Source: Anaerolineae bacterium
GTDB taxonomy: Bacteria; Chloroflexota; Anaerolineae; S140-20
Direction of reading: 5' to 3'
Length of the DNA: 64,000 nucleotides
Assembly (NCBI GenBank): GCA_027021705.1
Contig: JALUTT010000077.1
Location: forward strand, 32,001 to 96,000
The position numbers and the translations under genes are program-made. The notes under the pieces were generated by a model. The model worked only from the letters and a program-made list of their open reading frames with translations. It was not told the DNA's origin and ran no database searches. This document shows positions 1 through 64,000 of the stretch, piece after piece (the stretch's first letter is position 1; the number at the start of each line of letters is the position of its first letter).

Positions 1-516
1 GGCCTCATCGCCGCCCTGGTCGCTGCCCTGGCCCAGGAGATGGCCCGCTACGGCCTCTACCGCTTTTTCTTGCGAGATGTGCGAGCCGGGCGGGAGGCGT
101 TGATGGTAGGGGCCGGCCACGGCGGCGCCGAGATGGTGATCATCGGGCTCCTTCTGCTGCTGACCCTGTTTCAGTTCCTCTCCTTCCGAAATGCTGATCT
201 GACGATGCTGGACCTGTCTCCCGAAGAGCAGGACCAGATTCGTCAAATTGTGGCCGATTTCTGGACGACACCCTGGTTTGTCCCCCTTCTCCGGCTGCTC
301 CATCAGCTCCTCATCGCTCCCTTTCACCTGGTGGCCTCCCTCTTCGTGATGTGGTCGGTGACCCAGCGGCGCTGGGATTACCTGGCGGGGATGGTGGGAT
401 TGCACTTGCTGCTCTACCTGAGCCAAGGGCTTGGCCCCATCAGTGCCCTGACGGTAGCCGGTCTCTTCGCCGCAGGGAGTCTTGCCTACCTGCGTCATCA
501 CTGGTCGGCTTTCTGA
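1..516 (+). CDS. YhfC/PrsW-like intramembrane protease family protein (5' partial)
   Basis: Frame is open from base 1. Hydrophobic protein with AQEMARY, GAGHGGAE and late His motifs typical of the YhfC family. Confidence 0.65.
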   Translation, partial: GLIAALVAALAQEMARYGLYRFFLRDVRAGREALMVGAGHGGAEMVIIGLLLLLTLFQFLSFRNADLTMLDLSPEEQDQIRQIVADFWTTPWFVPLLRLLHQLLIAPFHLVASLFVMWSVTQRRWDYLAGMVGLHLLLYLSQGLGPISALTVAGLFAAGSLAYLRHHWSAF

Positions 517-542
517 GGTTTCACGTGAAACCTCGCGGTGTG

Positions 543-638
543 CCCTCCCGCAGGTTCCCCCCGGCCCGAAGCGCGTTATCGGTAGCCTCCGATAAGCCAT
601 GGCGGTCGCCGGGCCCCGCGGGACCTGCGGGAGGGTGA
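543..638. repeat. Degenerate member of repeat family A (outer stem only)
   Basis: ccctcccgcaggt (543-555) and acctgcgggaggg (623-635) match the outer stem of the copies at 17085, 23434 and 58924-59448. The interior differs. Confidence 0.7.
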
Positions 639-653
639 GCGAGTTGATCGTAG

Positions 654-682
654 TTGACAGGACGGTCATTCCGTGGTAGAAT
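654..682 (+). promoter_or_regulatory. sigma70-type promoter
   Basis: TTGACA(654-659)-17 bp-TAGAAT(677-682) with extended TG. Confidence 0.8.
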
Positions 683-737
683 TCTATGCGTAGGACGCAG
701 TAAGTTCCCTGGTACGGCTGTACATACAAAGTGCAAG

Positions 738-773
738 ACCGCTCAGGCGACTTACTCGCCTGAGCGGTTTCTT
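738..773 (+). terminator. Intrinsic terminator-like hairpin in the slyD leader
   Basis: 13-bp stem accgctcaggcga/tcgcctgagcggt followed by ttctt. Confidence 0.65.
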
Positions 774-927
774 ATCCGGGTGGGACTCCCTGCGTTCCTG
801 GCCGATTTCCGTCTTCGTTAGCACGCCTGAGCCGAGGGTCGGCGTGATGAGAGACGCGATCCTGAGGGGAGAAGTATATCCTGGGCGCTGTGCGTGCTAA
901 CCCGTTTTTTTTCTTAAGGAGGGTAGA

Positions 928-1404
928 GTGACAGATCCACAAACCGTTCAAGATGACGTCGTCGTCAGCCTGGAGTACACGGTTCGGCTGAACGATGGCA
1001 GCATCGTTGACAGCTCTGTAGGGCGAGAGCCTTTGCAGTTCCTGCAGGGCCACGGCCAGGTAATCGAGGGATTGGAGCAAGAGATCCACGGAATGCGTGT
1101 GGGTGAGACCAAGAAGTTCGTCGTGACCGCCGCCAGGGCTTACGGCGAGCGCATCCCTGAAGCAATGGAGTGGGTGCCCCGTGCGGCCTTCCCGGCAGGC
1201 ATGGACCTGGAGCCCGGGATGGGCTTCCGACTGCAGACCGCCTCGGGCGAGAGCATCGTCGCCTATGTGCGGGAAGTATTGCCCGATCGAGTGCTGATGG
1301 ACTTCAACCATCCCCTGGCAGGGGAGGACCTTCACTTCGAGGTGACGATCACAGGGTTGCGTGCGGCAACCTCCGAGGAACTCGCTCACGGCCACGTCCA
1401 CTGA
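928..1404 (+). CDS. slyD: FKBP-type peptidyl-prolyl isomerase SlyD
   Basis: PLQFLQGHGQVIEGLE, DFNHPLAG and EELAHGHVH motifs; AAGGAGG RBS. Confidence 0.93.
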   Translation: MTDPQTVQDDVVVSLEYTVRLNDGSIVDSSVGREPLQFLQGHGQVIEGLEQEIHGMRVGETKKFVVTAARAYGERIPEAMEWVPRAAFPAGMDLEPGMGFRLQTASGESIVAYVREVLPDRVLMDFNHPLAGEDLHFEVTITGLRAATSEELAHGHVH

Positions 1405-1540
1405 GCCAGGAGATCGAAGCGGCATCTCTCTGGTGTGTGAGCCTGCACGCCCATCGAATCGGCAGGGTGTAAGGATCTCCACCAGGATGCAAAGTGCTAA
1501 CGTCAGTCTTGTTTGAATTTTCAACTAAGGGGGTTAAGCT

Positions 1541-1756
1541 ATGTTTGGCGAGCGCATCACCGGAACCGTCAAGTGGTTCGACGAGAAGAAGGGCTACGGC
1601 TTCATCCAGCGGGATGACGGCCAACGCGATGTCTTCGTCCACTTCACGGCAATCCAGGCTCAGGGCTTTCGGAAGTTGCTCGAAGGTGATCGGGTAGAGT
1701 TCAGCGTTGAACAGGACCCACGGGGCCCCAAAGCTGTGAACGTCGTCCGACTCTGA
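1541..1756 (+). CDS. csp: Cold-shock protein (CspA family)
   Basis: GTVKWF..KGYGFI..DVFVHF RNP motifs. Confidence 0.96.
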
Positions 1757-1787
1757 GTTCAGAAGTTCCGTAACCAGTTTAAATCGA

Positions 1788-1820
1788 AAGGCCGCCTCCT
1801 CCAGCAGGGGGCGGCCTTCC
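1788..1820 (+). terminator. Terminator hairpin after csp
   Basis: aaggccgcc...ggcggcctt stem. Confidence 0.6.
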
Positions 1821-1964
1821 TGTATCGGCCCCTTGAGAGGCTTGAAGATGCTTCTGAAAGGGTAGCGGTTGCCTTTCAGGACCGCTTTCCAGACCTCGGA
1901 AATCTCCAGAATTAAGGCATTGACGAGCCCTGTAGGATGACGGGGGGGCGGAGGGGCTGAAGAC

Positions 1965-1992
1965 TTGTCAAAGTGGGAAACTGTGGTAGAAT
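1965..1992 (+). promoter_or_regulatory. tRNA-Lys promoter
   Basis: TTGTCA-16 bp-TAGAAT with extended TG, 16 nt upstream of the tRNA. Confidence 0.65.
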
Positions 1993-2008
1993 ATTAAGCG
2001 CTCCGGTT

Positions 2009-2082
2009 GGCCCGCTAGCTCAATTTGGCAGAGCAGGGGACTCTTAATCCCTTGGTTGCAGGTTCGAGTCCTGCGCGGGTCA
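2009..2082 (+). tRNA. tRNA-Lys (anticodon CTT)
   Basis: Cloverleaf: GGCCCGC/GCGGGTC acceptor stem, TAGCTCAATTTGGCAGAGC D arm, CTCTTAA anticodon loop, GGTTCGAGTCC T arm. CCA is not fully encoded. Confidence 0.95.
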
Positions 2083-2085
2083 CCT
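2041..2085 (+). repeat. attL core (45 bp)
   Basis: ctcttaatcccttggttgcaggttcgagtcctgcgcgggtcacct, identical to 14589-14633. Confidence 0.95.
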
Positions 2086-2117
2086 GTAAACGCACCCTAA
2101 CCCGAAAGGGGGTGCCT

Positions 2118-2366
2118 ATGCCCAGACGGGTAGCTACCCTGGTGGACTGGGCTTTTGCCCCTGACTGGCTCACCGTCGAGAAGGCCGCCGAACTAACCGG
2201 CTACACCGAGGACTTCATCCGCTGGCTGATCCAGGATGGGGGCGTAGAAGTGAAGCAACAAGGCGATACGTGGCTCATCGAGAAGGCCAGTCTGCGTGAG
2301 TACCGGGACGCACTGCTGGAAACGCTCCAGTTGCAGCGTGACCTGGGGCTTGAGTCCGATGACTGA
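2118..2366 (+). CDS. Excisionase-like HTH (HTH_17/MerR-type) DNA-binding protein 1
   Basis: WLTVEKAAELTGYTEDFIRWLIQDG..WLIEKASL; the ORF-track start at 2025 lies inside the tRNA, so ATG 2118 is preferred. Confidence 0.75.
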   Translation: MPRRVATLVDWAFAPDWLTVEKAAELTGYTEDFIRWLIQDGGVEVKQQGDTWLIEKASLREYRDALLETLQLQRDLGLESDD

Positions 2367-2389
2367 GCCGGTGTAGCGCTGCACCCCAG

Positions 2390-2420
2390 GCCCCACCATC
2401 GGCAGGTGGGGCTTTGCTTT
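2390..2420 (+). terminator. Terminator after HTH1
   Basis: gccccacc/ggtggggc stem followed by tttgcttt. Confidence 0.6.
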
Positions 2421-2467
2421 GTCTCGGAAAACGCTCCCCCCGGCCTTCCTGAAAGGGGGAGGACGGA

Positions 2468-2660
2468 GCGAAAAAAATTTTCCCCAGAAAAGTACCTATG
2501 GGTCCCCTGACTGGTGACACTGGTGACACTGGTGACACCGAGAAACTTAAGCGTAAATGTTTCCTTTATAAAGTGTCTTCTCCCAGGAGAAAGCCTGTCA
2601 CCAGTTGACACAAAAACTGGTGACAGGACTGGTGACACCGGTGACAAAACCGGTGACAAG
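2468..2660 (+). repeat. Iteron-rich long inverted repeat, left copy (putative ori/recombination locus)
   Basis: Multiple (ct)ggtgaca repeats plus AT-rich segments; near-identical in reverse complement to 13173-13350. Confidence 0.9.
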
Positions 2661-2706
2661 ACCGGGAGGAGAGCCATCACCGGCCTTCACCCTTTGTACC
2701 CTGGAA

Positions 2707-2742
2707 AAGCCTTCAAAGTCTTCAAAGCCTTCAAAGCCTTCA
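2707..2742 (+). repeat. 4 x 9-bp tandem repeat aagccttca
   Basis: aagccttca aagtcttca aagccttca aagccttca directly upstream of HTH2. Confidence 0.9.
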
Positions 2743-2758
2743 CCGGCCGTTGGCTGCA

Positions 2759-2992
2759 ATGGGCAAAGACTTCGACCCGACCGAATGGATCACCACCAAA
2801 GAGGCTGCCGAGTTGACGGGGTACCACGTTGTCCATATCCGTCGGCTTGCGAAAGCTGGCCGTATCAGGGGGATAAAGCGTGGACGCGATTGGTGGGTAG
2901 AGCGCGAGAGTGTACAGGCTTACGTTGAGGAGATGGAGCGGTTGGGCTCCGCCAAGCATGATCCTCGGCGGGTAGGCGTCCGTCAGAGATGA
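2759..2992 (+). CDS. Excisionase-like HTH protein 2
   Basis: WITTKEAAELTGYHVVHIRRLAKAGRIRGIKRGRDWWV; alternative start at 2750. Confidence 0.8.
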   Translation: MGKDFDPTEWITTKEAAELTGYHVVHIRRLAKAGRIRGIKRGRDWWVERESVQAYVEEMERLGSAKHDPRRVGVRQR

Positions 2993-2993
2993 G

Positions 2994-3022
2994 TTGACAC
3001 CCTCTTTTTTTTGTGGTATACT
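2994..3022 (+). promoter_or_regulatory. sigma70 promoter of the element's main operon (T8 tract in spacer)
   Basis: TTGACA-17 bp-TATACT with extended TG. Confidence 0.8.
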
Positions 3023-3108
3023 GTGTTCGCACGGGAACGGTCCTATCCCGTTTCTTTTTCCGGCTAAGTTAGTTCTCCAGAGAACACACACCAGCGAGGG
3101 AAATAGCG

Positions 3109-3330
3109 ATGTACTTGGGATACTGGGCAGAAGAGGTTTACCCCCGCCCGCTGGAGGACGATGGGCTTTGTGGGGAATGCGGCCGGCGACCGGCATCCTG
3201 GGGTGATTGGTTGTGCCCTCGGTGCCGCCGGCGGCTGGAGGAATCCCTGGCCCCGGATGCCGACGATACCGTCCAGAATGCCCCTGAGAGGCCCCAGGAG
3301 GCCCCAGGAGCGGCTTTTTCGGCAGAATAG
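3109..3330 (+). CDS. Small zinc-finger-like hypothetical protein
   Basis: CGEC...CPRC; GAGG-type RBS upstream; in operon order. Confidence 0.55.
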   Translation: MYLGYWAEEVYPRPLEDDGLCGECGRRPASWGDWLCPRCRRRLEESLAPDADDTVQNAPERPQEAPGAAFSAE

Positions 3331-3341
3331 GAGGGAGAACC

Positions 3342-3593
3342 TTGAGCGAAGTCCTTGAGGGGTGGATTACGGCAGCCGAGGCCGCAGCCTTGACCGGTTA
3401 TACTGTCCCTCATATCCGTCGCCTGGCCCGCCAGGGCCGGATTGAGGCCCAGAAGGTGGGCCGAGACTGGCTGATCGGCCGGGAGAGCCTGCTGGCCTAC
3501 AAGCGGCAGATGGAGGCCCTGGGCTCCCAGAAACACAACCCCTGGCGGGAGGACCTGGGGCGGCAAGGACGACGGAGGAAGGCCGATGACTAA
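3342..3593 (+). CDS. Excisionase-like HTH protein 3
   Basis: WITAAEAAALTGYTVPHIRRLARQGRIEAQKVGRDWLI, clearly paralogous to HTH2; strong RBS. Confidence 0.8.
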   Translation: MSEVLEGWITAAEAAALTGYTVPHIRRLARQGRIEAQKVGRDWLIGRESLLAYKRQMEALGSQKHNPWREDLGRQGRRRKADD

Positions 3594-3984
3594 CTGGCAA
3601 CATCCCAGGAAGAAACTGATCTCGGCCGCTGCCGATGCTTATCAGCGGGGCTGGGGAAGCATCGGGGAGTTGGCCGAGAGCGCGGTCCGACGGCACTATA
3701 TGGGCAAGTCACCGGACCGTGCCCTCCGGCTTTTCGTCCGAGACCTGTACCGCGAGGTGGTCCGTCGAGGAGACCCAGAATTTCGGCAGATGGTTGAGAC
3801 CCTCCACGCCGAAGGTTGGGAGTATCTCCCGATGGACGGTGTGGGGATGCGAGGAATCTTTTTCCATCGCCCCACCGGTAACCAAGTGAACCGGATGGGT
3901 GGCCCCTTCGATTCGTTTGAGGAGGCCGTCAAGGCAACCTACTACAGCGCGACCAGAGAACTCTTGCAAGAGGGGAACCGATGA
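3586..3984 (+). CDS. Hypothetical protein
   Basis: Overlaps the stop and start of its neighbours (translational coupling). Confidence 0.6.
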   Translation: MTNWQHPRKKLISAAADAYQRGWGSIGELAESAVRRHYMGKSPDRALRLFVRDLYREVVRRGDPEFRQMVETLHAEGWEYLPMDGVGMRGIFFHRPTGNQVNRMGGPFDSFEEAVKATYYSATRELLQEGNR

Positions 3985-4250
3985 CCGATACCCAGATCAT
4001 CCGGCTCACCACCCCGCTCCCCTGTGGGGTGATGCGTGAGGGAAACCGATGTGGACGACCGGCCTATGTGGCTTCCGCTACGCCGGTGGCTATGTCCGAG
4101 GACCCGGAACCGGACAACGTTGTGGCCGATCTGGTGGCCCGGATGTACCGGGGGCACTGGCTCATCCTGCCGGTGTGTGTGCAGTGTGTGCGTGACCTGT
4201 CCGAACGCTACCAATTGGAGGTGTCCGATGAAGAAAGCGCGACGACTTGA
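3981..4250 (+). CDS. Hypothetical Cys-containing protein
   Basis: ATGA overlap with upstream gene; C..C and CVQC motifs. Confidence 0.55.
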   Translation: MTDTQIIRLTTPLPCGVMREGNRCGRPAYVASATPVAMSEDPEPDNVVADLVARMYRGHWLILPVCVQCVRDLSERYQLEVSDEESATT

Positions 4251-4962
4251 GATCATCCCGCTGGTCCTGTGGCTGACCCTGGCCCTGGCAATGGTCGGCT
4301 CCCTGACGCACACCGCCTGGGCCTTCGCCACCCTGGAGGACGGGAACCTGACCGCCGGCTACATCCAGGCGGTGGCGGTGGACCTGGGCCTCTTCGCCCT
4401 GGCGTTCAGCATCCAGAAGCGCCGGCGGCAACGTCGCCCGACCTGGACCCTCTGGGCCGGAGTTGGGCTGTTCAGCGGAATCTCCGCCTACGCCAACCTG
4501 TTGCACGGGCTGGCGTTCCAGGGCCGCTTGCCCCTGTCAGGGTGGACGTGGCTGGCCTCCCTGCGCCCGTTCATCCTGTCGGGCGTCCTCCCCCTGCTGG
4601 TGCTCTACCTCTCCGAGATCATCTCCTCCGACGTTCAGCACGCCGTCCAGCAGGCCGAGCGGGAGCGAAAGCGGGCCGAACGGCTGGCCGCCCGCCGGCC
4701 GTCAACTTCAGAGCAACCCAACGCCTTCCCCTACGACATCGAACAGGCCAGAACCCAAGCCCTGGAACGCCGGCGCCTTAGCAAGGACCAGGCTCTGGAA
4801 CGCCTCCTTGACTTCCTGGCCGACCACCCGGACGCAAGCCTCTCCGAAGCCGGGCGGCACATCGGACGAAGCAAGACCACCGTCTCCAACTACCTGAACG
4901 AACTGGAGGAGAGCGGGCGCATCCGGCGGAACGGCCAGGGAATCGAGGTGCTGGCGAGGTGA
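4228..4962 (+). CDS. Multi-TM protein with C-terminal winged HTH (SpdA/DUF2637-like spread protein)
   Basis: About four TM segments, then a coiled region and HPDASLSEAGRHIGRSKTTVSNYLNELE HTH; directly upstream of FtsK. Confidence 0.65.
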   Translation: MKKARRLEIIPLVLWLTLALAMVGSLTHTAWAFATLEDGNLTAGYIQAVAVDLGLFALAFSIQKRRRQRRPTWTLWAGVGLFSGISAYANLLHGLAFQGRLPLSGWTWLASLRPFILSGVLPLLVLYLSEIISSDVQHAVQQAERERKRAERLAARRPSTSEQPNAFPYDIEQARTQALERRRLSKDQALERLLDFLADHPDASLSEAGRHIGRSKTTVSNYLNELEESGRIRRNGQGIEVLAR

Positions 4963-5127
4963 ACGGAGGTCCGGGGGCAGGTGTGCAAACGGGCGTTGGC
5001 CCACCTGCCGGGGAAAGGAAACCGCCGGCAGGTCTTGGACCCACCGGCGGAAGGGAGATGCCCGCGCGAGAACGCGGACACCCCAAGTATACAGGAAACG
5101 GTGCGAGTTGACAAGGGGAGGTGCCCA

Positions 5128-6717
5128 ATGAGGCGAGAACGAGGACTAGCCGTCACCGTCTTGCTCATCGCTGCGTTGGCCGTCTTCAGCGGATGGCAGC
5201 TTGCAGGGGGCATCCGCGACATCATCACCCGCGACGAACTCCGGGAGGCCGCCCGGCTGGAGAACGAACACCGCGCCCGGATGGAACCCTGGCGACGGGC
5301 GGGGAAGATAGCCGCAGGCGTCATCGGCCTGCTCACCCTGGCCGGTCTGGGGAGTGCCCTCATCGTCTACGCCCACCGACGGGCCGGGGAGATTCGGCCC
5401 GGCCCTGACGGCCAGTTTCCCATCATCCGGGTCCGAGTGGGCGGCGCTACGGTCCTACACGACCCCAACCGGCAGTTGGCCCCCACCGTCGTCTACACCA
5501 CCCCCCGACTGGCCCAGAACGTGGTGGTGATGCCGGTACTTCCCCCCGGCCTGGAGACCGAGCAGGTGGCCACCACCGCCCGCGCCCAGGCCGTCCAACT
5601 GGCCTCGGCGGTCAACAAACATCGGCCGGTGCTGACCGATGGTGGCGCACCGACGCACCCCCAACCCCTGGAGGACCGCCGGCAGGCCCTGGAGGACGCC
5701 CTGGCCCCCCTCTGGCCTACCCGGGTGCCCCTCACCGGCCTACTCAACGGGAGCCCCGTCAGCCTGGAGCGGCTGGTGTTGGGGGTGACCGTCCGCGAGG
5801 ACGGGCGGACAGAGGTTGTCCGGGGCGGGATGAGCAAGCTGGTCCACGTCGCCGTCGGCGGGAGCTCGGGTTGGGGCAAGTCCAACTTCCTCCGCGCCCT
5901 GGCCTACCAACTGGTCCTGGCCCAAGAGCGGCCCGACCTGGTGATGATTGACCTGGAGGGGGCAACCCTGGCCCCTTTCAGCCGGTCGGACCGGCTGCTC
6001 TACCCCCTGGCCGACACCGAGGACGACGCCCTGGCCGTGCTCCAGGCCGTCAACGAGGAACTGGACCGGCGCAAGGCCCTCTTCGGCCGGTATCCCGGCA
6101 CCGACAGCCTGGCGGCCTACAATGCCAGGGCCGAGGAGCCCCTGGCCCCCGTGATCACGGTCACCGATGAGGCGACGGCCTTGCTGGGCGACAAGCGGGT
6201 CGAGAAAGCGCTGAAGACCCTGGCCTTGAGGGGGCGCAAGTACGGCCTCTGGCTGGTCTTGGCGGGGCAGGACTGGAAGGCCAGCAGCCTCGATACCGCC
6301 ATCAGGAACCAGCTTGCGACGCGCGTCCAGTTTAAGGCCCTCAGCTCTTCCCAGAGCCGGGTGCTCTTGGGGCAGCCGGGGGCCGAGAAGCTGGAGGATG
6401 TGCCGGGGCGGGCCTTGGCCGTGCTGCCGGGCCGTGGCCTGGTCAAAATCCAGGCCCCCCACATCAGCCCGGCCGAGATTGAGCGGGCGCTGGCCGGTCA
6501 CGACACCGGAGCACGGCGGAACGTGCCGCGACCTGAGATGGACACCCGAGCCGAGACCATCCGGCAACTGGCGGCCCAGGGGTTGAGCCTGCGCGAGATT
6601 CAACGTCGGGTGTTCGGCTACGTGGGGGGAGCCGCTTACGATGAGGTCAAGCGGGTTCTGGAGGGCGGTACTGAAGGCGATACAGGCGGTATTACTGTAC
6701 CGTCTGGGGCCGTCTAG
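5128..6717 (+). CDS. FtsK/SpoIIIE-family DNA translocase (TraB-like)
   Basis: Two N-terminal TM segments; HVAVGGSSGWGKS Walker A, MIDLEG, VTDEA Walker B, GRKYG..LAGQ, PGRA; C-terminal HTH-like end. Confidence 0.88.
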   Translation: MRRERGLAVTVLLIAALAVFSGWQLAGGIRDIITRDELREAARLENEHRARMEPWRRAGKIAAGVIGLLTLAGLGSALIVYAHRRAGEIRPGPDGQFPIIRVRVGGATVLHDPNRQLAPTVVYTTPRLAQNVVVMPVLPPGLETEQVATTARAQAVQLASAVNKHRPVLTDGGAPTHPQPLEDRRQALEDALAPLWPTRVPLTGLLNGSPVSLERLVLGVTVREDGRTEVVRGGMSKLVHVAVGGSSGWGKSNFLRALAYQLVLAQERPDLVMIDLEGATLAPFSRSDRLLYPLADTEDDALAVLQAVNEELDRRKALFGRYPGTDSLAAYNARAEEPLAPVITVTDEATALLGDKRVEKALKTLALRGRKYGLWLVLAGQDWKASSLDTAIRNQLATRVQFKALSSSQSRVLLGQPGAEKLEDVPGRALAVLPGRGLVKIQAPHISPAEIERALAGHDTGARRNVPRPEMDTRAETIRQLAAQGLSLREIQRRVFGYVGGAAYDEVKRVLEGGTEGDTGGITVPSGAV

Positions 6718-6801
6718 GGCGATACCCGGTACCGGTAATACCGCCGGTACTGTAATACCGCTTGTCCGGGGAGCGGATACACCGGATTCTGGACGGTGGC
6801 A

Positions 6802-6870
6802 ACGGTGACAAGTGACGGTGACAAGTGACGGTGACAAGTGACGGTGACCGGTGACACCTGTCACCGTCAC
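6802..6870 (+). repeat. 3.6 x 13-bp tandem repeat acggtgacaagtg plus ggtgaca/tgtcacc palindrome
   Basis: Read directly; same GGTGACA core as the two long inverted repeats. Confidence 0.9.
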
Positions 6871-6943
6871 CCGGCAGCTTATCAACCGCCTATGCGTCAA
6901 CTGCCTATGTGTTAACCACCGTCACCTGCGGAGGGAGGGGAAG

Positions 6944-7417
6944 ATGCTAAGCGAGGCGGACCTGGAACGATTCTTCCGGCGGATGTGGGAGGAGCAGCGT
7001 CGGGGGCGATACCTTCTCCCGGAGGACCCCAGGCGCACCCTCGCCCGCCGGGTTGAGCGGGCAGTCATCCAGAAGCTCATCGGGCGGGGGCACCGGGTGA
7101 GCAAGGCTGCCCCCAACGAGCACTGGGACCTCTGGGCCGACGGGATCAGGATTGAGGTCAAGGCGGCCACCTGGCACGGACGCTACCAGGCGAATCTGAG
7201 GGGGAACGACGCCGACGTGCTCATCCTCGGCTGCGTCAACGGGGATGTCCACTTCTTCGTCATCCCCTTCGACCGGCTGGAGGGCCGACGCCACGTTGCC
7301 ATCTGGTCGCCCGACCCGGCCCGCTACCTGGGCCGCTGGGCGCCCTTCTACGAAGCCTGGGAGTGGCTGGACGCCCTGGAGGTCCGCAATCCCTGGCAAC
7401 TCCCGCTGTTCCCCTAG
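6944..7417 (+). CDS. Putative PD-(D/E)xK nuclease-fold protein
   Basis: E...HWDLWADGIRIEVKAA resembles the D...ExK catalytic motif; RBS GGAGG. Confidence 0.55.
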   Translation: MLSEADLERFFRRMWEEQRRGRYLLPEDPRRTLARRVERAVIQKLIGRGHRVSKAAPNEHWDLWADGIRIEVKAATWHGRYQANLRGNDADVLILGCVNGDVHFFVIPFDRLEGRRHVAIWSPDPARYLGRWAPFYEAWEWLDALEVRNPWQLPLFP

Positions 7418-7469
7418 TTTCAATCCCCCATCAGGCGGGAGAGGGTTTGCGACTTGGAGGGATGAAGCT

Positions 7470-7730
7470 ATGCTGACAGAACAGGAACGAATCTTGGAGA
7501 CCCAGGAACAAGTCTTGGAGACCTTGGACCGACTTGCCTCCTTGGTTGAGCTTGCCAAGGAGGAAGCCGAGAGATATGACCCGTTCGGCCTTCTCGAAAC
7601 TCGGCTTCGGCAGATCGAGCAGACCGTTCAGACCGTGCGCGACTTGGCCGGGGTGGGCAAGAAGAGAACCCGACTTACGATCACCATCACCGACCGGCCG
7701 TGGCTGCCGGGGCTGCCCTGGCCGCTGTGA
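7470..7730 (+). CDS. Hypothetical coiled-coil protein
   Basis: RBS GGAGG upstream; heptad-rich sequence. Confidence 0.55.
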   Translation: MLTEQERILETQEQVLETLDRLASLVELAKEEAERYDPFGLLETRLRQIEQTVQTVRDLAGVGKKRTRLTITITDRPWLPGLPWPL

Positions 7731-7742
7731 GGGAGGGGCACG

Positions 7743-8009
7743 ATGACTACCCTGATCGCAGCGTACAACTCTGAGGGCTGCATTGGCCGTTGTGACGCCA
7801 AGTGCTACAACGCCACCGGCCCCGACTGCGAATGTATCTGCGGCGGCCTTAACCACGGCGCAGGGGTGGAAAAGGCGATGGAGAACACCCGCGAGCTGGC
7901 CGAGGAGTGGATGCGGCAGTGGCGCACGGAGCACCCGGACACGGAATACTTCCTGGTCCCGGCGGCGCAACTGTCCTTGTGGGGCCTTCTGGAGGAAGGG
8001 CGATGTTGA
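7743..8009 (+). CDS. Cys-rich putative zinc-binding protein
   Basis: CDAKCYNATGPDCECICGGLNHG; strong RBS. Confidence 0.65.
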   Translation: MTTLIAAYNSEGCIGRCDAKCYNATGPDCECICGGLNHGAGVEKAMENTRELAEEWMRQWRTEHPDTEYFLVPAAQLSLWGLLEEGRC

Positions 8010-8197
8010 GGCTTCTGATGATCGCGCTGGTGCTGGTGTTGTCGGCCTTCGTGCCCGGTACGACGGTGGTTGAGGGAACGATGAAGGGGACGGCCACCCT
8101 CGGCCTCGCCCGCCTGACCATCGGGCGGGCGACGGTCCGCGTCACCCTGCACCCCTACCGGCCCAACCGGGTGTACTACCGTCTGGCGGTGACGTAG
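8003..8197 (+). CDS. Small secreted/membrane hypothetical protein
   Basis: Hydrophobic N-terminus MLRLLMIALVLVLSAF; coupled to neighbours. Confidence 0.5.
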   Translation: MLRLLMIALVLVLSAFVPGTTVVEGTMKGTATLGLARLTIGRATVRVTLHPYRPNRVYYRLAVT

Positions 8198-8599
8198 ATG
8201 GACGACCGGGATCGGCTCTGGGCAGCCTGGAGAGAGGAACAGGCAAGGCGCTGGCGGGCCTTCGCCGATTCCCTGACGCCGGATCAGCGAGAACTGCTCC
8301 GACGCTATGAGGAAGCCTGTCGGCAGGTGGCCCGGTTGCGCCGGATGGAATCGGCCCGGAGGCGCGGGCGGCCTTACCGGGGGCAGCCGGTGCCCCGGCC
8401 TTGGACCGAAGTCGGGGGCATCGTCCGGTGGCACGACACCCGGTGGCGCGTCGCCCGGCGCTACCGGATGAGCGAGGTGGGCAGGCTGGAAGCCGAGGAC
8501 CGTTGGCTGGTGGACCTGGAGCCGTTGGAAGAGGGATGGGACCCCTACGTGGGGGTCCCCGAGTCTGAAATCGAGGAATGGAACGATGAAAGTAAGTGA
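8198..8599 (+). CDS. Hypothetical protein
   Basis: Starts immediately after the upstream stop codon. Confidence 0.55.
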   Translation: MDDRDRLWAAWREEQARRWRAFADSLTPDQRELLRRYEEACRQVARLRRMESARRRGRPYRGQPVPRPWTEVGGIVRWHDTRWRVARRYRMSEVGRLEAEDRWLVDLEPLEEGWDPYVGVPESEIEEWNDESK

Positions 8600-8780
8600 C
8601 GATCTGGTGTTAGAAGCGTGGCGAGGAGAGCAGCCGTACTTTCTACTGCGCAGCCTGGGGCGGGAGGAAGGCGGACAGGGGGTGATCATCCTGCCCGACG
8701 AAATCCCCGCCCTGATTGAGGCGCTGACCGAGGTGGTGAACGATGAGCAACGACCTGGCGGTGACCCACAACGCGGCTGA
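8586..8780 (+). CDS. Hypothetical protein
   Basis: Short ORF bridging two overlapping genes. Confidence 0.45.
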   Translation: MKVSDDLVLEAWRGEQPYFLLRSLGREEGGQGVIILPDEIPALIEALTEVVNDEQRPGGDPQRG

Positions 8781-9702
8781 GTTGCTGAGGCGAGAGGACC
8801 TGCTGGCAGCGTTCGCGGCGTTCCTCCGGCTCAACGTCGCCGAGGGTGACGCAAGCGCGGCCACGGTGCGGACCTACTGGAGCCAGGTACGCCAGTACGT
8901 GGCCTGGTGCCGGGAGCGGGGGCTGGACCCGGCCCTGGCCTCGGAGCACGACCTGCTGGAGTACCGCGCCTGGCTGGCCGAACGCTACACGCGGGCGACG
9001 GTGGCCACCAAACTCGCGGCGGTGCGCCGGCTCTACCAGGCCGCCGTCTGGCGGGGGATGAGGGCCGACAACCCCGCTGCCGGCCTGAAGGCCCCGAAGG
9101 AAAAGACGGCCAGGGAGGAGCGGGTGAAGTTTCTGCCGCTGGAGGGGCTCAAGCGGCTCCTCCAGGCCCCCCAGGGCGACGGGGCCAAGGGCCGGCGGGA
9201 TAGGGCGATGCTGGCCCTGATGGGCGTCCACGGCTTGCGTGTAAGCGAGGTGGCCGGGCTGGATGTGGACGACCTCGACCTCGACCAAGGTCGGGTCACG
9301 GTCACCGGCAAGGGCCGGAAGACGCGCACCGTCTACCTGACGGAGCAGACCGCGCAGGCCCTGGCCGCTTGGCTGGAGGCGCGGGATCGGGTGGCCGCCG
9401 AGGATGAGCCGGCCCTGTTCGTCAGCCTTCGCCATCCTGACCCGGGCACCCGGATGAGCGCGAGGTCAATCCGCTACCTGGTGGACGGCTACCTGGAGCG
9501 GCTGGGGCTCAAGGGGGAAGGGATAAGCTGCCACAGCCTGCGGCATAGTGCCGCGACCTGGGCGCGGGCCGGGGGCGCGGCCCTGGACGCCATTGCCGGG
9601 ATGCTGGGGCATTCGTCGGTGACGACGACGCAGGTCTACGCCCGGATCGTGGACCGGATGACCGAGAACCCGGCCCGCTACCTGGAGGCCCTGCTGGGAT
9701 AG
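8743..9702 (+). CDS. Tyrosine recombinase (XerC/D-like, internal)
   Basis: SAM-like N-domain; GLRVSE, GKGRK, HSLRH, LGH and TQVY give a complete catalytic set. Confidence 0.92.
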   Translation: MSNDLAVTHNAAELLRREDLLAAFAAFLRLNVAEGDASAATVRTYWSQVRQYVAWCRERGLDPALASEHDLLEYRAWLAERYTRATVATKLAAVRRLYQAAVWRGMRADNPAAGLKAPKEKTAREERVKFLPLEGLKRLLQAPQGDGAKGRRDRAMLALMGVHGLRVSEVAGLDVDDLDLDQGRVTVTGKGRKTRTVYLTEQTAQALAAWLEARDRVAAEDEPALFVSLRHPDPGTRMSARSIRYLVDGYLERLGLKGEGISCHSLRHSAATWARAGGAALDAIAGMLGHSSVTTTQVYARIVDRMTENPARYLEALLG

Positions 9703-9859
9703 GGGAGGGAGGCTTGCTCTCGCCCTCTCTCCCCTTCCCAGGGAAAGGGCCGGTGCTTCCTGTTATTGGGATTATCGGAAGCAACGCTGACAGTCGTATA
9801 CTGTATAATCCGCATTTTGTCAAGGGCACTTGTGTTTGAACTGCCTACAGCAGTCGTTC

Positions 9860-9888
9860 TTGACACCTACAGGGAGGAGTGTTATAAT
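9860..9888 (+). promoter_or_regulatory. Consensus sigma70 promoter of the replication operon
   Basis: TTGACA(9860-65)-17 bp-TATAAT(9883-88) with extended TG. Confidence 0.88.
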
Positions 9889-9965
9889 CCTGCGTGTATA
9901 ACACAATGAGAGGGGACACTGGAGGAGGATGTGCCCACAGTGTCCCCTTTTGCTAGGAGGACACA

Positions 9966-10133
9966 ATGCGCAAACACTTCGTGGGGTTCCGCCTTGAGCC
10001 GCACCTGTATCACGCTTTGAAAACACAGGCGCGGCAGCGTGGCAACACCGTCTCTGAGGAGATTCGGCTGGCGATTCGGGAATACCTGAAGAAAAGGAGT
10101 AAAAAAACAAGGAGTAAACGATGGCTATCGTAA
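9966..10133 (+). CDS. Ribbon-helix-helix (CopG/Arc-like) repressor, 55 aa, not in ORF track
   Basis: MRKHFVGFRLEPHLYHALKTQARQRGNTVSEEIRLAIREYL; AGGAGG RBS; overlaps the primase start. Confidence 0.75.
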   Translation: MRKHFVGFRLEPHLYHALKTQARQRGNTVSEEIRLAIREYLKKRSKKTRSKRWLS

Positions 10134-13100
10134 CCCGTAGGAACGAAAGAAGGCCCGCTACAGCGGGGGATGCTGGCGGGCCGGGCGGGAATAACCACCG
10201 AGTTGTTTCTGCCCCACATTATACCCCAAATTCCCCCAACGGTCAAGTACCGCGCGAGGTCCTTGACGCAATCAAGGACCGCGTGGACTTCCCCCGCCTG
10301 TTCGAGGAGGTCTTCGGGATCACCTTGCCCCGTTCCCCCAACGGACGGGGGTCGGTGAAGGTCCGCTGCCCCCGGCCCAATCACCTCGACCGGGACCCGA
10401 GCTGTACCGTCTACCACAACCGCGTCCACTGCTTCGGCTGTAACTGGCACGCCGATGTCATTAACCTGGTGAGGGAGCGGTACGGGGTGGGATTCCGGGA
10501 AGCCGTGCGTATCCTGGCGGCTCAGGTCGGGTATCCGCTCTCCTCCCTCACCCCTGAGCAGGTCCAAGCGATGCAGACACAGCGGGAATACGAGGACGGC
10601 TTGATCCGGGCGGCAGCGTTCTTCCACCAACACCTGCTGGAATCGGAGGCCGGGATGGAGTACGCCCGGAGCCGCTGGTCCGAGGAGGCGATCCGGGCGG
10701 AGTGGATCGGCTTTGCCGACGGCTCCCCTCTACCCGACCTGGGCAACGAACAGGCTCGGCAGGTGGCGGAGGCCGTCAACCGCTGGGCGGCCCGGGTCGG
10801 CGGGGCCGTTGTCTACGCCCACCGACGGGGCGGGCGCGTTGTCTACCTCTCGGCCCGGTCCATCCGGGAGAAAAAACACTACAACCCCCCCGGCCGCTTC
10901 GCCGGTCCGAAACAGCCCTACGTCAACTCCGTCTATTCCTCCCGGTCCGACGAGGTGATCATCGTCGAAGGGCAGGCGTGCGCCATCACGCTGGCCGGGT
11001 GGGGCTTTCCTGCCGTCGCCCTGGCGGGAAGCAGTCCGTCCGAGGACCTGGCCCGGCTGCTACGGGGGGAGCGGGATGTCTACGTCATCCCCGACGCCGA
11101 CGGAAGAACCGATGTCCAGGGCTTGGTGGAGGCCCTGGGGCCACAGATCATCGTGGTCACCCTGCCGGACGGGGTTGCCGACGTGAACGACTGGGCACGG
11201 AAGGACGGGACGGCGGAGGCGCTGAGGGACCGCCTGAACGAGGCCCCGGAGTGGCTGGAGCAGCAGATCACAGAGATCGCCGAGATGCCGAAGGGCCGCC
11301 GGCGGGATAGGGAGATGGAGAGGGTGTTCCGGTGGCTGAAACCCCTTCCCCCCCTCGACTGGGAACGCTACGGGGCGTTGGTGTGCGAGGACCTAAAACT
11401 CCTCTCACGACGGACGTTCAACAGGATGCTCAAGCAGACGGAGGCCGTCGAGATCGAGGGCAACCGCTACCTGGTCCGAGAGGGGAGGCTGTGCATCGAG
11501 CACCGGAAGGACGGGGGACGCTACGTTGAGCCTCTGTGCAACTTCGCGGCCAGGGTGACGACCGACATCACCTATGACGACGGGCAAGAAACCGTCCGCC
11601 GTTTCATCGTAGAGGGCCAACTGGAGGACGGGACCGCCCTTCCCCCCGCCCTAGTGGACGCGGGCAAATTCCCGGACATGAAGTGGATCACCGAGGCGTG
11701 GGGATCGAGGGCCATCGTTGCCGCCGGACACGGGAAGCGAGACCAACTACGGGAAGCGATCCAGCGGCTTAGCGGTGAGGTGGTCACCAAACGGGTGTAC
11801 ACACACCTCGGCTGGCGACAGATTGACGGGAAGCGGTGCTACCTGCACGCGGGCGGGGCGCTGGGACACGACGGCGTGGAAGTGGAACCGGCAAAGGAAC
11901 TGACCCGCTACCGGCTGCCCAACGAGCCTGACGACGTGCGCGGTGCGATGGAGGCCAGCCTACGGCTTCTGGAGATGGCCCCTCTCCGGCTCACCGTCCC
12001 CCTCTGGGCGTCGGTCTGGTTGGCCCCCGTGTCGGAGATCGTCCACCCGGACTTCGTGCTCTGGCTCTACGGTCGGACGGGGACCTTCAAGAGCAGTATG
12101 GCGGCCCTCTTCCTCTCCCACTACGGCGGGCCGTTCACGGCCAAGGACTTGCCGGGGTGGTGGTCCACGGCCAACGCGCTGGAGAAGCTATGCTATCTCA
12201 CCAAGGACGCACTGCTGGTCATTGACGACTTCGCCCCGAAGAGCAACCCCCGTGAGGCCAGGGAGCAGAGGGCGACGGTGAACCGGATCATCCGTGCCGT
12301 CGGCAATCGGGCCGGCCGGCAACGGCTCAACCGCAACCTGCGCCTGCGGAAGTCCTACCCCCCTCGCGGTCTGGTCATCTCAACGGGGGAGATGATCCCC
12401 GGCTTGCAGTCCGTTGTAGCCAGGCTGTACGTTGTCGAGGTGGGGCAAGGAGACGTGGACCGGGAGCGACTGAGCGCGGCCCAGGCGGAAGCCGAACGAT
12501 ACCCCCACGCGCTGGCCGGATACGTGCTCTGGCTCTCGGAGCAGTGGGACGAACTCAGGCAATCGCTTCCCCGGCAACTGAGGGAGATCCGCGATAGACT
12601 GGTGTCGGAGGTAGGGGGAGAACATATGCGCCTCCCCAATGCACTGGCTATGTTGTACCTGGGATTTGACCTGGGGTTGCAGTACGCAGTTGAGGTTGGG
12701 GCTCTGAGTGAGGAAGAGGCAAACGGGTGGCGCAATGCCGGATGGACTGCCCTTACCGCGTCGGCAGAAGCCCATAGCCGCCAGGTGGCAGCCGAGAGCC
12801 CCACCGGCCTCTACTTTGAGGCCCTGGAGGAGTTGCTGGCCCAGAGGAAGGTGAGGCTTAAGTCTGTACAGGGCGGTTCCATCGTGGGATCGGAAGAGGG
12901 GGAACACATCGGATGGTACGACGATGACCACATCTACCTGCTTCCCCGGGTCGCATACAAAGCGGTCAACGACCTTCTCCGGGGCACGGGGCGAGACTTT
13001 CCCCTCGACGAGCGAGCGCTGCGCAAGTACCTGGCGGAAGAGGGGTATTTGGAACGGCAGGGTGAGCGGTACACCGTCCTAAAGCGGACACCGGCGGGGC

Positions 13101-13168
13101 GCCGGCACGTGTTGAAAATACGCCGGGAGCGGGTGACACTGCTCCCGGAGGAGGGTTCTCCAGGGTAA
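10121..13168 (+). CDS. Fused DNA primase-helicase (CHC2 Zn finger, Toprim, DUF927/SF3-like helicase)
   Basis: CPRPNH..HCFGC; IIVEGQ..PDAD Toprim; GRTGTFKS Walker A and LLVIDD Walker B. Confidence 0.88.
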   Translation: MAIVTRRNERRPATAGDAGGPGGNNHRVVSAPHYTPNSPNGQVPREVLDAIKDRVDFPRLFEEVFGITLPRSPNGRGSVKVRCPRPNHLDRDPSCTVYHNRVHCFGCNWHADVINLVRERYGVGFREAVRILAAQVGYPLSSLTPEQVQAMQTQREYEDGLIRAAAFFHQHLLESEAGMEYARSRWSEEAIRAEWIGFADGSPLPDLGNEQARQVAEAVNRWAARVGGAVVYAHRRGGRVVYLSARSIREKKHYNPPGRFAGPKQPYVNSVYSSRSDEVIIVEGQACAITLAGWGFPAVALAGSSPSEDLARLLRGERDVYVIPDADGRTDVQGLVEALGPQIIVVTLPDGVADVNDWARKDGTAEALRDRLNEAPEWLEQQITEIAEMPKGRRRDREMERVFRWLKPLPPLDWERYGALVCEDLKLLSRRTFNRMLKQTEAVEIEGNRYLVREGRLCIEHRKDGGRYVEPLCNFAARVTTDITYDDGQETVRRFIVEGQLEDGTALPPALVDAGKFPDMKWITEAWGSRAIVAAGHGKRDQLREAIQRLSGEVVTKRVYTHLGWRQIDGKRCYLHAGGALGHDGVEVEPAKELTRYRLPNEPDDVRGAMEASLRLLEMAPLRLTVPLWASVWLAPVSEIVHPDFVLWLYGRTGTFKSSMAALFLSHYGGPFTAKDLPGWWSTANALEKLCYLTKDALLVIDDFAPKSNPREAREQRATVNRIIRAVGNRAGRQRLNRNLRLRKSYPPRGLVISTGEMIPGLQSVVARLYVVEVGQGDVDRERLSAAQAEAERYPHALAGYVLWLSEQWDELRQSLPRQLREIRDRLVSEVGGEHMRLPNALAMLYLGFDLGLQYAVEVGALSEEEANGWRNAGWTALTASAEAHSRQVAAESPTGLYFEALEELLAQRKVRLKSVQGGSIVGSEEGEHIGWYDDDHIYLLPRVAYKAVNDLLRGTGRDFPLDERALRKYLAEEGYLERQGERYTVLKRTPAGRRHVLKIRRERVTLLPEEGSPG

Positions 13169-13172
13169 AGGC

Positions 13173-13350
13173 TGTCACCAGTGTCACCAGTTTTGTCACC
13201 AGTTTTTATGTCAACTGGTGACAGGCTTTCTCCTGGGAGAAGACACTTTATACAAGGAAACACTTACGCTTAAGTTCCTCGGTGTCACCAGTGTCACCAG
13301 TGTCACCAGTCAGAGATACAGGGTATCTTTTGGGAGAAAAATTTTTCCGC
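13173..13350 (-). repeat. Iteron-rich long inverted repeat, right copy
   Basis: tgtcaccag repeats; its reverse complement aligns with 2468-2646 with few mismatches in the core. Confidence 0.9.
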
Positions 13351-13366
13351 CTCTGGAGGGTAGACG

Positions 13367-13642
13367 ATGGGGTACCGGCTTATACTACCGTCTGTGCTCT
13401 CGGAAGTAGAGCGTCCGGCGCAAGGAGAACGGACCGAGCGCCCTTCCGCCCTTGTTCGGCCCCCCATCCCTGAGCCGGACTGGGAAGCGTTGGGCATCTG
13501 CTTTCCCCTGGACCTACGGGAGCTCCCTTGGGCGTGCGCAAGGCTGGAACAAGCCGGCTACGACGCCTGGGTTGAGGACGACGGATGGCAATTGGTCCTG
13601 CGATACCGCCTAAACACACAGACGAAGGGGGGTGAACGATGA
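13367..13642 (+). CDS. Hypothetical protein
   Basis: GGAGG RBS; ATGA overlap with the integrase. Confidence 0.55.
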   Translation: MGYRLILPSVLSEVERPAQGERTERPSALVRPPIPEPDWEALGICFPLDLRELPWACARLEQAGYDAWVEDDGWQLVLRYRLNTQTKGGER

Positions 13643-14595
13643 GACTTCTGGAGGCCGTTGATGCATTCTTGACCGCGACCAGGGCCGACGGTCGCAGCCC
13701 CAAGACGGTGGACAGCTACCGGCGGAAGCTGAAACCCCTGACGGACTTCCTGGGCGACGTGCCGGTCGAGGCGATCACCGCCGACGATCTACGGAAGTAC
13801 ATTACCGACCTGATGGATCGGCGGACCAGGTGGCGTGAGCACCCGAAGCACCGGGAACGGGAGGGTGGGCTTTCGCCCTTCACCGTCGCCGGTCACGTTC
13901 GGGCTCTCAAGCGGCTGTTCAACTGGCTGGAAGGCGAGGGGGTGATCACGAACAATCCCGCCCGCCGTATCAAGACACACCAGCCGAAACAGCGGACGTT
14001 GAAGGCGGTCTCCGTCGAGGACTTCCTGGCACTGCTGGCCACCACCCAGGGGGAAGGGGTGTCGGACCTACGGGATCGTGCTATCATCCTCTTCCTGGCC
14101 GATACGGGATGTCGAATCGGGGGGCTGTGTGGGCTGAGGCTGGACGACCTGGACCTGGAGGAAGAGGTTGCCTTCGTCACGGAGAAGGGGGGGAAGACGC
14201 GCCCGGTGCCCTTTACCACGGTGACGGCAGAGGCGTTGAGGGCCTGGCTGGCCGTGAGGCCCGACGCCGGCGAGTACGTCTTCGTCAGCCTGGGCAACAA
14301 GGCAGTCGGGCGTCTCACACCCAACGGGGTGCGGCAGATGCTGAGGCGACGGGCGAAGCAGGCCGGGATAACGCGGCCCGTCAACCCCCACGCCTTCCGG
14401 CATGCCTTTGCAAGGGAGTATCTGCTGAACGGTGGCGATCTGGCGACGCTTGCCGACCTGCTAGGGCACAGCAGCGTTGAGGTCACCCGGTTTTTCTACG
14501 CGAGGTTTCGGTACAAAGAGCTGAAGGAAAAGCACGACCGTCATAGTCCGGTAGCGCGATTAGTCGAGAAAGGAGGGCTCCGTGTCCGCTCTTAA
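13639..14595 (+). CDS. int: Tyrosine integrase adjacent to attR
   Basis: TGCRIG, EKGGK, HAFRH, LGH and FY motifs; stop codon lies inside the att repeat. Confidence 0.92.
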   Translation: MRLLEAVDAFLTATRADGRSPKTVDSYRRKLKPLTDFLGDVPVEAITADDLRKYITDLMDRRTRWREHPKHREREGGLSPFTVAGHVRALKRLFNWLEGEGVITNNPARRIKTHQPKQRTLKAVSVEDFLALLATTQGEGVSDLRDRAIILFLADTGCRIGGLCGLRLDDLDLEEEVAFVTEKGGKTRPVPFTTVTAEALRAWLAVRPDAGEYVFVSLGNKAVGRLTPNGVRQMLRRRAKQAGITRPVNPHAFRHAFAREYLLNGGDLATLADLLGHSSVEVTRFFYARFRYKELKEKHDRHSPVARLVEKGGLRVRS

Positions 14596-14633
14596 TCCCT
14601 TGGTTGCAGGTTCGAGTCCTGCGCGGGTCACCT
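14589..14633 (+). repeat. attR core (duplicated tRNA-Lys 3' half)
   Basis: 45-bp identity to 2041-2085. Confidence 0.95.
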
Positions 14634-14705
14634 ACCTGTTCGTAGCCCTCTTGGCTATCCCAACTGAAAGATGAGCCCTCGATGAGGGCGCACGTCAGTG
14701 CGCCC

Positions 14706-14900
14706 TCATGTGTTCCATCTCCACGCGACCAACCGCAACACCTGGACCTCCTGATCCGTCAGCCCGGCGGCTTCCACAGGGGGCTGCCTTTCTCCCCGGG
14801 CCCAAGCCACCACCTTCCTCTTCACAGCCTGGCTGTACCACGTTTCCCCTCGAGTTACTGCTTGCACCGCTGCCACTATCACCTCCGACCCTTTCTCCGC
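14706..14900 (-). pseudogene. NarL/LuxR-type response regulator fragment
   Basis: EVIVAAVQAVTRGETWYSQAV...GLTDQEVQVLRLVA then a stop; lacks the N-terminal REC region and the rest of the HTH. Confidence 0.7.
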
Positions 14901-14952
14901 GTGAGCCGTCAAGGGAAGCGATCGGCCGGCCGTCGCGGGGTCTGGTGCACCC

Positions 14953-15768
14953 TCACACCTCTTCGGCGAAGCGGGGGCTGTAGTGGTGGAAAATGAGGTA
15001 GCCAATGAGGAGGGTGAGGAAGGCGGTCACGGCGGTGCGGAGGAAGAAGTCCAGGCCGGGCCGAGCCCCCCAGTAGAGGATGTCCCGATAGGAGGCAATG
15101 ATGGAAGCCATCGGGTTGAGCCGCCGCAGCCAGACCCGCAGGGGGACGGCCACGCCTAGGATGACCCGCTGCTCCGGCACCTGGTTGATGGGGTAGAAGA
15201 CCGGGGTCAGGAAGAACCAGGCCAGTAGGACCACCCCCAGAATGAGGTGGGTGTCCCGGTAGAAGACGTTCAGCGTGGACAGGATGAAGGCCATCCCGAT
15301 GGTGAAGGCGACCTGCACCAGGATCACCAAGGGGAGCAGCAGGGCCCACAGTGTGGGGGGGCGGCCCATCAAGGTGGCGAGCACGAAGTAGACGGGGAGG
15401 GCGATGAGGAAGTTGACCAGGTTGGAGAGGACGAGGGCGATGGGCAACACCTCGCGGGGGAAATAGACTTTCTTGATCAAATGGGCGTTGCCCACAATCG
15501 TGGCGGTCGCGCCGGCAACGGAATCCTGGAAGAAGTTCCAGGGGAGCAGGGCGCAGAGGATGAAGGCGGGGAAGGCCGGATAGGCGCTCTGACCGGCCAG
15601 GTACTTGAAGACGATGGTGAAGACCACCATCATCAGCAGCGGGTTGAGGAGCGACCACCCTACCCCTAGGATGGAGTTTTTGTAGCGGACCTTCAAGTCC
15701 CGCACGACCAGGTTGTAGATGAGCTCCTGGTAGCGCCACAGCTCGTAGAGCCTACCCAGCAAGCTCAT
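14953..15768 (-). CDS. ABC-2 polysaccharide export permease (Wzm-like)
   Basis: RDLKVRYKNSILGVGW, LIKKVYFPRE, LTPVFYP and LNPM motifs. Confidence 0.9.
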   Translation of the reverse strand: MSLLGRLYELWRYQELIYNLVVRDLKVRYKNSILGVGWSLLNPLLMMVVFTIVFKYLAGQSAYPAFPAFILCALLPWNFFQDSVAGATATIVGNAHLIKKVYFPREVLPIALVLSNLVNFLIALPVYFVLATLMGRPPTLWALLLPLVILVQVAFTIGMAFILSTLNVFYRDTHLILGVVLLAWFFLTPVFYPINQVPEQRVILGVAVPLRVWLRRLNPMASIIASYRDILYWGARPGLDFFLRTAVTAFLTLLIGYLIFHHYSPRFAEEV

Positions 15769-17015
15769 CCCGCCTCCTCTTGCTTCAGCGCGGTCAGGGC
15801 GGCCTGTCGGCCGGCGACAGGGCGGAGCAGCGCATCGTAGATGGCGACAATGCGCCGACCGGCCTGATCCCACGAGAACTGCTCGGCAGCCCGCCGTCGG
15901 AGGCGCTCGCCCAAGCGGACGGCTCCCTCTCGGTCCTTCAGCAGGCCGGCGATGGCATCGGCCAGGGCGATGGGGTTACCTGCCTCGGCGTAGATGCCCA
16001 GGGACCCCAGGTACTCCCGGCTGACCGGCGTGTCGAAGGCGACGGTGGGCAGGGCCATCGCCATGTAGTTGAGGATCTTGCCGCTCCCCTCGGTGGCCGA
16101 GAGCTTGGGGGCGACGGCGATGTCGGCCAGGGCCAGGTGGGCCGGGGCCTGCTCGTAGGGAACCTTGCCGGTGAAGGTTACCCATCCCTCCAGCCCCATC
16201 GCCCTGGCCCGCTGACGGTAGAGTTCCACAGCCGGGTAGCCCATGATCAGAAAGTGGGCCTTCGCCCCCCGGCGGCGGAGCTCCGCCGCTGCCTCTAGGA
16301 GCTTCCCCGTCCCCTGGTACTCGGCCAGCAACCCCAAATAGCCGACGACGGGCCGGTCTGGAGGGATGCCCAGCCGTGCCCGGTGGGCGGCGATCTCCGC
16401 CGGCGAGCGCCCTCCCCCCGGTCGGAAGAAGCTCAGGTTCACGGCATCGGGGAGGGGCTGGATCCGGTAGGAGGGAACGCCGAAGTCGTGGACGAGGAGA
16501 CCTGCCGCGTGGTGGGAGCTGGTCAGGATCGCGTCGGGCAGGTGGTCAATCCGCCGCTCCAGCCAGCGGGCGGGGCGGTACCAGGGGCCGTGGGGGTTCA
16601 GGAAGTTGTGGTCCACCATCTCCCCCGTCAGGCTCCCCTGGAAGTCGAAGATGAGGGGGAGCCGGCGCAGCCGGCTCAAGACGCCGCCGATGAGCGCCCC
16701 TTCGTGCAGGTGGGCGTGGATGAGGTCAAACCGCTCCCGCAGGACGAGGGTCAGCGCCTTCCAGGAGAGGAGCAGGTCGAAGGCGATCTTGTGGCGGGAG
16801 GAGCCGACCTCGTACTCGGCCCGCCAGGGGACCGGACGGGTGCGCAGGATGCGTAGGTCGGGCAGGTTGCGCCCCTTGTAGTAGGTGACGATGGTGACCT
16901 GGTGGCCCAGCTTCTGGAGGACGCGGGCCTCCTCCAGGATGCGCACGTGGCAGCCGTAATCGGCGAAGAAGGAGGTCGGCGCGATCATCAGGATACGGTA
17001 AGGCGTTGGGGGCAT
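15765..17015 (-). CDS. Glycosyltransferase family 4
   Basis: RILMIAPTSFF, DLIHAH, EGSGKILNYMAMALP; start reassigned to ATG 17015. Confidence 0.88.
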   Translation of the reverse strand: MPPTPYRILMIAPTSFFADYGCHVRILEEARVLQKLGHQVTIVTYYKGRNLPDLRILRTRPVPWRAEYEVGSSRHKIAFDLLLSWKALTLVLRERFDLIHAHLHEGALIGGVLSRLRRLPLIFDFQGSLTGEMVDHNFLNPHGPWYRPARWLERRIDHLPDAILTSSHHAAGLLVHDFGVPSYRIQPLPDAVNLSFFRPGGGRSPAEIAAHRARLGIPPDRPVVGYLGLLAEYQGTGKLLEAAAELRRRGAKAHFLIMGYPAVELYRQRARAMGLEGWVTFTGKVPYEQAPAHLALADIAVAPKLSATEGSGKILNYMAMALPTVAFDTPVSREYLGSLGIYAEAGNPIALADAIAGLLKDREGAVRLGERLRRRAAEQFSWDQAGRRIVAIYDALLRPVAGRQAALTALKQEEAG

Positions 17016-17084
17016 CGCTTGGCTCCTGGTCTGTGGTTTGACCGTTCTGGCTCTCCAGACCTCCGAGGTCTGGAAGAAAATATC

Positions 17085-17200
17085 ATTCAGCCTACCCTCC
17101 CGCAGGTCACCGGTCGAGGACACTTTCAGCCCCGATGGGCTATTTGAAGCACGGTTTCGCGTCGGAAACGTGCCTAACCTGCGGGAGGGTGAACAGTTAC
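17085..17200 (+). repeat. Repeat family A copy (~115 bp, structured)
   Basis: attcagcctaccctcccgcaggtcac...cctaacctgcgggagggtgaacag. Confidence 0.9.
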
Positions 17201-17233
17201 GGAAGAGAAATCCAAGGCGCGGGAGGATCCGGC

Positions 17234-18226
17234 CTAGCGTGAGCGGGGAGGAGGCCGGCGGTCGCCGAAGCCGAAGAGGCGCTTGAGGAAGCTGCCCGAC
17301 GAAGGGGCCTCCTCGCGACCTCGTTCTTCCCACATCCCCTGCTGGCGGTCGTGCATCCAGGCATCCCGCGCCTCCACCAGTTCGGTGAAGAGCGCTTCCA
17401 GCGGAGCTTCCTCCTCGGCCAGGAGCATCGCCCGCAGTCTCTCCAGCGTTCCCAGCCAGGCGTTCAGTTGGCGCAGCAGGTTCTCCCGGTTCAGCCGGAG
17501 CAGGGCGGCCTGGGAGCGGGCCTGACCGACGACGGGGGCGGTGGCCTGGAGGAAGGCGGGTCCTGCCACTTTGCGGGCCTCGCGCCAGCCGGGGGAGTCC
17601 AGGGCGGTGCGGAGCAGGACGGTGCCCAAGAGCATCGGCAGCGCTTCCACGGCTGCCCGCAGCCCATCGTGCTCCTGGGGGTCCAGGAAGATGGGGCGTG
17701 CCCCCAGCATCTCGGCCAGGGCGGCAAGTTGCTCGACGGCCTCCGGGGTCGTGCCGGTGTCCGGCGTGATGCAGTAGAGCCCCCCCTCGAAGGCGTCGGC
17801 GCGGGCCGCCTCCGGCCCCCCCTTGCACTCCAGGGGCGAGAGGCGGGGGTTGAAGAGGGGAGCCCCGCCCACGTAGTGGACCTGGGGGGAGAGCCACCGC
17901 CGCGCCCACTCCAGCACGGGCACCTTCAGGCTCGCCGTGTCGGTGACGATGGCCCCCGGCTTCAGTTCCGGGCCGATCACCTCCAGCGTGTCCCGCACTT
18001 CCAGGAGGGGGACGGCCAGGATCACCAGGTCAGCCTGCTCGCAGGCGCGGATCAGGTTGATCCGGGTTCGGTCCACAGCACCCAGCCGTCGGGCTTGGCG
18101 GGCCCGCAGCGGGTCTACCTCGTGGCCGGTGATGGAGAGGGAGGGGTCCCGCGCCTTCAGCGCGAGGCCGATGGAGGTGCCGACAAAGCCCAACCCAACC
18201 AGCGTGATCTGCGTGCGTTCGCTCAT
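17234..18226 (-). CDS. tyrA: Prephenate/arogenate dehydrogenase family protein
   Basis: GLGFVGTSIG Rossmann motif, DTASLK, EHD; the usual GHP motif reads GAP, so activity is uncertain. Confidence 0.75.
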   Translation of the reverse strand: MSERTQITLVGLGFVGTSIGLALKARDPSLSITGHEVDPLRARQARRLGAVDRTRINLIRACEQADLVILAVPLLEVRDTLEVIGPELKPGAIVTDTASLKVPVLEWARRWLSPQVHYVGGAPLFNPRLSPLECKGGPEAARADAFEGGLYCITPDTGTTPEAVEQLAALAEMLGARPIFLDPQEHDGLRAAVEALPMLLGTVLLRTALDSPGWREARKVAGPAFLQATAPVVGQARSQAALLRLNRENLLRQLNAWLGTLERLRAMLLAEEEAPLEALFTELVEARDAWMHDRQQGMWEERGREEAPSSGSFLKRLFGFGDRRPPPRSR

Positions 18227-18232
18227 AGGACC

Positions 18233-18754
18233 TCAATTCCGGTTGTCTGCCCACTGGAGAAGGGAGAGCAGGTGGAGCAGGTCGGGGTCTGCATCGGGCG
18301 GGGCCTTCTCCTGGTGGTGGCGGATCAGCCAGACGGCTCGGGGGGAGGCACCGGCTTCCTCAGCCCAGCGGGCGCCGATCTCGGGGTGCCGATGGTGGAG
18401 GGCGAAGCCCCGCCGCCATCCCGTTGCCCCGTCGGCGCTCACCCGATCCAGCAGTGCTGTGCCTTCCAGCAGCACGACGGCCACCCGCTGCCAGAGGGGG
18501 AGGGGGCCGGCCGCCTTCCCCACGTCGTGGAGCAGGGCCGCCGTGAGTAGGTCAGGGTCGCGATGGCCTGCCTGCAGCAGCGTGCGGCAGACGCGGATGG
18601 CGTGCTGCTGGTCGTTGGGGGGCATGCGCTGGAAAAGGGCGGCCTGGGCCGGCGTCAGCAACGCTCGCACCATCTGCCGGTCCTCCTCGCCCACCCGGGC
18701 GGTGATCGCCTGGAGGAACTGCCGAATCCTATACGAGGAGACGGAAAAGCGCAT
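18233..18754 (-). CDS. HD-domain protein
   Basis: DQQH..AALLHDVGK..HPEIGA..HH..D. Confidence 0.85.
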   Translation of the reverse strand: MRFSVSSYRIRQFLQAITARVGEEDRQMVRALLTPAQAALFQRMPPNDQQHAIRVCRTLLQAGHRDPDLLTAALLHDVGKAAGPLPLWQRVAVVLLEGTALLDRVSADGATGWRRGFALHHRHPEIGARWAEEAGASPRAVWLIRHHQEKAPPDADPDLLHLLSLLQWADNRN

Positions 18755-19382
18755 TGGCCAGCGGTCCCAGGATACGCCCCAGGATGTTAAGCGGCGTCAT
18801 CTGGTCCACGAGGATGACCAGCAGGAAGATCATCGGGCCGTAGGGCTGTAGCCGGTCCAGAAAGCCCTGCAGGTCGTAGGCCCAGCGGGTCGGGACGGTG
18901 CTCAGGACGCCGCGCAGGATGTTGTAGCCGTCCAGAGGGTAGAGGGGGATCAGGTTGAACAGGCAGAGGATGATGTTGACGATGACTCCGGTGAGCAGGA
19001 TGTGCTGGAAGAAGGCGGGGATCACCAGGCCGCCCAGCCGCAGGGGGATGGCCCAGAGCACCGCCTGCAGCAGGTTGGAGAGGGGGCCGGCCGCGGCGAC
19101 GATGCCGAAGCCCAGCCGGGGGCCGTAGCGGAGATAGCGCGGATTGACGGGTACCGGCTTCCCCCAGCCGAATCCGTAGCCGGTGAAGGCGCTGAAGACC
19201 ATCATCGCCGTTCCCATCGGGTCCAGATGAACGGCGGGGTTCAGCGTCAGCCGCCCTTGGTAGCGGGCCGTTGGGTCTCCCAGCCGGTCGGCCGCCCAGG
19301 CATGGGCGAACTCGTGGACGGCGATGGAGAGCACCAGGATCAGCATGGTGATGAGAAACTGGGTGATGTCCAGACCAGGCAT
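18729..19382 (-). CDS. Site-2 protease (M50)
   Basis: HEFAH, AGPLSN, FNLIPLYPLDG. Confidence 0.92.
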   Translation of the reverse strand: MPGLDITQFLITMLILVLSIAVHEFAHAWAADRLGDPTARYQGRLTLNPAVHLDPMGTAMMVFSAFTGYGFGWGKPVPVNPRYLRYGPRLGFGIVAAAGPLSNLLQAVLWAIPLRLGGLVIPAFFQHILLTGVIVNIILCLFNLIPLYPLDGYNILRGVLSTVPTRWAYDLQGFLDRLQPYGPMIFLLVILVDQMTPLNILGRILGPLANALFRLLV

Positions 19383-19422
19383 CGGTGGATCCTCTCCTTT
19401 ACGGACAAATGGGCAATTTGTC

Positions 19423-20015
19423 TTACATCCTCTCTGCACCCTCGCCGGGGCACACCAAATCCAGGATCAACGGCTCGTCGGTGCCGTGGGGGGATTCCGC
19501 CAACACGTTACCGGCTCCATCCACGACCATTCCGCCGCCGAAACTTCCTTCCTTGATCCCCACGTCCAACGCATTGACGATCACCGCGCAGGTCCCTATA
19601 CGCTCGACCGCCTTTCGGTAGACCTGCCGCTCTTCTTCTTCCCACCGCCGGCGATCGGGCGATTGCCCATCGAACCCGCGTGCCATCGGCACCATCAGCC
19701 ATTGGGTGTCGGGTGGGACCTGTTGAAGATGCCGGTGGCGGCTCTTTCGACGAGCCCGAAACAGACGCCGGCTCGCAACTGCCTTGCCAGCGATGCCACC
19801 TTATCGGTCGTTGGGCCCGGGATGGGCTCCGCAAAACCTGCCAAGTCGTCCTGCTCGTACAGGTACCCCGTGAAGGCACACTCCGGCAGGCAGATGACGT
19901 CCACCCGCTCTCGGGCAACCGCCTCCTCTGCCACGTTGACAAATCGCTGCCAATTGAGGTCCGGCCTTTTGACGTGCGTTCGGAGCGGGATCAGCGCGAC
20001 GCGCACCGGCAACAT
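19423..20015 (-). pseudogene. Carbon-nitrogen hydrolase (nitrilase family), disrupted
   Basis: N-terminal CLPECAFTGY ORF and C-terminal GGGMVVDGAGNVLAE ORF are separate; the central catalytic Lys and Cys segments are not seen. Confidence 0.7.
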
Positions 20016-20105
20016 TTCTCATTATCCAGCCGTAGGTCACCTGCCGTAGCCCCACAGGAAGGGGATTATACCACGAATCGGGGAGCGAGGCGAGTGAGAG
20101 GGAGC

Positions 20106-20260
20106 CGGTGATTACCCATATCTTTGGAGATAGGGAGGCTAGCCGTCCACGAATGGGGCACGAATGCACGAATTAAGGACCGCCTCATTCGTGCACTTGT
20201 GAGAAATTCGTGGACGGCCTGCTACGGACCACTCTCTCGCTCACTGGTGGGTAATCACCG
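20106..20260 (+). mobile_element. Repeat family B (MITE-like, 155 bp)
   Basis: 13-bp terminal inverted repeat cggtgattaccca/tgggtaatcaccg; internal IR gccgtccacgaat/attcgtggacggc. Confidence 0.8.
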
Positions 20261-20270
20261 CAGGAGGAGA

Positions 20271-23186
20271 TCAGGCCCCCCGTGCCACCAGCGGGAGGAA
20301 GAGACGGGAGGCCCAGGGCACGATGGTCCGGTTGGGGCGCAGGGCCGGGTCTCCCAGCAGGATGAAGGTGTCCAGCAGGTCGAGGTAGAGCCCGCTGGCA
20401 GCCAGCTTCAGCTTCCCCGTCAGCGTGGCCTCCCCCACCGTCGCCACCCCGTCGGTGAAGAGGGCTTGGAAGAAGCCCTGGGAGAGGCGGTCGTGGCCGG
20501 TTCCCACCCCCAGCCCCGTGGCTCCCCAGGCCGCCACCGCTCCTCCTCCCGGCTGCGTCACCAGCCCTTCGTCCAGCGTCGGTTCCGGTCGCTGGAAGGC
20601 TCCGGTGAAGCAGGTCATCTCCACGACCACGGGCAGGCGACGGTCATTGCTCAGGGAGGACAGGTCGTCCAGGTGGAAGAAGCGCTCGGCGGCCCACTGC
20701 TGCCAGGAGGCGTGGCCGGTGAACTGGACCAGCAGCGCCCCCCGGTTCCAGTCGGCGAGGAGGGCGGTGTGGAGCTCGGCGGTCTCCTGGGGGGAGCAGT
20801 CGCTGAGGTGATCGGCGCTCCCGGCACAGTAGCGGCGGGTCACGGTGAAGGGGGCGGTGACGTAGGGGACGGCGTAGGTCTCCGACGAGGCGGCGAAGTC
20901 CCCCGCCGCGTCGGCATCGTCGGCCACCAGGAGCACGTTGGCGTTCCAGCCGCCGGGGAAGGGGGCGCTCTCGTACCGGACGATCTTCCCGACCACGGTC
21001 TGGGCTTCGGCCGCCGTCTGCACCGGCAGCCGGCCCAAGAGGAGGTCGGGCAGGCGGTCGTTGCCGTCCACGGTGACATAGCGGTTGTCGGCCGCCACCT
21101 CCCCGGCCCAGGGGTCCGCATCGGCCAGGTAGGGCGGGATGAAGGTGGGGGGCGAGTCGGTCCGGTAGCGCCGGGGGTCGAAAGAGCCGTCACCCACCAG
21201 CAGGACGTAGGCGGGGCGGGGGGTCCAGCTCGCGTAGGCGTCGGCGATGAAGGCCCGGATCGCCTGAGGGTCGGGTCGGCCGTCGCCGTAGGCATCGTAA
21301 AGACCCAGCACGCTGACGACGGTGACGCTGAGCCCCTGGGACCGGCGCAGGGTCAGCAGGGGGGCCAGGGCGTCGGCGAAGTCCGGATGGGTGATGACGA
21401 GGAGGTCGGCTCCGGTCAGGTCACCGCTGAGGAGGAGGGGTTCGCCGGCCCGGATGCGCCGGGGAGGGCGCAGGCCGTCGGCGTTGAGCAGGAGGTAGCG
21501 GCGGGGGCCGCCCTCCGGCGGGTCGGCCAGGGTCGCCCTGTCACCTGTCACCGCCAGCCCCGTCAGCCGCCGGGGGTGCCGGGGGTCGGTGACGTCGTAG
21601 GCCCGCAGGCCGGTGGTCTCGGTCAGGGCGAGGGTGTAGGCCCACCGTCCTGACCCACCCTCGAAGGTGAGGGCGCTACCGGTGGCGGTGGTGGTGTGGG
21701 CATAGCGGAGGGCGAAGGCGTCCACCCAGGCCCCCTCCACCGTCACGTCGGGGAGGCCCGGCAGCGTCAGCGTGAGGGTGTTGACGTCGCTCTGGAGCAG
21801 GCCGGGCGTGATGGCGAGGGTGGCGGTGATCGCCCGCTTGCCGTTCCAGGTCACGGAGCCCAGGGAGGAGCCGTTGAGGGCGACGGCGACCTGGTGGTCG
21901 GGGTTGGCGCTCACGTCGGTGTAGCCCAGGAGCCAGAGGGTCAAGGTGGCCGGTTGGGAGGCATCCACCGCCGGCGTCGCGAAGGGGAGGGCGACGGAGG
22001 TCCGGTCGGGGAGGCGCAGGACCTCCCAGGTCCAGCGGTCCCCGTCGCGACCGGTGGGCAGGGGGCCGCAGAAGCAGTCGGGGGTGTAGAGGCGGTTTTC
22101 CTCGACGGTCTGCTCGACCCAGGGGGTGCCGGCGGGGAGGCCGGTCGGGTCGGCACTGCGGGTCGCCATCCGCAGACCGGGGGTCGTGTCGGCGACCAGC
22201 CGGTAGACGTCGCCGGCCACCCAGCGGCTGAAGCGGGGCTCGGCGTAGAAGGTGAGGGCCTCCCCCGGCTCGAAGCGGGCGTCGTCGTCCCCCTCCCACT
22301 CGTAGGCCACCTCCCGGCTGCCCTGGAAGAGGCGCAGGTTGCGGGGGGTGGCGGTGGCGAAGCCCAGGGGGTCCAGGTCCTCGTAGGTCACCCGGTAGAG
22401 GCCGGGGGCGTCCACCTCCAGGAAGGCTTGTGGGGATGCCTGCTGCGTGCTCACCGATGAAGGGTTCCTCGGTCGGGGTGCAGGGAGAGCCGGGATGGCG
22501 TCCCAGGGGTTCAGGACCTGGCGGCGCACCGCCTCCAGGAGGGGGTCCGAGGAAGCGGGCGCGGGAGAGGCGGCGTGGGCCGACGCCGGTCGGGACCAGC
22601 GGACGGTCAGGCGCAGCCGGCGGACGACCCGCAGGTGGCGGCCCTGGGGGCGGGCGGGGTAGAGGCGCAGCCGGGCCAGGCGGATGCCGCGCACCGTCCC
22701 GACCTCCTCCAGGAGGACGGGAGAGGTGGGGGGAACGCCGGTGGGGTCCGGGGCTGCCGGGGCGAACCCTCCGCCGATGGGGCGTCCTGCGGTGTCCCGG
22801 ACCACCCCCTGGGGCCGGGGGGCCGGGGCGATGGGAGCCGGGAGCGGTCGGTCTTCCTCGTCGAGGGCCAGGACCTGGAGCTGGGGGGTGGCCCCCGGCG
22901 GGAGGGCGATGAGGGCGGCGGCGAAGGGGAGGCGGGGCCGGCCGGGTTCGTCGTCCAGGGGGAGGCCGGCTGCCGTGACGGTCACGGCGCCGTCCTTCTG
23001 GAGGCGCAGCGCCACCGGGGGTGGGGTCCAGACCATCTCCAGGCCGGTGGCGTCGGCCCGGAGCAGGCGTAGGCCCGGCGGCGGGGCGGGGGCAGCCGCC
23101 GGAAGGGCCATTGCGCCGGTCCCGCTGCCGGCGAGGAGGAGGAGCAGGAAGAGCGGGAAGAGCAGGAGCCGTGGTAGTTGGAGCAT
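20271..23186 (-). CDS. Secreted C25 (gingipain-family) cysteine peptidase
   Basis: Signal peptide, YVLLVGD, LGRLP, FTGHAS (His), MTCFTG (Cys), LLGDPA. Confidence 0.88.
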   Translation of the reverse strand: MLQLPRLLLFPLFLLLLLAGSGTGAMALPAAAPAPPPGLRLLRADATGLEMVWTPPPVALRLQKDGAVTVTAAGLPLDDEPGRPRLPFAAALIALPPGATPQLQVLALDEEDRPLPAPIAPAPRPQGVVRDTAGRPIGGGFAPAAPDPTGVPPTSPVLLEEVGTVRGIRLARLRLYPARPQGRHLRVVRRLRLTVRWSRPASAHAASPAPASSDPLLEAVRRQVLNPWDAIPALPAPRPRNPSSVSTQQASPQAFLEVDAPGLYRVTYEDLDPLGFATATPRNLRLFQGSREVAYEWEGDDDARFEPGEALTFYAEPRFSRWVAGDVYRLVADTTPGLRMATRSADPTGLPAGTPWVEQTVEENRLYTPDCFCGPLPTGRDGDRWTWEVLRLPDRTSVALPFATPAVDASQPATLTLWLLGYTDVSANPDHQVAVALNGSSLGSVTWNGKRAITATLAITPGLLQSDVNTLTLTLPGLPDVTVEGAWVDAFALRYAHTTTATGSALTFEGGSGRWAYTLALTETTGLRAYDVTDPRHPRRLTGLAVTGDRATLADPPEGGPRRYLLLNADGLRPPRRIRAGEPLLLSGDLTGADLLVITHPDFADALAPLLTLRRSQGLSVTVVSVLGLYDAYGDGRPDPQAIRAFIADAYASWTPRPAYVLLVGDGSFDPRRYRTDSPPTFIPPYLADADPWAGEVAADNRYVTVDGNDRLPDLLLGRLPVQTAAEAQTVVGKIVRYESAPFPGGWNANVLLVADDADAAGDFAASSETYAVPYVTAPFTVTRRYCAGSADHLSDCSPQETAELHTALLADWNRGALLVQFTGHASWQQWAAERFFHLDDLSSLSNDRRLPVVVEMTCFTGAFQRPEPTLDEGLVTQPGGGAVAAWGATGLGVGTGHDRLSQGFFQALFTDGVATVGEATLTGKLKLAASGLYLDLLDTFILLGDPALRPNRTIVPWASRLFLPLVARGA

Positions 23187-23433
23187 AAGTCTTTCGTCCT
23201 CGGTCCGTAGTCCGCAGTCCTTGGTCGAGTGGTCGGGTGGTCAAGTGGTCGGATGGTCGGTGATCGGCGATAGAGTCGGCGGTCTGCGGTCAGTAACGCC
23301 ATTATACCCCCCTCCCCACGTCTATGCCAACGCCATCGGGGGATCAGTGGGTGGTCAAGTGCCCCTCGCCTCCTGCCTCTTGGTCAGGTGGTCGTCTGGT
23401 CGGGTTAGTCATTTGGCCCTCAATCCTCAGTCC

Positions 23434-23553
23434 GTATCTATTCAGCCTACCTTCCCGCAGGTCACCGGTCGAGGGCGCTTTCAGCCCCGATGGGTTATTT
23501 GAAGCACGGTTTCGCGTCGGAAACGCGCCTAACCTGCGGGAGGGTGAACAGTT
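23434..23553 (+). repeat. Repeat family A copy
   Basis: Near-identical to 17085-17200. Confidence 0.9.
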
Positions 23554-23656
23554 TCCTCAGTCCTTGGTCCTCGGTCCGCCGCTAAGTCGCTGGCCGCTAG
23601 TTCGCTAGGTCGCTTGATCGGCGGTTTGCGGTCCGCGGTCGGCCGTCGGAAGCTTC

Positions 23657-23810
23657 CGGTGATTACCATATCTTTGGAGATAGGGAGACTAGCCGTCCAC
23701 GGATGGGGCACGAATACACGAATGAAGGACCGCCTCATTCGTGCATTTGTGAGAAATTCGTGGACGGCCTGCTACGGACTACTCTCTCGCTCCCTTGTGG
23801 GTAATCACCG
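23657..23810 (+). mobile_element. Repeat family B copy (MITE-like)
   Basis: Near-identical to 20106-20260. Confidence 0.8.
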
Positions 23811-23825
23811 CCGAGGAAGCTTGGC

Positions 23826-23853
23826 TTGACTTTTTCCCTCACCCTGCTACAAT
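23826..23853 (+). promoter_or_regulatory. sigma70-type promoter
   Basis: TTGACT-16 bp-TACAAT with extended TG. Confidence 0.6.
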
Positions 23854-23934
23854 TTTGAGATAGTGGGTGCCATCTCGAGGCGGCCGGGCTGCTCTGGAGA
23901 AGAACCGATCCCTGCGTGCTGCAAGGAGGCAAAG

Positions 23935-24795
23935 GTGTCCAGGCAAGTGTTGGCGGTAGATAGCAATGAAGCCTTTGCGGTGCTGTTAAAGGAAGGGTTG
24001 GAGAGTCAGGGGGATTACGAGGTCACCATCGCTCTGGATGGGGAGACCGCCCTGCAAGCGATGGAGGGCCGGCGCTGGGACTTGGTTATCGTGGACCTGG
24101 GCCTACCTGAGGAGGACCCCGGTGCGTTGATCCAGGCGATGCGCCAGCGGCAGCCCGACCTGCACCTGATCTGCATCCCCGTGGATGAGGACCGGGTACC
24201 GCCGGAGATCGCCGCCCTCGACGTCCAAGGGGTGCTGACCAAGCCTTTCTTCTTCCCCGACCTGCCCAAGGTGGTCGAGGAAGCCCTCTCCCGACCGGTC
24301 CGTCCGGCAGCCCCCGCGCCGGCAGGGCCTGAGGAGCCCGAGGCGGAGGTGGGGGAAGAGGCTGAAATGGCTCCGCCTTCCCCTGCTCCTCCTTCGCCGG
24401 AGCAACGGGCAACGCTGCAGGAGCATGCTTCCCAGTTGACCGAGCACTTGAAGGCTCTCTCCCGCGAGCTGAGTGCCGACGCCATCCTGCTGACGGCCGG
24501 CAACGAGTTGGTGGCTTACGCCGGTCGCTTCCGCCGCGACGAAGTGGAAACCCTGGCCCGGCTGGTGATGGAAAGTTGGGAGGCCGGTGCCCGGGTCGCC
24601 GCCGCCCTGGGGCGGGAGGGGAGCCGCTTCGAGCAGAGCCTGCACGAAGGAGCCGACTACCTCCTCTACTCCCTCGCTGCCACCGATGACCTGATCCTCT
24701 CCGTCGCCACCCGTCCCGACCGCCCCCTAGGGATGGTCCGCTACCGCACCCGGGAGACCGCCCAGGCGCTACGGGCTGTCCTGGGTGGATCATAG
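23935..24795 (+). CDS. Response regulator: receiver + Pro/Glu linker + Roadblock/LC7 (MglB-like) domain
   Basis: VLAVD..DLVIVDLGLP..LTKPF receiver; C-terminal ADAILL..GNELVA..LGMVR roadblock-like; GTG start with GGAGG RBS. Confidence 0.75.
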   Translation: MSRQVLAVDSNEAFAVLLKEGLESQGDYEVTIALDGETALQAMEGRRWDLVIVDLGLPEEDPGALIQAMRQRQPDLHLICIPVDEDRVPPEIAALDVQGVLTKPFFFPDLPKVVEEALSRPVRPAAPAPAGPEEPEAEVGEEAEMAPPSPAPPSPEQRATLQEHASQLTEHLKALSRELSADAILLTAGNELVAYAGRFRRDEVETLARLVMESWEAGARVAAALGREGSRFEQSLHEGADYLLYSLAATDDLILSVATRPDRPLGMVRYRTRETAQALRAVLGGS

Positions 24796-24984
24796 GATGA
24801 TCGGACCGTCCACAGTCCCCAGTCCGTGGTCCATTTTTTCCACTTTTCCACCAGCGTGGGATGTGGGTCGGACTGGGGGCCGAGGACTGAGAATCCTGTT
24901 CCCCCACACCCGTGGGGGTGAACTGCGAGGGCGCTGTATGCTGCATCCCTATGCTGCGCTCCTTACTGGGTTGGGAGAGCTTCG

Positions 24985-27804
24985 ATGAGTGCAACCCGTG
25001 ACACCCTTTCCCCGTCAACCGACACCCCCGGTCAGGAGGGCGACCGGCCCAAGCTGGTCCTCATTGACGGTCACGCCCTGGCCTACCGGGCCTTCCACGC
25101 CCTGCCGGCCGACCTGAAGACCTCCCGAGGCGAGCTGACCAACGCCGTCTACGGCTTCACCTCGATGCTCCTCAACGTCCTGCGGGACGAACAGCCCGAC
25201 TACATCGCCGTCACTTTCGATAAAGGGCGCACCTTCCGTCACGACACCTACCCTGACTACAAGGCCCACCGGGTCAAGATGCCCGACGAGATGCACGACC
25301 AGATGGCCCGCATCCGCCAGGTCGTCCAGGCCCTGAGCATCCCCATCTTCGAGGTCGAGGGGTATGAGGCCGACGACCTGCTGGGCACGCTGGCCCGCCA
25401 GGCCGCCGAACAGGGTGTCGAGACCCTCATCGTCACCGGCGACACCGACGCCCTGCAGTTGGTGGACGACCACACCCGCGTCCTCACCTCCCGCTGGCGC
25501 TTCTCCGAGACGGTGACCTACGACGAGGAGACGGTCCGTCAGCGGTACGGCCTCTCGCCGGCCCAACTGGTGGACCTGAAGGCGCTGGAGGGAGACAAGT
25601 CGGACAACATCCCCGGCGTGCGGGGCGTCGGGAGGAAGACGGCGGTCAAGCTGCTTCAGAAGTATGGCTCACTGGAGGGGATCTACGAGCACCTGGACGA
25701 GCTCTCGCCGAGCCTGCGCCGCAAACTGGAGGCGGGCCGTGAGGCCGCCTTCCTGAGCAAGGCCCTGGCCACCATCCGCCGCGACGCCCCCATCCGCCTG
25801 AACCTGGAGGCCTGCCGGAGCCGCGCCTTCGATCGGGAGCAGGTGATGCGGCTCTTTCGCGAGTTGGAGTTCCGCTCCTTAGTGGATCGGGTGCCCCAAC
25901 CGGAAGGGGAGAAGCCGTCGGGCCGGCCCCGCCAGTTGGGCCTCTTCGAGGCGGCGGCGGAGCCGACCGCTGCGCCCGGCCCGGAGCCTGCCTCCTACCA
26001 GGTTATTGCTGACCTCCCTGCCCTGGAGGCCCTGGTCGCCCGGCTGCAGACGGTGGAGGCGATCACCCTGGACACGGAGACGACCCACACCGACCCGATG
26101 CAGGCGGAGTTGGTGGGGATCGCGCTCACCGACGGGCCGGGCCGGGGCTACTACGTCCCCATCGCCGGCCCCGACGGCACAGGTGAGGGGCTGCCCCCGG
26201 CCCAGGCGCTGGAGGTGCTGCGCCCCCTGCTGGAGGGGCCGACGCCGTTCAAGTACGGCCACAACGTCAAGTACGACCTCACCGTTCTGGCCCTGTTGGG
26301 CGTTCACCTGGCACCGCCGGCCTTCGATACGATGATCGCCGAGTGGCTGCTGAATCCGGCCTCGGGCAACCTGGGGCTGAAGAACCTGGCCTGGGCACGG
26401 CTGGGCGAGGAGATGACCCCTATCACCGACCTCATCGGCAAAGGCAAGAAGCAGATCACGATGCGCCAGGTGCCGGTGGAGGAGGCGGCCCGCTACGCCT
26501 GCGCCGACGTGGATATGACCCACCGGTTGGTGGGGGTGCTGGAGCCCGAGCTGAAGGAAAAGGCGCTCTGGTCCCTCTTCACCGACCTGGAGATGCCCCT
26601 GGTGCCGGTGCTGGCGGCGATGGAGATGGCCGGCGTCCGCCTGGACGTGGATCTGCTGGCCCGGATGTCCCGGGAGTTGGCCGCCCGGCTGGGGGAGTTG
26701 GAGCGGCAGATCCACGAGATGGTGGGCTTCCCCTTCAACGTCAACTCCACCCAGCAGCTCTCCGATGTCCTCTTCGTCCACCTCAAGCTGCCGGCGACGG
26801 GGGTGCGCAAGACGAAGTCGGGCCACTACTCGACGGGAGCCGGCGTCCTGGAGAAGCTGCGGGGCCTCCACCCGGTGGTGGACCTGATCCTGGAGCACCG
26901 GCAACTGGCCAAGCTCAAGTCCACTTACGTGGATGCGCTGCCCCGGATGGTGAACCCGCGCACGGGCCGGCTGCACACCTCCTACAACCAGACGGGCACC
27001 GTCACCGGGCGCATCTCCTCATCGGCCCCCAACCTGCAGAACATCCCCATCCGCAGCGAGTTGGGCCGGCAGGTGCGGCGGGCCTTCGTCGCCGAGCCGG
27101 GCTGGCGGCTGGTGGGGGCCGACTACTCCCAGATCGAACTGCGGATCATGGCCCACGTGGCCGATGATCCGGGGCTCCAGGCCGCCTTCCAGCGGGGGGA
27201 GGACATCCACGCCAGCACGGCGGCCGCCGTCCTGGGGGTGGCGCTGGAGGAGGTGACGCCGGAGATGCGCCGGCTGGCCAAGAGCGTCAACTTTGGCCTC
27301 TCCTACGGGCAGACCGCCTACGGCCTGGCCCAGACGACGGGCCTCTCCCAGGAGGAGGCGGAAGCCTTCATCCGCACCTACTTCGAGCGCTTCCCCGGCG
27401 TGAGAGCCTACATCGAGCGGACGAAGCGGCAGGCGCTGGAGCAGGGGTACGTGGAGACGCTGTTGGGGCGGCGGCGCTACTTCCCCAACCTGGCCAACCT
27501 GCGGGGGCCGGCCCGGGGCCGCGCCGAGCGGGAGGCCATCAACGCCCCCATCCAGGGCACCGCCGCCGACATCATCAAGATCGCCATGGTGCGGCTCCAC
27601 CGGAGCCTGCAGGAGCAGGGCTTCCAGGCCCGGATGATCCTCCAGGTCCACGATGAACTGATCCTCGAAGCCCCGGAGGAAGAGGTCCCCACCGTCGCTC
27701 CCCTCGTCCGAGAGGTGATGGAGAGCGCCTTCACCCTCAAGGTGCCGCTGAAGGTGGACCTGAAGGTGGGGGAGAACTGGGAGGAGATGGAGGAGATGGC
27801 GTAG
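24985..27804 (+). CDS. polA: DNA polymerase I
   Basis: LIDGHALAYRAFHA, LDTET (3'-5' exo), DYSQIELR, QVHDEL. Confidence 0.97.
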   Translation: MSATRDTLSPSTDTPGQEGDRPKLVLIDGHALAYRAFHALPADLKTSRGELTNAVYGFTSMLLNVLRDEQPDYIAVTFDKGRTFRHDTYPDYKAHRVKMPDEMHDQMARIRQVVQALSIPIFEVEGYEADDLLGTLARQAAEQGVETLIVTGDTDALQLVDDHTRVLTSRWRFSETVTYDEETVRQRYGLSPAQLVDLKALEGDKSDNIPGVRGVGRKTAVKLLQKYGSLEGIYEHLDELSPSLRRKLEAGREAAFLSKALATIRRDAPIRLNLEACRSRAFDREQVMRLFRELEFRSLVDRVPQPEGEKPSGRPRQLGLFEAAAEPTAAPGPEPASYQVIADLPALEALVARLQTVEAITLDTETTHTDPMQAELVGIALTDGPGRGYYVPIAGPDGTGEGLPPAQALEVLRPLLEGPTPFKYGHNVKYDLTVLALLGVHLAPPAFDTMIAEWLLNPASGNLGLKNLAWARLGEEMTPITDLIGKGKKQITMRQVPVEEAARYACADVDMTHRLVGVLEPELKEKALWSLFTDLEMPLVPVLAAMEMAGVRLDVDLLARMSRELAARLGELERQIHEMVGFPFNVNSTQQLSDVLFVHLKLPATGVRKTKSGHYSTGAGVLEKLRGLHPVVDLILEHRQLAKLKSTYVDALPRMVNPRTGRLHTSYNQTGTVTGRISSSAPNLQNIPIRSELGRQVRRAFVAEPGWRLVGADYSQIELRIMAHVADDPGLQAAFQRGEDIHASTAAAVLGVALEEVTPEMRRLAKSVNFGLSYGQTAYGLAQTTGLSQEEAEAFIRTYFERFPGVRAYIERTKRQALEQGYVETLLGRRRYFPNLANLRGPARGRAEREAINAPIQGTAADIIKIAMVRLHRSLQEQGFQARMILQVHDELILEAPEEEVPTVAPLVREVMESAFTLKVPLKVDLKVGENWEEMEEMA

Positions 27805-27837
27805 GCGAGGCGGAATCCCCTCGCGGCACCGGTATCC

Positions 27838-29244
27838 CTATTCCGGCGCTGGCATCTCCGAAACCAGCAGCGCCTCCGCCTGTCGGATCTGCGCCCGGAC
27901 CGTCTCGGGTGCGGTGCCCCCCACGGCCCGCCGCCGGGCCACGGAGCGGGCCGCGTCGAAGACCCGGTAGAGGTCGGCAGCGAAGGCGGGGTGGATGGCC
28001 CGGTAGCAGGCCAGGGGAAGCTGCGAGAGGGGAAGGCCCGCCTCCGCGGCCTCCCGGACCACCTGCCCGACGATCTGGTGGGCCTGCCGGAAGGGCAGGC
28101 CCTTTTCGACCAGGTAGTCGGCCAGGTCGGTGGCCAGCATCGCCTCGTCCAGCGCCGCCGCCATCCGCTCCTCGTGGACGGTCATCGTGGCGACCGCGCC
28201 GGCGACGACGGGCAGCGTGAGGGCCAGCGTCTCCACGGCGTCGAAGAGGGGCTCCTTGTCCTCCTGGAAGTCCTTGTTGTAGCCGCTGGGTGTCCCCTTG
28301 AGCACCGCGAGCAGCGTCACCAGGTCCCCCAGGAGCCGTCCGCTCTTCCCCCGCGTCAACTCCAGGCTGTCCGGGTTCTTCTTCTGGGGCATCAGGCTGG
28401 AGCCGGTGCTGTAGGCATCGGCCAGGGTGACGAAGCCGAACTCGGCCGTGGAGAAGAGGATCAGGTCCTCGGCCAGCCGGCTCAGGTGGACGCCGATGAG
28501 GGCGGCAACGAAGAGGAACTCGGCGATGTAGTCCCGGTCGGCGACGGCGTCCAGGCTGTTGGGGCTGACGGCCCGGAAGCCCAGTTCCTGCGCCAGTGCC
28601 TCCCGGTCTATGGGGAAGGGGGTGCCTGCCAGCGCACCGCTGCCCAGGGGGAGCACCGCCGTCCGACGGCGACAGTCGGCCAGCCGCTCCCGGTCCCGCT
28701 GCAAGGGCCAGAAGTGGGAGAGCAGCCAGTGGGCGAAGAGGAGGGGCTGGGCCCGCTGGAGGTGGGTGTAGCCGGGCATCAGGGCCTGGGGATGGGCCTG
28801 GGCTTGCTGCACCAGGGCGGCCTGGAGCTCCCGTAGCCCCGCCTCCACGGTGGGGATCGCCTCCTCCAGCAGGTAGAGACGGGTGTCGGTGGCCACCTGG
28901 TCGTTGCGGGAGCGCCCGGTGTGGAGCTTGCCGGCCACCTCGCCGATCAGTTCGTGCAGCCGCCGCTCCACGGCGGTGTGGATGTCCTCGTCCTCCGAGG
29001 CGGGCACGAAGGTGCCCGCCTCGAACTCCTCCCGGACCTGCTCCAGCCCGGCGACGATCCGCTCCGCCTCCTCGGCGGTCAGCAGGCCGACCCGGGCCAG
29101 AGCCCGGGCGTAGGCGATGCTGCCCCGGATGTCATGGGCGTAGAGACGCCGGTCGAAGGGGAAGGAATCGTGGAAGCGCCGCATCGCTTCGGCGGGCGGC
29201 TCGGTGAAGCGCCCGCCCCAGAGCCGGTGGGGTTCTCGGTTCAC
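27838..29244 (-). CDS. argH: Argininosuccinate lyase
   Basis: LWGGRF, HTGRSRNDQ, GSSLMPQKKNPD; GTG start overlapping the upstream stop. Confidence 0.96.
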   Translation of the reverse strand: MNREPHRLWGGRFTEPPAEAMRRFHDSFPFDRRLYAHDIRGSIAYARALARVGLLTAEEAERIVAGLEQVREEFEAGTFVPASEDEDIHTAVERRLHELIGEVAGKLHTGRSRNDQVATDTRLYLLEEAIPTVEAGLRELQAALVQQAQAHPQALMPGYTHLQRAQPLLFAHWLLSHFWPLQRDRERLADCRRRTAVLPLGSGALAGTPFPIDREALAQELGFRAVSPNSLDAVADRDYIAEFLFVAALIGVHLSRLAEDLILFSTAEFGFVTLADAYSTGSSLMPQKKNPDSLELTRGKSGRLLGDLVTLLAVLKGTPSGYNKDFQEDKEPLFDAVETLALTLPVVAGAVATMTVHEERMAAALDEAMLATDLADYLVEKGLPFRQAHQIVGQVVREAAEAGLPLSQLPLACYRAIHPAFAADLYRVFDAARSVARRRAVGGTAPETVRAQIRQAEALLVSEMPAPE

Positions 29245-32200
29245 GATGGTCTCTCCTTCAGCGCTTGGGCAATCACCGCCGCCAGGCGCTCCACGTCCGG
29301 TGGTTTCTGGAGCCAACCTACGACGCCGTGGGTTCGCAGTCCTGCCGCTTCCTCACCCAGCGGGTAACCGGTGAGTACGATGATCTTCACGCCCGGCTTG
29401 CGCTGCTGGAGGGCCTGGCAGAGGGCCTGCCCCCCCATCTCCGGCATCACCAGGTCGCTCAGCACCAGGACGATCTCGTCGCTGTGTTGCTCGAAGACCC
29501 TCAGGGCTTCCCGACCATGGGCTGCCTCCAGCACCCGGTAGCCCAGGGTCTCCAAGAGCTCCTTCAGCGCCTGCCGTGTGACCAAGTCATCTTCCACCAC
29601 CAACAGGACCTCGCCGGCCCCCCGAGGGAGGACCGGGTCCTCCCTCAAGGGCTCCTCTATCTCGGGGTGGGCGAGGGCGGGCAGGTAGAGGGTGAAGATG
29701 GTGCCCTGCCCCACCTGGCTCTCCACGTCAATGTATCCCTCGTGCTGCCGGATGATCCCGTAGACCTGGGAGAGCCCCAAGCCGGTGCCCTCGCCGGGGG
29801 GTTTGGTGGTGAAGAAGGGCTCGAAGATGTGGGGCATGACCTCCGGTGGGATGCCGATCCCGGTGTCTGCGACCTGGATCTGCACCCACTCCCCCGGTGC
29901 CATATCGGGCGTCGGGGGCACGTCATCAGACCCGATCTGCACCTGTTCCAGCGCGATCCGCAATCGTCCCCCGTTGGGCATCGCATCCTGGGCGTTGAGG
30001 GCCAGGTTGATCAGTGCCTGCTGGAGGCGGGTGGGATCGGCGTTGACGGTGCAGGGACCCGGGCCGAGGGAGAGGTCCAATTGGATGTTCTCCGGCAGGA
30101 TCCGCTCCAACAGCCTGGTCAGCTCCTTCAGGAAGGGCACCAAGTCGAGGGGCTGGAGTTCGATGAGGGAACGCCGGCTGAAGTCGAGGATCTGTTGGAT
30201 CAGGCTGGCAGCCCGCCGGGCCTGGTCGGCGATGACCCGCAGGCGCTGGTGGGTTTTGGGTGGCAGCCCCGCATCGCGCAGGGCCATCTGGGTGTGGAGG
30301 AGGATGACGGCCAGGATGTTGTTGAAGTCGTGGGCGATGCCGGCGGCCAACTGCCCCACGGTGGCCAACCGTTCTTGTTCCTGCGCCTGCTGCTGGATCT
30401 GCCGTTGGCGGGTCACGTCGCGGATGACCAATACCCAACCTCCAGGAGGGAGATTGGTCCCTTCCTCCACCATAGGCCGGGCTGTCATCTCGAAGATGTA
30501 GCGGGGAGGACCCTCGATGGCGATCTCGTGCCAGGGCTCCTCCGGGGCGGGGATTAGCAGTTCCTCGATGGGGTTTCCTCCCAAGTGGGTGATCCGGGGA
30601 GGGGATTCGTCGCCTACCAGCACGGCGAGGCAGGCGCGGGCGGCCGGGTTGGCCATCAGAAGGCGATGGTGAGCGTCCAGCAGGAGCACACCGTGGGGCA
30701 CCGTGTCTATGATCTGCTGGACCTGCCGGGCCTGCTCCTGGGTCTGGGCCAACAACCGGGCGTTCTGGATGGCGATGGCGGCCTGGGCGGCGAAGCGGGA
30801 GAGGAGGGCGGCATCTCCCAGGCTGAAGCAGCGCTGACCTCGGCCCGCCTGGATGATGAGCACGCCCAGGAACTCCTGGCCCCACCGGATGGGCACCCCA
30901 ACGAGGGTGGCGGGGAGATCGGCCCACTTGGGGGAGCGACCAGGCCACGTCGAGTAGTCCTCGACGATGATGGGTTCGCCGGTGGCCCAGACCTTCCCGG
31001 CCAACCCCTCGCCCCACTCGAGGGTGAAGCCTATCCGCCGCTCCAGTTCCTCGCCGACGGCGACGGCCCACTCCAGCACGTTTCGACGGGGGCGGTAGAG
31101 GTAGATCCCGCCGGTCTCACCATCCAGCAAGCGGATCGCCCGCTCGACGATCTGGCGCAGCAAGGTGTCCAGGTCGTGCAGGAGGGCCAGGTCCTGAGAG
31201 ACTTGGTAGAGGGCTTCCATCTGGTCGGCCTGCCGCCGGGTCTCGTCGAAGAGGCGGGCGTTCTCCAGGGCGATGGCGACCTGGGCGGCCAGGGACTCCA
31301 ACAGGCGGCGGTCGGCCTCCCCGAAGGCGTGGGGGCGGAAGGACTGAACGGAAATGGCTCCGACCAGACGATCGTGGGCGACCAGGGGGATGCCCATCCA
31401 GGTCCGAGCCGGACGGGAGCCGTGCTGGGGTTCGGCGGGCAGGGGGTCCTTCTCCAAGTCCTCCACCAGCAGCGATCGCCGCTCCCGCATCACCCAGCCG
31501 GTCAGGCCGCCCTCCGCCAGGGGCATCTCCATCCCGACGGCCCCGGGAACGGGCCGGCCCTCCTCCAGAGCGAGGACCACCTGGAGGGCATCCGTCTCGG
31601 CCTCGTAGAGGGCGACGACGAAGGTATCCGGTGCCAGCAGCCGGTGGATCTGCTCGGCGAGGCGTTGGAGCAGTTCCTCGGTGTCCAAGACACTGCTGAT
31701 GGCCAGAGCTGTTTCATAGAGGCCGGCCAGTTCCTGGGCGCGGCGCCGGGACTCCTCGAAGAGGTGGGCGTTCTGGAAGGCGATGGCGGCCTGGACGGCG
31801 AAGGCGGCCAACCGATCGAGGTGTTCCGGGCGGTAGAAGCCGGGCTCGGTCTTGTCCAGGGAGAAGAAAGCGATGACCTCTCCGTGGATGATGATGGGAG
31901 CGCCGGCCCAAGAGCGCAGGTAGTCCGAAGCCCGGAACCGCACCCAGTCGGGGTCGGCAGCGGTGTCGGGGATGATCATCGGCTTCCCCGTTTCGATCAT
32001 CTGGCGCAGGTTGGGCGTCGTAGCGATCTCCAGGCAGAGGGTGGCGACCTCGCGGGCGACCTCCTCGCCGAAACGGTCGTAGCCGCGCATCCGGGCGATG
32101 CAGACCTTTCCATCTCTGACCAACATCACGTTGGCCGCGTCATAGGGGACCACCCGGTCAAGCTGCTCCAAGAGGCGGTCGAGCACGGCGTCGAAGTCGA

Positions 32201-33560
32201 GGGTAGCGCTGAGGGCGAGCCCGACCTCGTGCAACGCCTCGGCCAATTCTCGCTGCTGGCGCTCCGCTTCCAGCAATCGGCTCTTGGCGATGGCCAGGGC
32301 GATCTGCCGCGCGGCCTGTTCACCTCGGCTGATCTCCTCCGGCGTGAAGTGGTGGATCTCGTTGAAGGCGATGAGAGCCGCTCCCAGCTTCTCCTCTCTG
32401 GCGATGAGGGGAAGGGCCAGCAGCGAGCGGTCGGGGAACATCTCGGCGATGCGCCGGCTGAGGTAGGGGCTGTCGAAGACATCCTCGATGACCAACGGGC
32501 GGCCGGCCGCCAGGACGGAACCGGTCACCGTCGTCTCACCGGGCACCACCGTCACCGAGCGGTAGCGCTCCCGCCACTCTCCGTAGGCGGCTGCCGGGAT
32601 GGGGACCTTCCGCTCTTCGTCCCAGAGGGTGATGTAGCAACTGTCGGCGTGGAAGAGCTCCCCCAGCCGGTCGGCGAGGACCTGGGTCATCGTGGGTAGG
32701 TCGGGCATCTCCAGGGCGGCCCGGGTGATCTCGTTCAGGAGGGCGAGGAACTGCTCTCGGGCCTGCAAGGTTTCTTCGGCCTGTTTGCGGTGGATGGCGA
32801 AGGCGATGTGGTAGGCGATGGTCTGGGCCATCCGCACCTCTTCCTCGGTGAAGGGGTGGGGGGTGTCGTAGTAGAGCATGAACTTCCCCATCAGCCGGCC
32901 CCGATGGACGAGGGGGATGGCTCCCAGTCCCCGGATCCCCTCGGCGAGAATGACCGCCTGCAGGTCCTTCAGTTCGGGGGCTTCGGCGGCGTCGGGAACC
33001 AGCACAGGGGCGGGATCCCATTCCTCAGGCGCCCAAGGGGAATGGCCCTCCACCGCCCGACGATAGTCCTCCGAAAGGCCGTGCCAGGCTTTGAAGCGCA
33101 TCACGCCGTCGGGATCGAGGAGCAGGATGGCTGTCCGGTCGGCCTTGATGGCACCCTCCAGTGCACTGAGGGCTTCCTCGTAGATCTCCTCGACGGCTTC
33201 GGTGCGGTTGACGGTGTCGGTCAGGTGGTAGAGGGCCTGGAGTTGCCGGAGGCGTTGGTGCAGAGTCTCCGTCGTCCGCCGCTCCTCCTGCACGAAGCGA
33301 GCCAGGAAGATGACGGCCAGGAAGGCCAGGAGGCTCACCATCAGCCCCGGCAGTTCGGTCAAGGAATTGAGCAGTGGGAGCGCTGGTCCCCCATGCTCGG
33401 ACCACAGTGCCAGCCCTGGCCGAACGGCCATCAGAGCTAGCATCACCGTCAAGAACCCCATTCGCCAGTCCCGCACCCGTCGTAGCAGGACGATGGACCA
33501 GCCCGTTGCCACCAGGCGAATCCCTATGGAGAGGACGAGCACCAGAACCGCCAATGACAC
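29241..33560 (-). CDS. Hybrid sensor histidine kinase (TM, about five GAF, PAS-like, HisKA, HATPase, REC)
   Basis: Repeated AIALENARL linkers, [28 protein letters not shown]. Confidence 0.92.
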
Positions 33561-33834
33561 CTCGCGTACCTCCTAGGCCCTTGAGGGGACACGGATGGAC
33601 ACGGATGGGACGGGTTCACACGGATAGGCCCTGAAAAGTCCGTGTCCATACGTCGGCCTTGAGGGTGTTTTCCTACGGAAGACGAAGAACCCCGGCTCTA
33701 TGATACTACAAGCCGGGGGGAGATACAAGGGGTTCGTAGTCCGTAGTCCTCGGTCCTCAGTCCATAGTCCTCGGTCCTCAGCCCTCAACCAGCGGTCGGC
33801 GGTCGTATCCGGTCCTCAGTCCGCCGCTAAGCCG

Positions 33835-34836
33835 CTATCCGCTAGCCTCGCTAGGCTGCTCGATCGGCGGGTAGGGGGTGGTGCCCAGGCGGGAGAGGAG
33901 GGCGGCACCCAGGGCCAGTCCCATCAGCAGCCACATCACGAGGCCGCCCAGGCAGGGTACCAGGGTTTCCACCAGCCGCGCTCCCAGGGTGAGCAGGAAG
34001 GCCCCGCCACCCACCACCAGCGGGGGGGGTAGGGAGAGGTTCAGCGAGCGGGCGACCTGCTCTCCCAGACGGGATCCCAGGCCGGCCCATCCTAGCAGGC
34101 CAACCGCTGTGGCCGCGACGACCAGGACCGGGATCAAGGGGGCACCGCAGATGGTGATCAGCAGCGTGAAGGAGAGGGCGGCCACGGCGAGGATGCTCAG
34201 GCAGCCCACGCTTAGGCTGGGCAGGGGCGATTGCAGAGCCGTCTCACCGACCAGAGCCATCTGGCGAGGCCAGAGGGCGTGGATGACCACGGCGATCAGG
34301 CCGATGGCCAGGGCGGACAGCAGCGCACCGACGCCACGCCAGACCACCAGGGCCGGCCCTTCGGTCCAGAAGAAGCTGGGGAAGCGCCAGGACCAGGACC
34401 AGAAGCGCCTCCAGGCTCGCCCTGGCCCCACCCCTCGCCAGGGGAAGGTCTCAACCAGCCTCCCGTAACGGGCCCCGGGCATCGCTTCGACGCGCCCCCC
34501 CAGGGTGACCACGTCGCCGGCCACGTGGGCCGATTCGTTCAGGGTGACGTCGGCCCCCAGCACGACCAGGTCGCCGCTGATGTAGCCGGCGATGGTGGCG
34601 TTGCTGCCCACAGCGGTCACACTGCCCAGCACCTCGCTTCCCGGTTCCATGCGCAGGACGGCCCCGATGAGGACCAGGTCGCCGCGGATCCGGTCGCCCT
34701 CGCGCAGCACCAGTTGGCGTCCGACGACGACCTCATCGCCCAACGGTCCTAAGGCCAGGGCCCGGGTCGGGGGAAAGAGGAGGCTTGTCAGCCCCAGCAG
34801 CACAACGGCAGCAAGTATCCCGACAATTCGACGCAT
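33835..34836 (-). CDS. Membrane protein with bactofilin-like beta-helix repeats
   Basis: Signal peptide, GDLV/GSVT/GDVV repeats, multi-TM C-terminus. Confidence 0.75.
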   Translation of the reverse strand: MRRIVGILAAVVLLGLTSLLFPPTRALALGPLGDEVVVGRQLVLREGDRIRGDLVLIGAVLRMEPGSEVLGSVTAVGSNATIAGYISGDLVVLGADVTLNESAHVAGDVVTLGGRVEAMPGARYGRLVETFPWRGVGPGRAWRRFWSWSWRFPSFFWTEGPALVVWRGVGALLSALAIGLIAVVIHALWPRQMALVGETALQSPLPSLSVGCLSILAVAALSFTLLITICGAPLIPVLVVAATAVGLLGWAGLGSRLGEQVARSLNLSLPPPLVVGGGAFLLTLGARLVETLVPCLGGLVMWLLMGLALGAALLSRLGTTPYPPIEQPSEASG

Positions 34837-34865
34837 ACGGTTTTCTCCTTGCAGAGCGGTTCTTC

Positions 34866-35624
34866 CTACGCTTCCACAACGAACTGCAAAGCAGCGATCA
34901 GAGACGCGAACACACGCTTGATTTCCTCTTCGTCGGCCAGCGAGAGAAGCTTGCCGGCGAAGACGGCTGGTGACATTCCTAACCGGACTGTGGCCAGGTA
35001 GATTCGCACATAGTCCTTGGCCTCTCGCATACGGATGCCATTGCGTCGGAGCAACTCGGGGACTTCCTGACGGACCTTCTCTGCAAGGGCAGCCTCGCCA
35101 ACGCTTTCCAGGCCAATTCCTTGGAGCAGTCGCGTTGCGGTTCGAGGATGCAGGGCCAGAGCAAGCACGTAGTCATCTGTTGTAGACTTGGTGAACCGCT
35201 GCGACAGGCCGGGTATTGATGGGTAATGGGCGACATGAAGAGCCAGCCGCAGGTCCGGCTCATCCGATTGCCACGTGAAAACGTTAGCGTAGTCAGGATG
35301 AACAGCCAAGCTAGGCATTTTTGCAAACCCGCGCTCTTCAAAAAGGCGGCGGACAGTTTCTGCCACGCTCTGCCGGATGCTGTCGAGAGACTCGCCCTCA
35401 TCCTCGTCCAGATCCCGCATAACCAGACAGCGCACAGGCGCTGCACCGAGCTCCGGTCCCAACTCGTTTCTGATCGCCTGGATGACTTGTGCCTTGCCGC
35501 CTTTCCGCTCGCGCAGGCGTTTCTTCCAACCAGGGTTAAGATTGACGCTCAATTGGCGTTCCATCAGATGGATCACCACATTTTTCTCCGTATCCCCTTC
35601 AACGAATACGTGGGGCAAGTCCAT
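34866..35624 (-). CDS. Toprim-like (DUF3226/DUF4435-type) protein
   Basis: N-terminal VFVEGDTE and MRDLD acidic motifs; directly downstream of the ATPase. Confidence 0.55.
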   Translation of the reverse strand: MDLPHVFVEGDTEKNVVIHLMERQLSVNLNPGWKKRLRERKGGKAQVIQAIRNELGPELGAAPVRCLVMRDLDEDEGESLDSIRQSVAETVRRLFEERGFAKMPSLAVHPDYANVFTWQSDEPDLRLALHVAHYPSIPGLSQRFTKSTTDDYVLALALHPRTATRLLQGIGLESVGEAALAEKVRQEVPELLRRNGIRMREAKDYVRIYLATVRLGMSPAVFAGKLLSLADEEEIKRVFASLIAALQFVVEA

Positions 35625-35628
35625 GGCT

Positions 35629-36867
35629 CTATTCCTCCTCCCGCAGCGAGAAGAAGAGTGGGCTGGTCAGTTCATCCCCCCATGCTCGGGGGTCCCGTCC
35701 AGCTTCTAACCAGGCGATCAGGTTGTCTGCGTCAAACCACGAAGAGCGGAGAGTCCCCTCCTCCAAAGCCAACCGGAAAGCTATGATCTGGCTTCCGTTG
35801 ATCTGACCCCTTCGGGCCATCTCTGTGAAGCATGCGACCACTTCCAGGCTCTGGCTGCTGATGAAAAGCTGGACCGGTTTCCCGTGTACGATCTCTGCCA
35901 CTTCCTGGAGAAGGCGATCCAGTGTTCGGGGGTGCTGGAACAACTCCGGCTCCTCCCATAGGACCAAGCCTGGCTCTCCGTCCTTGGTCAACTCAGCTAA
36001 GGCGATCAGAGGGGTCAGGAGCTTGAACGCTGCCCGTGCTCCGTCCCCGTACATATCAATTGGCATCGCCCGTCGTTTCTCTGGCGCGATCCATCCTTGC
36101 TCCCAGCGGCTGTCCAGCCCAGCCGGCGGCAAGAACTGCACGCTGAACGGCTCACCGATATCGAAGACCTTTCCAAAGTGGTGGGCAATTCGGTGGGACC
36201 AGCCGGGAATCTCTCCCAACATACGTTGGTAGAAATCCAAGAGCAAATGACGCTGGATGATGTCCATCTCGTAAAAGAGCACCCGGCGTGGCACAGGAAT
36301 GTCTCCCTGGATAACCCAGGTGGCGCTTCCCTGCCGGTGGTAGCTCAGCTCAGGGTGCCAGCAAAAACACAAACTCTTCCCCGAGAAGGGCAGGATTTCA
36401 CGGCCGCCGAGCTTTTCAGCCAGCACTTCGGCTTCCTGTTCCAAGTTCCGCACCGTAGACCTCAGGCTGAAGAGGGCGACGACTTGTTCCTCACCCTTAG
36501 GGAATCCGCCTTCGGTGCTGAGGGTAAAGGAACGCAAGGCTGACTCTCGGTCCTCAACGGTAATCCGCAACAGGCCACCATCCCAGCGCCCCAGTCCCTT
36601 CCATCGCTCTGGAAGCCCGTGTTTGGTCCACACCCGGGAAAGCGGGTGATACCCTAGCATATCTTTGTCTGACACCCCCACATCATAGGTGCGTTCCTGG
36701 TGGGTCAGCACAGCCTCACGTCCCGCCGTGGCCGCCAAGTAGAGGGCTTCCAACAAGGTGGACTTCCCGGCGTTGTTGGGGCCGATCAACAGGTTAAACT
36801 GCCGGAAACGGCTCACCACCCCCTGCTGAATGCCCCGGAAATTCCTGAACCTGATGCTTGTGATCAT
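35629..36867 (-). CDS. ABC-type ATPase (AAA_15/AAA_21, OLD/AbiEii-like)
   Basis: MITSIRFRNFRGI, GPNNAGKS, YGDG, LVLWEEPELFQHP. Confidence 0.85.
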   Translation of the reverse strand: MITSIRFRNFRGIQQGVVSRFRQFNLLIGPNNAGKSTLLEALYLAATAGREAVLTHQERTYDVGVSDKDMLGYHPLSRVWTKHGLPERWKGLGRWDGGLLRITVEDRESALRSFTLSTEGGFPKGEEQVVALFSLRSTVRNLEQEAEVLAEKLGGREILPFSGKSLCFCWHPELSYHRQGSATWVIQGDIPVPRRVLFYEMDIIQRHLLLDFYQRMLGEIPGWSHRIAHHFGKVFDIGEPFSVQFLPPAGLDSRWEQGWIAPEKRRAMPIDMYGDGARAAFKLLTPLIALAELTKDGEPGLVLWEEPELFQHPRTLDRLLQEVAEIVHGKPVQLFISSQSLEVVACFTEMARRGQINGSQIIAFRLALEEGTLRSSWFDADNLIAWLEAGRDPRAWGDELTSPLFFSLREEE

Positions 36868-36930
36868 AGGATTGCCTCCTGGGCGACCTTCTCGGACATA
36901 CGGCCACTCACTCGCGGGTGCACTCTTCGT

Positions 36931-37479
36931 TCAGGGAGTCTGGACCCGCCGATCCGCGCTTCTGAGGCGGTAGGCGCCCGACTGGAGGCCCAGCAGGAAG
37001 AGCAAGAGCGCCCCCAGAGCGGCGTGGGCGGCCGCGCCGAGGGAGAGGTCCAGACCGGCGGCCAGGGCGTGCGCCGCAATCCAAAGCCCCCGCAAGGTGT
37101 GCCATACCACCACCAGCCCGTGGCGGGCGAGTTGGCGGATCACCTCCGCGTCGGGGGAGAGGGGGAGCGGGAGGAGCCAGCCCTGCAGAAGCGGGGCGAA
37201 GGCGAGCAGGGCCGCCGCTGCCAGCACGACCAACCCCCCGCCCAGCCGACGGCGGGCGTTCTGACGGGCCAGCCGGGCTGCCACCCGGTCGGCGAACCCC
37301 GGCGCCGGCGGAACCAGGGGCGCACGACCGAGCCAGTTCTCGACGGCCTGAAGCGCGGTCCACTCCGCCTGACAGACCGGGCAACGATCCAGGTGGGCTT
37401 CCAATCGGTTCACATCGGACAGCACCAGGGTGCCATCCAGAGCGTCCATCATCAGCAGGCCGGCTTCTTCGCAGTTCAT
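36931..37479 (-). CDS. Zinc-finger (zf-HC2) transmembrane anti-sigma factor
   Basis: MNCEE...HLDRCPVC, PAPGFADRVAARL, TM segments. Confidence 0.88.
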   Translation of the reverse strand: MNCEEAGLLMMDALDGTLVLSDVNRLEAHLDRCPVCQAEWTALQAVENWLGRAPLVPPAPGFADRVAARLARQNARRRLGGGLVVLAAAALLAFAPLLQGWLLPLPLSPDAEVIRQLARHGLVVVWHTLRGLWIAAHALAAGLDLSLGAAAHAALGALLLFLLGLQSGAYRLRSADRRVQTP

Positions 37480-37498
37480 AGGCTCACCTCCTCAGCGC

Positions 37499-38098
37499 TC
37501 AGGCGGGCTCCGAGGCGGGCCGGGGCGCATTGGGCACCAGGCCGGCCTGCTGAGCAGCCCGGGCCAGCATACGCCGGGCCCGGAAGAGCCGGGACTTGAC
37601 GGCGCTGACGGTGCTCTCGGTCATCTGGGCGATCTCCTCATAGGAGAGGTCGTACCAATAGCGGAGCACGATGGCCATCCGGTAGTCGGGGGGCAACGTG
37701 GCCAGCAGGGCCTGGACCTGGGCCTCTCGCTCTGCTTGCTCCACCGCCTGCTCCGGGTCGGTCTCCGGGCCGGCCTCCGGCCCGGTCCACCCCGCAGCCT
37801 GGAGGGTCTCCTCTTCCAAGGAGAGCCAGGTGAGCCGGCGGCGTCGCAGCAGGTCAATGCAGTGGTGGGCGGCGATGGCGAGCAGCCAGGCGCTGAACTT
37901 ACGGGTAGGATCGTAGCGGTGGAGCTCGCGGTAGGCCCGCAGAAAGGTCTCCTGAGCCGCCTCCTCGGCCTCCATCGGATCGCCCAACATCCGGTAGGCC
38001 AGGTTGTAGACGGGGACCTGATAGGTTTCCACCAGTTGGGTGAAGGCAGCCTGATCCCCCTGCCGCGCCCGTTCGATCCAGTCCCGCTCCGTATCCAC
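37499..38098 (-). CDS. ECF sigma-70 factor (SigW-like)
   Basis: GDQAAFTQLV, FSAWLLAIA..CIDLLRR, LSYEEIA..VKSRLFRAR; GTG start inferred. Confidence 0.92.
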   Translation of the reverse strand: MDTERDWIERARQGDQAAFTQLVETYQVPVYNLAYRMLGDPMEAEEAAQETFLRAYRELHRYDPTRKFSAWLLAIAAHHCIDLLRRRRLTWLSLEEETLQAAGWTGPEAGPETDPEQAVEQAEREAQVQALLATLPPDYRMAIVLRYWYDLSYEEIAQMTESTVSAVKSRLFRARRMLARAAQQAGLVPNAPRPASEPA

Positions 38099-38176
38099 GC
38101 CATTCCGCTCCCCGCTGAACCTGATCGGTGGCAAGCCAGCCCCACGATGGGGGTGGGGCGTCGGCGTCCATAGGGC

Positions 38177-38204
38177 TATACGCACCGGGGGCTGGAAAGT
38201 TGCA
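38177..38204 (-). promoter_or_regulatory. ECF (SigW-type) autoregulatory promoter
   Basis: Minus strand TGCAAC-N16-CGTATA, against the SigW consensus TGAAAC-N16-CGTA. Confidence 0.7.
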
Positions 38205-38318
38205 CGTCTCGATTGTATCACAGCCGGGAGTGGACGGCAACCTTTAGTTGCCATAGAGGTCTCCTCGTTGTACAATTCTCTACGTCCATATCCACCCCCC
38301 GGAAAGTGAGGTCAGGGC

Positions 38319-40673
38319 TTGAGCGACTCCCCCTCAATCCCTCTGTACGAAATCGAGCGGGCGCGGCGCGAAGCGCTGGAGATGCTTCAGGCGGCGGCTG
38401 CCGACCTCACGGCGGAGCTGGACCTGGAAGTGTTGTTGGATCGGCTGGCCGAGCGGGCTGCTGCCCTATTCAACGTACCGACCATCAGCGTGATGCTGTG
38501 GGAACCCGAGGAAGATATGGCGACCATCTACGCCTCCCGGGGGCTCTCACCTGCCTACGTGGCGGGCCAACGGATCCCCCGAAGGGAGGCAGAGCAGGTC
38601 TTGGAGACGGCCGACTGGCGTCCCTTCGTCCTCGACCTTCGTGCTAATCCCTTGGGCGACCGGGACCTTATCCTCAAGGAAGACCTCTACAACGTCCTGG
38701 CCGCCCCTTTTGTCTTCCGGGGGCGGTTGCTGGGCTCTCTCAACCTCTATGGCAAGGGAGCACCTCGGGATTTCACTCAGGACGAGATGCGGCTGGCCGG
38801 CATCCTGGCCAACCAAATGGCCGTCGCCATCGAGAACGCCCGTCTCTTCCAGGAAACCCGCCGGCGGGCCGACGAGATGGCTGCCCTGCTGGAGGTGGAT
38901 CGCCAGATCTCGTCTACCCTCAATCTGCCTCGCCTCCTGGAACTGATCGCCAGCCAGGCCCAACGGGTTCTCCAGGCGGATCACAGCGATCTCTACCTGC
39001 TGGAGGAGGATGGCAAGACGCTCCAGGCCGTGGTCTCCATCGGTGATTACGCCCTCGATGTGATGGCCACGCCCCTGCAGGTGGGCCGGGGGATTGTGGG
39101 GCTGGTGGCTCAGACAGGCCGGGCGGAGATCGTCAATCGGGTGGACCTGGACCCCCGGGCAATGCGGCTGCCCAACATCCCCGATCGTCCCCAGGCTCTC
39201 CTGTGCGCACCGCTGATCTCCCGAGGCAAGGTCATCGGGGTGCTCGCCCTCAGCCGGATGGGGGGGCGAGAGTTCGTCCAGGCCGATCTGAACTTCCTGG
39301 TCGGCCTGGCCCGGCAGGCGACCATCGCCATGGAAAATGCACGGCTCTTCCAGGCCGCCCAGCAGCGGGCGGAGGCCCTGGCTCGCCGGACCGAGGCCCT
39401 GATCCAGTTGGTCGAGTTCTCCCGTACCTTGGCCACCAGCCTGGAGATGGAGACGATCCTGAACCACCTGGTCAGGAGGATGGGCAACCATTTCGAGGCG
39501 GCAGTCACCACGGTGGCCCTGACAACCGAAGGGGAGGGAGACCCCGCCTTTCGGATCGTGACCGTCTACGACCGGACGGGGCGGCTCTCCCAAGAGAGGT
39601 GGGTGATCCCCGCATCTCGCTCACCGGCGCTGGCCCGCGTGATCCGGGAACGCTGTCCGCTCTTCATCGGCGATCTGGCTCCGACCTCGTTGACCGAGCT
39701 CTTCCTCGAAGAGGAGCGGGAGGCGATCGCCCACCTACAGGTCCACGCTGTGCTTATCCTGCCCCTCCTCTGCCAGGAAGAGGCGATCGGCGCGGTCAGC
39801 CTGTGGATGCAGCGGATCATCCGCCGTCTCCCCGACGGGGAGCTGGACTGGGCGAAGGCCGTCGCCGACCAGGCTGCCCTGGCCCTCCAGAACGCCCGCC
39901 TGTACGCCGAATCCCGGCAGCAGGCCCGGGAGATGGCCGCCGCCCTGGAACGTCAACAGGAGCTGGACCGCCTGCAACGCCAGTTCATCCAGAACGTCTC
40001 CCACGAACTGCGCACCCCACTGGCCCTGGTCCAGGGGTACGTGGAGTTGCTCCACGCCGGTGACCTGGGTCCTCTCGACCCCGTGCAGCACCAAACCCTC
40101 TCCATCGTCGTGGATAAGGTCAAAGTGCTGGCTCGACTGGTCGAGTCCATCACGGCGCTGCAGGAGATCGAGAGCGGCCCTCTGACGCTCCACCCGCTCT
40201 CGCTGACCGAGGTGGCCCAGACGGCCCTCAAAGGCGTCCAGCAGACGGCCTACCGGGCGGGCGTGGAGCTGGTGCTGGAAGTGGAGGACCAACTGCCTCT
40301 GGTGTACGGGGACAGGGCCCGGCTGGGGCTGGTCTTTCACCATCTGCTGGAGAACGCCATCAAGTTCAGCCCCGACGGCGGGCGGGTGACGCTACGGCTG
40401 GGTGCCGATTCCCAGATGGCCCGGATCGAGGTTTCGGATCAAGGGGTGGGCATCCCCTCCGATCAACAGGAGCGCATCTTCGATCGCTTTTACCAGGTGG
40501 ATGGCTCCGCCACCCGCCGTTTCGGAGGGGCGGGGCTGGGATTGGCTGTGGTCAAGGAGATCGTCTTGGCCCACGGGGGCCGTGTAGGGGTGGAGAGCCG
40601 AGCGGGCCGGGGCAGTACCTTTACCGTAGAGCTGCCGTTGGCCCCCTTGCAGGATGCGGACACCGAGGGCTGA
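38319..40673 (+). CDS. Three-GAF sensor histidine kinase
   Basis: GAF repeats, VSHELRTPL, NAIKF, GAGLGL. Confidence 0.92.
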   Translation: MSDSPSIPLYEIERARREALEMLQAAAADLTAELDLEVLLDRLAERAAALFNVPTISVMLWEPEEDMATIYASRGLSPAYVAGQRIPRREAEQVLETADWRPFVLDLRANPLGDRDLILKEDLYNVLAAPFVFRGRLLGSLNLYGKGAPRDFTQDEMRLAGILANQMAVAIENARLFQETRRRADEMAALLEVDRQISSTLNLPRLLELIASQAQRVLQADHSDLYLLEEDGKTLQAVVSIGDYALDVMATPLQVGRGIVGLVAQTGRAEIVNRVDLDPRAMRLPNIPDRPQALLCAPLISRGKVIGVLALSRMGGREFVQADLNFLVGLARQATIAMENARLFQAAQQRAEALARRTEALIQLVEFSRTLATSLEMETILNHLVRRMGNHFEAAVTTVALTTEGEGDPAFRIVTVYDRTGRLSQERWVIPASRSPALARVIRERCPLFIGDLAPTSLTELFLEEEREAIAHLQVHAVLILPLLCQEEAIGAVSLWMQRIIRRLPDGELDWAKAVADQAALALQNARLYAESRQQAREMAAALERQQELDRLQRQFIQNVSHELRTPLALVQGYVELLHAGDLGPLDPVQHQTLSIVVDKVKVLARLVESITALQEIESGPLTLHPLSLTEVAQTALKGVQQTAYRAGVELVLEVEDQLPLVYGDRARLGLVFHHLLENAIKFSPDGGRVTLRLGADSQMARIEVSDQGVGIPSDQQERIFDRFYQVDGSATRRFGGAGLGLAVVKEIVLAHGGRVGVESRAGRGSTFTVELPLAPLQDADTEG

Positions 40674-40674
40674 G

Positions 40675-42513
40675 ATGAACACATACATCTTCACGCCTCC
40701 GGCGCTCCTGATGGCCGCTCTCTCCGGCCTGATGGGTGGTCTGGCCTTCTACGCCTTCCGTCGCCGCCAGGAGCAACCCGGCATCCTCTACTTCGTGGGT
40801 CTGATGGCGGCCCTGGCGTGGTGGATGGGTGGGCTCTCCCTGGAGGTTTCCAGCCTTTCCCCCAAGACCGCTCTCTTCTGGGCCAGAGCCGAGTACCTGG
40901 GGATCAGCTTCATCGGACCGCTCTGGTTTCTCTTCGCCCTCCAGTACGCCGAGCACCACCGGCCCCTTCCCCGCTGGCTTGTTCTGCTCGTCTTGGGCTC
41001 CGGTCTCCTCAGTCTGTTGGGGGCGTGGACGAACGACTGGCACCGCCTCTGGTGGATCGAGGTCCGGTTCAACCGCGACGTCGGTCCGCTGTTGGTGATG
41101 GACGCCCGCTACGGTCCTCTCTTCTGGGCTCACGCGGTGATCGCGTACGGCTACGTCCTCGCCGGCGACCTGATCTACTTGGCCGCTTTCCTGCGGGCAG
41201 GCCCCCTTTATCGCTACCAGGCCAGCCTGATCCTCGTCGCCGCTTTCATCCCCCTCCTGGCCAACATCGCCTACGTCCTCCGTTGGATCAACGGCATCCC
41301 GGCCCTGCTCCTGACAGCCTTCAGCTTTGCTCTGATGGGGGGGATGATGCTTTACGGGCTGCTCCGCTATCGCCTGCTGGAGGTCCTGCCCATCGCCCGC
41401 TGGGCGGTGGTAGACCACCTGCCCGACGGTATCCTGGTGGTGGACCCGGCTTCCCGGATCGTGGACCTGAATCCGGCGGCGCGACGGTTGGGCGGGATGG
41501 TCCGGCGAGAGCCCCTGGGACAGCCGCTGGAGCAGGCCATCCAGCCCCCCTCTCTGGCCCAGGCGCTGGCGGAGGCCTGCCGGAGAGCTGCGACCCAGCC
41601 CGTGGAAGGGGAGGTCCGGTTGGAGCGTTCGACGGGTCTACAGGTTCTCCAATACACTGCCCACCCCTTCTGTGATCGCCGGGGACGCCTGCTGGGCCGC
41701 ATCTTGATCCTGCGGGACATCACCGCCCGGGTGCAGGCGGAGGATGCGCTGCGCCAGCGCAGCGAGGAGTTGGATGCCTTCGCCCGCACCATCGCCCACG
41801 ATCTGAAGGCTCCCCTGGCCACCGTGCGGGGGTACGTGGGGGTCCTGATCGAGGACTATGGCTCTCGGCTGGACGAGGAGGGGCGTCGCCTCCTGGCCCG
41901 GGTCGAGGAGGGGGCGAACCGGATGGCCCGGATGATCGAGGACCTGCTGCTCTTGGCCCGTGCCGCCCGGGTTGAGGGGCCGATGGAGCCGGTGGACGTG
42001 GGTGAGGCGATCTACACCGCCCTCCTTGGCCTGGAGCGGGCCATTGCAGAGCGCCGTATCCTCCTGACCATTGCGCCGGAACTCCCCACCGCGCTGGGCC
42101 ATCCCGCCTGGGTGGAGCAGGTCTTCTCCAACCTTCTGGACAATGCCATCAAGTACATCGGCGAGGAGAACCCGGCCCCCCGCGTGGAGGTGGGCGGCGA
42201 GCTGGTCGTCACCCAATCAGCCGAGGGGGAGGTTCGGGAGGCCCGCTTCTGGATCCGGGATAATGGCATCGGGATCGCCCCGGAGGATCAGGAGCGCATC
42301 TTCCAGCCCTTCACCCGCCTGCTGCACAACCACCGGGGGGGCGTCGGGTTGGGCCTGGCCATCGTTCGCCGGGCTGTGGCTCAGATGGGGGGACGGGTCT
42401 GGGTGGAGAGCGAGGTAGGGCAGGGGAGCACCTTCTACGTCGCGCTACCGACGGTCTCCTCGTACCGCGAGGGATGCGGGAACGAGGATCGGTCCCACGA
42501 CGGGACCGCCTGA
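40675..42513 (+). CDS. HisKA_7TM-PAS histidine kinase
   Basis: 7TM N-terminus with TNDWHRLWW, PAS-like domain, AHDLKAPL, DNGIGI. Confidence 0.9.
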   Translation: MNTYIFTPPALLMAALSGLMGGLAFYAFRRRQEQPGILYFVGLMAALAWWMGGLSLEVSSLSPKTALFWARAEYLGISFIGPLWFLFALQYAEHHRPLPRWLVLLVLGSGLLSLLGAWTNDWHRLWWIEVRFNRDVGPLLVMDARYGPLFWAHAVIAYGYVLAGDLIYLAAFLRAGPLYRYQASLILVAAFIPLLANIAYVLRWINGIPALLLTAFSFALMGGMMLYGLLRYRLLEVLPIARWAVVDHLPDGILVVDPASRIVDLNPAARRLGGMVRREPLGQPLEQAIQPPSLAQALAEACRRAATQPVEGEVRLERSTGLQVLQYTAHPFCDRRGRLLGRILILRDITARVQAEDALRQRSEELDAFARTIAHDLKAPLATVRGYVGVLIEDYGSRLDEEGRRLLARVEEGANRMARMIEDLLLLARAARVEGPMEPVDVGEAIYTALLGLERAIAERRILLTIAPELPTALGHPAWVEQVFSNLLDNAIKYIGEENPAPRVEVGGELVVTQSAEGEVREARFWIRDNGIGIAPEDQERIFQPFTRLLHNHRGGVGLGLAIVRRAVAQMGGRVWVESEVGQGSTFYVALPTVSSYREGCGNEDRSHDGTA

Positions 42514-42533
42514 GAATGTGGAGGAGGAGCAGA

Positions 42534-43514
42534 ATGGAGTACGTCAACCTTGGCCGCAGCGGCCTCAAGGTCTCCCGCATCTGTCTGGGAACGCTGAGCT
42601 ATGGCACGCCGGCGTGGCGGGATTGGGTCCTGCCGGAAGAGGAGAGCCGCCCTTTCATCAAGCGAGCCTTGGAACTGGGAATCAACTTCTTCGACACCGC
42701 CGATATGTACTCCCAGGGTGTGAGCGAGGAGATCCTGGGCCGGGCGCTGCGGGATTTCGCCCGGCGGGAGGAGGTGGTCATCGCCACCAAGGTCTACTTC
42801 CCCACCGGCGAAGGGCCCAACCAGCGCGGCCTCTCCCGCAAGCACATCATGGACGCGGTGGACGCCTCGCTGCGGCGGCTGGGCACCGATTACATTGACC
42901 TCTACCAGATCCACCGCTGGGATTACGAAACGCCCATCGAGGAGACGCTGGAGACCCTGCACGACCTGGTCAGGATGGGCAAGGTGCGCTACATCGGGGC
43001 CTCCAGCATGTACGCCTGGCAGTTCGCCAAGGCTCTCTACCTGGCCGATATGCACGGCTGGACCCGCTTCGTCTCGATGCAGAACCACTACAACCTGGTC
43101 TACCGGGAGGAGGAGCGGGAGATGCTGCCCCTCTGCCGGGCGGAAGGGGTGGGCGTCATCCCCTGGAGCCCTCTGGCCCGGGGCTTCCTGGCCGGTAACC
43201 GTTCCAAGCAGGGCGGTGGCGAGACGAAACGGGCGCGGAGCGACGAGTTCGCCCATCGGATGTACTATCAGGAGGCCGACTTCCGGGTGGTGGATCGGGT
43301 GGTGGAACTCGCCCGACGTCGAGGGGTCACGCCGGCCCAGATCGCCCTGGCCTGGCTGCTCCACCAGCCGGGTGTCACCGCGCCCATCGTCGGGGCGACC
43401 AAGATCTCCCACCTGGAGCAGGCGGTCGCCGCCCTGGAGATTCGGCTCTCCCCGGAGGAGTGCGCCTACCTAGAGGAGCCTTATCAACCCCATCCGGTGT
43501 TGGGGCATGAGTGA
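42534..43514 (+). CDS. Aldo/keto reductase
   Basis: LGRSGLKVSRICLG, FDTADMYS, IATKV, DLYQIH. Confidence 0.94.
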   Translation: MEYVNLGRSGLKVSRICLGTLSYGTPAWRDWVLPEEESRPFIKRALELGINFFDTADMYSQGVSEEILGRALRDFARREEVVIATKVYFPTGEGPNQRGLSRKHIMDAVDASLRRLGTDYIDLYQIHRWDYETPIEETLETLHDLVRMGKVRYIGASSMYAWQFAKALYLADMHGWTRFVSMQNHYNLVYREEEREMLPLCRAEGVGVIPWSPLARGFLAGNRSKQGGGETKRARSDEFAHRMYYQEADFRVVDRVVELARRRGVTPAQIALAWLLHQPGVTAPIVGATKISHLEQAVAALEIRLSPEECAYLEEPYQPHPVLGHE

Positions 43515-43572
43515 CAGCCTGGTGCGTGTGTGGTATAATCCGGTCTGCCTGTGCCCTGTACGACCGATCTGA

Positions 43573-45102
<1,530 letters not shown>

Positions 45103-45107
45103 TTGGT

Positions 45108-45257
45108 CGGTGATCATTGGGGGTAGGGAGATGAGCCGTCCACGAATGGGGCGCGAATACACGAATGAAAACGGAACTGCCCCATTCGTGCATTCGTGAG
45201 AGATTCGTGGACGGCCTGCTACGGACTACCCTCTCGCTCACTCGTGGGCAATCGCCA
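45108..45257 (+). mobile_element. Repeat family B, degenerate copy
   Basis: Same internal gccgtccacgaat...attcgtggacggc core with eroded ends. Confidence 0.7.
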
Positions 45258-45415
45258 ATGATTTACGCTTGAAATCTGGCCCCTTTTGTGGTATAGTGGC
45301 ACTGTGCTTGGCCGGGTGCTCCAACCGACGGCTCGTCTGTCGGAGGTGGGGGGGCCTGGAGATGGGCTATTGCAGCGACGACGGTGCTCGGTCCAATAGA
45401 CGAGGATAGAGGGCG

Positions 45416-47359
45416 ATGACGAAGAAGACGGCAGGTCTGATCCTCTTCCTGATGGCCTTGGCTGGCCTGCTCCTGCTCGCCGGGCAGGCTGCTGAAGCGG
45501 GTCCCCGGATCCACCCCCCTCCCCGTCCCCTGTTTCAGGTCAACGAGACAGAGCCCAACGACTCTTTCAGCGACGCCGATAATGTGGGGGATTTCACACC
45601 GGGCCAGATTATCAGCGGGACGCTGAACCCGGCGGGTGAGGACGATTTCTTCCGCTTCGCCGTCACCCCGGGCCGTCAGTACCGGGCCGAACTCCGTCCT
45701 CTGACCGTCTCCAAGCTGGAGATGGAGATATACTTTTCCAGCCAGGCCCTGTCTGACAGTACAGGTCCCTCTGGTAGTACGATGGAGATCTTCTGGACGG
45801 CATCGGATTCCCTCTACTACATCCGGGTTTTTAACGATGGCTCCAGCAGTGGCACCTACCGCCTCTTCGTCTCCGAGGTGGGGACGACGCCCACCCCGAC
45901 GAACACCCCCACGCCCTCTCCCACCCCGACCCCCACACCGACCGACGCCTGGGATGCCTACGAGCCCAACAACGGGCTGGACCTGGCGGATCCCGATCCC
46001 AACAAGCGTCCTAGGGATGTCTCCCTGGGTCAGACGCTGGAGAACCTCAACTTCTGGCCCTTCGGGGCCAAGACGGAGGCTGAGGCCAACGATCCGGCCC
46101 GCCGGGATGTAGACGTCTTCCGCATCTGGTGCAAGCCGGGCCACCGCTGCCGGGCAGCCACCGAGGTCACCTCCGGTGTAGACACCCGCATCCGCATCTA
46201 CGCCGACACGGCCATCACCGTCACCGATCCCATCGTCGCCGAGAACGATGACCGGGCTCCCAACGACCTGGGCTCCGATGTGACCTGGACCTCCAGTGGC
46301 AGCGGTTTTTACAAGGTTTACGTGGAGAACCTGGATGGTTCCCCCCGCACGATGACGGGCCAGACCTACAAGCTGGTGCTGGAGGACGTGTCACCCACGG
46401 CTACGCCAACGCCGACCCAGACACCGACACCGAGCCCCGGCCCTTCGGCCACGCCCACCTCCGGCCCCACGGCCAACCCTTACGTGGACGACTACGAGCC
46501 CAACTACGACTTTGACCACGCGGCCGTCATCGGCCTGGGAGAACGGATCACCGGCCTGAACTTCGCGCCCTGGGGTGGGGCGACCGAGGACAATGACTTC
46601 TACAAAGTCTGGGTAAAGCCGGGACTCCTCTATGTCTGCGAGACCTTTATGAAAAGTCCGGGGACGGACACCAATATGATCCTTTACGACGCCAACCGTA
46701 ACGGCATCGCCGGCAACGACGACAAGGCCCCGGGCGACTACGGCAGCAAGGTCTCCTACTTCTCCACCTACCAGGGCTACCTCTACATCCTGATCGGCCA
46801 GGTGGGCGGTGTCCGGCCCGAGGAAGGGAAGGACCGGGTCTACGACCTGGAGTGCCGCATTGTTGTGCCGGGAACGCCGACGCCGACGCCGACATCCCGG
46901 GTCAGACCTTCACCCACGCCTTCGCCGGCCCGGCCCACGGCCACATCCACCCCGGCCCTGCCTCCGACGGCTACCCCTCAGGAGGGCCAGACGCTCTCCC
47001 TCCGCCCACTGATAACCCCCACGCCGCCGCCGGCGACGGCGGGCACCTCCGTCCCGGGCTCCCCTACGCCCTCCCTGCTGACCATCGAGATCCTGCTCTA
47101 CTACGATGGCAACCGGGATGGGAAGCCCGACACGGGGGAGGGGATCACCTCCATCCCCGTCTACGCCTACGATGCGACGACCAACGAGCGGCTGGCCCGG
47201 GGGTACACCGATGCGTCCGGCTACCTACGCTTCACCGTGCCGGCCTCAGAGGCCGTGCGGATCAGCATCCCCTTCTTTAGCTTCAGCCAGATTGTGGCTG
47301 CCGATGCCAGCATCGAAGTGCGCATCGCGCCACCACCACCGCCAGGGGGAAGTCCCTGA
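45416..47359 (+). CDS. Secreted surface protein with PPC-like modules and Thr/Pro linkers
   Basis: Signal peptide, ETEPND/DAYEPNN/DDYEPNY modules, TPTP linkers, YYDGNRDG SdrD-B-like end. Confidence 0.7.
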   Translation: MTKKTAGLILFLMALAGLLLLAGQAAEAGPRIHPPPRPLFQVNETEPNDSFSDADNVGDFTPGQIISGTLNPAGEDDFFRFAVTPGRQYRAELRPLTVSKLEMEIYFSSQALSDSTGPSGSTMEIFWTASDSLYYIRVFNDGSSSGTYRLFVSEVGTTPTPTNTPTPSPTPTPTPTDAWDAYEPNNGLDLADPDPNKRPRDVSLGQTLENLNFWPFGAKTEAEANDPARRDVDVFRIWCKPGHRCRAATEVTSGVDTRIRIYADTAITVTDPIVAENDDRAPNDLGSDVTWTSSGSGFYKVYVENLDGSPRTMTGQTYKLVLEDVSPTATPTPTQTPTPSPGPSATPTSGPTANPYVDDYEPNYDFDHAAVIGLGERITGLNFAPWGGATEDNDFYKVWVKPGLLYVCETFMKSPGTDTNMILYDANRNGIAGNDDKAPGDYGSKVSYFSTYQGYLYILIGQVGGVRPEEGKDRVYDLECRIVVPGTPTPTPTSRVRPSPTPSPARPTATSTPALPPTATPQEGQTLSLRPLITPTPPPATAGTSVPGSPTPSLLTIEILLYYDGNRDGKPDTGEGITSIPVYAYDATTNERLARGYTDASGYLRFTVPASEAVRISIPFFSFSQIVAADASIEVRIAPPPPPGGSP

Positions 47360-48888
47360 TGAGTTCAAAGCCATCGCCTTCCCATCCCTCTGAGTCGCTT
47401 CCGGGATCCGGCCCCACGACCCCACCTCCCCGACGCCCCACACCGTCGGGCCGACCGCCCAAGAAACCACCTCAGAGACGAAGTCCTGCCGCCATTCTAG
47501 GGACCGGAGAGCGGCGCGCGAAGCTGCTGCTGTTGGGCGGGATCGTTGCTCTGCTGCTCCTCACCCTGTTGGTCTGCTGGGCAGGCTGGCGCTTAACCCG
47601 TCGCCTGCGGGGGGAGGAGCTTCCGCCTACCTTGGTCCCCATCGCCAGCCCCCGTCCGACATCCACCCCGGCCTTCCAGGAGGTCCCCGAACCCCTGGCC
47701 TCGCCGATGGTCGTCCCGCTGGTGAGCAGCCAGGATGTGCGGACCGCCCCCGCCATCCCGATGACCCTGCGCGTGAACGGGCGCGTCTTCCCCATCGAGC
47801 CCGACTACGAGGCTGGGACTGACTGGCCCGCCCCCCCCGCCGTCCCGGAGCAGGCCCGGTGGGCCTCCGGGACCTTGGTCAACTACCTGATCGGCTTAGC
47901 CCCTGACGAGGAGAACCGGGCGTTGCTGGAGGGGCTAGAGGAAGGGAGCGAACTGACGCTGGAGATGAGTACGGGGGTGCGACTGCGCTTCCAGGTTCAG
48001 GAGCCTGCCCGCCCACCCGAGGACGAACGGCTTCTCTTTGCCCAGAACAGGCCGGGCCTGACGCTGGTACTGCTTGCCGAGGAGCCTCAAGAGCGGCTGG
48101 TGGTAACGGCCGGCTATGCCGGCGAAGAGACCTCCCTACCCCCAGAGTTGGTGACGGCCCCGCAAGGAGAGGTGGGTGAGCAGGTCCAGACGACCAGCGT
48201 GCGGGTCAGCGTGTTGGAGACGCGGGTGGTACGGGCGGCTGAGGCTGGTCTACCTCCCGGTAGCGCCTATTACCTGGTGGACTTCTCCGTGGAGAACATC
48301 GGTCGGCAGGTGCTGGATCCCAACTTCTTCCAGATGGAACTGCGGGATGGGGCGGGGAATGTCTACCCCCTCACCCTCTCCGCCAACCAGTTCGCCAACT
48401 ACGGCTTGCCTACGGACCCCTTAAAGCCCGGCGAGACGGTCATCGGATCCGCCGGCTACCTGATCCCTGAACGCCTTCCCACCGAAGAACTGCGCTGGAC
48501 CTTCAACCCGCTGCCGGGATCCAACCAGTGGATCCAGGTCTTGCTCCCCTACGCCACCCCAACTCCGGCGCCCACCTCCCCCCCGGCGGTGGGTTATGCC
48601 GAAGTCTACCTGGATGACGCCTTCCTCTCGAAGGATGGGGAACTGCTCATCGTCGAAGGGGAGGTATACAACCCATCGTCGGCTCCGGTCACGCTGGAGG
48701 CCGAAGCGATCCGGCTCAGTTCCAGTGCCGGAGTGGCCGACCTGGTGAGCACTGCGCCTCTGCTCCCCATCACCATCGCGCCGGGGGACTCCCAGATCAT
48801 CGAGCTTCAGTTCCAACGGCCGGCAGCCGACAGCGCCGTCTTGGAGATCCTGGGCTACGCCTTCGAGATCAGCGGATTGGGGCCATAA
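47359..48888 (+). CDS. Membrane-anchored protein with sortase-like and DUF4352-like domains
   Basis: Single TM; YLVDFSVENIG..LKPGETVIG Ig-like domain; see findings. Confidence 0.65.
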   Translation: MSSKPSPSHPSESLPGSGPTTPPPRRPTPSGRPPKKPPQRRSPAAILGTGERRAKLLLLGGIVALLLLTLLVCWAGWRLTRRLRGEELPPTLVPIASPRPTSTPAFQEVPEPLASPMVVPLVSSQDVRTAPAIPMTLRVNGRVFPIEPDYEAGTDWPAPPAVPEQARWASGTLVNYLIGLAPDEENRALLEGLEEGSELTLEMSTGVRLRFQVQEPARPPEDERLLFAQNRPGLTLVLLAEEPQERLVVTAGYAGEETSLPPELVTAPQGEVGEQVQTTSVRVSVLETRVVRAAEAGLPPGSAYYLVDFSVENIGRQVLDPNFFQMELRDGAGNVYPLTLSANQFANYGLPTDPLKPGETVIGSAGYLIPERLPTEELRWTFNPLPGSNQWIQVLLPYATPTPAPTSPPAVGYAEVYLDDAFLSKDGELLIVEGEVYNPSSAPVTLEAEAIRLSSSAGVADLVSTAPLLPITIAPGDSQIIELQFQRPAADSAVLEILGYAFEISGLGP

Positions 48889-49064
48889 GCCCGTTCGGAT
48901 AGAATAGGCCCATCCCCGGCCTGGGGGGGGAGAGCGGCCATTCCTTTGCTCCCACGCAGGGCGCGGGAGTGGTCTTCTCTGTTCCCAACGCTCCGGCGTG
49001 GGAACAGGCCGGGACCGATGGGGGGGCGGATCAGGCAAGGAGGAGGGGACCTCGATGGAGATTC

Positions 49065-49106
49065 AGGCACGTCAGCAACGATGCTGCTGACGTGCCTCGT
49101 TTTCTT
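49065..49106 (+). terminator. Terminator-like hairpin upstream of cooF
   Basis: aggcacgtcagca/tgctgacgtgcct 13-bp stem followed by cgtttttctt. Confidence 0.6.
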
Positions 49107-49147
49107 GTCATCCCTCGAAGGATCCAGCCAGAAAGGAGGTGAGCTGC

Positions 49148-49711
49148 ATGGCGAAAGAGGTCTTCACCATCGTGGAGCGGTGCATGGCCTGCAAAGCGTG
49201 CGAAATCGCCTGCGCGGTGGAGCACTCGGCGGCCAAAACCCTGTTCGGTGCCCTGCTCGAAAGCCCCCGCAGTCGCCCTCGGGTGCGGGTGCAACGGGCG
49301 ATGGCTTTCAGCTACCCCGCCCGCTGTATGCACTGCGAAGATGCCCCCTGCATCCTCGCCTGTCCGACGGGAGCGATGCAGCGCCATCCGGTCACCGACA
49401 GCGTCTTCGTGGACGAGGACCGCTGCATCGGCTGCTGGATGTGCGTGATGGTCTGCCCCTTCGGAGCCGTCACCGCCGACCCCACCTACAAGAGGGCGCT
49501 CAAGTGCGACCGCTGCCCGGAGCGGGTGGAGGCCGGACGGGAGCCGGCCTGCGTGGAAGCCTGCCCTACCCACGCCCTGGTCTTCGCCTCGCCCGAGGAG
49601 ATGGCGGCCATGCGCCGGGAGCCGATCGCCCAGCAGGTGGCCGCAGCGGTCACCGCCACCGAAGGGCTGAGCACCGTCCGGCTCTGGCGCTCGCTGCGGA
49701 GCTCGGCGTAG
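49148..49711 (+). CDS. cooF: CooF-like 4Fe-4S ferredoxin
   Basis: Four Cys clusters (CMACKACEIAC, CMHC..C..CP, CIGCWMCVMVCP, KCDRC..ACVEACP). Confidence 0.88.
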   Translation: MAKEVFTIVERCMACKACEIACAVEHSAAKTLFGALLESPRSRPRVRVQRAMAFSYPARCMHCEDAPCILACPTGAMQRHPVTDSVFVDEDRCIGCWMCVMVCPFGAVTADPTYKRALKCDRCPERVEAGREPACVEACPTHALVFASPEEMAAMRREPIAQQVAAAVTATEGLSTVRLWRSLRSSA

Positions 49712-49822
49712 CGCCCAGCGGGAATCTTGGGCGCTCAGGCCCTTGGAACGAGGGAGAAATACCAATGCGCGAAGGGAAGACGACCGGCTCTCGGCCTGCA
49801 TTTTGTGGAAGGAGGTCTCCAG

Positions 49823-51721
49823 ATGGTCACGACCCTTGTCCCTGAATCGGAAGCCCTTTTGCTGGAGAAAGCTCGCGCCGAGGGGATCACGACTGGGCGC
49901 GAACGGTGGTTGGCGATGTCGCCCCAGTGTGGCTTTGGAGAACTGGGCACCTGCTGCCGGATGTGCTACATGGGGCCTTGTCGCATTGACCCCTTCGGAG
50001 ACGGCCCCCAGACCGGCATCTGCGGCGCATCGCCGGACACCATTGTGGCCCGCAACCTGCTGCGGGAGTGCGTGGGCGGTGCGGCCTCCCACGTGGGCCA
50101 CGCCCGCCACGTCCTGCTCACCCTGCGGGATGCCCTGGAGGGGAAAGCCCCCTACGAGATCCGCGACGAGGGCAAGCTCTTCGCCCTGGCCGCCCGATTT
50201 GGCCTCGAGACCGATGGCCGTCCGGCCAAGGAGGTGGCCCGCGAGTTGGTGGACCTGGCGTTGGAGGATTTTGGCCGCCAGAACGGGAAGCTGCACAACT
50301 GGATGCGGGCCCGAGCCCCGGCCAAGGAACTCGCCATGTGGGAGGAGCTGGGGCTGGCCTTCTCCAATCCCCACAACGAGATCGAGACCGCTATGCACCG
50401 CACCTCGATGGGGAACGACGCTGATCCGGCCAGCCTGCTGATGGCCACCCTGCGCATGGGGCTGGTGGACGGCTACGCCGGCCTTACGCTGGCCACCGAC
50501 CTGCAGGACGTGCTCTTCGGCACGCCCCAGGTGCGCAAGATCGAGGCCAACATGGGCGTGCTGGAGGAGAACAGCGTCAACCTGGCCGTCCACGGCCACA
50601 ACCCTGTCCTCTCCGAGAAGGTTCTGGAATGGGCCATCAAGCTGGAGGATGAGGCCAAGGCCGCCGGAGCCGAGCGCATCAATGTGGTCGGCGTCTGCTG
50701 CACGGGGAACGAGCTGACCATGCGCCACGGCGTGCCGATGGCGGCCCACAACCTCCAGTCGGAACTGATCCTGCTCACCGGGGCCGTGGATGCGATGGTG
50801 GTGGACGTGCAGTGCATCTGGCCCCAGGCGGCTAGCCTGGCCGGCTGCTACGACACCGCCTTCATCACCACCGACGAGATGGTGCGCATCCCCGGCGCGA
50901 CGCACATCGAGTTCGAGCCTCAGCACGCCGATGAGCGGGCTCAGGCCATCGTGCGGGCGGCCATCGAAGCCTTCAAGAAGCGCAAGGGGAAGCCCGTTCA
51001 TATCCCCGATGTCAAGTCGGTGGGGCTGGCGGGCCTCTCCGTGGAAACCATCGTGGAAATCCTGTCCAAGGTCAACCCCGACGATCCCTTGAAGCCGGTG
51101 ATTGACAACATCGTGTCGGGGAAGATCTTCGGCGCGGCGGGCTTCGCCGGATGCCCCAGCCTCAAGTTCCGTGACACGGCTATGACCGAGCGCATGGTCA
51201 AGGCGCTGCTTCGGGAGAACGTACTGGTCGTCACCACCGGCTGCACGGCCCACATCTGCGCCCAGGCCGGGTTCCTCACCTCGGCCGCCACGGAGGAGTA
51301 CTGCGGTGAGGGGCTGAAGGCGGTGCTCACCGCCGTGGGCGAGGCGGCCGGCCTCGGTGCCCCCCTGCCCCCCGTCTGGCACATGGGCTCGTGCGTGGAC
51401 AACAGCCGCATCGTGGACCTGCTGGCGGCGCTGGCGGCCAAGCTCGACGTCAAGATCAGCCAGTTGCCGGTCGCCGGCTCCGCCCCGGAGCTGGTTCAGG
51501 AGAAGGCCATCTCCATCGGCTCCTGGCTGCTGGCCCTCGGCTTGATGGTCCACGTCGCGCCGGCCCCGCGCATCCTGGGCAGCCCTGTGGTGACCCAGGT
51601 CCTGACCCACGACCTGGAGGAGATCACCGGAGGTCGGGCCTACGTGGAGTACAACCCGGAGAAGGCCGCGGCCGGCATCGTCGCCCACATCGCCAAGAAG
51701 CGAGAGGCCCTGGGGATCTGA
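49823..51721 (+). CDS. cooS: Anaerobic Ni-Fe carbon monoxide dehydrogenase
   Basis: CGFGELGTCCRMCYMGPC; C-cluster ligands HGHNP, CCTG, DVQC, AGC, TGC, GSCVDN; EKA. Confidence 0.96.
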   Translation: MVTTLVPESEALLLEKARAEGITTGRERWLAMSPQCGFGELGTCCRMCYMGPCRIDPFGDGPQTGICGASPDTIVARNLLRECVGGAASHVGHARHVLLTLRDALEGKAPYEIRDEGKLFALAARFGLETDGRPAKEVARELVDLALEDFGRQNGKLHNWMRARAPAKELAMWEELGLAFSNPHNEIETAMHRTSMGNDADPASLLMATLRMGLVDGYAGLTLATDLQDVLFGTPQVRKIEANMGVLEENSVNLAVHGHNPVLSEKVLEWAIKLEDEAKAAGAERINVVGVCCTGNELTMRHGVPMAAHNLQSELILLTGAVDAMVVDVQCIWPQAASLAGCYDTAFITTDEMVRIPGATHIEFEPQHADERAQAIVRAAIEAFKKRKGKPVHIPDVKSVGLAGLSVETIVEILSKVNPDDPLKPVIDNIVSGKIFGAAGFAGCPSLKFRDTAMTERMVKALLRENVLVVTTGCTAHICAQAGFLTSAATEEYCGEGLKAVLTAVGEAAGLGAPLPPVWHMGSCVDNSRIVDLLAALAAKLDVKISQLPVAGSAPELVQEKAISIGSWLLALGLMVHVAPAPRILGSPVVTQVLTHDLEEITGGRAYVEYNPEKAAAGIVAHIAKKREALGI

Positions 51722-51724
51722 GCC

Positions 51725-53008
51725 ATGGAGATCGTAATCGTTGGCAACGGCCCGGCGGCGGTGAGCGCCTTGGAGGTCATCCGGGAGTTCGACCGGGATT
51801 CGCGGATCACCCTGATCTCCCAGGAACCTGTGCCCTTCTACTCGCCCTGCCCGTTGGCCGAGTACATCGAGGGCACCGTATCCCGCGAGCACCTCTTCCT
51901 GCGGGATGAGGGGTTCTACGCGGCGTTGGAGATCACCACCCGCTTCGGCTGGGAGGTCGTCCGGGTGGACACGGCGGCTCAGGAGGTGGTGGCCGTCCCC
52001 ATCGCGGAGGCGGAAGCCCCGGAGGAGGTGCGCGTCCCCTACGACCGCCTCCTGATCGCCACCGGGGCGCGTGCCCTCCTGCCGCCCATCCCCGGCCTCG
52101 AACGGGGGAAGCGGGGCCTCTTCGTGCTGAAGACCCTGGCCGACGCGGAGGCCATCCTCGCCTACCTGGGGGAGGCACGACGGGCGGTGGTCGTCGGCGC
52201 CGGCTTCATCGGCCTGGAGGCGGCCCAGGCCCTGGCCCGGCGGGGCCTCGCCGTCACCGTGGTGGAGGCCCTGGACCGCGTGCTCCCCCAGATGCTGGAC
52301 GCCGAGATGGCCGGCTACGTCCAGGCCCACCTAGAGCGCCACGGAGTGTCGGTGGTGGTGGGTGCACCGGTGGAGGCGGTACTGGGGGATGGTCGGGTGC
52401 GGGGCGTGGTCGTCGGCGGCCGGGAGCTCCCCTGCGACCTGGTGATCTGCGCGGTGGGGGTGCGCCCCAACCTGGCGCCGGTCCGGGATACCGACATCGC
52501 CACCCACATCGGCATCCTCGTGGATGAGCATATGCAGACCAGCCATCCGGGGGTCTTCGCCGCCGGCGATGTCATCGAGGCGGCGGACATCTTCGGCGAG
52601 AGGCGGGTGTTGCCCACCTGGCCCAACGCCGTCGCCGGCGGTCGGGTGGCGGGGGCCAACATGGTCGGCCTGTCGCGCCGCTTCACCGGCCTGGTGAACG
52701 CCAACGTGCTGCGCCTCTTCGACCTGCCCATCGTCGCCCTCGGCCGCCGGGAGGGCGACCGCCTCCTCCGCTGGGAGCGGGGAGGCGTGGTCAAGAAGGC
52801 GACCCTGCAGGGCGACCGGCTGGTGGGCCTCCAGATGGTCGGCCAGGTGGATGGGGCTGGGCTCTTCCTGGAACTGATCAAGAAGGGCCGTCCCGTGACC
52901 CCCTTCGGCGAGGACCTGCTGGCCCCCGACTTCAACTACGGGCGGCTGATCCGGCCCATCTTCCGCAACGGGAAGGGGTACGTGGCCCTGCGGTCCCTAG
53001 AGGGGTAG
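51725..53008 (+). CDS. FAD/NAD(P)-dependent oxidoreductase (FNOR)
   Basis: GNGPAA, LIATG, GAGFIGLE, TSHPGVFAAGD. Confidence 0.9.
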   Translation: MEIVIVGNGPAAVSALEVIREFDRDSRITLISQEPVPFYSPCPLAEYIEGTVSREHLFLRDEGFYAALEITTRFGWEVVRVDTAAQEVVAVPIAEAEAPEEVRVPYDRLLIATGARALLPPIPGLERGKRGLFVLKTLADAEAILAYLGEARRAVVVGAGFIGLEAAQALARRGLAVTVVEALDRVLPQMLDAEMAGYVQAHLERHGVSVVVGAPVEAVLGDGRVRGVVVGGRELPCDLVICAVGVRPNLAPVRDTDIATHIGILVDEHMQTSHPGVFAAGDVIEAADIFGERRVLPTWPNAVAGGRVAGANMVGLSRRFTGLVNANVLRLFDLPIVALGRREGDRLLRWERGGVVKKATLQGDRLVGLQMVGQVDGAGLFLELIKKGRPVTPFGEDLLAPDFNYGRLIRPIFRNGKGYVALRSLEG

Positions 53009-55089
53009 GCTTCCCGCGCCCCCCCTGGGATCAGCAGGTCGGCGATCCACCGGCCGGAGATGACCACCGCCTCCACGCCGCCGCCCTGGGTGCTGGCCCC
53101 GACGAGGTAGAGGTTGCGGATCGGCGTCTGGTGGGGCAGATGTCCTCCCGGGTGCACCGAGCCGTAGATGGCACCGGCGGGGTGGCCCGTGTAGCGCGTG
53201 ACCGTCGCCGGCGTCGCCGCGTCGCGGGTGACGATGTGGTCGCGCAGACCGGGCAGCAGGCTCTCCGCCTGGCGCACGAGCCGGTCCGCCAGAGCCGCCT
53301 TCCGCGCCTTGTAGTCGGGAGCGGTGCGGTCCCACGTGGCGGCCTCCGGCTGGGGAACCAGGGTCATCAGGGTCATCACGTGGTGGCCGGGAGGGGCGAG
53401 GGAGGGGTCCACCTGGGAAGGGATGGCGAAGCCCATCCCCGTCCCATCGGGTGCCCGGTACATTGTGATGGGGGCGATGGGAGGGTTGTAGTCGAGGGCG
53501 AGAAAGACGGCGAAGATCGAAACCGTGGGCTGGAGCGCCTGAACCAGCGCAGCGTAGTCCTGGGGCAGGTGCTCCAGCCCTACCAGTTCCCGGAAGGTGA
53601 CGCCCGGATCGGCGTTCGAGAGCACGACGCGGGCGCGGAAAGTGCGCCCGTCGGCCAACCGGACCCCGTAGGCGGTCCCGTCCTTCACCAGGACCTGCTC
53701 CACCCGCCGGCGCAGGAGAAGTGTGCCCCCGTAGGTCTGAAACGCCTCGGCGATGGCCTGGGGTAACCGACCGGAGCCGCCCTTGGGGTAGAACCCACCG
53801 TCGAAGTAGTAGCCGAAGATGGGGGCCATCTGCATCACGGTCAGCGTCTCGGGCCTGTCCGTCTGGTATGCGGTCAACATGCGCAGCAGTCGCTTGAGGT
53901 CCTCGTCGGCGAAGTAGGCATCCAGCATTCCCAGGTAGGAGTGATCCATCCAACGGGAGAGGTGGGGGTAGGTCAACGGATAGCGCAGCATCACCTCGGG
54001 ATCGGTCGGGATGTTGGGTCGCCCGTCGTCGGTGTACATCTCGCGGTAAATGTGGCGCATCTCGGCGAAGAAAGCCCGGAGGGAATCCCCCTCGGCGGGG
54101 AAGCGGGCGGCCAGCTCCTCGACGAAGGCGTCGGCATCCTCCGGCACCCGTAGGCGCAGGTCGCCCAGGATGTACTCGTGGGGCATCCGCACGAACTCCA
54201 GCCGCGACTCGATCCCTAGCTCGCGCAGCAGGTGGCGCACAGGCCCCCGGGGCCCCAGCCCGCTGATGTCGTGGACCCCGATGTCGAAGGTGTACCGCCG
54301 GTGCAGGCGGCGGAAGTGGGCGCAGAAGCCGCCGACGTAGTGGGCCTGCTCGACGACGAGGGCTTTCAGGCCCCGCTTCGCCAGCAGCGCAGCAGCCGTC
54401 AGCCCCCCCATCCCCGCGCCGATGACGATCACGTCGAACTCGTCGGAGGCTGCCGGTGGCTCTTGGGGGAACCGAGGCGGCCGCCAGCCGAAGGGGCGGT
54501 CGCGCCGCTCGATCGCCCGGGCCAGGGCGTAGCGGGGGAACCAGCGGGGGAAGTACAAGGAGAGGAGGACGCCCGGGATGAGCAGGATGTGCGGGATCAC
54601 CGTCGCCAGGATGATCTTGTGGGCCGGCCAGACCAAGGCGGCGGCGTTGAGGACCATCCCGAGGGTGAAGATCACCGCCCAGATCAGCGTGATGATCTCG
54701 TTGGTGCGGCGGAAGAGGGGGTGATGCCAGTACTCGCGGGGCCAGTCGTCGCGGGCGTACTGGTAGGTGAAGGGGGTGCGGGCGGCGAGGGACCCCCACG
54801 CCATCAGGGCCAGGGCCAGGTAGACCAGCACACCGCCGTAGGTGAGGAAGAGCTTGCTGCCCAGCACCCCCGTGAACAGGATGTGCAGGGCGAAGAAGGC
54901 GAGGGTGACTCCGTCCATCAGCTTGGGGTTGCCGGTGCGCAGACGGTAGAGGTTCAGCCCCAGCGCACCGGTGAAGGCGGCGATCGCGCCGGGGAGAACC
55001 CGTCCCGCCCCGGCGAGAACCCAGTAGGCGATCCAGGGAACGAAGGCGATGAAAGCCCACACCGTTGAGGGAATCCGTCTCTTCGACAT
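52936..55089 (-). CDS. Phytoene desaturase (CrtI)-like FAD oxidoreductase with N-terminal membrane domain
   Basis: About six TM segments, then DVIVIGAGMGGLTAA, YPKGG, TPIRNLYLVGAST; AAGGAGG RBS. Confidence 0.8.
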   Translation of the reverse strand: MSKRRIPSTVWAFIAFVPWIAYWVLAGAGRVLPGAIAAFTGALGLNLYRLRTGNPKLMDGVTLAFFALHILFTGVLGSKLFLTYGGVLVYLALALMAWGSLAARTPFTYQYARDDWPREYWHHPLFRRTNEIITLIWAVIFTLGMVLNAAALVWPAHKIILATVIPHILLIPGVLLSLYFPRWFPRYALARAIERRDRPFGWRPPRFPQEPPAASDEFDVIVIGAGMGGLTAAALLAKRGLKALVVEQAHYVGGFCAHFRRLHRRYTFDIGVHDISGLGPRGPVRHLLRELGIESRLEFVRMPHEYILGDLRLRVPEDADAFVEELAARFPAEGDSLRAFFAEMRHIYREMYTDDGRPNIPTDPEVMLRYPLTYPHLSRWMDHSYLGMLDAYFADEDLKRLLRMLTAYQTDRPETLTVMQMAPIFGYYFDGGFYPKGGSGRLPQAIAEAFQTYGGTLLLRRRVEQVLVKDGTAYGVRLADGRTFRARVVLSNADPGVTFRELVGLEHLPQDYAALVQALQPTVSIFAVFLALDYNPPIAPITMYRAPDGTGMGFAIPSQVDPSLAPPGHHVMTLMTLVPQPEAATWDRTAPDYKARKAALADRLVRQAESLLPGLRDHIVTRDAATPATVTRYTGHPAGAIYGSVHPGGHLPHQTPIRNLYLVGASTQGGGVEAVVISGRWIADLLIPGGAREAYPSRDRRATYPFPLRKMGRISRP

Positions 55090-55476
55090 CTGATCCTCCT
55101 TGACGTGACCGAGTGACCACCTGTTAATGACCCCTGACGGCCGACCGCGGACCGCCGACCGTGGACTGCGTCCGACCGCCGACCGGGCGGCGTAGCGGCC
55201 TAGCGGCTGGCGGCCTGGCAGCGGACTGAGGACCGTGGACTGAGGACTGAGGACCGAGGACAGCATATCCGAAACAGGGTCACGTCCGCCAGTGCCGAAG
55301 GTCATCATCTGGGGTCACATTCTTTGCGGCGAACCAACAGAGCTGTAATCAAGCTGTAATGATGAAAAGGGGGAAACCCCTTATACTCGGTAGACCAGGA
55401 CGTATTGGCGTCGAGGGCGAGCGTGGAATGTATAGTGCATGTATAGTGTGTAGAGTACGAGGGAGGAAGGTTCAGG

Positions 55477-56799
55477 ATGGCATCAACCAGGGTTGTCGAG
55501 ACGGTCCACGATAACGGTCGTTCTAAAGAGGTCGTCCTGCCCGCCAATCTGGCGCGCGTCCGCAACTGGCTGGTGGAGCAGATCATCGCTCGGCTGGACC
55601 CGGCGATCACCTGGCAGCGGACGCCCGAGACCACCCAGCAGGTCTTTCAGCACTTTCAGCGGCTTTACCAGCAGGCCGGCCTGACCCTCTCTGAGGAGAT
55701 GCGGAAGCGACTCTTCGAGGCCGTGGTGGACGAAGTACTGGGGTATGGCCCCATTGAGCCCTTCCTCCAGGACCCCACGGTCTCCGAGGTGATGGTCAAC
55801 GGCCCCCACCTGGTCTACGTCGAGCGGGATGGGAAGTTGGAGGAGACAGGGGTCCAGTTTGACGACGATGAGCACGTCATTCGGATCGCCCAGAGGATCG
55901 TGAAGCCGCTGGGCCGTCCCCTGGACCGGGCCCATCCTCGGGTGGATGCCCGCCTCCCCGACGGCTCCCGGGTCAACATCATCATCCCGCCGGCCGCGCT
56001 GCCCGGCCCCGTCATCACCATCCGCAAGTTCCCCGCCAACCCGCTGACCGTGGACGACCTGCTCCGCTTCGGCACCCTCACCCCCCAACTGGTGGAGTTC
56101 CTGCGGGCCTGCGTGGTCGCCCGGCTGAACATCGTCGTCTCCGGCGGCACCGGGTCGGGCAAGACCACCCTGCTCAACGTGCTCTCCTCGTTCATCCCCG
56201 ACGACGAACGGATCGTGACCATCGAGGACGCGGCCGAGCTCCAGCTTCACCAGCGCCACGTCGTGGGGCTGGAGACGGTTCCTCCGCTCCCCGACGGGTC
56301 CGGCCAGGTGACGATCCGCGACCTGGTGATCAACAGCCTGCGGATGCGACCGGACCGGATCATCGTGGGCGAGTGCCGGGGTGGGGAGGCGCTGGATATG
56401 CTCCAGGCGATGAACACGGGGCACGACGGCAGCCTGACCACCGTCCACGCCAACACCCCCCGCGACGCCATCGCCCGTCTGGAGACGTTGAGCCTGATGG
56501 CCGGCTTCGACCTGCCCGTGGTGGTGATCCGCCGGCAGATCGCCTCGGCGGTGGACCTGATCGTCCAGCAGGCCCGGCTGCGGGATGGGTCGCGCAAGGT
56601 GATCCAGGTGACCGAGGTCCAGGGGATGGAGGGCAATACCGTGGTGCTCCAGGACATCTTCATCTACCGTCAGCCTCCCTTCGGGGGGGAGGGGAAGCTG
56701 GAGCCTACCGGCATCCGGCCCAACTTCATGCCCCGTTTGGAGGAGGCCGGCTTCAAGCTCTCGGCGGAGATCTTCGGCGGCCTCTCCTTCCGGCGGTGA
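55477..56799 (+). CDS. cpaF: CpaF/TadA pilus assembly ATPase
   Basis: DARLPDGSRV, SGGTGSGKTT, LRMRPDRIIVGECRG, MNTGHDG. Confidence 0.93.
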   Translation: MASTRVVETVHDNGRSKEVVLPANLARVRNWLVEQIIARLDPAITWQRTPETTQQVFQHFQRLYQQAGLTLSEEMRKRLFEAVVDEVLGYGPIEPFLQDPTVSEVMVNGPHLVYVERDGKLEETGVQFDDDEHVIRIAQRIVKPLGRPLDRAHPRVDARLPDGSRVNIIIPPAALPGPVITIRKFPANPLTVDDLLRFGTLTPQLVEFLRACVVARLNIVVSGGTGSGKTTLLNVLSSFIPDDERIVTIEDAAELQLHQRHVVGLETVPPLPDGSGQVTIRDLVINSLRMRPDRIIVGECRGGEALDMLQAMNTGHDGSLTTVHANTPRDAIARLETLSLMAGFDLPVVVIRRQIASAVDLIVQQARLRDGSRKVIQVTEVQGMEGNTVVLQDIFIYRQPPFGGEGKLEPTGIRPNFMPRLEEAGFKLSAEIFGGLSFRR

Positions 56800-56834
56800 A
56801 GTCCCTGTTGCCCCAATCCAGGCCCCAACGCGAA

Positions 56835-56860
56835 GCGGCCAGCCCCCAGGGGCTGGCCGC
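56835..56860. terminator. Hairpin between convergent cpaF and aor
   Basis: gcggccagccc/gggctggccgc stem. Confidence 0.55.
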
Positions 56861-56887
56861 CGTCGTTCTCACTGAGAGGGGTGGGGA

Positions 56888-58708
56888 TCACAGGATGCCC
56901 AGTTCCTTCAACTTGCTTTCGGGCACGACGCCGTTCTCCCATCCCCGGGCCTGGTAGTACTCCTCCAGCATCTGGTCCAGTTCGCAGACGTGGCCCTCGG
57001 AGCCGGGCATCGTGCTGGGCTCCTTCAGGAAGCGCTCCGGCAGGTAGTCCGATCCGGCACCGTGGCCGGCCAGGTTGTTGTAGTAGCGCTCCAGGTTGTA
57101 GATGCGCTCGCCGATCTTCAGCACGTCGTCGTCGGTGATCTCCCAGCCGGTGTAGGCGGAGAACTGGGCGGCGTACTCCTCGGCCCCCTCGGCGAAGGAG
57201 CTGAACTTGCAGACGTCCAGCGAGTCCATAAAGGCGAAGAGGTCCTGGAGCAGCTTGGTCAGCTCGCCCTTCCCCTCCCACGCCAGCGGGTCCGACTTGA
57301 GCGGGATGAGGGCCAGCTCGCTGGCCGGCGTGTAGGCCCGCAGGTGGCAGGCCCCTCGGTTGCTGGTGGCGTAGGCGATGCCCATCCCCTTCAGGCCGCG
57401 CGGATCGTAGGCGGGGATGGCCATCCCCTTGACGGTCATCGCAATCTCGGGGTGACCGAAGGTCTTGGCCGCCCGCTCGGTGCCCTCGGCCAGCACGTCG
57501 CCCACACCCTCGCGGCGGGCGATCTTGGCGATGATCTCCCGCATCCCCTTGGCGTCGCCCCACTGGAGGCCGGGGCCGTGGCCGTTCAGGAAGCCCTTCT
57601 CGGTGGCCTCCATGTACATCGAGAGCACGTTGCCCATCTCGATGGTGTCGAGGCCGAAGTCGTTGCAGTCGTAGATCAGTTGGGCGAGGGCTTTGGAGTC
57701 ATCCAGGTCGCAGTTGGCCCCCAACGCCCACATAGACTCGTACTCGGTGCTCTCCATGCGCAGCCCCGCGTACTCACCGTCCTTGATCTCCACCTCCTTC
57801 TTGCATGCCACCGGGCAGGCGTGGCAGGTGGGGTCGGAGACCAAGATGTGCTCCTTGACCCACTCACCGCTGATCAACTCGGCCCGCTCGCCGAAGCTGG
57901 TCAACTGGGAGTTCTTGGTCGGCAGCGCCCCCATGTTGCTGACGATGTTCATCAGCACGTTGGTGCCGTAGACGGAGAGGCCGCCCTTGCGCGGTGCAGT
58001 GACGTTGGCCTCGTCGGTGATGGTCTCCAGGGCCCGCTTGTCGGCCGCCTTGAAGGCCTCGGCGTCGGCGGGGGCGGGCCACTTCTCCTTCTCGCCCTTG
58101 ATGACGATGGCCTTCAGGCGCTTCCAGCCGGCCACCGCGCCGGTACCACCTCGGCCTGCCGCCCGGTCGTCGGCGTTCACCCAGTTGGCGAAGCGGGCCA
58201 GGTTCTCCCCGGCCGGCCCGATGGCCATCACGCCGCAATCCTCGCCGTGCTTCTCCCGCAGGATGCGGACGGTCTCGTGCACGCCCTTCCCCCACACCTC
58301 GGAGGCGTCGTGCAGGGTGACGGTGCCGTTCTCGACATAGGCGTAGACGGGCGTCTCGCTGCGCCCCCGGAAGACCAGGCCGTCGAAGCCGGCCCACTTC
58401 AGCTTGGCCGCCGTCCAGCCGCCCATGTGGGAGTCCACCACCGTGTAGGTGAGCGGGCTCTTGGTGACGACGGCAAGCCGGCCGCTCATCTTCACCCGCG
58501 TGCCGGACAGGGGACCGTTCATAATGCAGAGGATATTTTCCTCGGAGAAAGGCTCGACCTCGGGACCGTTGTCGAAGACGTACTTGACGCCCAGCCCTCG
58601 GCCGCCGATGTACTTGCGGGCGTCTTCTTCGTCAATCGGCTTGTACTCCACCTCACCGGTCGTGAGGTTGATCCAGGCCACGCGGTTGGCGTATCCGCCC
58701 AGAGCCAT
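56888..58708 (-). CDS. aor: Aldehyde:ferredoxin oxidoreductase (tungsten AOR family)
   Basis: YIGGRGLG, KSPLT, AAGRGG, CHACPVAC, DDxGLDT-like NDFGLDT, RGACHL. Confidence 0.93.
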   Translation of the reverse strand: MALGGYANRVAWINLTTGEVEYKPIDEEDARKYIGGRGLGVKYVFDNGPEVEPFSEENILCIMNGPLSGTRVKMSGRLAVVTKSPLTYTVVDSHMGGWTAAKLKWAGFDGLVFRGRSETPVYAYVENGTVTLHDASEVWGKGVHETVRILREKHGEDCGVMAIGPAGENLARFANWVNADDRAAGRGGTGAVAGWKRLKAIVIKGEKEKWPAPADAEAFKAADKRALETITDEANVTAPRKGGLSVYGTNVLMNIVSNMGALPTKNSQLTSFGERAELISGEWVKEHILVSDPTCHACPVACKKEVEIKDGEYAGLRMESTEYESMWALGANCDLDDSKALAQLIYDCNDFGLDTIEMGNVLSMYMEATEKGFLNGHGPGLQWGDAKGMREIIAKIARREGVGDVLAEGTERAAKTFGHPEIAMTVKGMAIPAYDPRGLKGMGIAYATSNRGACHLRAYTPASELALIPLKSDPLAWEGKGELTKLLQDLFAFMDSLDVCKFSSFAEGAEEYAAQFSAYTGWEITDDDVLKIGERIYNLERYYNNLAGHGAGSDYLPERFLKEPSTMPGSEGHVCELDQMLEEYYQARGWENGVVPESKLKELGIL

Positions 58709-58923
58709 GACTTCCTCCTTTCTTCGCGAGTGTCCAGTCCCTTGAGCCTCTAGATCCGCTTACCGCCTGCCCGATAACCCTTCTGGGTCAGGCGGGATCA
58801 GATCAGCACCGTCTGGCGACGCACCACAAAGCGCCCAGCGAGGTGGGGTGGACCGCTGGCGGCCTTTGTGGCCCCTCAGACAGGCACCCAGACCAATGAT
58901 CCTATGACCGTGACCACCTCCTT

Positions 58924-59193
58924 TCCCTCGGGTATCTATTCAGCCTACCCTCCCGCAGGTCACCCGTCGAGGGCGCTTTCATCCCCGATGGTCTTTAAAG
59001 CACGGTTTCGCGTCGGAAACGCGCCTAACCTGCGGGAGGGTGAGCGGTTACTCTCTCGTCCCTCGGGTATCTATTCAGCCTACCCTCCCGCAGGTCACCC
59101 GTCGAGGGCGCTTTCATCCCCGATGGTCTTTAAAGCACGGTTTCGCGTCGGAAACGCGCCTGACCTGCGGGAGGGTGAACGGTTACTCCCTCG
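58924..59193 (+). repeat. Two tandem copies of repeat family A (135-bp period)
   Basis: 58924-59058 and 59059-59193 are almost identical. Confidence 0.92.
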
Positions 59194-59337
59194 GATGGTT
59201 TGGGAGAAGAAAAAGCGTTGTGCGAATTGAGCACAACGCTTTCTTTCCAACCGGCCCTCTCACGCTCCCCGCGCCCCCAGTGGCCGGTCTGCTTGTGACG
59301 CACCATCCACACCCCCCCGGGAGTTCTGTGGACTTCG

Positions 59338-59448
59338 TTCAGCCTACCCTCCCGCAGGTCACCGGTCGAAGGCGCTTTCAGCCCCGATGGGCTATTTAAC
59401 CCACGGTTTCGCGTCGGAAAGGCGCCTGACCTGCGGGGGGGTGAACAG
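59338..59448 (+). repeat. Repeat family A copy
   Basis: ttcagcctaccctcccgcaggtcaccgg...ctgacctgcgggggggtgaacag. Confidence 0.88.
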
Positions 59449-59514
59449 CTAGCCCTATCTTAGCACAATTCAGGGAAATGTCAAGGTTTGTGCTGCCGGT
59501 TTTGGGTAGCCTCC

Positions 59515-59543
59515 TTGCCTCTCCGGGGAACCTGAAGTACAAT
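59515..59543 (+). promoter_or_regulatory. Putative dnaX promoter
   Basis: TTGCCT-17 bp-TACAAT. Confidence 0.55.
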
Positions 59544-59702
59544 CCTGGCAGCGAGTGCGCCGCCTCCTGCTCCCACCAGACAGGTCCGGCGGGCCGGGCC
59601 GGGGCGGACCGTCCGGAGCATCGGGAGCGCAATCCTGGTGGCAGGAAGGGGAATGGGAGGTCCGAAGAGGCCGACCGTCGGTGGACAACGATTGGGGGAA
59701 CG

Positions 59703-61439
59703 ATGCCCGGTGCAGTGCTCTATCGGAAGTGGCGACCCCAGACCTTCGAAGAGGTGGTCGGGCAGGAACACGTGACCCGAACGCTGCGCAATGCCATCGC
59801 GATGGGGCGGATCGGGCACGCTTACCTCTTCTCCGGCCCCCGGGGTACGGGCAAGACGACGACGGCCCGCCTGCTGGCCAAGGCGGTCAACTGCCTGGCC
59901 GAGGAGCCCGCCGGGCGTCCCTGCAACCGTTGCGACGTCTGCCGGGCGATCAACGAGGGTCGGCTGCTGGACCTCATCGAGATTGATGCGGCCTCCCACA
60001 CCGGTGTGGACGATGTGCGGGAGCTGCGCGACAAGATCGCCTTCCGCCCCAACGAGTGCCGTTACAAGGTCTACATCATTGACGAGGTCCACCGCTTCTC
60101 CGGCTCTGCCTTCGATGCCCTTCTCAAGACCATCGAGGAGCCTCCCCCCCACGCCATCTTCGTCCTGGCGACGACGGAGATCCACAAGGTCCCGGCCACC
60201 ATCCGCTCCCGCTGCCAGCAGTTCGACTTTCGGCGCATCCCCGTTGAGCAGATCGTGGAGCGGCTGCAGCGGATCGTCCAGGAGGAAGGACTCCGGGCCG
60301 AGCCCGAGGCGCTGCGCTTCATCGCCCGTCAAGCCACCGGCTCGCTGCGGGATGCCATCAGCCTGCTGGACCAGTTGGCTGCCTACAACGCCGGCGAGAT
60401 CACGTTGGCGCAGGCCCAGGCCGTGCTGGGGGCGGGTACGCTGGAGACGGTGCTTCGACTGACGGACCGGCTGGCGGCCGGAGACGTGGCCGGCGGTCTC
60501 AACCTGATCAACGAGGCGGTGGACCGGGGTGTGGACCCCCGCCAGTTGACCCGCCAACTGGTCGAGCACCTGCGGGGCGTGTTGCTCCTGCGTCTGGATG
60601 GCGCAGACCTGCTGGACCTCCCCCAGGAGATGCGCAGGACGATGGCCGACCAGGCCGGGCGCTTCCCCGTGCGCCGCCTCCTGCGGGCCATCCGCCGTTT
60701 CAGCCGAGCGGAGGGGAACTTCCGAGGGGGATGGCACCCCCAGCTCCCCCTGGAGATGGCCTTCGTGGAGAGTTGCCTGGATGAGGAGGCGGTGTCGCCG
60801 GCCGACGGTGCGCCAGCGGCTGCCTCTCGTCCCCCTGCCGCCTCTGGGCCGGCCTCAAGGCCGTCGCCGCCGTCCTCGTCCTCTCCTCTCCCATCGGAAG
60901 CTCCCGCCGGTGGGCAGGCAGCAACTCCCCCTGCGACAGGTACCACGTCAGCGCCCAAGGGGACAGCGAGGCGTCCGACCAGGCAACCGACGTCTCCCCC
61001 TGCCCGGCCCTCTCCTCCAAAGGCCCCGACCGGAAGGCCGACGACCGGGGTCTCGCCGGACGAACTCACCCTGGCCCTAGTGCAGGAGCGGTGGCGCGGA
61101 CTGCTGCGGGTGATGCGCTCCCGGGACCGCTCGGTGGAGGCGCTCCTTCGCTCGGCCCATCCCATCGCTGTGGAGGGTGAGACGGTGGTCCTGCGGGCAG
61201 ACCACGAGTTCGCCCGGTCCAAGCTCCAAGTCCCTCGGACCAAAGCGCTGGTAGAGGAGGTCCTGGAACACGTGACCGGCCATCGGTGTCACGTCCGCTA
61301 CGTCTTGAAGGGACAGTCGGCCCAGGCAGGAGAGGCCCAAGGGGAAGCCGGTTCATCGGACTTGGACGGAGATCCGCTGTTGCAGGAGGCGGTGGAAAAA
61401 CTGGGCGCTCAGGTGCGTCCTTTCAACCAAGGAGGGTAA
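59703..61439 (+). CDS. dnaX: DNA polymerase III gamma/tau
   Basis: LYRKWRPQTF, GPRGTGKT, EIDAAS, IIDEVH, SRCQ. Confidence 0.96.
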   Translation: MPGAVLYRKWRPQTFEEVVGQEHVTRTLRNAIAMGRIGHAYLFSGPRGTGKTTTARLLAKAVNCLAEEPAGRPCNRCDVCRAINEGRLLDLIEIDAASHTGVDDVRELRDKIAFRPNECRYKVYIIDEVHRFSGSAFDALLKTIEEPPPHAIFVLATTEIHKVPATIRSRCQQFDFRRIPVEQIVERLQRIVQEEGLRAEPEALRFIARQATGSLRDAISLLDQLAAYNAGEITLAQAQAVLGAGTLETVLRLTDRLAAGDVAGGLNLINEAVDRGVDPRQLTRQLVEHLRGVLLLRLDGADLLDLPQEMRRTMADQAGRFPVRRLLRAIRRFSRAEGNFRGGWHPQLPLEMAFVESCLDEEAVSPADGAPAAASRPPAASGPASRPSPPSSSSPLPSEAPAGGQAATPPATGTTSAPKGTARRPTRQPTSPPARPSPPKAPTGRPTTGVSPDELTLALVQERWRGLLRVMRSRDRSVEALLRSAHPIAVEGETVVLRADHEFARSKLQVPRTKALVEEVLEHVTGHRCHVRYVLKGQSAQAGEAQGEAGSSDLDGDPLLQEAVEKLGAQVRPFNQGG

Positions 61440-61440
61440 T

Positions 61441-61821
61441 GTGGCCAAGAAACGTAGTCGCAGACAGATTCCTCGCCGTGGTGCCTCCCAGCCCGGAGGT
61501 ATGGGGATGGGAGGGCTGGGGATGATCCAGAAGCTTCAGGAAGAGGTGTTGAAAGCCCAGGAGGCGCTGGAGAGCGAGACGGTGACGGTGACGGCCGGCG
61601 GTGGGGCCGTCGAGGTGGTCATCACCGGCCACCAGCATCTTCAGTCCATCCGCATTGACCCCGACGTGGTGGACCCGGAGGATGTGGAGATGCTCCAGGA
61701 CCTGATCCTGGCGGCGGTCAACGAGGCCATCGAGCAGTCGAAGGCGATGGCGGCCCAGAAGATGGAATCCCTCACCGGGGGGCTGGGGTTGCCGAGCCTG
61801 AAGGACCTGGGGTTGGGGTAG
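61441..61821 (+). CDS. ybaB: Nucleoid-associated protein YbaB/EbfC
   Basis: AGGGAVEV..DPEDVEMLQDLILAAVNEA; located between dnaX and recR. Confidence 0.93.
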   Translation: MAKKRSRRQIPRRGASQPGGMGMGGLGMIQKLQEEVLKAQEALESETVTVTAGGGAVEVVITGHQHLQSIRIDPDVVDPEDVEMLQDLILAAVNEAIEQSKAMAAQKMESLTGGLGLPSLKDLGLG

Positions 61822-61824
61822 CTG

Positions 61825-62427
61825 ATGGCCGGGATGCCGGAACCGATCACCCGGCTCATTGAGGAGTTCTCTCGGCTGCCGGGCATCGGACCGAAGACCG
61901 CCTCCCGGCTGACCTTCTACCTGTTGCGGGCGCCGGCTGAGCAGTCCCTGGCTTTGGCAGAGGCCCTGGAGCAATTGAAGTCCCGCACCCAGCTCTGCCA
62001 GGTCTGCTTCAACATCACCGAGGAGAGCCCCTGCCCCATCTGTGCCGATGAGGACCGGGATCGCGGGCTCATCTGCGTGGTGGAGGAGCCGTTGGACCTG
62101 TGGGCGATCGAGCGGACGGGGAGCTATCGGGGGCTCTACCACGTGCTCCACGGCGTCATCTCGCCGATGGAGGGGGTAGGGCCGGAGGAACTGAAGGTCC
62201 GGGAACTGCTGGTGCGCGTGCAGGCCGGCGGTGTACGGGAGGTGATCTTGGCGACCAACCCCAGTTTGGAGGGGGAGAACACCGCCATCTACCTGCAGCG
62301 GAAGCTGACCCCCTTGGGGGTGCGGGTGACGCGCCTGGCCCGGGGCCTGCCGGTGGGTGGAGACCTGGAGTACGCCGACGAGGTGACGTTGACCCGGGCG
62401 CTGGAGGGTCGGCAGGAGATGGGATGA
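61825..62427 (+). CDS. recR: Recombination protein RecR
   Basis: LPGIGPKTA, C4 zinc finger, ICVVEE, EGENTA. Confidence 0.97.
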   Translation: MAGMPEPITRLIEEFSRLPGIGPKTASRLTFYLLRAPAEQSLALAEALEQLKSRTQLCQVCFNITEESPCPICADEDRDRGLICVVEEPLDLWAIERTGSYRGLYHVLHGVISPMEGVGPEELKVRELLVRVQAGGVREVILATNPSLEGENTAIYLQRKLTPLGVRVTRLARGLPVGGDLEYADEVTLTRALEGRQEMG

Positions 62428-62464
62428 AAAAAGGCCCGGTGCCTCGATAGCACCGGGTTTGTAG

Positions 62465-62538
62465 TGGGCGGTAGAGGACTTGAACCTCTGACCTCCACGA
62501 TGTCAACGTGGCGCTCTAGCCATCTGAGCTAACCGCCC
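62465..62538 (-). tRNA. tRNA-Val (anticodon GAC)
   Basis: Reverse complement GGGCGGTTAGCTCAGATGGCTAGAGCG CCACG TTGACAT CGTGG..GGTTCAAGTCC..ACCGCCCA. Confidence 0.95.
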
Positions 62539-62549
62539 TTTCCGTCCTA

Positions 62550-62578
62550 ATTATACAAAACTCCCCTCGATTTGGCAA
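62550..62578 (-). promoter_or_regulatory. tRNA-Val promoter
   Basis: Minus strand TTGCCA-17 bp-TATAAT. Confidence 0.75.
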
Positions 62579-62590
62579 GAGGGTTTTCTG

Positions 62591-62745
62591 CGGTGATTAC
62601 CCACAAGGGAGCGAGAGGGTGGTCCGCAGCAGGCCGTCCACGAATTTCTCACCAATGCACGAGTGAGGCGGTCCTTCATTCGTGTATTCGTGCCCCATTC
62701 GTGGACGGCTCGTCTCCCTATCTCCAACGATATGGGTAATCACCG
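62591..62745 (-). mobile_element. Repeat family B copy, reverse orientation
   Basis: Perfect 13-bp TIRs; interior is the reverse complement of 20106-20260. Confidence 0.8.
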
Positions 62746-62767
62746 GGGTTTTTTCACGTATGTACGT

Positions 62768-63904
62768 ATGATCTACCTTGACGTTTCGGCGGCGGTGCAC
62801 CGACGCGCCGGTCTGGGCCGTTATGCGGAGAGCTTGGTTCGCGCCCTCGTGGCCTGGGCCCAGACCCATCCCGACGAGGCCCTGCCCTTCGCCCTCTTCT
62901 ACAACCGGGGCCGGGGAAGCCGGCCCCTGGCGGGCCTAGAACACCTGCCGGCCCGGACGGTGCGGGCCGGATACAAGCCCTGGCGGATGGCCATCTGGCT
63001 GGGGCAACTGGCCCGCATTCCCTTCAACCGACTGCTCCCAGGGGCCACCCTCTACCACGCCACCGAGCACCTGTTGATGCCCTTGCGAAACCTGCCCACC
63101 GTCCTCACCGTTCACGACCTGATCTTCGAGCTCTTCCCCCGTTTCCACAAGCCCCTCAACTACTGGTACCTTCACTGGACGATGCCCCTCTACTGCCGGC
63201 GGGCCGACCGGATCATCGCCGTCTCCCAGGCCACCCGCCGGGACCTGACCCAGCACTACGGCGTGGCCCCGGAGCGGATCACCGTTGTCTACGAAGCGGC
63301 GGCTCCCCACTTCCGGCCTGCTTCCCCTCAGGCTATCGCCGCCCTCCGGGCCCGCTACGCCCTGCCCGACCGCTTCCTGCTCCACGTGGGCACCATCGAG
63401 CCTCGCAAGAACCTGGAGCGGCTCCTGGACGCCCTGGCCCTCCTGCGCCGCCAGGGCCAGGATGTGTACTTGGTGCTCGCCGGAGGCAAGGGGTGGCTCT
63501 ACGAGGGCTTCTTCCGCAAGCTGGAGCGCTTCCCCCACCGGGAGGCGGTCCGGTGGCTGGGCTACGTTCCCGATGAAGCGCTGCCAGCCCTCTACAGCGC
63601 GGCCACTCTCTGTGTCGTCCCTTCCCTCTACGAGGGCTTCGGCCTTCCCGTCCTGGAGGCGATGGCCTGTGGCACCCCCGTGGTCTGCAGCCGGAGCGGT
63701 AGCCTCCCGGAGGTGGGGGGGGCGGCAGCCCGCTACTTCGACCCCAACGACGTTGAGGCGATGGCCGCTGCCATCGGGGCCGTCTGGCAGGACGGCGACG
63801 CCCAGGCAGCGATGCGGGAGCAGGGGCTGGCTCAGGCGGCTCGCTTTTCCTGGGAGCGGGCCGCCGAGGAGACGATGGCCGTCTACCGGAGGCTGAAGGG
63901 ATAG
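62768..63904 (+). CDS. Glycosyltransferase family 4 (MtfB-like)
   Basis: TVHDL, VGTIEPRKN, PSLYEGFGLPVLEAMACG. Confidence 0.93.
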   Translation: MIYLDVSAAVHRRAGLGRYAESLVRALVAWAQTHPDEALPFALFYNRGRGSRPLAGLEHLPARTVRAGYKPWRMAIWLGQLARIPFNRLLPGATLYHATEHLLMPLRNLPTVLTVHDLIFELFPRFHKPLNYWYLHWTMPLYCRRADRIIAVSQATRRDLTQHYGVAPERITVVYEAAAPHFRPASPQAIAALRARYALPDRFLLHVGTIEPRKNLERLLDALALLRRQGQDVYLVLAGGKGWLYEGFFRKLERFPHREAVRWLGYVPDEALPALYSAATLCVVPSLYEGFGLPVLEAMACGTPVVCSRSGSLPEVGGAAARYFDPNDVEAMAAAIGAVWQDGDAQAAMREQGLAQAARFSWERAAEETMAVYRRLKG

Positions 63905-64000
63905 CAGGCGACAGGACTTGTCCCTTTGTCTAGCCCGTGGTATAATCGCAATTGCAAATCGTTGGCAATAAAGAGCTCAGGTCACCAACGTGAGATCGTC

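Follow-up and report, generated by a model that had tools for sequence, protein, structure and literature searches.

The locus examined here raises the question of what kind of element brings an FtsK-type translocase, a primase-helicase and two tyrosine recombinases into a tRNA gene of an Anaerolineae bacterium without virion genes or a relaxase, and what its DNA pump is for. In the window, which is the whole 64,000-nucleotide stretch analysed, an element of 12,548 bp is bounded by perfect 45-nt direct repeats (spacing 12,548) of the 3' end of tRNA-Lys(CTT). The tRNA gene, which is the integration target and has its 3' part restored by the end of the element, was placed at 2009..2084 by ARAGORN, and the attL and attR cores lie at 2041..2085 and 14589..14633, respectively. 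The 19 element genes are intact, tightly packed and all on one strand (the tRNA gene and all genes and promoter-like sites given below are on the + strand). The tyrosine integrase gene (13639..14595; PF00589, 2e-33) has its stop codon inside attR, and homologues of its product at 60-64% were found in L046/L063/L066 and L054 (L numbers are our handles for loci). A second, Xer-like tyrosine recombinase (8743..9702; PF00589, 1e-34), a probable multimer resolvase, scored 186.7 bits against the XerC model, under the equivalog cut-off. In the contigs of the likely source run, the depth was 64-68 over the element versus 69-79 over the flanks, and the element is therefore present as about one integrated copy; no contig shown connects the two sides of the element directly. 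Two runs of another study contain a related strain in which the element occupies this same site.

Annotation with Pfam, PHROGs and NCBIfam covered 22 candidate ORFs, namely the 19 element proteins and three more. No family match to a capsid, terminase, portal, tail, relaxase, VirB4 or VirD4 protein was found among these ORFs with the three libraries, apart from one weak, sole structural-type match, in which a large-terminase PHROG aligns with the P-loop region of FtsK (6.1e-08, compared with 2.3e-40 for the FtsK-like PHROG). The longest ORF without a family assignment, of 157 aa, was read as a PD-(D/E)XK nuclease. An earlier note made from the letters of this DNA had described the att repeats, the integrase, the Xer-like recombinase, a CHC2 primase-helicase and a transmembrane (TM) FtsK beside a TM winged-HTH (wHTH) protein, and had seen no recognisable structural phage genes, relaxase or VirB4/VirD4. 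The former were all recovered by the repeat search, the three family libraries and hydrophobicity, and the latter absence was upheld by the family searches of the 22 ORFs. Judging from this gene content, the element is very probably a capsid-less, plasmid-like integrative replicon of Chloroflexota.

The replication module is preceded by a perfect promoter-like site, TTGACA-17-TATAAT (9860..9888; 12/12 consensus positions). Behind it lie a gene for a CopG-type ribbon-helix-helix regulator (9966..10133; PF01402, 7.6e-06) and, overlapped at its start by the regulator gene, priHel (10121..13168), whose product combines a CHC2 zinc finger (4.9e-09), a DnaG-type primase core and a DUF927 helicase (2.6e-06). 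The DnaG model covers residues 44-202 of PriHel, and residues 80-389 match Aquifex DnaG (2au3; 1.5e-06). The window contains 27 copies of the heptamer GGTGACA, against 8.1 expected and at most 15 in any shuffle, and 21 of the 27 fall in three clusters within the element. Cluster 3 (13173..13313), with two 9-nt iteron sets around a spacer, starts 5 nt past the priHel stop and is the probable origin. Cluster 1 (2507..2658), consisting of CTGGTGACA units and a palindrome, is an inverted copy of cluster 3 (inverted repeats I1/I2, 92-97%). Cluster 2 (6793..6888) is a GTGAC/GGTGACA array in which a 13-nt unit is repeated 3.6 times and followed by inverted copies (inverted repeat I4); the contigs of two other runs skip this array. 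An iteron array directly 3' of the replication gene was found in the window and in eight relatives (L004, L021, L031, L044, L063, L067, L068, and L082). The earlier note had regarded the iterons as P4-like; given this rule, the GGTGACA iterons are better read as a putative origin adjoining the replication gene.

The product of ftsK (5128..6717) is an FtsK/SpoIIIE-family translocase (PF01580, 8.3e-12, 45.5 bits and thus above the 24-bit cut-off; phrog_1358, 2.3e-40) with two hydrophobic segments. Its AF2 model comprises a TM hairpin (residues 2-87), the motor (200-455) and a three-helix C-terminal HTH domain (470-511) in which no wing is resolved. The Walker A/B columns G248, G250, K251, S252, D347, and E348 are invariant in an alignment of 29 sequences. 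The top solved matches are FtsK motors, 2iuu/2ius by profile (E 1e-23) and 6t8b/2ius by Foldseek (E 1e-19, rmsd 2.5-3 A), and the structure matches listed, at ranks to 50, include no title of a virion-packaging ATPase. Clustering with packaging ATPases, which the earlier note had listed as part of a refuting outcome, was not seen among these matches. As modelled, the protein has the TraB/clt-type architecture of an N-terminal membrane anchor, an FtsK motor and a C-terminal DNA-binding domain. The partner gene of ftsK (4228..4962) encodes a polytopic membrane protein with a C-terminal wHTH (HTH_IclR, 3.2e-07), at least three hydrophobic segments and 53 homologues, and this gene pairing is repeated in L018, L023, and L068. 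An assignment of the membrane partner to DUF2637 was rejected (0 of 35 family members matched). Among 28 deduplicated loci, FtsK has an N-terminal TM segment in 23, and a polytopic membrane protein is encoded just 5' of ftsK in 11.

Three HTH_17 proteins are encoded in the left part of the element. The Xis/regulator-like hth1 (2118..2366; PF12728, 1.3e-07) has a homologue with 54% identity directly after attP in L046/L066. It is followed by hth2 (2750..2992; PF12728, 4e-11) and the excisionase-family hth3 (3342..3593; PF12728, 3.5e-11; TIGR01764, 43 bits, over the cut-off). A promoter-like site, TTGACA-17-TATACT (2994..3022; consensus match only), stands ahead of the long operon, and between it and hth3 lies a small Cys-rich, zinc-ribbon-like ORF (3109..3330; codon-position GC and a weak DZR_2 match of 0.0075). 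An ORF of 132 aa (3586..3984) gave no family match in Pfam, PHROGs, NCBIfam or PADLOC. The next ORF, of 89 aa with four Cys (3981..4250), is 32% identical over 81 aa (tblastn) to a homologue in L012/L035 that sits ahead of an FtsK-like gene in a second element of the same genome. Downstream of ftsK, the predicted PD-(D/E)XK nuclease of 157 aa (6944..7417) has D62/E71/K73 conserved in 69 sequences and a homologue (46%) in L031; the pLDDT of its model is 93.9, and its top PDB match is I-Ssp6803I, followed by Hjc. An ORF of 86 aa (7470..7730), called from its translation and the codon-position GC of the enclosing frame 7245-7730, has no family match, and its residue pattern, inspected by eye, suggests a coiled coil. 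A Cys-rich ORF of 88 aa (7743..8009), called from codon-position GC, also has no family match. The following small protein of 64 aa with a single TM segment (8003..8197) has homologues encoded immediately 3' of ftsK in L046 and L063. The ORF of 133 aa (8198..8599) has neither a family match nor any match over the bar in the Atlas. The remaining ORFs, of 64 aa (8586..8780) and, 5' of int, of 91 aa (13367..13642), were called from codon-position GC, the latter without a family match.

The family relationships of FtsK were examined in a motor tree in which the actinomycete plasmid references were two proteins and curated AICE Tra was left out. The FtsK clade of the element is Chloroflexota-only and stands apart from host FtsK (C145 in this host), the two actinomycete plasmid FtsK, mycobacteriophage FtsK and TcpA. 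The split between it and the two actinomycete plasmid FtsK has support of 100/99, and the latter two fall together with host FtsK and the mycobacteriophage protein. The earlier note had placed the host near Chloroflexota. In agreement with this, 10 of 10 genome loci of relatives are from Chloroflexota or Anaerolineae MAGs, and among the 120 FtsK relatives listed, each source name that names an organism is Anaerolineae or Chloroflexi. Members of the FtsK clade are found in small elements without capsid genes as well as in tailed prophages: tailed-phage structural genes were found in at least 6 of the 28 FtsK-clade loci (L001, L018, L020, L021, L022, and L069), and the FtsK nearest to that of the window (68% over the motor) is from L018, a locus with a tape-measure gene. 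The capsid-less relatives include L031 (approximately 11.5 kb, flanked by host genes), L044 (a contig of 12.6 kb that encodes Prim-Pol/D5) and L046/L063/L066. In the last three contigs, the same arrangement without capsid genes is seen again, as a circular attP form and with proteins 52-64% identical; here a 3' tRNA-like fragment comes after the integrase gene (64% identical), hth1 comes next, and there is no whole tRNA gene. The search for syntenic elements proposed earlier succeeded, yielding a relative assembled as a circle (an approximately 14.46-kb map closed from L063 and L046, versus a contig of 14,585 bp).

An inverted repeat with 21-nt arms (90%; I16) straddles the ftsK stop codon at 6682..6765 and is a candidate loading site of the pump. 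This is a family-wide feature. Inverted repeats at the ftsK stop (arms of 10-19 nt) reached a score of at least 10 in 20 of 29 loci versus 9 of 385 control windows, and a score of at least 13 in 15 of 29 versus 2 of 385. Their arms are made of tandem CTA, ACA or GTGAC units, the arms of the window being degenerate compared with the CTA class. The class agreed with the last helix of the FtsK HTH in 12 of 12 (CTA), 3 of 3 (ACA) and 4 of 4 (GTGAC) loci, an agreement that may be linkage rather than recognition because HTH and arm lie less than 150 nt apart. The motif classes are scattered over the FtsK motor tree. Arm 1 often lies within the ftsK coding tail and gives rise to poly-Thr or poly-Gln tails; therefore, the constraint acts on the nucleic acid and not on the protein. 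The repeat could instead be an RNA hairpin. In the available text of Wang 2012 (PMC3583192), clt of Streptomyces consists of direct and inverted repeats adjoining or inside the 3' end of tra and is bound by a two-TM, FtsK-domain Tra protein. A motif class that tracks the C-terminal HTH resembles this Tra/clt system, and by analogy the repeat is a candidate loading site.

According to the portions of Ghinet 2011 (PMC3218068) available to us, AICEs are recognised operationally by a triad of an integrase, a replication gene and an FtsK/SpoIIIE protein, are constrained to Actinomycetales and replicate by RepSA, RepAM or Prim-Pol. The element contains the triad. It resembles AICEs also in its size class (10-17 kb), in its tRNA gene, in its integration, replication and regulation modules, in having a single FtsK/SpoIIIE-domain protein without relaxase or type IV secretion genes, and in the small hydrophobic proteins beside the pump. 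It differs in its Chloroflexota rather than actinomycete host, in replication by a DnaG-type primase-DUF927 helicase instead of RepSA, RepAM or Prim-Pol, in its separate FtsK clade and in the second tyrosine recombinase. No homologues of Spd, Kor, Pra or NUDIX proteins were found among the element ORFs with Pfam, PHROGs and NCBIfam, and other membrane families stand in their place. A Prim-Pol does occur in one relative, L044. The AICE likeness proposed in the earlier note thus held for the triad and for the lack of capsid and relaxase genes; it failed for kinship with the two actinomycete plasmid FtsK, for the accessory proteins and for the replication protein. By gene layout, the element appears to be built like an actinomycete AICE and is an AICE-like integrative replicon.

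Among Streptomyces Tra proteins (pWTY27 TraA, pSVH1 TraB, pJV1 and pIJ101), the accessible part of Wang 2012 (PMC3583192) describes an FtsK motor that is preceded by two TM segments at the N-terminus and followed by a DNA-reading domain at the C-terminus, as well as short direct and inverted repeats overlapping or abutting the 3' end of the pump gene, all of which have counterparts here. However, the candidate site here is palindromic, with tandem units of 3-7 nt approximately 50 nt apart, and the sequence families are unrelated past the motor fold. ICEth1 of Thermus thermophilus, as presented in the available text of Blesa 2017 (PMC5365140), is 14.9 kb long with 47-nt repeats at a tRNA 3' end, and its TdtA, modelled on HerA, is a membrane-bound hexameric translocase that pushes DNA from the donor with no relaxase. 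Both elements are non-actinomycete, tRNA-integrated and equipped with a membrane pump but not a relaxase, whereas the present element brings a replicon of its own and a motor of the FtsK type that bears an HTH. With ICEth1, there is already a precedent outside actinomycetes for an FtsK/HerA-type pump on an element integrated at a tRNA gene (PMC5365140). The recurrent family itself was not found described in the literature. P4-like satellites and PICIs share a similar size, a tRNA integrase, a fused primase-helicase and iterons beside the gene; in contrast, the PHROGs search of the element gave no hit for Psu, Delta, Sid, a small terminase, capsid remodelling or cos-related functions, although its small unassigned ORFs could still encode others of this kind, and a membrane DNA pump module is present instead. 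The Streptomyces plasmid-phage pZL12 (Zhong 2010, as named in PMC3583192) and actinophages with TraB-like modules reportedly carry FtsK-type transfer genes within tailed-phage genomes. The six Chloroflexota prophage loci named above resemble them in their FtsK genes, but those are actinomycete phages with Tra-family proteins and the element here is without virion genes.

In the mechanism that we propose, Int and an HTH_17 protein would excise the 12.5-kb circle, PriHel would replicate it from the GGTGACA iterons, and the Xer-like recombinase would resolve element multimers. The polytopic wHTH protein, the two-TM FtsK with its C-terminal HTH, the small TM protein and the PD-(D/E)XK nuclease make up a membrane module, in which an anchored FtsK hexamer would load on the palindromic repeat 6682-6765 at the end of its own gene and pump double-stranded element DNA to a neighbouring cell, like Streptomyces Tra from clt. 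Because the element has no coat genes but has a membrane DNA pump and a likely docking site, it may spread between cells like Streptomyces plasmids; by this analogy, we give pump-driven cell-to-cell transfer about an even chance. Rather unlikely, yet the leading rival, is an integrative plasmid whose FtsK serves maintenance: loaded at its palindrome, the pump would clear or sort element copies while the septum of a filamentous host closes, jointly with multimer resolution by the Xer-like recombinase, and any horizontal spread would take other routes. A segregation role fits because ftsK has a ParM-like or ParA gene nearby in 16 of 28 loci, frequently within one gene row; the window, however, has neither ParM nor ParA, and the host already has its own FtsK. 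The second recombinase recurs (window, L063, L004, and L044), the top structural matches are chromosomal FtsK motors, the clade is also present in tailed prophages, which have no need of conjugation, and the depth points to a quiet single copy. On the other hand, one loading site beside the pump gene is the clt pattern, whereas chromosome segregation uses dispersed polar motifs (KOPS/SRS). Recombinase sites of the dif type also differ from this palindrome with its loops of 35-45 nt, and the upstream membrane partners seen in 11 of 28 loci are foreign to known partition systems.

The phage-related explanations are less probable. A P4- or PICI-like satellite would be excised and replicated upon infection by a tailed helper from the Chloroflexota phage family that carries FtsK, and packaged in helper capsids, with some small ORFs redirecting the helper. 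This improbable case agrees with the 12.5-kb size, the tRNA integrase, the primase-helicase with its adjacent iteron origin, the many small unassigned ORFs and the lack of structural genes. FtsK and its membrane partner are nearest to the phage-like contig L018 from the same metagenome, but the likeness to L018, in DNA or protein, is limited to Int/Xer, the wHTH protein and FtsK. Relatives of the nuclease fall mostly in tailed-virus clusters of the Atlas, which is a lead only, and the bin has one large-terminase-like gene on a short contig; nevertheless, no HK97 capsid match was found in this 95%-complete bin, and the 19 element proteins and three further ORFs gave no small terminase, capsid-size, head-tail or cos/pac family match. 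We know of no satellite role for a membrane DNA pump with partner proteins. That a tailed temperate phage underwent an internal deletion of its structural half and persists as a mere passenger of the chromosome is very improbable. The FtsK clade and the Int, primase and HTH_17 modules are common to tailed prophages, but 19 of 19 genes are intact, packed and on one strand between perfect att cores, the capsid-less layout is repeated (the three circular-attP contigs at 52-64%, L031 and L044), and the related strain has the element at the same site in two runs. A defence island with an FtsK/HerA-like ATPase of the MADS or Ssp kind is scarcely credible: PADLOC gave domain-level matches to mad1 (the three HTH_17 proteins) and, over the FtsK motor, to mad8 (8.7e-16) and SspH (3.7e-17), but these span only common ATPase or HTH folds, MAD6 and MAD7 have no match, and no methyltransferase or Ssp partner is present. 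The MADS model, as given in the available preprint text (bioRxiv 10.1101/2023.03.30.534895), requires MAD6, MAD7, and MAD8 together.

New here are the Chloroflexota-only FtsK clade, its presence in both capsid-less elements and prophages, the circular relative, the repeat at the ftsK stop and the iterons after the replication gene. Conjugation that relies on one FtsK-like pump and no relaxase is regarded as peculiar to mycelial actinomycetes, transjugation in Thermus being its unusual relative. The recurrent family described here follows the same logic in another multicellular phylum, with an unrelated FtsK clade, a different replicon, different membrane partners and a predicted loading site. 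If borne out, this would mean that such transfer probably evolved convergently wherever cells remain attached. Three protein-DNA pairs can be tested directly, each an FtsK HTH class with its palindrome (CTA, ACA or GTGAC). To our knowledge, Anaerolineae are without genetic tools, and the integrase, att, origin and promoters make the element a candidate vector backbone for them. As a tentative wider picture, which we consider possible but clearly short of probable, filamentous Chloroflexota may have evolved an FtsK-based route of their own for passing double-stranded mobile DNA from cell to cell, separately from the actinomycete TraB line. By way of a C-terminal HTH that can be exchanged, the pump would recognise a palindrome built from tandem 3-7-nt units where its own gene ends, and the module would be common to capsid-less plasmids and tailed temperate phages, both spreading along or between filaments without particles.

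ARAGORN located a tRNA-Lys(CTT) gene at 2009-2084, and a 45-nt sequence that starts as the last 44 bases of this gene plus one (attL core, 2041-2085) was perfectly repeated at 14589-14633 (attR core), with a spacing of 12,548 bases. Nineteen genes, all on the + strand according to codon-position GC, lie between the two copies, and the stop codon of the integrase gene (13639-14595) falls within attR. Searches against Pfam, PHROGs, and NCBIfam assigned an FtsK/SpoIIIE protein (5128-6717), a polytopic membrane protein whose C-terminal end is a winged HTH (4228-4962), a second, Xer-like tyrosine recombinase (8743-9702), a CopG-type RHH protein, and three paralogous HTH_17 proteins, the third of which passes an excisionase-family model. 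The primase-helicase PriHel (10121-13168; 1015 aa) combines a CHC2 zinc finger, a DnaG-type primase core that matches 2au3, and a DUF927 helicase. The att repeats, the integrase, the second recombinase, the primase-helicase, and the adjacent membrane-anchored FtsK and wHTH proteins reported in the earlier note were thus all confirmed by ARAGORN, the repeat search, and the family searches. A perfect extended σ70 consensus (TTGACA, 17 nt, TG, TATAAT) was found at 9860-9888, within a 263-nt non-coding gap upstream of the RHH-priHel pair, and AAAGCCTTC occurs in four tandem copies at 2706-2742, immediately upstream of the start of the second HTH_17 gene.

No match to capsid, portal, terminase, tail, relaxase, VirB4, or VirD4 families was obtained with the element proteins in Pfam, PHROGs, and NCBIfam, except for one weak terminase PHROG over the FtsK P-loop (6.1e-08, versus 2.3e-40 for the FtsK PHROG); apart from this match, the absence of phage structural genes, relaxase, and VirB4/VirD4 noticed earlier was borne out. 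PRD1/PM2-type, sphaerolipovirus, pleolipovirus, and inovirus readings were rejected, since the ATPase, an N-anchored FtsK of 529 aa, has FtsK motors as its best matches. By size, every ORF of the element falls short of a spike or double-jelly-roll capsid protein, and the 64-aa TM protein does not have the layout of an inovirus coat. The largest ORF without a family assignment (157 aa) is a PD-(D/E)XK nuclease with D62, E71, and K73 conserved in 69 relatives; its structure model has a pLDDT of 93.9, and the top solved matches were I-Ssp6803I and then Hjc resolvases. An Atlas search with the 133-aa ORF returned nothing.

An AF2 model of FtsK (29-sequence alignment, pLDDT 80.9) comprised a TM hairpin (residues 2-87), a motor (200-455, pLDDT >90), and a three-helix C-terminal domain (470-511). 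By profile and fold, its best solved relatives were FtsK motors, followed by EssC and TcpA, with HerA far behind, and no virion-packaging ATPase title appeared among the Foldseek matches listed. Against phage and plasmid collections, FtsK showed just 24-33% identity over the motor. In a tree of 35 motor domains, built after five partial or near-duplicate entries and one entry lacking a match had been set aside, 28 Chloroflexota mobile-element proteins formed one clade (support 100/99) that excluded host FtsK, two actinomycete plasmid FtsK proteins, mycobacteriophage Phoebus gp199, TcpA, and the second FtsK-like gene of the same genome. By the structural matches and this separate clade, the pump is a true FtsK/SpoIIIE member, yet no kin of the two actinomycete plasmid proteins tested. 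Of the comparison with TraB and TcpA suggested previously, the part covered by this tree, with two actinomycete plasmid FtsK proteins and TcpA, placed none of them in the clade of the window FtsK.

Loci with relatives were fetched from genome (10), viral (8), and metagenome (57) sources; 32 of at least 8 kb were kept, and 28 remained after removal of three near-duplicates and one with a cut ftsK ORF. An N-terminal TM segment was present in the FtsK of 23 of the 28, and in 11 a polytopic membrane protein, belonging to at least five families, is encoded directly upstream of ftsK. A ParM-like or ParA gene was found in 16/28 loci, a tyrosine recombinase in 13/28, a serine recombinase in 6/28, and tailed-phage structural genes in at least 6/28, the last figure being a lower bound because many loci were scanned by ORFs of at least 280 aa only, as cluster representatives. 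Phage and small-element contexts are interleaved on the motor tree, and the sister of the window FtsK is in L018, a locus with a tape-measure gene. In a Chloroflexota phage contig bearing this FtsK clade, the portal gene is interrupted by an intein that has a LAGLIDADG domain (L020:13987-16680). Another FtsK-clade locus (L043:572-2122) also encodes an IstB-like ATPase and a transposase of the Mu type, with an rve domain and the C-terminal domain of Mu transposase; therefore, the pump also travels with transposable elements.

Capsid-less relatives were also found. L031, approximately 11.5 kb flanked by host genes, encodes a helicase, a methylase, an HTH_17 protein, a nuclease 46% identical to that of the window, a DUF2637-wHTH membrane protein, FtsK, and a serine recombinase, and L044, a 12.6-kb contig, encodes Int, a ParM-like protein, a 4-TM protein, FtsK, Prim-Pol/D5, and a serine recombinase. 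The search for syntenic elements proposed in the earlier note yielded three, L046, L066, and L063, which share the gene order of the window at 52-64% protein identity. Downstream of the integrase gene, each has a fragment resembling the 3' part of tRNA-Met and next to it hth1, the first HTH_17 gene, with no whole tRNA; this is an attP junction as formed in a circle. L063 and L046 jointly close a map of approximately 14.46 kb, compared with a 14,585-bp contig. The junction and the closing map in these assembled contigs argue that the family occurs as free circles.

The membrane protein in the partner position of L031 carries DUF2637 (3e-22). A DUF2637 identity for the membrane partner of the window was dropped, since none of the 35 members of its family matched and the alignment with the L031 protein was limited to the wHTH domains (hhalign 96.6%). 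The tblastn matches of DUF2637 in plasmids (47 records) were all from Actinomycetota, and no FtsK gene was found beside the DUF2637 genes in any of the three regions inspected. The literature covered offered no useful lead on DUF2637.

In the window, an iteron array (13173-13313) begins 5 nt past the priHel stop codon, and arrays directly 3' of the replication gene were also found in eight relatives with differing iteron sequences; the clusters of the relatives escaped a crude 8-mer count and were detected by a windowed 7-mer count. By this rule, the GGTGACA iterons of the window are most simply read as the probable origin of PriHel. An inverted 140-nt copy of the block is present at 2507-2646 (92-97% complementary to 13173-13313); in a circular form, the two blocks would flank the int-attP-hth1 segment. 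At ≥85%, the stretch 11341-13041 was not covered by sequencing runs X2 and X3. A proposal drawn from this gap, that the PriHel C-terminus and the iterons diverged together, was withdrawn because missing cover is no evidence.

The ftsK stop codon lies within or at the edge of an inverted repeat with arms of 10-19 nt that start 35-75 nt from each other. This repeat scored at least 10 in 20/29 loci versus 9/385 control windows, and at least 13 in 15/29 versus 2/385, the controls being random windows drawn from the same loci. The arms consist of tandem CTA, ACA, or GTGAC units, and the last FtsK HTH helix is Y-x-G-G in 12/12 CTA-class loci, Y-G-N-[PT]-[FH]-Y-I in 3/3 ACA-class loci, and Y-[RK]-N-[AS]-[RK] in 4/4 GTGAC-class loci; these classes are scattered across the motor tree. 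In loci where arm 1 is translated, FtsK ends in a poly-Thr or poly-Gln tail, which places the selection on the nucleic acid. In the window, the HTH is of the CTA class, and the palindrome (6682-6765) is a degenerate CTA-like one. The match between HTH and repeat classes is suggestive, and no proof, of recognition of the palindrome by the FtsK HTH, because the kin are non-independent and the HTH and arms are closely linked.

The GGTGACA array at 6793-6888, initially considered a clt-like site, was displaced, as the family comparison favours the stop-codon palindrome and the X2/X3 contigs skip the array. This array, 76 nt downstream, has a 13-nt period followed by inverted copies; its heptamer is that of the origin iterons, and it is similar to the palindromes at the ftsK end in L020, L031, L032, and L054. 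Its units are of the GTGAC type, though the HTH of the window FtsK belongs to the CTA class; it may be left over from a module swap or serve as a third PriHel site.

The window belongs to a 183-contig bin that is 95% complete. Relatives in species-representative genomes came from Chloroflexota or Anaerolineae MAGs at 10/10 loci, and among the at least 120 of 243 FtsK homologues (E ≤ 0.001) listed, every organism-bearing source name was Chloroflexota/Anaerolineae. The non-actinomycete, Chloroflexota-like host supposed earlier agrees with both results. The FtsK type is patchy, occurring in 6/401 genomes of the class at E ≤ 1e-40, including its own. Homologues of high identity include a 78%-identical FtsK (P0004) and a 98%-identical partner protein (P0123). 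A second mobile element of this genome (L035, G000:C124:4000-23999, approximately 5400-17700) encodes a Replic_Relax member (PF13814) and a protein homologous to the 89-aa Cys-rich ORF of the window. Its FtsK-like gene is split into two ORFs, one for a membrane part of 243 aa and one for a motor of 424 aa, and the element also encodes ParB, an IstB/DnaA-like ATPase, SSB, and a Phd/ParE pair. A large-terminase-like gene occurs once in the bin (G000:C159:4422-5039, 630-aa frame), on a contig of less than 6 kb, and no HK97 capsid match was obtained anywhere in the bin. In the likely source run, the depth was 64-68 for the element contigs and 69-79 for the flanks, and in two runs of another study, a related strain carries the element at an identical position, with stretches of it replaced. 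No attP or attB junction of the window element was found in the contigs, which break at the 45-nt repeat, and no cross-element join was seen among the 15 of 44 contigs listed.

The element shares the operational triad of AICEs (PMC3218068) and resembles Streptomyces plasmid Tra/clt systems in layout, with the palindrome as a candidate cis site (PMC3583192). It departs from AICEs in its host, in the kinship of its Tra protein, in Rep type, and in the Spd/Kor/NUDIX genes; the AICE-like hybrid proposed in the earlier note is thus partly supported. ICEth1 of Thermus is a non-actinomycete precedent, without replication and with a HerA-like pump (PMC5365140), and pZL12 is an actinomycete precedent for the pump in phages (named in PMC3583192). 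We consider the chances that the pump drives cell-to-cell transfer of the element to be evenly balanced. The main rivals of this reading are that FtsK serves segregation of the element, which seems rather unlikely, and that the element lives as a satellite, which seems improbable.

No description of such elements in Chloroflexota was found with AICE/TraB/FtsK, SpoIIIE plus integrase, and integrative-conjugative terms in the literature covered, which lay outside subscription journals. The element is real and intact, and it belongs to a recurrent and apparently undescribed family of integrative replicons that are AICE-like.

Follow-up and report, generated by a model that had tools for sequence, protein, structure and literature searches.

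In satellite phage P4 (record NC_001609), the features follow the order ori, ORF88 (HTH), alpha, crr, attP and int; both ori and crr are bound by the alpha primase-helicase, and crr aligns with ori when reverse-complemented. The yeast 2-micron plasmid is a small replicon that combines long inverted repeats (Flp/FRT) with a tyrosine recombinase. In the plasmids P1 (incC/incA) and F (incB/incC), further iteron clusters, separate from the origin, are recognised by the same initiator and regulate copy number through titration or handcuffing; their initiators are of the RepA/RepE type rather than helicases, and the arrays do not mirror the origin as complete copies. For SCCmec, we know of no defined iteron origin, and its primase and helicase are reportedly separate proteins. 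According to published accounts of SaPI replication (bioRxiv 10.64898/2026.10.17.759575; PMC9371898), in which Rep or PriRep is a self-loading helicase, SaPI Reps bind iterons just downstream of rep via a winged helix, and the iteron sets are opposed around an AT-rich region; for PriRep5, they give 7-mers spaced by AA, which results in a 9-bp period, and inverted iterons 15–17 AT-rich bp apart.

The stretch of DNA analysed here (the window) comprises 64,000 nt from an Anaerolineae bacterium (GCA_027021705.1, JALUTT010000077.1:32001-96000) and contains two inverted copies of an iteron region, A and B, within a 12.6-kb element integrated in tRNA-Lys(CTT). The copies are probably twin, mirror-oriented origin-type loci composed of element-specific CTGGTGACA iterons, with the element's own primase-helicase-initiator as their most likely binding partner. 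The features of the element are as follows.

2009–2084, plus strand: tRNA-Lys(CTT), the integration target (ARAGORN)
2041–2085, plus strand: attL, a 45-nt exact direct repeat equal to the tRNA 3' end, 100% identical to 14589–14633
2166–2366, plus strand: hthA, HTH_17 protein beside attL, candidate excisionase (Pfam HTH_17, E 2.5e-7; the ORF is listed as 2025–2366 and its start position is not fixed)
2388–2414, plus strand: terminator-like hairpin behind hthA
2468–2658, plus strand: copy A (arm A), high-identity core 2507–2646 (repeat search, alignment)
2750–2992, plus strand: hthB, HTH_17 protein, excisionase/regulator-like, first gene past copy A (Pfam E 4e-11; PHROG excisionase/regulator families)
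3342–3593, plus strand: hthC, second HTH_17 protein (Pfam, PHROG)
4981–6717, plus strand: FtsK/SpoIIIE-family ATPase, candidate DNA-transfer protein (Pfam E 8.3e-12; PHROG 1358, E 2.3e-40)
6794–6888, plus strand: mid locus, third cluster of the same core, cores at 6804–6859 (repeat search, motif count)
8743–9702, plus strand: Rec2, second tyrosine recombinase (Pfam Phage_integrase, E 1e-34)
10121–13168, plus strand: primase-helicase-initiator with CHC2 Zn finger, DnaG-type primase, DUF927 helicase and C-terminal winged helix (Pfam, PDB profile, fold matches)
13173–13350, minus strand (inverted): copy B (arm B), high-identity core 13173–13313 (repeat search, alignment)
13367–13642, plus strand: small ORF between copy B and int, without family match
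13639–14595, plus strand: tyrosine integrase (Pfam E 2e-33)
14589–14633, plus strand: attR (direct-repeat family D6)

The tRNA gene together with the att repeats, neither of which was mentioned in the earlier note on this DNA, indicates that the element is integrated, and it is classed as an integrative, plasmid-like element. The integrase gene adjoins the direct repeat of the tRNA 3' end, and its ORF, stop codon included, ends 7 nt inside the att core, where the TAA was read by eye. The identical 45 nt are present as the attP form in an episomal relative (L045), placed between Int and hthA, and hthA homologues come after Int-attP in both L045 and another relative, L056. In the excised circle, the two copies would be 1.7 kb apart and would flank only the small ORF, int, attP and hthA. 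The earlier description of the copies as bracketing a 10.5-kb core applies to the integrated form and arose because that state was viewed; in the circle, it is the 1.7-kb integration module that the copies flank.

The repeat search of the 64-kb window detected the copies as two inverted pairs, 2560–2646 with 13173–13259 (87 nt, 92%) and 2507–2566 with 13254–13313 (60 nt, 97%), the arms being separated by 10,526 nt in the integrated form. In a MAFFT alignment, 2507–2646 and the reverse complement of 13173–13313 were approximately 95% identical, with 6 mismatches and 1 indel across a core of 140/141 nt, and weaker similarity continued to 2468 and 13350. A BLAST search of the 5.19-Mb assembly with the 193-nt copy A returned exactly two matches, namely itself and copy B (13173–13350, minus strand, 89% over 179 nt, E 3.7e-59). 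The exact CTGGTGACA occurs 14 times in the window, of which copy A holds 6 and copy B 7, the remaining one lying at 34967. At no more than one mismatch, 25 matches were counted against 14.25 ± 3.9 in shuffled sequence, a number reached in 0 of 100 shuffles. Tandem arrangements (CTGGTGACA-N0-3-CTGGTGACA) occur seven times in the genome, every one within copies A and B, while the reversed control pattern has no occurrence genome-wide. The 7-mer core GGTGACA is found 21 times in the first 17 kb, where it is confined to copy A (8), the mid locus (5) and copy B (8).

These data bear out what the earlier note had read from the sequence, namely inverted copies of about 180 bp with a core of about 140 bp, several 9-mers, and one copy directly behind the primase-helicase, whose ORF ends at 13168, with the first 9-mer at 13173. 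The AT-rich stretches also noted there are present in the sense that the spacers are moderately AT-enriched (59% and 54%, compared with 35% for the element), but extreme AT tracts are not found.

The internal build of the copies is as follows.

2511, 2520 and 2529, plus strand: first 9-mer triple of copy A
2538–2595: spacer of copy A, 58 bp
2596–2604: inverted 9-mer of copy A
2617, 2629, 2638 and 2650, plus strand: later 9-mers of copy A
13173, 13182, 13194, 13283, 13292 and 13301, minus strand: 9-mers of copy B
13215, plus strand: single plus-strand 9-mer of copy B

Each copy thus follows one unit plan, in which a tandem triple of 9-mers is followed by a 58-bp AT-enriched spacer, a single inverted 9-mer and another three or four 9-mers, which in copy A gives the orientation pattern +++ / 58-bp spacer / - / ++++. 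The triples have a 9-bp period, and the inverted iteron pair has 16 bp between its 7-mer cores, with a gap that is 69–75% AT. The only palindrome in the repeat consists of two iterons around a 12-nt spacer. The mid locus, which is absent from the earlier note, has ACGGTGACAAGTG three times at a 13-nt period, followed by CGGTGACA-CC-TGTCACCG.

Copy B starts 5 nt past the stop codon of the primase-helicase gene. The primase part of the gene product matches a PDB profile of DnaG (2AU3, E 7e-34). In AF2 models (pLDDT 80.9 and 85.7), the last 590 aa (pLDDT 85.7) resemble SaPIbov1 Rep (8TCH; Foldseek E 1.2e-16, TMt 0.64) and SCCmec Cch (5DGK; Foldseek E 2.3e-16, TMt 0.63), the modelled last 250 aa match residues 366–561 of 8TCH (Z 9.9 over 188 residues), and the terminal segment of approximately 120 aa is modelled as a winged helix similar to that of TcpK on oriT (Z 8.3). 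The C-terminus is thus of the initiator type, with a predicted winged-helix DNA-binding domain, and the modelled fold is counted among the established points. SF3 helicases matched the helicase fold at E 1e-4 to 1e-3 only; BLASTP between P4 alpha and the initiator gave nothing (E 0.1), and hhalign gave a probability of 34%, limited to the primase part.

The likeness to SaPI and PICI origins extends from the modelled C-terminal winged helix of the helicase-initiator to the DNA, since iterons begin right behind the initiator ORF, opposed arrays flank an AT-rich region, tandem iterons recur every 9 bp and the inverted pair is about 16 bp apart. The differences are that SaPIs are described with one ori, whereas here there are two full copies and a third cluster, that the primase is DnaG-type and fused, and that a plasmid-like integrative element with an FtsK-like gene, rather than a phage satellite, is involved. 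SCCmec Cch shares the Pfam DUF927 family and, in the model, the fold of the helicase and C-terminal domain.

Relatives from Chloroflexota (36–52% identity) keep the layout, each with its own 9-mers. A clear iteron array is located at the initiator stop in 16 of the 23 relatives' loci with at least 150 nt past the gene, and the 9-mer differs per lineage; these counts are inflated by the near-duplicate loci L029/L030, L044/L046 and L053/L054. An ORF at the position equivalent to 13367–13642 lies directly behind the iteron triple of relatives. Some relatives have a single compact array, and in the circular L056 there are no iterons directly past the gene, the sets being located before int and before hthB. 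In L026, L169 and L057, the initiator gene is immediately followed by two arms only 107–370 bp apart, an arrangement of the origin type.

What lies between the copies varies among relatives, from a tyrosine integrase or a serine integrase to nothing. The slot behind the initiator-proximal iteron set holds a tyrosine integrase and an HTH_17 gene in the window, L045 and L056, a large serine recombinase in L030 and L040, and only a remnant of a serine recombinase start in L026; both flanking sets are on the contig in all of these except L040. Such varying contents would suit copies that serve mainly as homology arms for swapping integration modules between related elements, with protein binding secondary. 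This role is nevertheless decidedly improbable as the main one, as homology is restricted to the lineage, because iterons differ between lineages, and the internal iteron architecture, the third cluster and the single-array relatives would be left unexplained.

The presence of Rec2 raises the question of whether the inverted pair is a recombinase substrate, with the DNA between the copies being flipped as a switch or for amplification of the 2-micron type, an option that the earlier note had proposed. The gene is conserved upstream of the primase-helicase in several relatives (L031, L105, L026, L056, L102 and L077), 140-nt inverted repeats at 95% identity would permit inversion at least via homologous recombination, and long inverted repeats accompany a tyrosine recombinase on a small replicon here as in the 2-micron plasmid. 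The relatives, however, argue against this option. L030 and L029 retain both copies, and their contigs (15.3 and 13.5 kb, possibly incomplete) have no tyrosine recombinase match at E <= 1e-4. Wherever its orientation is readable (4 of 4 elements: the window, L045, L056 and L030), the module between the copies points the same way with respect to the initiator gene, and the closely spaced arms of L026, L169 and L057 enclose only 107–370 bp. No core of the Flp/Xer type (two short inverted sites around 6–8 bp) is apparent in the repeats, the sole palindrome being made of iterons, and contig-level read data contain no inversion joint, though contigs break at repeats and could hide one. Inversion by Rec2 is consequently regarded as very improbable. 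Plasmid multimer-resolution recombinases often adjoin the replication gene, as Rec2 does here.

Two close relatives, L026 and L030, are 92–97% identical in DNA, yet all 14 exact 7-mer cores counted in each differ, being GGTAACA and GGTTACA, respectively. Their initiators are 88–100% identical in 40-aa blocks across residues 41–920, but only 72% and 35% identical in the two final blocks, where the wing is located. Their FtsK-like genes remain 96.7% identical in DNA, so the FtsK protein is not the iteron reader, and no cluster is located near either gene. Recognition of the 9-mers by the FtsK/SpoIIIE-like transfer ATPase as clt-type sequences is thus hardly credible, even though the mid cluster lies directly behind the FtsK-like gene, the position in which TraB of actinomycete plasmids reads 8-bp repeats.

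An Arg at the end of wing strand beta-3 accompanies iterons ending in ACA in 8 of 9 loci, and the iterons of the 8 loci with W, P or N in this position have other endings. This association, read by hand from alignment A3, involves at least 3 switches when mapped on a tree that excludes the C-terminus. There is no simple wing/iteron code, since GGTGACA is common to the window and L040, whose wings are dissimilar, and GGTAACA accompanies four dissimilar wings. Moreover, the iterons adjoin the region encoding the C-terminus, so physical linkage alone could yield part of the covariation.

The L026/L030 pair also offers an argument for HTH proteins as the iteron readers. The 9-mer arrays could be operators of hthB and/or hthC that co-regulate three transcription units, with copy A serving the hthB operon, the mid locus the orf6851 unit and copy B orf13367-int. 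All three clusters are intergenic and upstream of plus-strand genes, and a T-run comes after the inner triple in relatives, leading via a ribosome-binding site to the ATG of the ORF behind it. Between L026 and L030, hthB from the recognition helix onward and hthC throughout diverge beyond blastn detection, in step with the iterons, and L026 and L056 share both GGTAACA and FRQL in the hthB helix (five sequences only). On the other hand, no sigma-70-type promoter was found in copy A or copy B, and because the copies are mirrored, a promoter used in one would point antisense into the gene end at the other. The stop-adjacent arrays of the 16 loci mostly occur without an hthB or hthC homologue on the same contig, and the design agrees with the experimentally defined SaPI and P4 origins. 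Operator function is therefore considered unlikely, and we infer binding of the iterons by the initiator and not by an HTH protein.

Here, as in P4, two separated loci of the same short iteron are mutually inverted, one directly behind the primase-helicase gene and beside attP-int, the other upstream of an excisionase-like HTH gene heading an operon, and each unit combines direct iterons with a single inverted one and an AT-rich spacer. The bipartite origin and P4 analogy offered in the earlier note hold up in gene order, in the mirrored loci and in the predicted initiator-type winged-helix C-terminus. The iterons are GGTGAACA (P4) and GGTGACA (this element). Among the differences, the element's helicase does not resemble alpha but has the modelled Cch/SaPIbov1-Rep type of fold; the copies are near-identical over 140 nt, whereas the crr of P4 consists of two 120-bp units in tandem; only the integration module lies on the short arc from one locus to the other; and the element lacks capsid-hijack genes, the hosts of its relatives being Chloroflexota. 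The repeats, their uniqueness, the integrated state, the iteron-changing design in relatives and the synteny with P4 are direct observations.

In the proposed mechanism, the C-terminal winged-helix domain of the initiator would bind the CTGGTGACA arrays of both copies, and helicase loading and DNA melting would take place in each copy at two arrays around the AT-enriched spacer and at the inverted pair with its 16-bp gap. Copy B, directly behind the initiator gene, occupies the position of P4 crr and SaPI ori, and copy A, ahead of the HTH gene that comes first in the long operon, that of P4 ori. Replication would presumably start at the copies, and both loci may be needed. Excision would bring the copies to within 1.7 kb of each other around orf-int-attP-hthA.

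By analogy with P1 and F, the second copy and the mid cluster could serve in copy-number control. A further, quite unlikely proposal is that the twin origins sense excision and double as a swap bay, coupling replication licensing to the excised state. Integration at attP, between the mirror copies, would send them to opposite ends of the element, and only excision would rejoin them across the 1.7-kb arc, where they could be paired or looped by two initiator hexamers; the two copies would also frame a slot for the exchange of tyrosine or serine integrase modules between related plasmids. In contrast to the 2-micron plasmid, the repeats have no visible recombinase core site and are retained by relatives without a tyrosine recombinase match on their contigs, and the layout most likely corresponds to the two origin loci of P4 rather than to a DNA-flipping switch.

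The two inverted iteron regions belong to a 12.6-kb element that is integrated in a tRNA-Lys(CTT) gene of the contig: the gene lies at 2009-2084, and its 45-nt end (2041-2085) is repeated exactly at 14589-14633. Every gene called between these repeats is on the plus strand, and the layout is as follows.

Features of the integrated element
ends at 2366, plus strand: hthA, small HTH_17 gene
2468-2658: copy A, iteron region
2750-2992, plus strand: hthB, HTH_17 gene, after copy A
3342-3593, plus strand: hthC, HTH_17 gene
between hthC and the FtsK/SpoIIIE gene, plus strand: winged-HTH protein
4981-6717, plus strand: FtsK/SpoIIIE ATPase
between the FtsK/SpoIIIE ATPase gene and Rec2, plus strand: four ORFs without a family match
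8743-9702, plus strand: Rec2, the second tyrosine recombinase
10121-13168, plus strand: primase-helicase of 1,015 aa (the initiator), with copy B directly after it
13173-13350: copy B, iteron region in inverted orientation
13367-13642, plus strand: small ORF (orf13367), between copy B and the integrase
13639-14595, plus strand: tyrosine integrase (int); by coordinates its ORF ends 7 nt inside the att core, where a TAA was read manually

The earlier note had described the copies as bracketing a 10.5-kb core, which is accurate for the integrated state only. Excision would join attL and attR, leaving the copies 1,741 nt apart and flanking only orf13367-int-attP-hthA, and in the excised circle the supposed core is the long arc.

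The inverted pair claimed in that note is borne out by alignment, which gives a core of 140/141 nt with 6 mismatches and 1 indel and fainter similarity reaching 2468 and 13350. A repeat search resolved it into two abutting inverted segments, 2560-2646 with 13173-13259 (87 nt, 92 %) and 2507-2566 with 13254-13313 (60 nt, 97 %), separated by 10,526 nt. A 193-nt copy matches 2 sites only in the 5.19-Mb assembly (second match E 3.7e-59). The two copies account for 13 of the 14 exact occurrences of the 9-mer CTGGTGACA in 64 kb, and for all 7 of its tandem pairs genome-wide (0 for the reversed control). The 7-mer core GGTGACA is found 21 times in the first 17 kb, with 8 occurrences in copy A, 8 in copy B, 5 in a cluster at 6804-6859 and none outside. 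Each unit combines a triple of 9-mers repeating every 9 bp with a 58-bp spacer and an inverted pair whose 7-mer cores are 16 bp apart; the AT content is 59 % (copy A) and 54 % (copy B) in the spacer and 69-75 % in the gap of the inverted pair, compared with 35 % for the element. A search of both copies gave no sigma-70 consensus promoter. The iteron palindrome TGTCACCAG-N12-CTGGTGACA also scores as a terminator-like hairpin at 13192-13225, 24 nt past the primase-helicase stop codon, and the same hairpin occurs on the minus strand of copy A (2594-2627).

In the SaPI literature, the winged helix of SaPI Reps is described as binding iterons just 3' of rep, the iteron sets as opposed with an AT-rich region between them, and the wing contacts of PriRep5 as reading bases in the major groove (bioRxiv 10.64898/2026.10.17.759575; PMC9371898). 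The same work presents iterons L2-L4 as 7-mers with AA between them, giving a 9-bp period, and proposes inverted iterons 15-17 AT-rich bp apart as melting points (bioRxiv 10.64898/2026.10.17.759575; PMC9371898). The window's unit fits this description in its 9-bp-period triple, its AT-enriched spacer and its inverted pair 16 bp apart.

The initiator begins with a DnaG-type primase, recognized by a CHC2 zinc finger (Pfam) and a PDB profile match to 2AU3 (E 7e-34). An AF2 model of the last 590 aa (19 sequences, pLDDT 85.7) matched SaPIbov1 Rep over the whole of 8TCH (E 1.2e-16, TMt 0.64) and SCCmec Cch (5DGK; E 2.3e-16, TMt 0.63), and the SF3 helicases PriRep1, PriRep5, D5/E5 and SV40 T antigen scored weaker (E 1e-4 to 1e-3). 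The last 250 aa align with 8TCH residues 366-561 (Z 9.9), and the terminal ~120 aa are predicted to form a winged helix, with matches to TcpK bound to oriT (Z 8.3) and to ORC/Cdc6 winged helices (Z 4.3-4.6). In many relatives (L026, L044, L045, L053, L032, L102, L169 and L047) the primase-helicase has an acidic tail with IPF, VPF, ISF, IEF, IHF or IVF as its last residues, much like the tip that ends bacterial SSB. Such an end is missing from the window's protein. The first iterons of L032 and L047 double as tail codons (ETGATGETGE, ETGQTGQTGQ).

The primase-helicase family is small, with 39 matches, nine of which share 48-52 % identity with the query across 92 % or more of its length. Its loci were drawn from metagenome contigs (best 80 of 246 confirmed stretches) and MAGs (best 80 of 103 confirmed), the latter labelled Thermoflexus, Anaerolineae, other Chloroflexota and a few others; self-BLAST was applied to 30 loci and tblastn synteny to 21. 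Across 60 relatives' genomes the initiator gave weak matches to part of its length, none above 39 % identity, and most are tentatively read as chromosomal DnaG. The source assembly holds two more matches to the primase part, C124:26999-27883 (33 % identity) and C161:13068-13523 (32 %); these may represent chromosomal DnaG in one case and a further element in the other. A narrow literature search found no description of Chloroflexi integrative plasmids with such a primase-helicase.

The iteron 9-mer differs by lineage, with a (C)TGGT-like half in common. Among 27 loci with an initiator C-terminus, 23 have at least 150 nt downstream, some being near-duplicates, and a clear array stands at the stop codon in 16 of the 23; L076 is borderline, and a 7-mer count finds no array at the stop in six (L056, L065, L102, L109, L111 and L183).

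Iterons in the window and related loci
Window, L040: CTGGTGACA
L026, L056, L044/L046, L042: (G/A)CGGTAACA
L030/L029: GTGGTTACA
Arrays of the L026 / L030 pair: GCGGTAACA / GTGGTTACA
L032: CTGGTG(C/A)GA
L045, L053, L047: CTGG(T/A)CAAA
L080, L076: GTGGGAA
L169: GTGGTCATG
L057: CCAGTGAG

A single primase-helicase gene in L053 is followed by four tandem modules (L053:9254-9640). In every module an iteron triple precedes a T-run, a ribosome-binding site and the beginning of one and the same small ORF. The triples are unlike each other (GACCGGTTT, GGACCGGTT, TTACCGGTC and GTTACCGTT), which gives the impression of a stack of origins differing in specificity.

The inverted pair is kept in relatives: inverted iteron sets are present at both positions in all five contigs that span the initiator 3' end and the hthB 5' region (the window, L026, L030, L045 and L056). 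Ahead of hthB the unit is full in 5/5; behind the initiator it is full in three and a triple only in two, the L056 triple being shifted by 2.3 kb of cargo. L045 is an episomal form, reading primase-helicase, iteron triple, Int, identical 45-nt att core, hthA, full iteron unit, hthB and hthC. L056, an 18,153-bp contig, is probably a complete circle, since its ends overlap by 123 nt at 100 %, and it has inverted triples ahead of Int and of hthB; it carries genes for the primase-helicase, two tyrosine recombinases and FtsK-like, ParM-like, DUF1064 and AAA_24 proteins. The actin-like ParM genes of L045 and L056 fit plasmid maintenance. L030 has the window's layout, with copies at 170-339 and 12741-12915 (82 % identical) and a large serine recombinase after the copy on the primase-helicase side; L029 lengthens it by 1,158 nt without closing a circle. 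In L040 the same slot contains a serine recombinase, and the phosphorylase gene after it may belong to the host. The arms of L026 are separated by 370 bp, a stretch that retains only the initial codons of a serine recombinase (MPRKVQTA). Comparison of L026:4516-4884 with L030:12916-13095 and L030:1-170 suggests that L026 arose by deletion from an L030-type element. In L169 and L057 the arms are 107-114 bp apart, directly behind the initiator gene. The 16.8-kb contig of L042 shows only one iteron set, which suggests that the family may include single-copy elements. No tRNA gene was found on the 16 relatives' loci examined.

Two other roles for the arrays were considered and rejected. A partition site is disfavoured as the ParM-like genes of L045 and L056 lie away from the iterons and the window's element has no ParM match; integrase arm sites are disfavoured as arrays remain alongside serine recombinases and without any integrase.

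The earlier note had also proposed that the DNA between the copies inverts or amplifies, and nothing was found in support. Both copies are present in L030 and L029, whose contigs show no tyrosine recombinase match, the inter-copy module is oriented alike in 4/4 elements, and the compact arms of three relatives (107-370 bp apart) resemble origins. Among Logan contigs of four DNA sequencing runs (X1-X4), those of X1 end at both copies (2536|3105 and 13238|13284), as repeats would cause. Such contigs, in which no joint for inversion, excision or an empty site appears, weigh neither for nor against inversion. Right-flank homologues in three same-family genomes are only 68 % identical and have no nearby tRNA, and therefore give no evidence of an empty site.

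The assignment of the iterons to the initiator is addressed by L026 and L030, which are 92-97 % identical over the initiator and FtsK regions, yet the 14 exact 7-mer cores counted in each all differ. Their initiators are 91 % identical overall, with 40-aa blocks at 88-100 % (residues 41-920) against 72 % and 35 % in the last two, which hold the wing. The wing as well as CTGGTCAAA is common to L045, L053 and L047, although on a tree omitting the last 110 residues L047 groups with L032. In a manual reading of the wing alignment (A3), which is uncertain among distant members, an Arg at the end of beta-3 pairs with ACA-ending iterons in 8/9 loci (exception L057), and W, P or N occupies this position in 8 loci whose iterons end otherwise, a pattern that requires three or more switches along the tree. 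Physical linkage of the iterons to the C-terminal codons could account for part of this co-variation, and in the window and L040 one iteron goes with unlike wings. Binding of the arrays by an HTH protein instead of the initiator is possible, as hthC and hthB (from the recognition helix onward) have diverged between L026 and L030 too. The transfer ATPase is disfavoured as the iteron reader because the FtsK genes of this pair are 96.7 % identical. The arm spacers of L026 (e.g. 4925-4985) and L030 (e.g. 230-290) contain two CCCCCATATATGGGGG-type palindromes each; these are kept when the iterons differ and may therefore be bound by another protein that has stayed the same.

Runs X2 and X3 contain a variant of the element at 90-97 % identity that does not align with copy A (2422-2697), the mid cluster (6756-6885) and 11642-13485 (initiator C-terminal half and copy B). 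These unaligned segments are suggestive of another specificity swap. The mid cluster, the third GGTGACA cluster of the element (6794-6888), is placed after the FtsK-like gene and before the following ORF, with a 13-nt period and a head-to-head pair at its end; it is missing from L026 and L030 and apparently replaced in the X2/X3 variant, and copy control or regulation are guesses at its role.

The bipartite origin, the other option of the earlier note, is favoured by the gene order and mutual inversion of the loci in satellite phage P4, compared here through its annotated record (NC_001609). The P4 minus strand reads ori (type-1 repeats 9310-9413), ORF88 (annotated "excisionase and transcriptional regulator"), cI, epsilon, two ORFs, alpha, terminator, crr, attP core and int, the same order as in the window's circle (copy A, hthB, ..., initiator, copy B, orf, int, attP). 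The crr locus (4291-4590, "cis required region for replication") has two 120-bp units of five type-1 repeats each, and the reverse complement of each unit aligns with ori, so the P4 loci are inverted relative to each other, as here. The systems differ in the iteron, the P4 GGTGAACA being one base longer than GGTGACA, and in that P4 has a separate terminator where the window has the iteron-palindrome hairpin behind the primase-helicase gene. Beyond the primase part, the initiator has no homology to alpha (BLASTP E 0.1, hhalign 34 % probability), and the element is not an alpha-family member. Given the matching order and inversion with non-homologous proteins, the element is interpreted as a functional counterpart of P4 ori/crr whose initiator comes from the SaPIbov1-Rep/Cch lineage. 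On balance, the two copies probably constitute a P4-like two-locus iteron origin, served by a SaPIbov1-Rep/Cch-type initiator, in a Chloroflexota-type integrative plasmid.

Such an origin would place the P4-style two-locus design in a different helicase lineage, that of Cch and SaPIbov1 Rep with a fused DnaG-type primase, and extend it to little-known Chloroflexota integrative plasmids of hot environments. The L026/L030 pair represents a natural specificity swap, in which near-identical elements have changed every iteron together with the helicase wing, and such pairs could help to show how self-loading helicases read origins. The integration module sits between the two copies and its integrase type is interchangeable, which offers a testable idea of how these elements are constructed.
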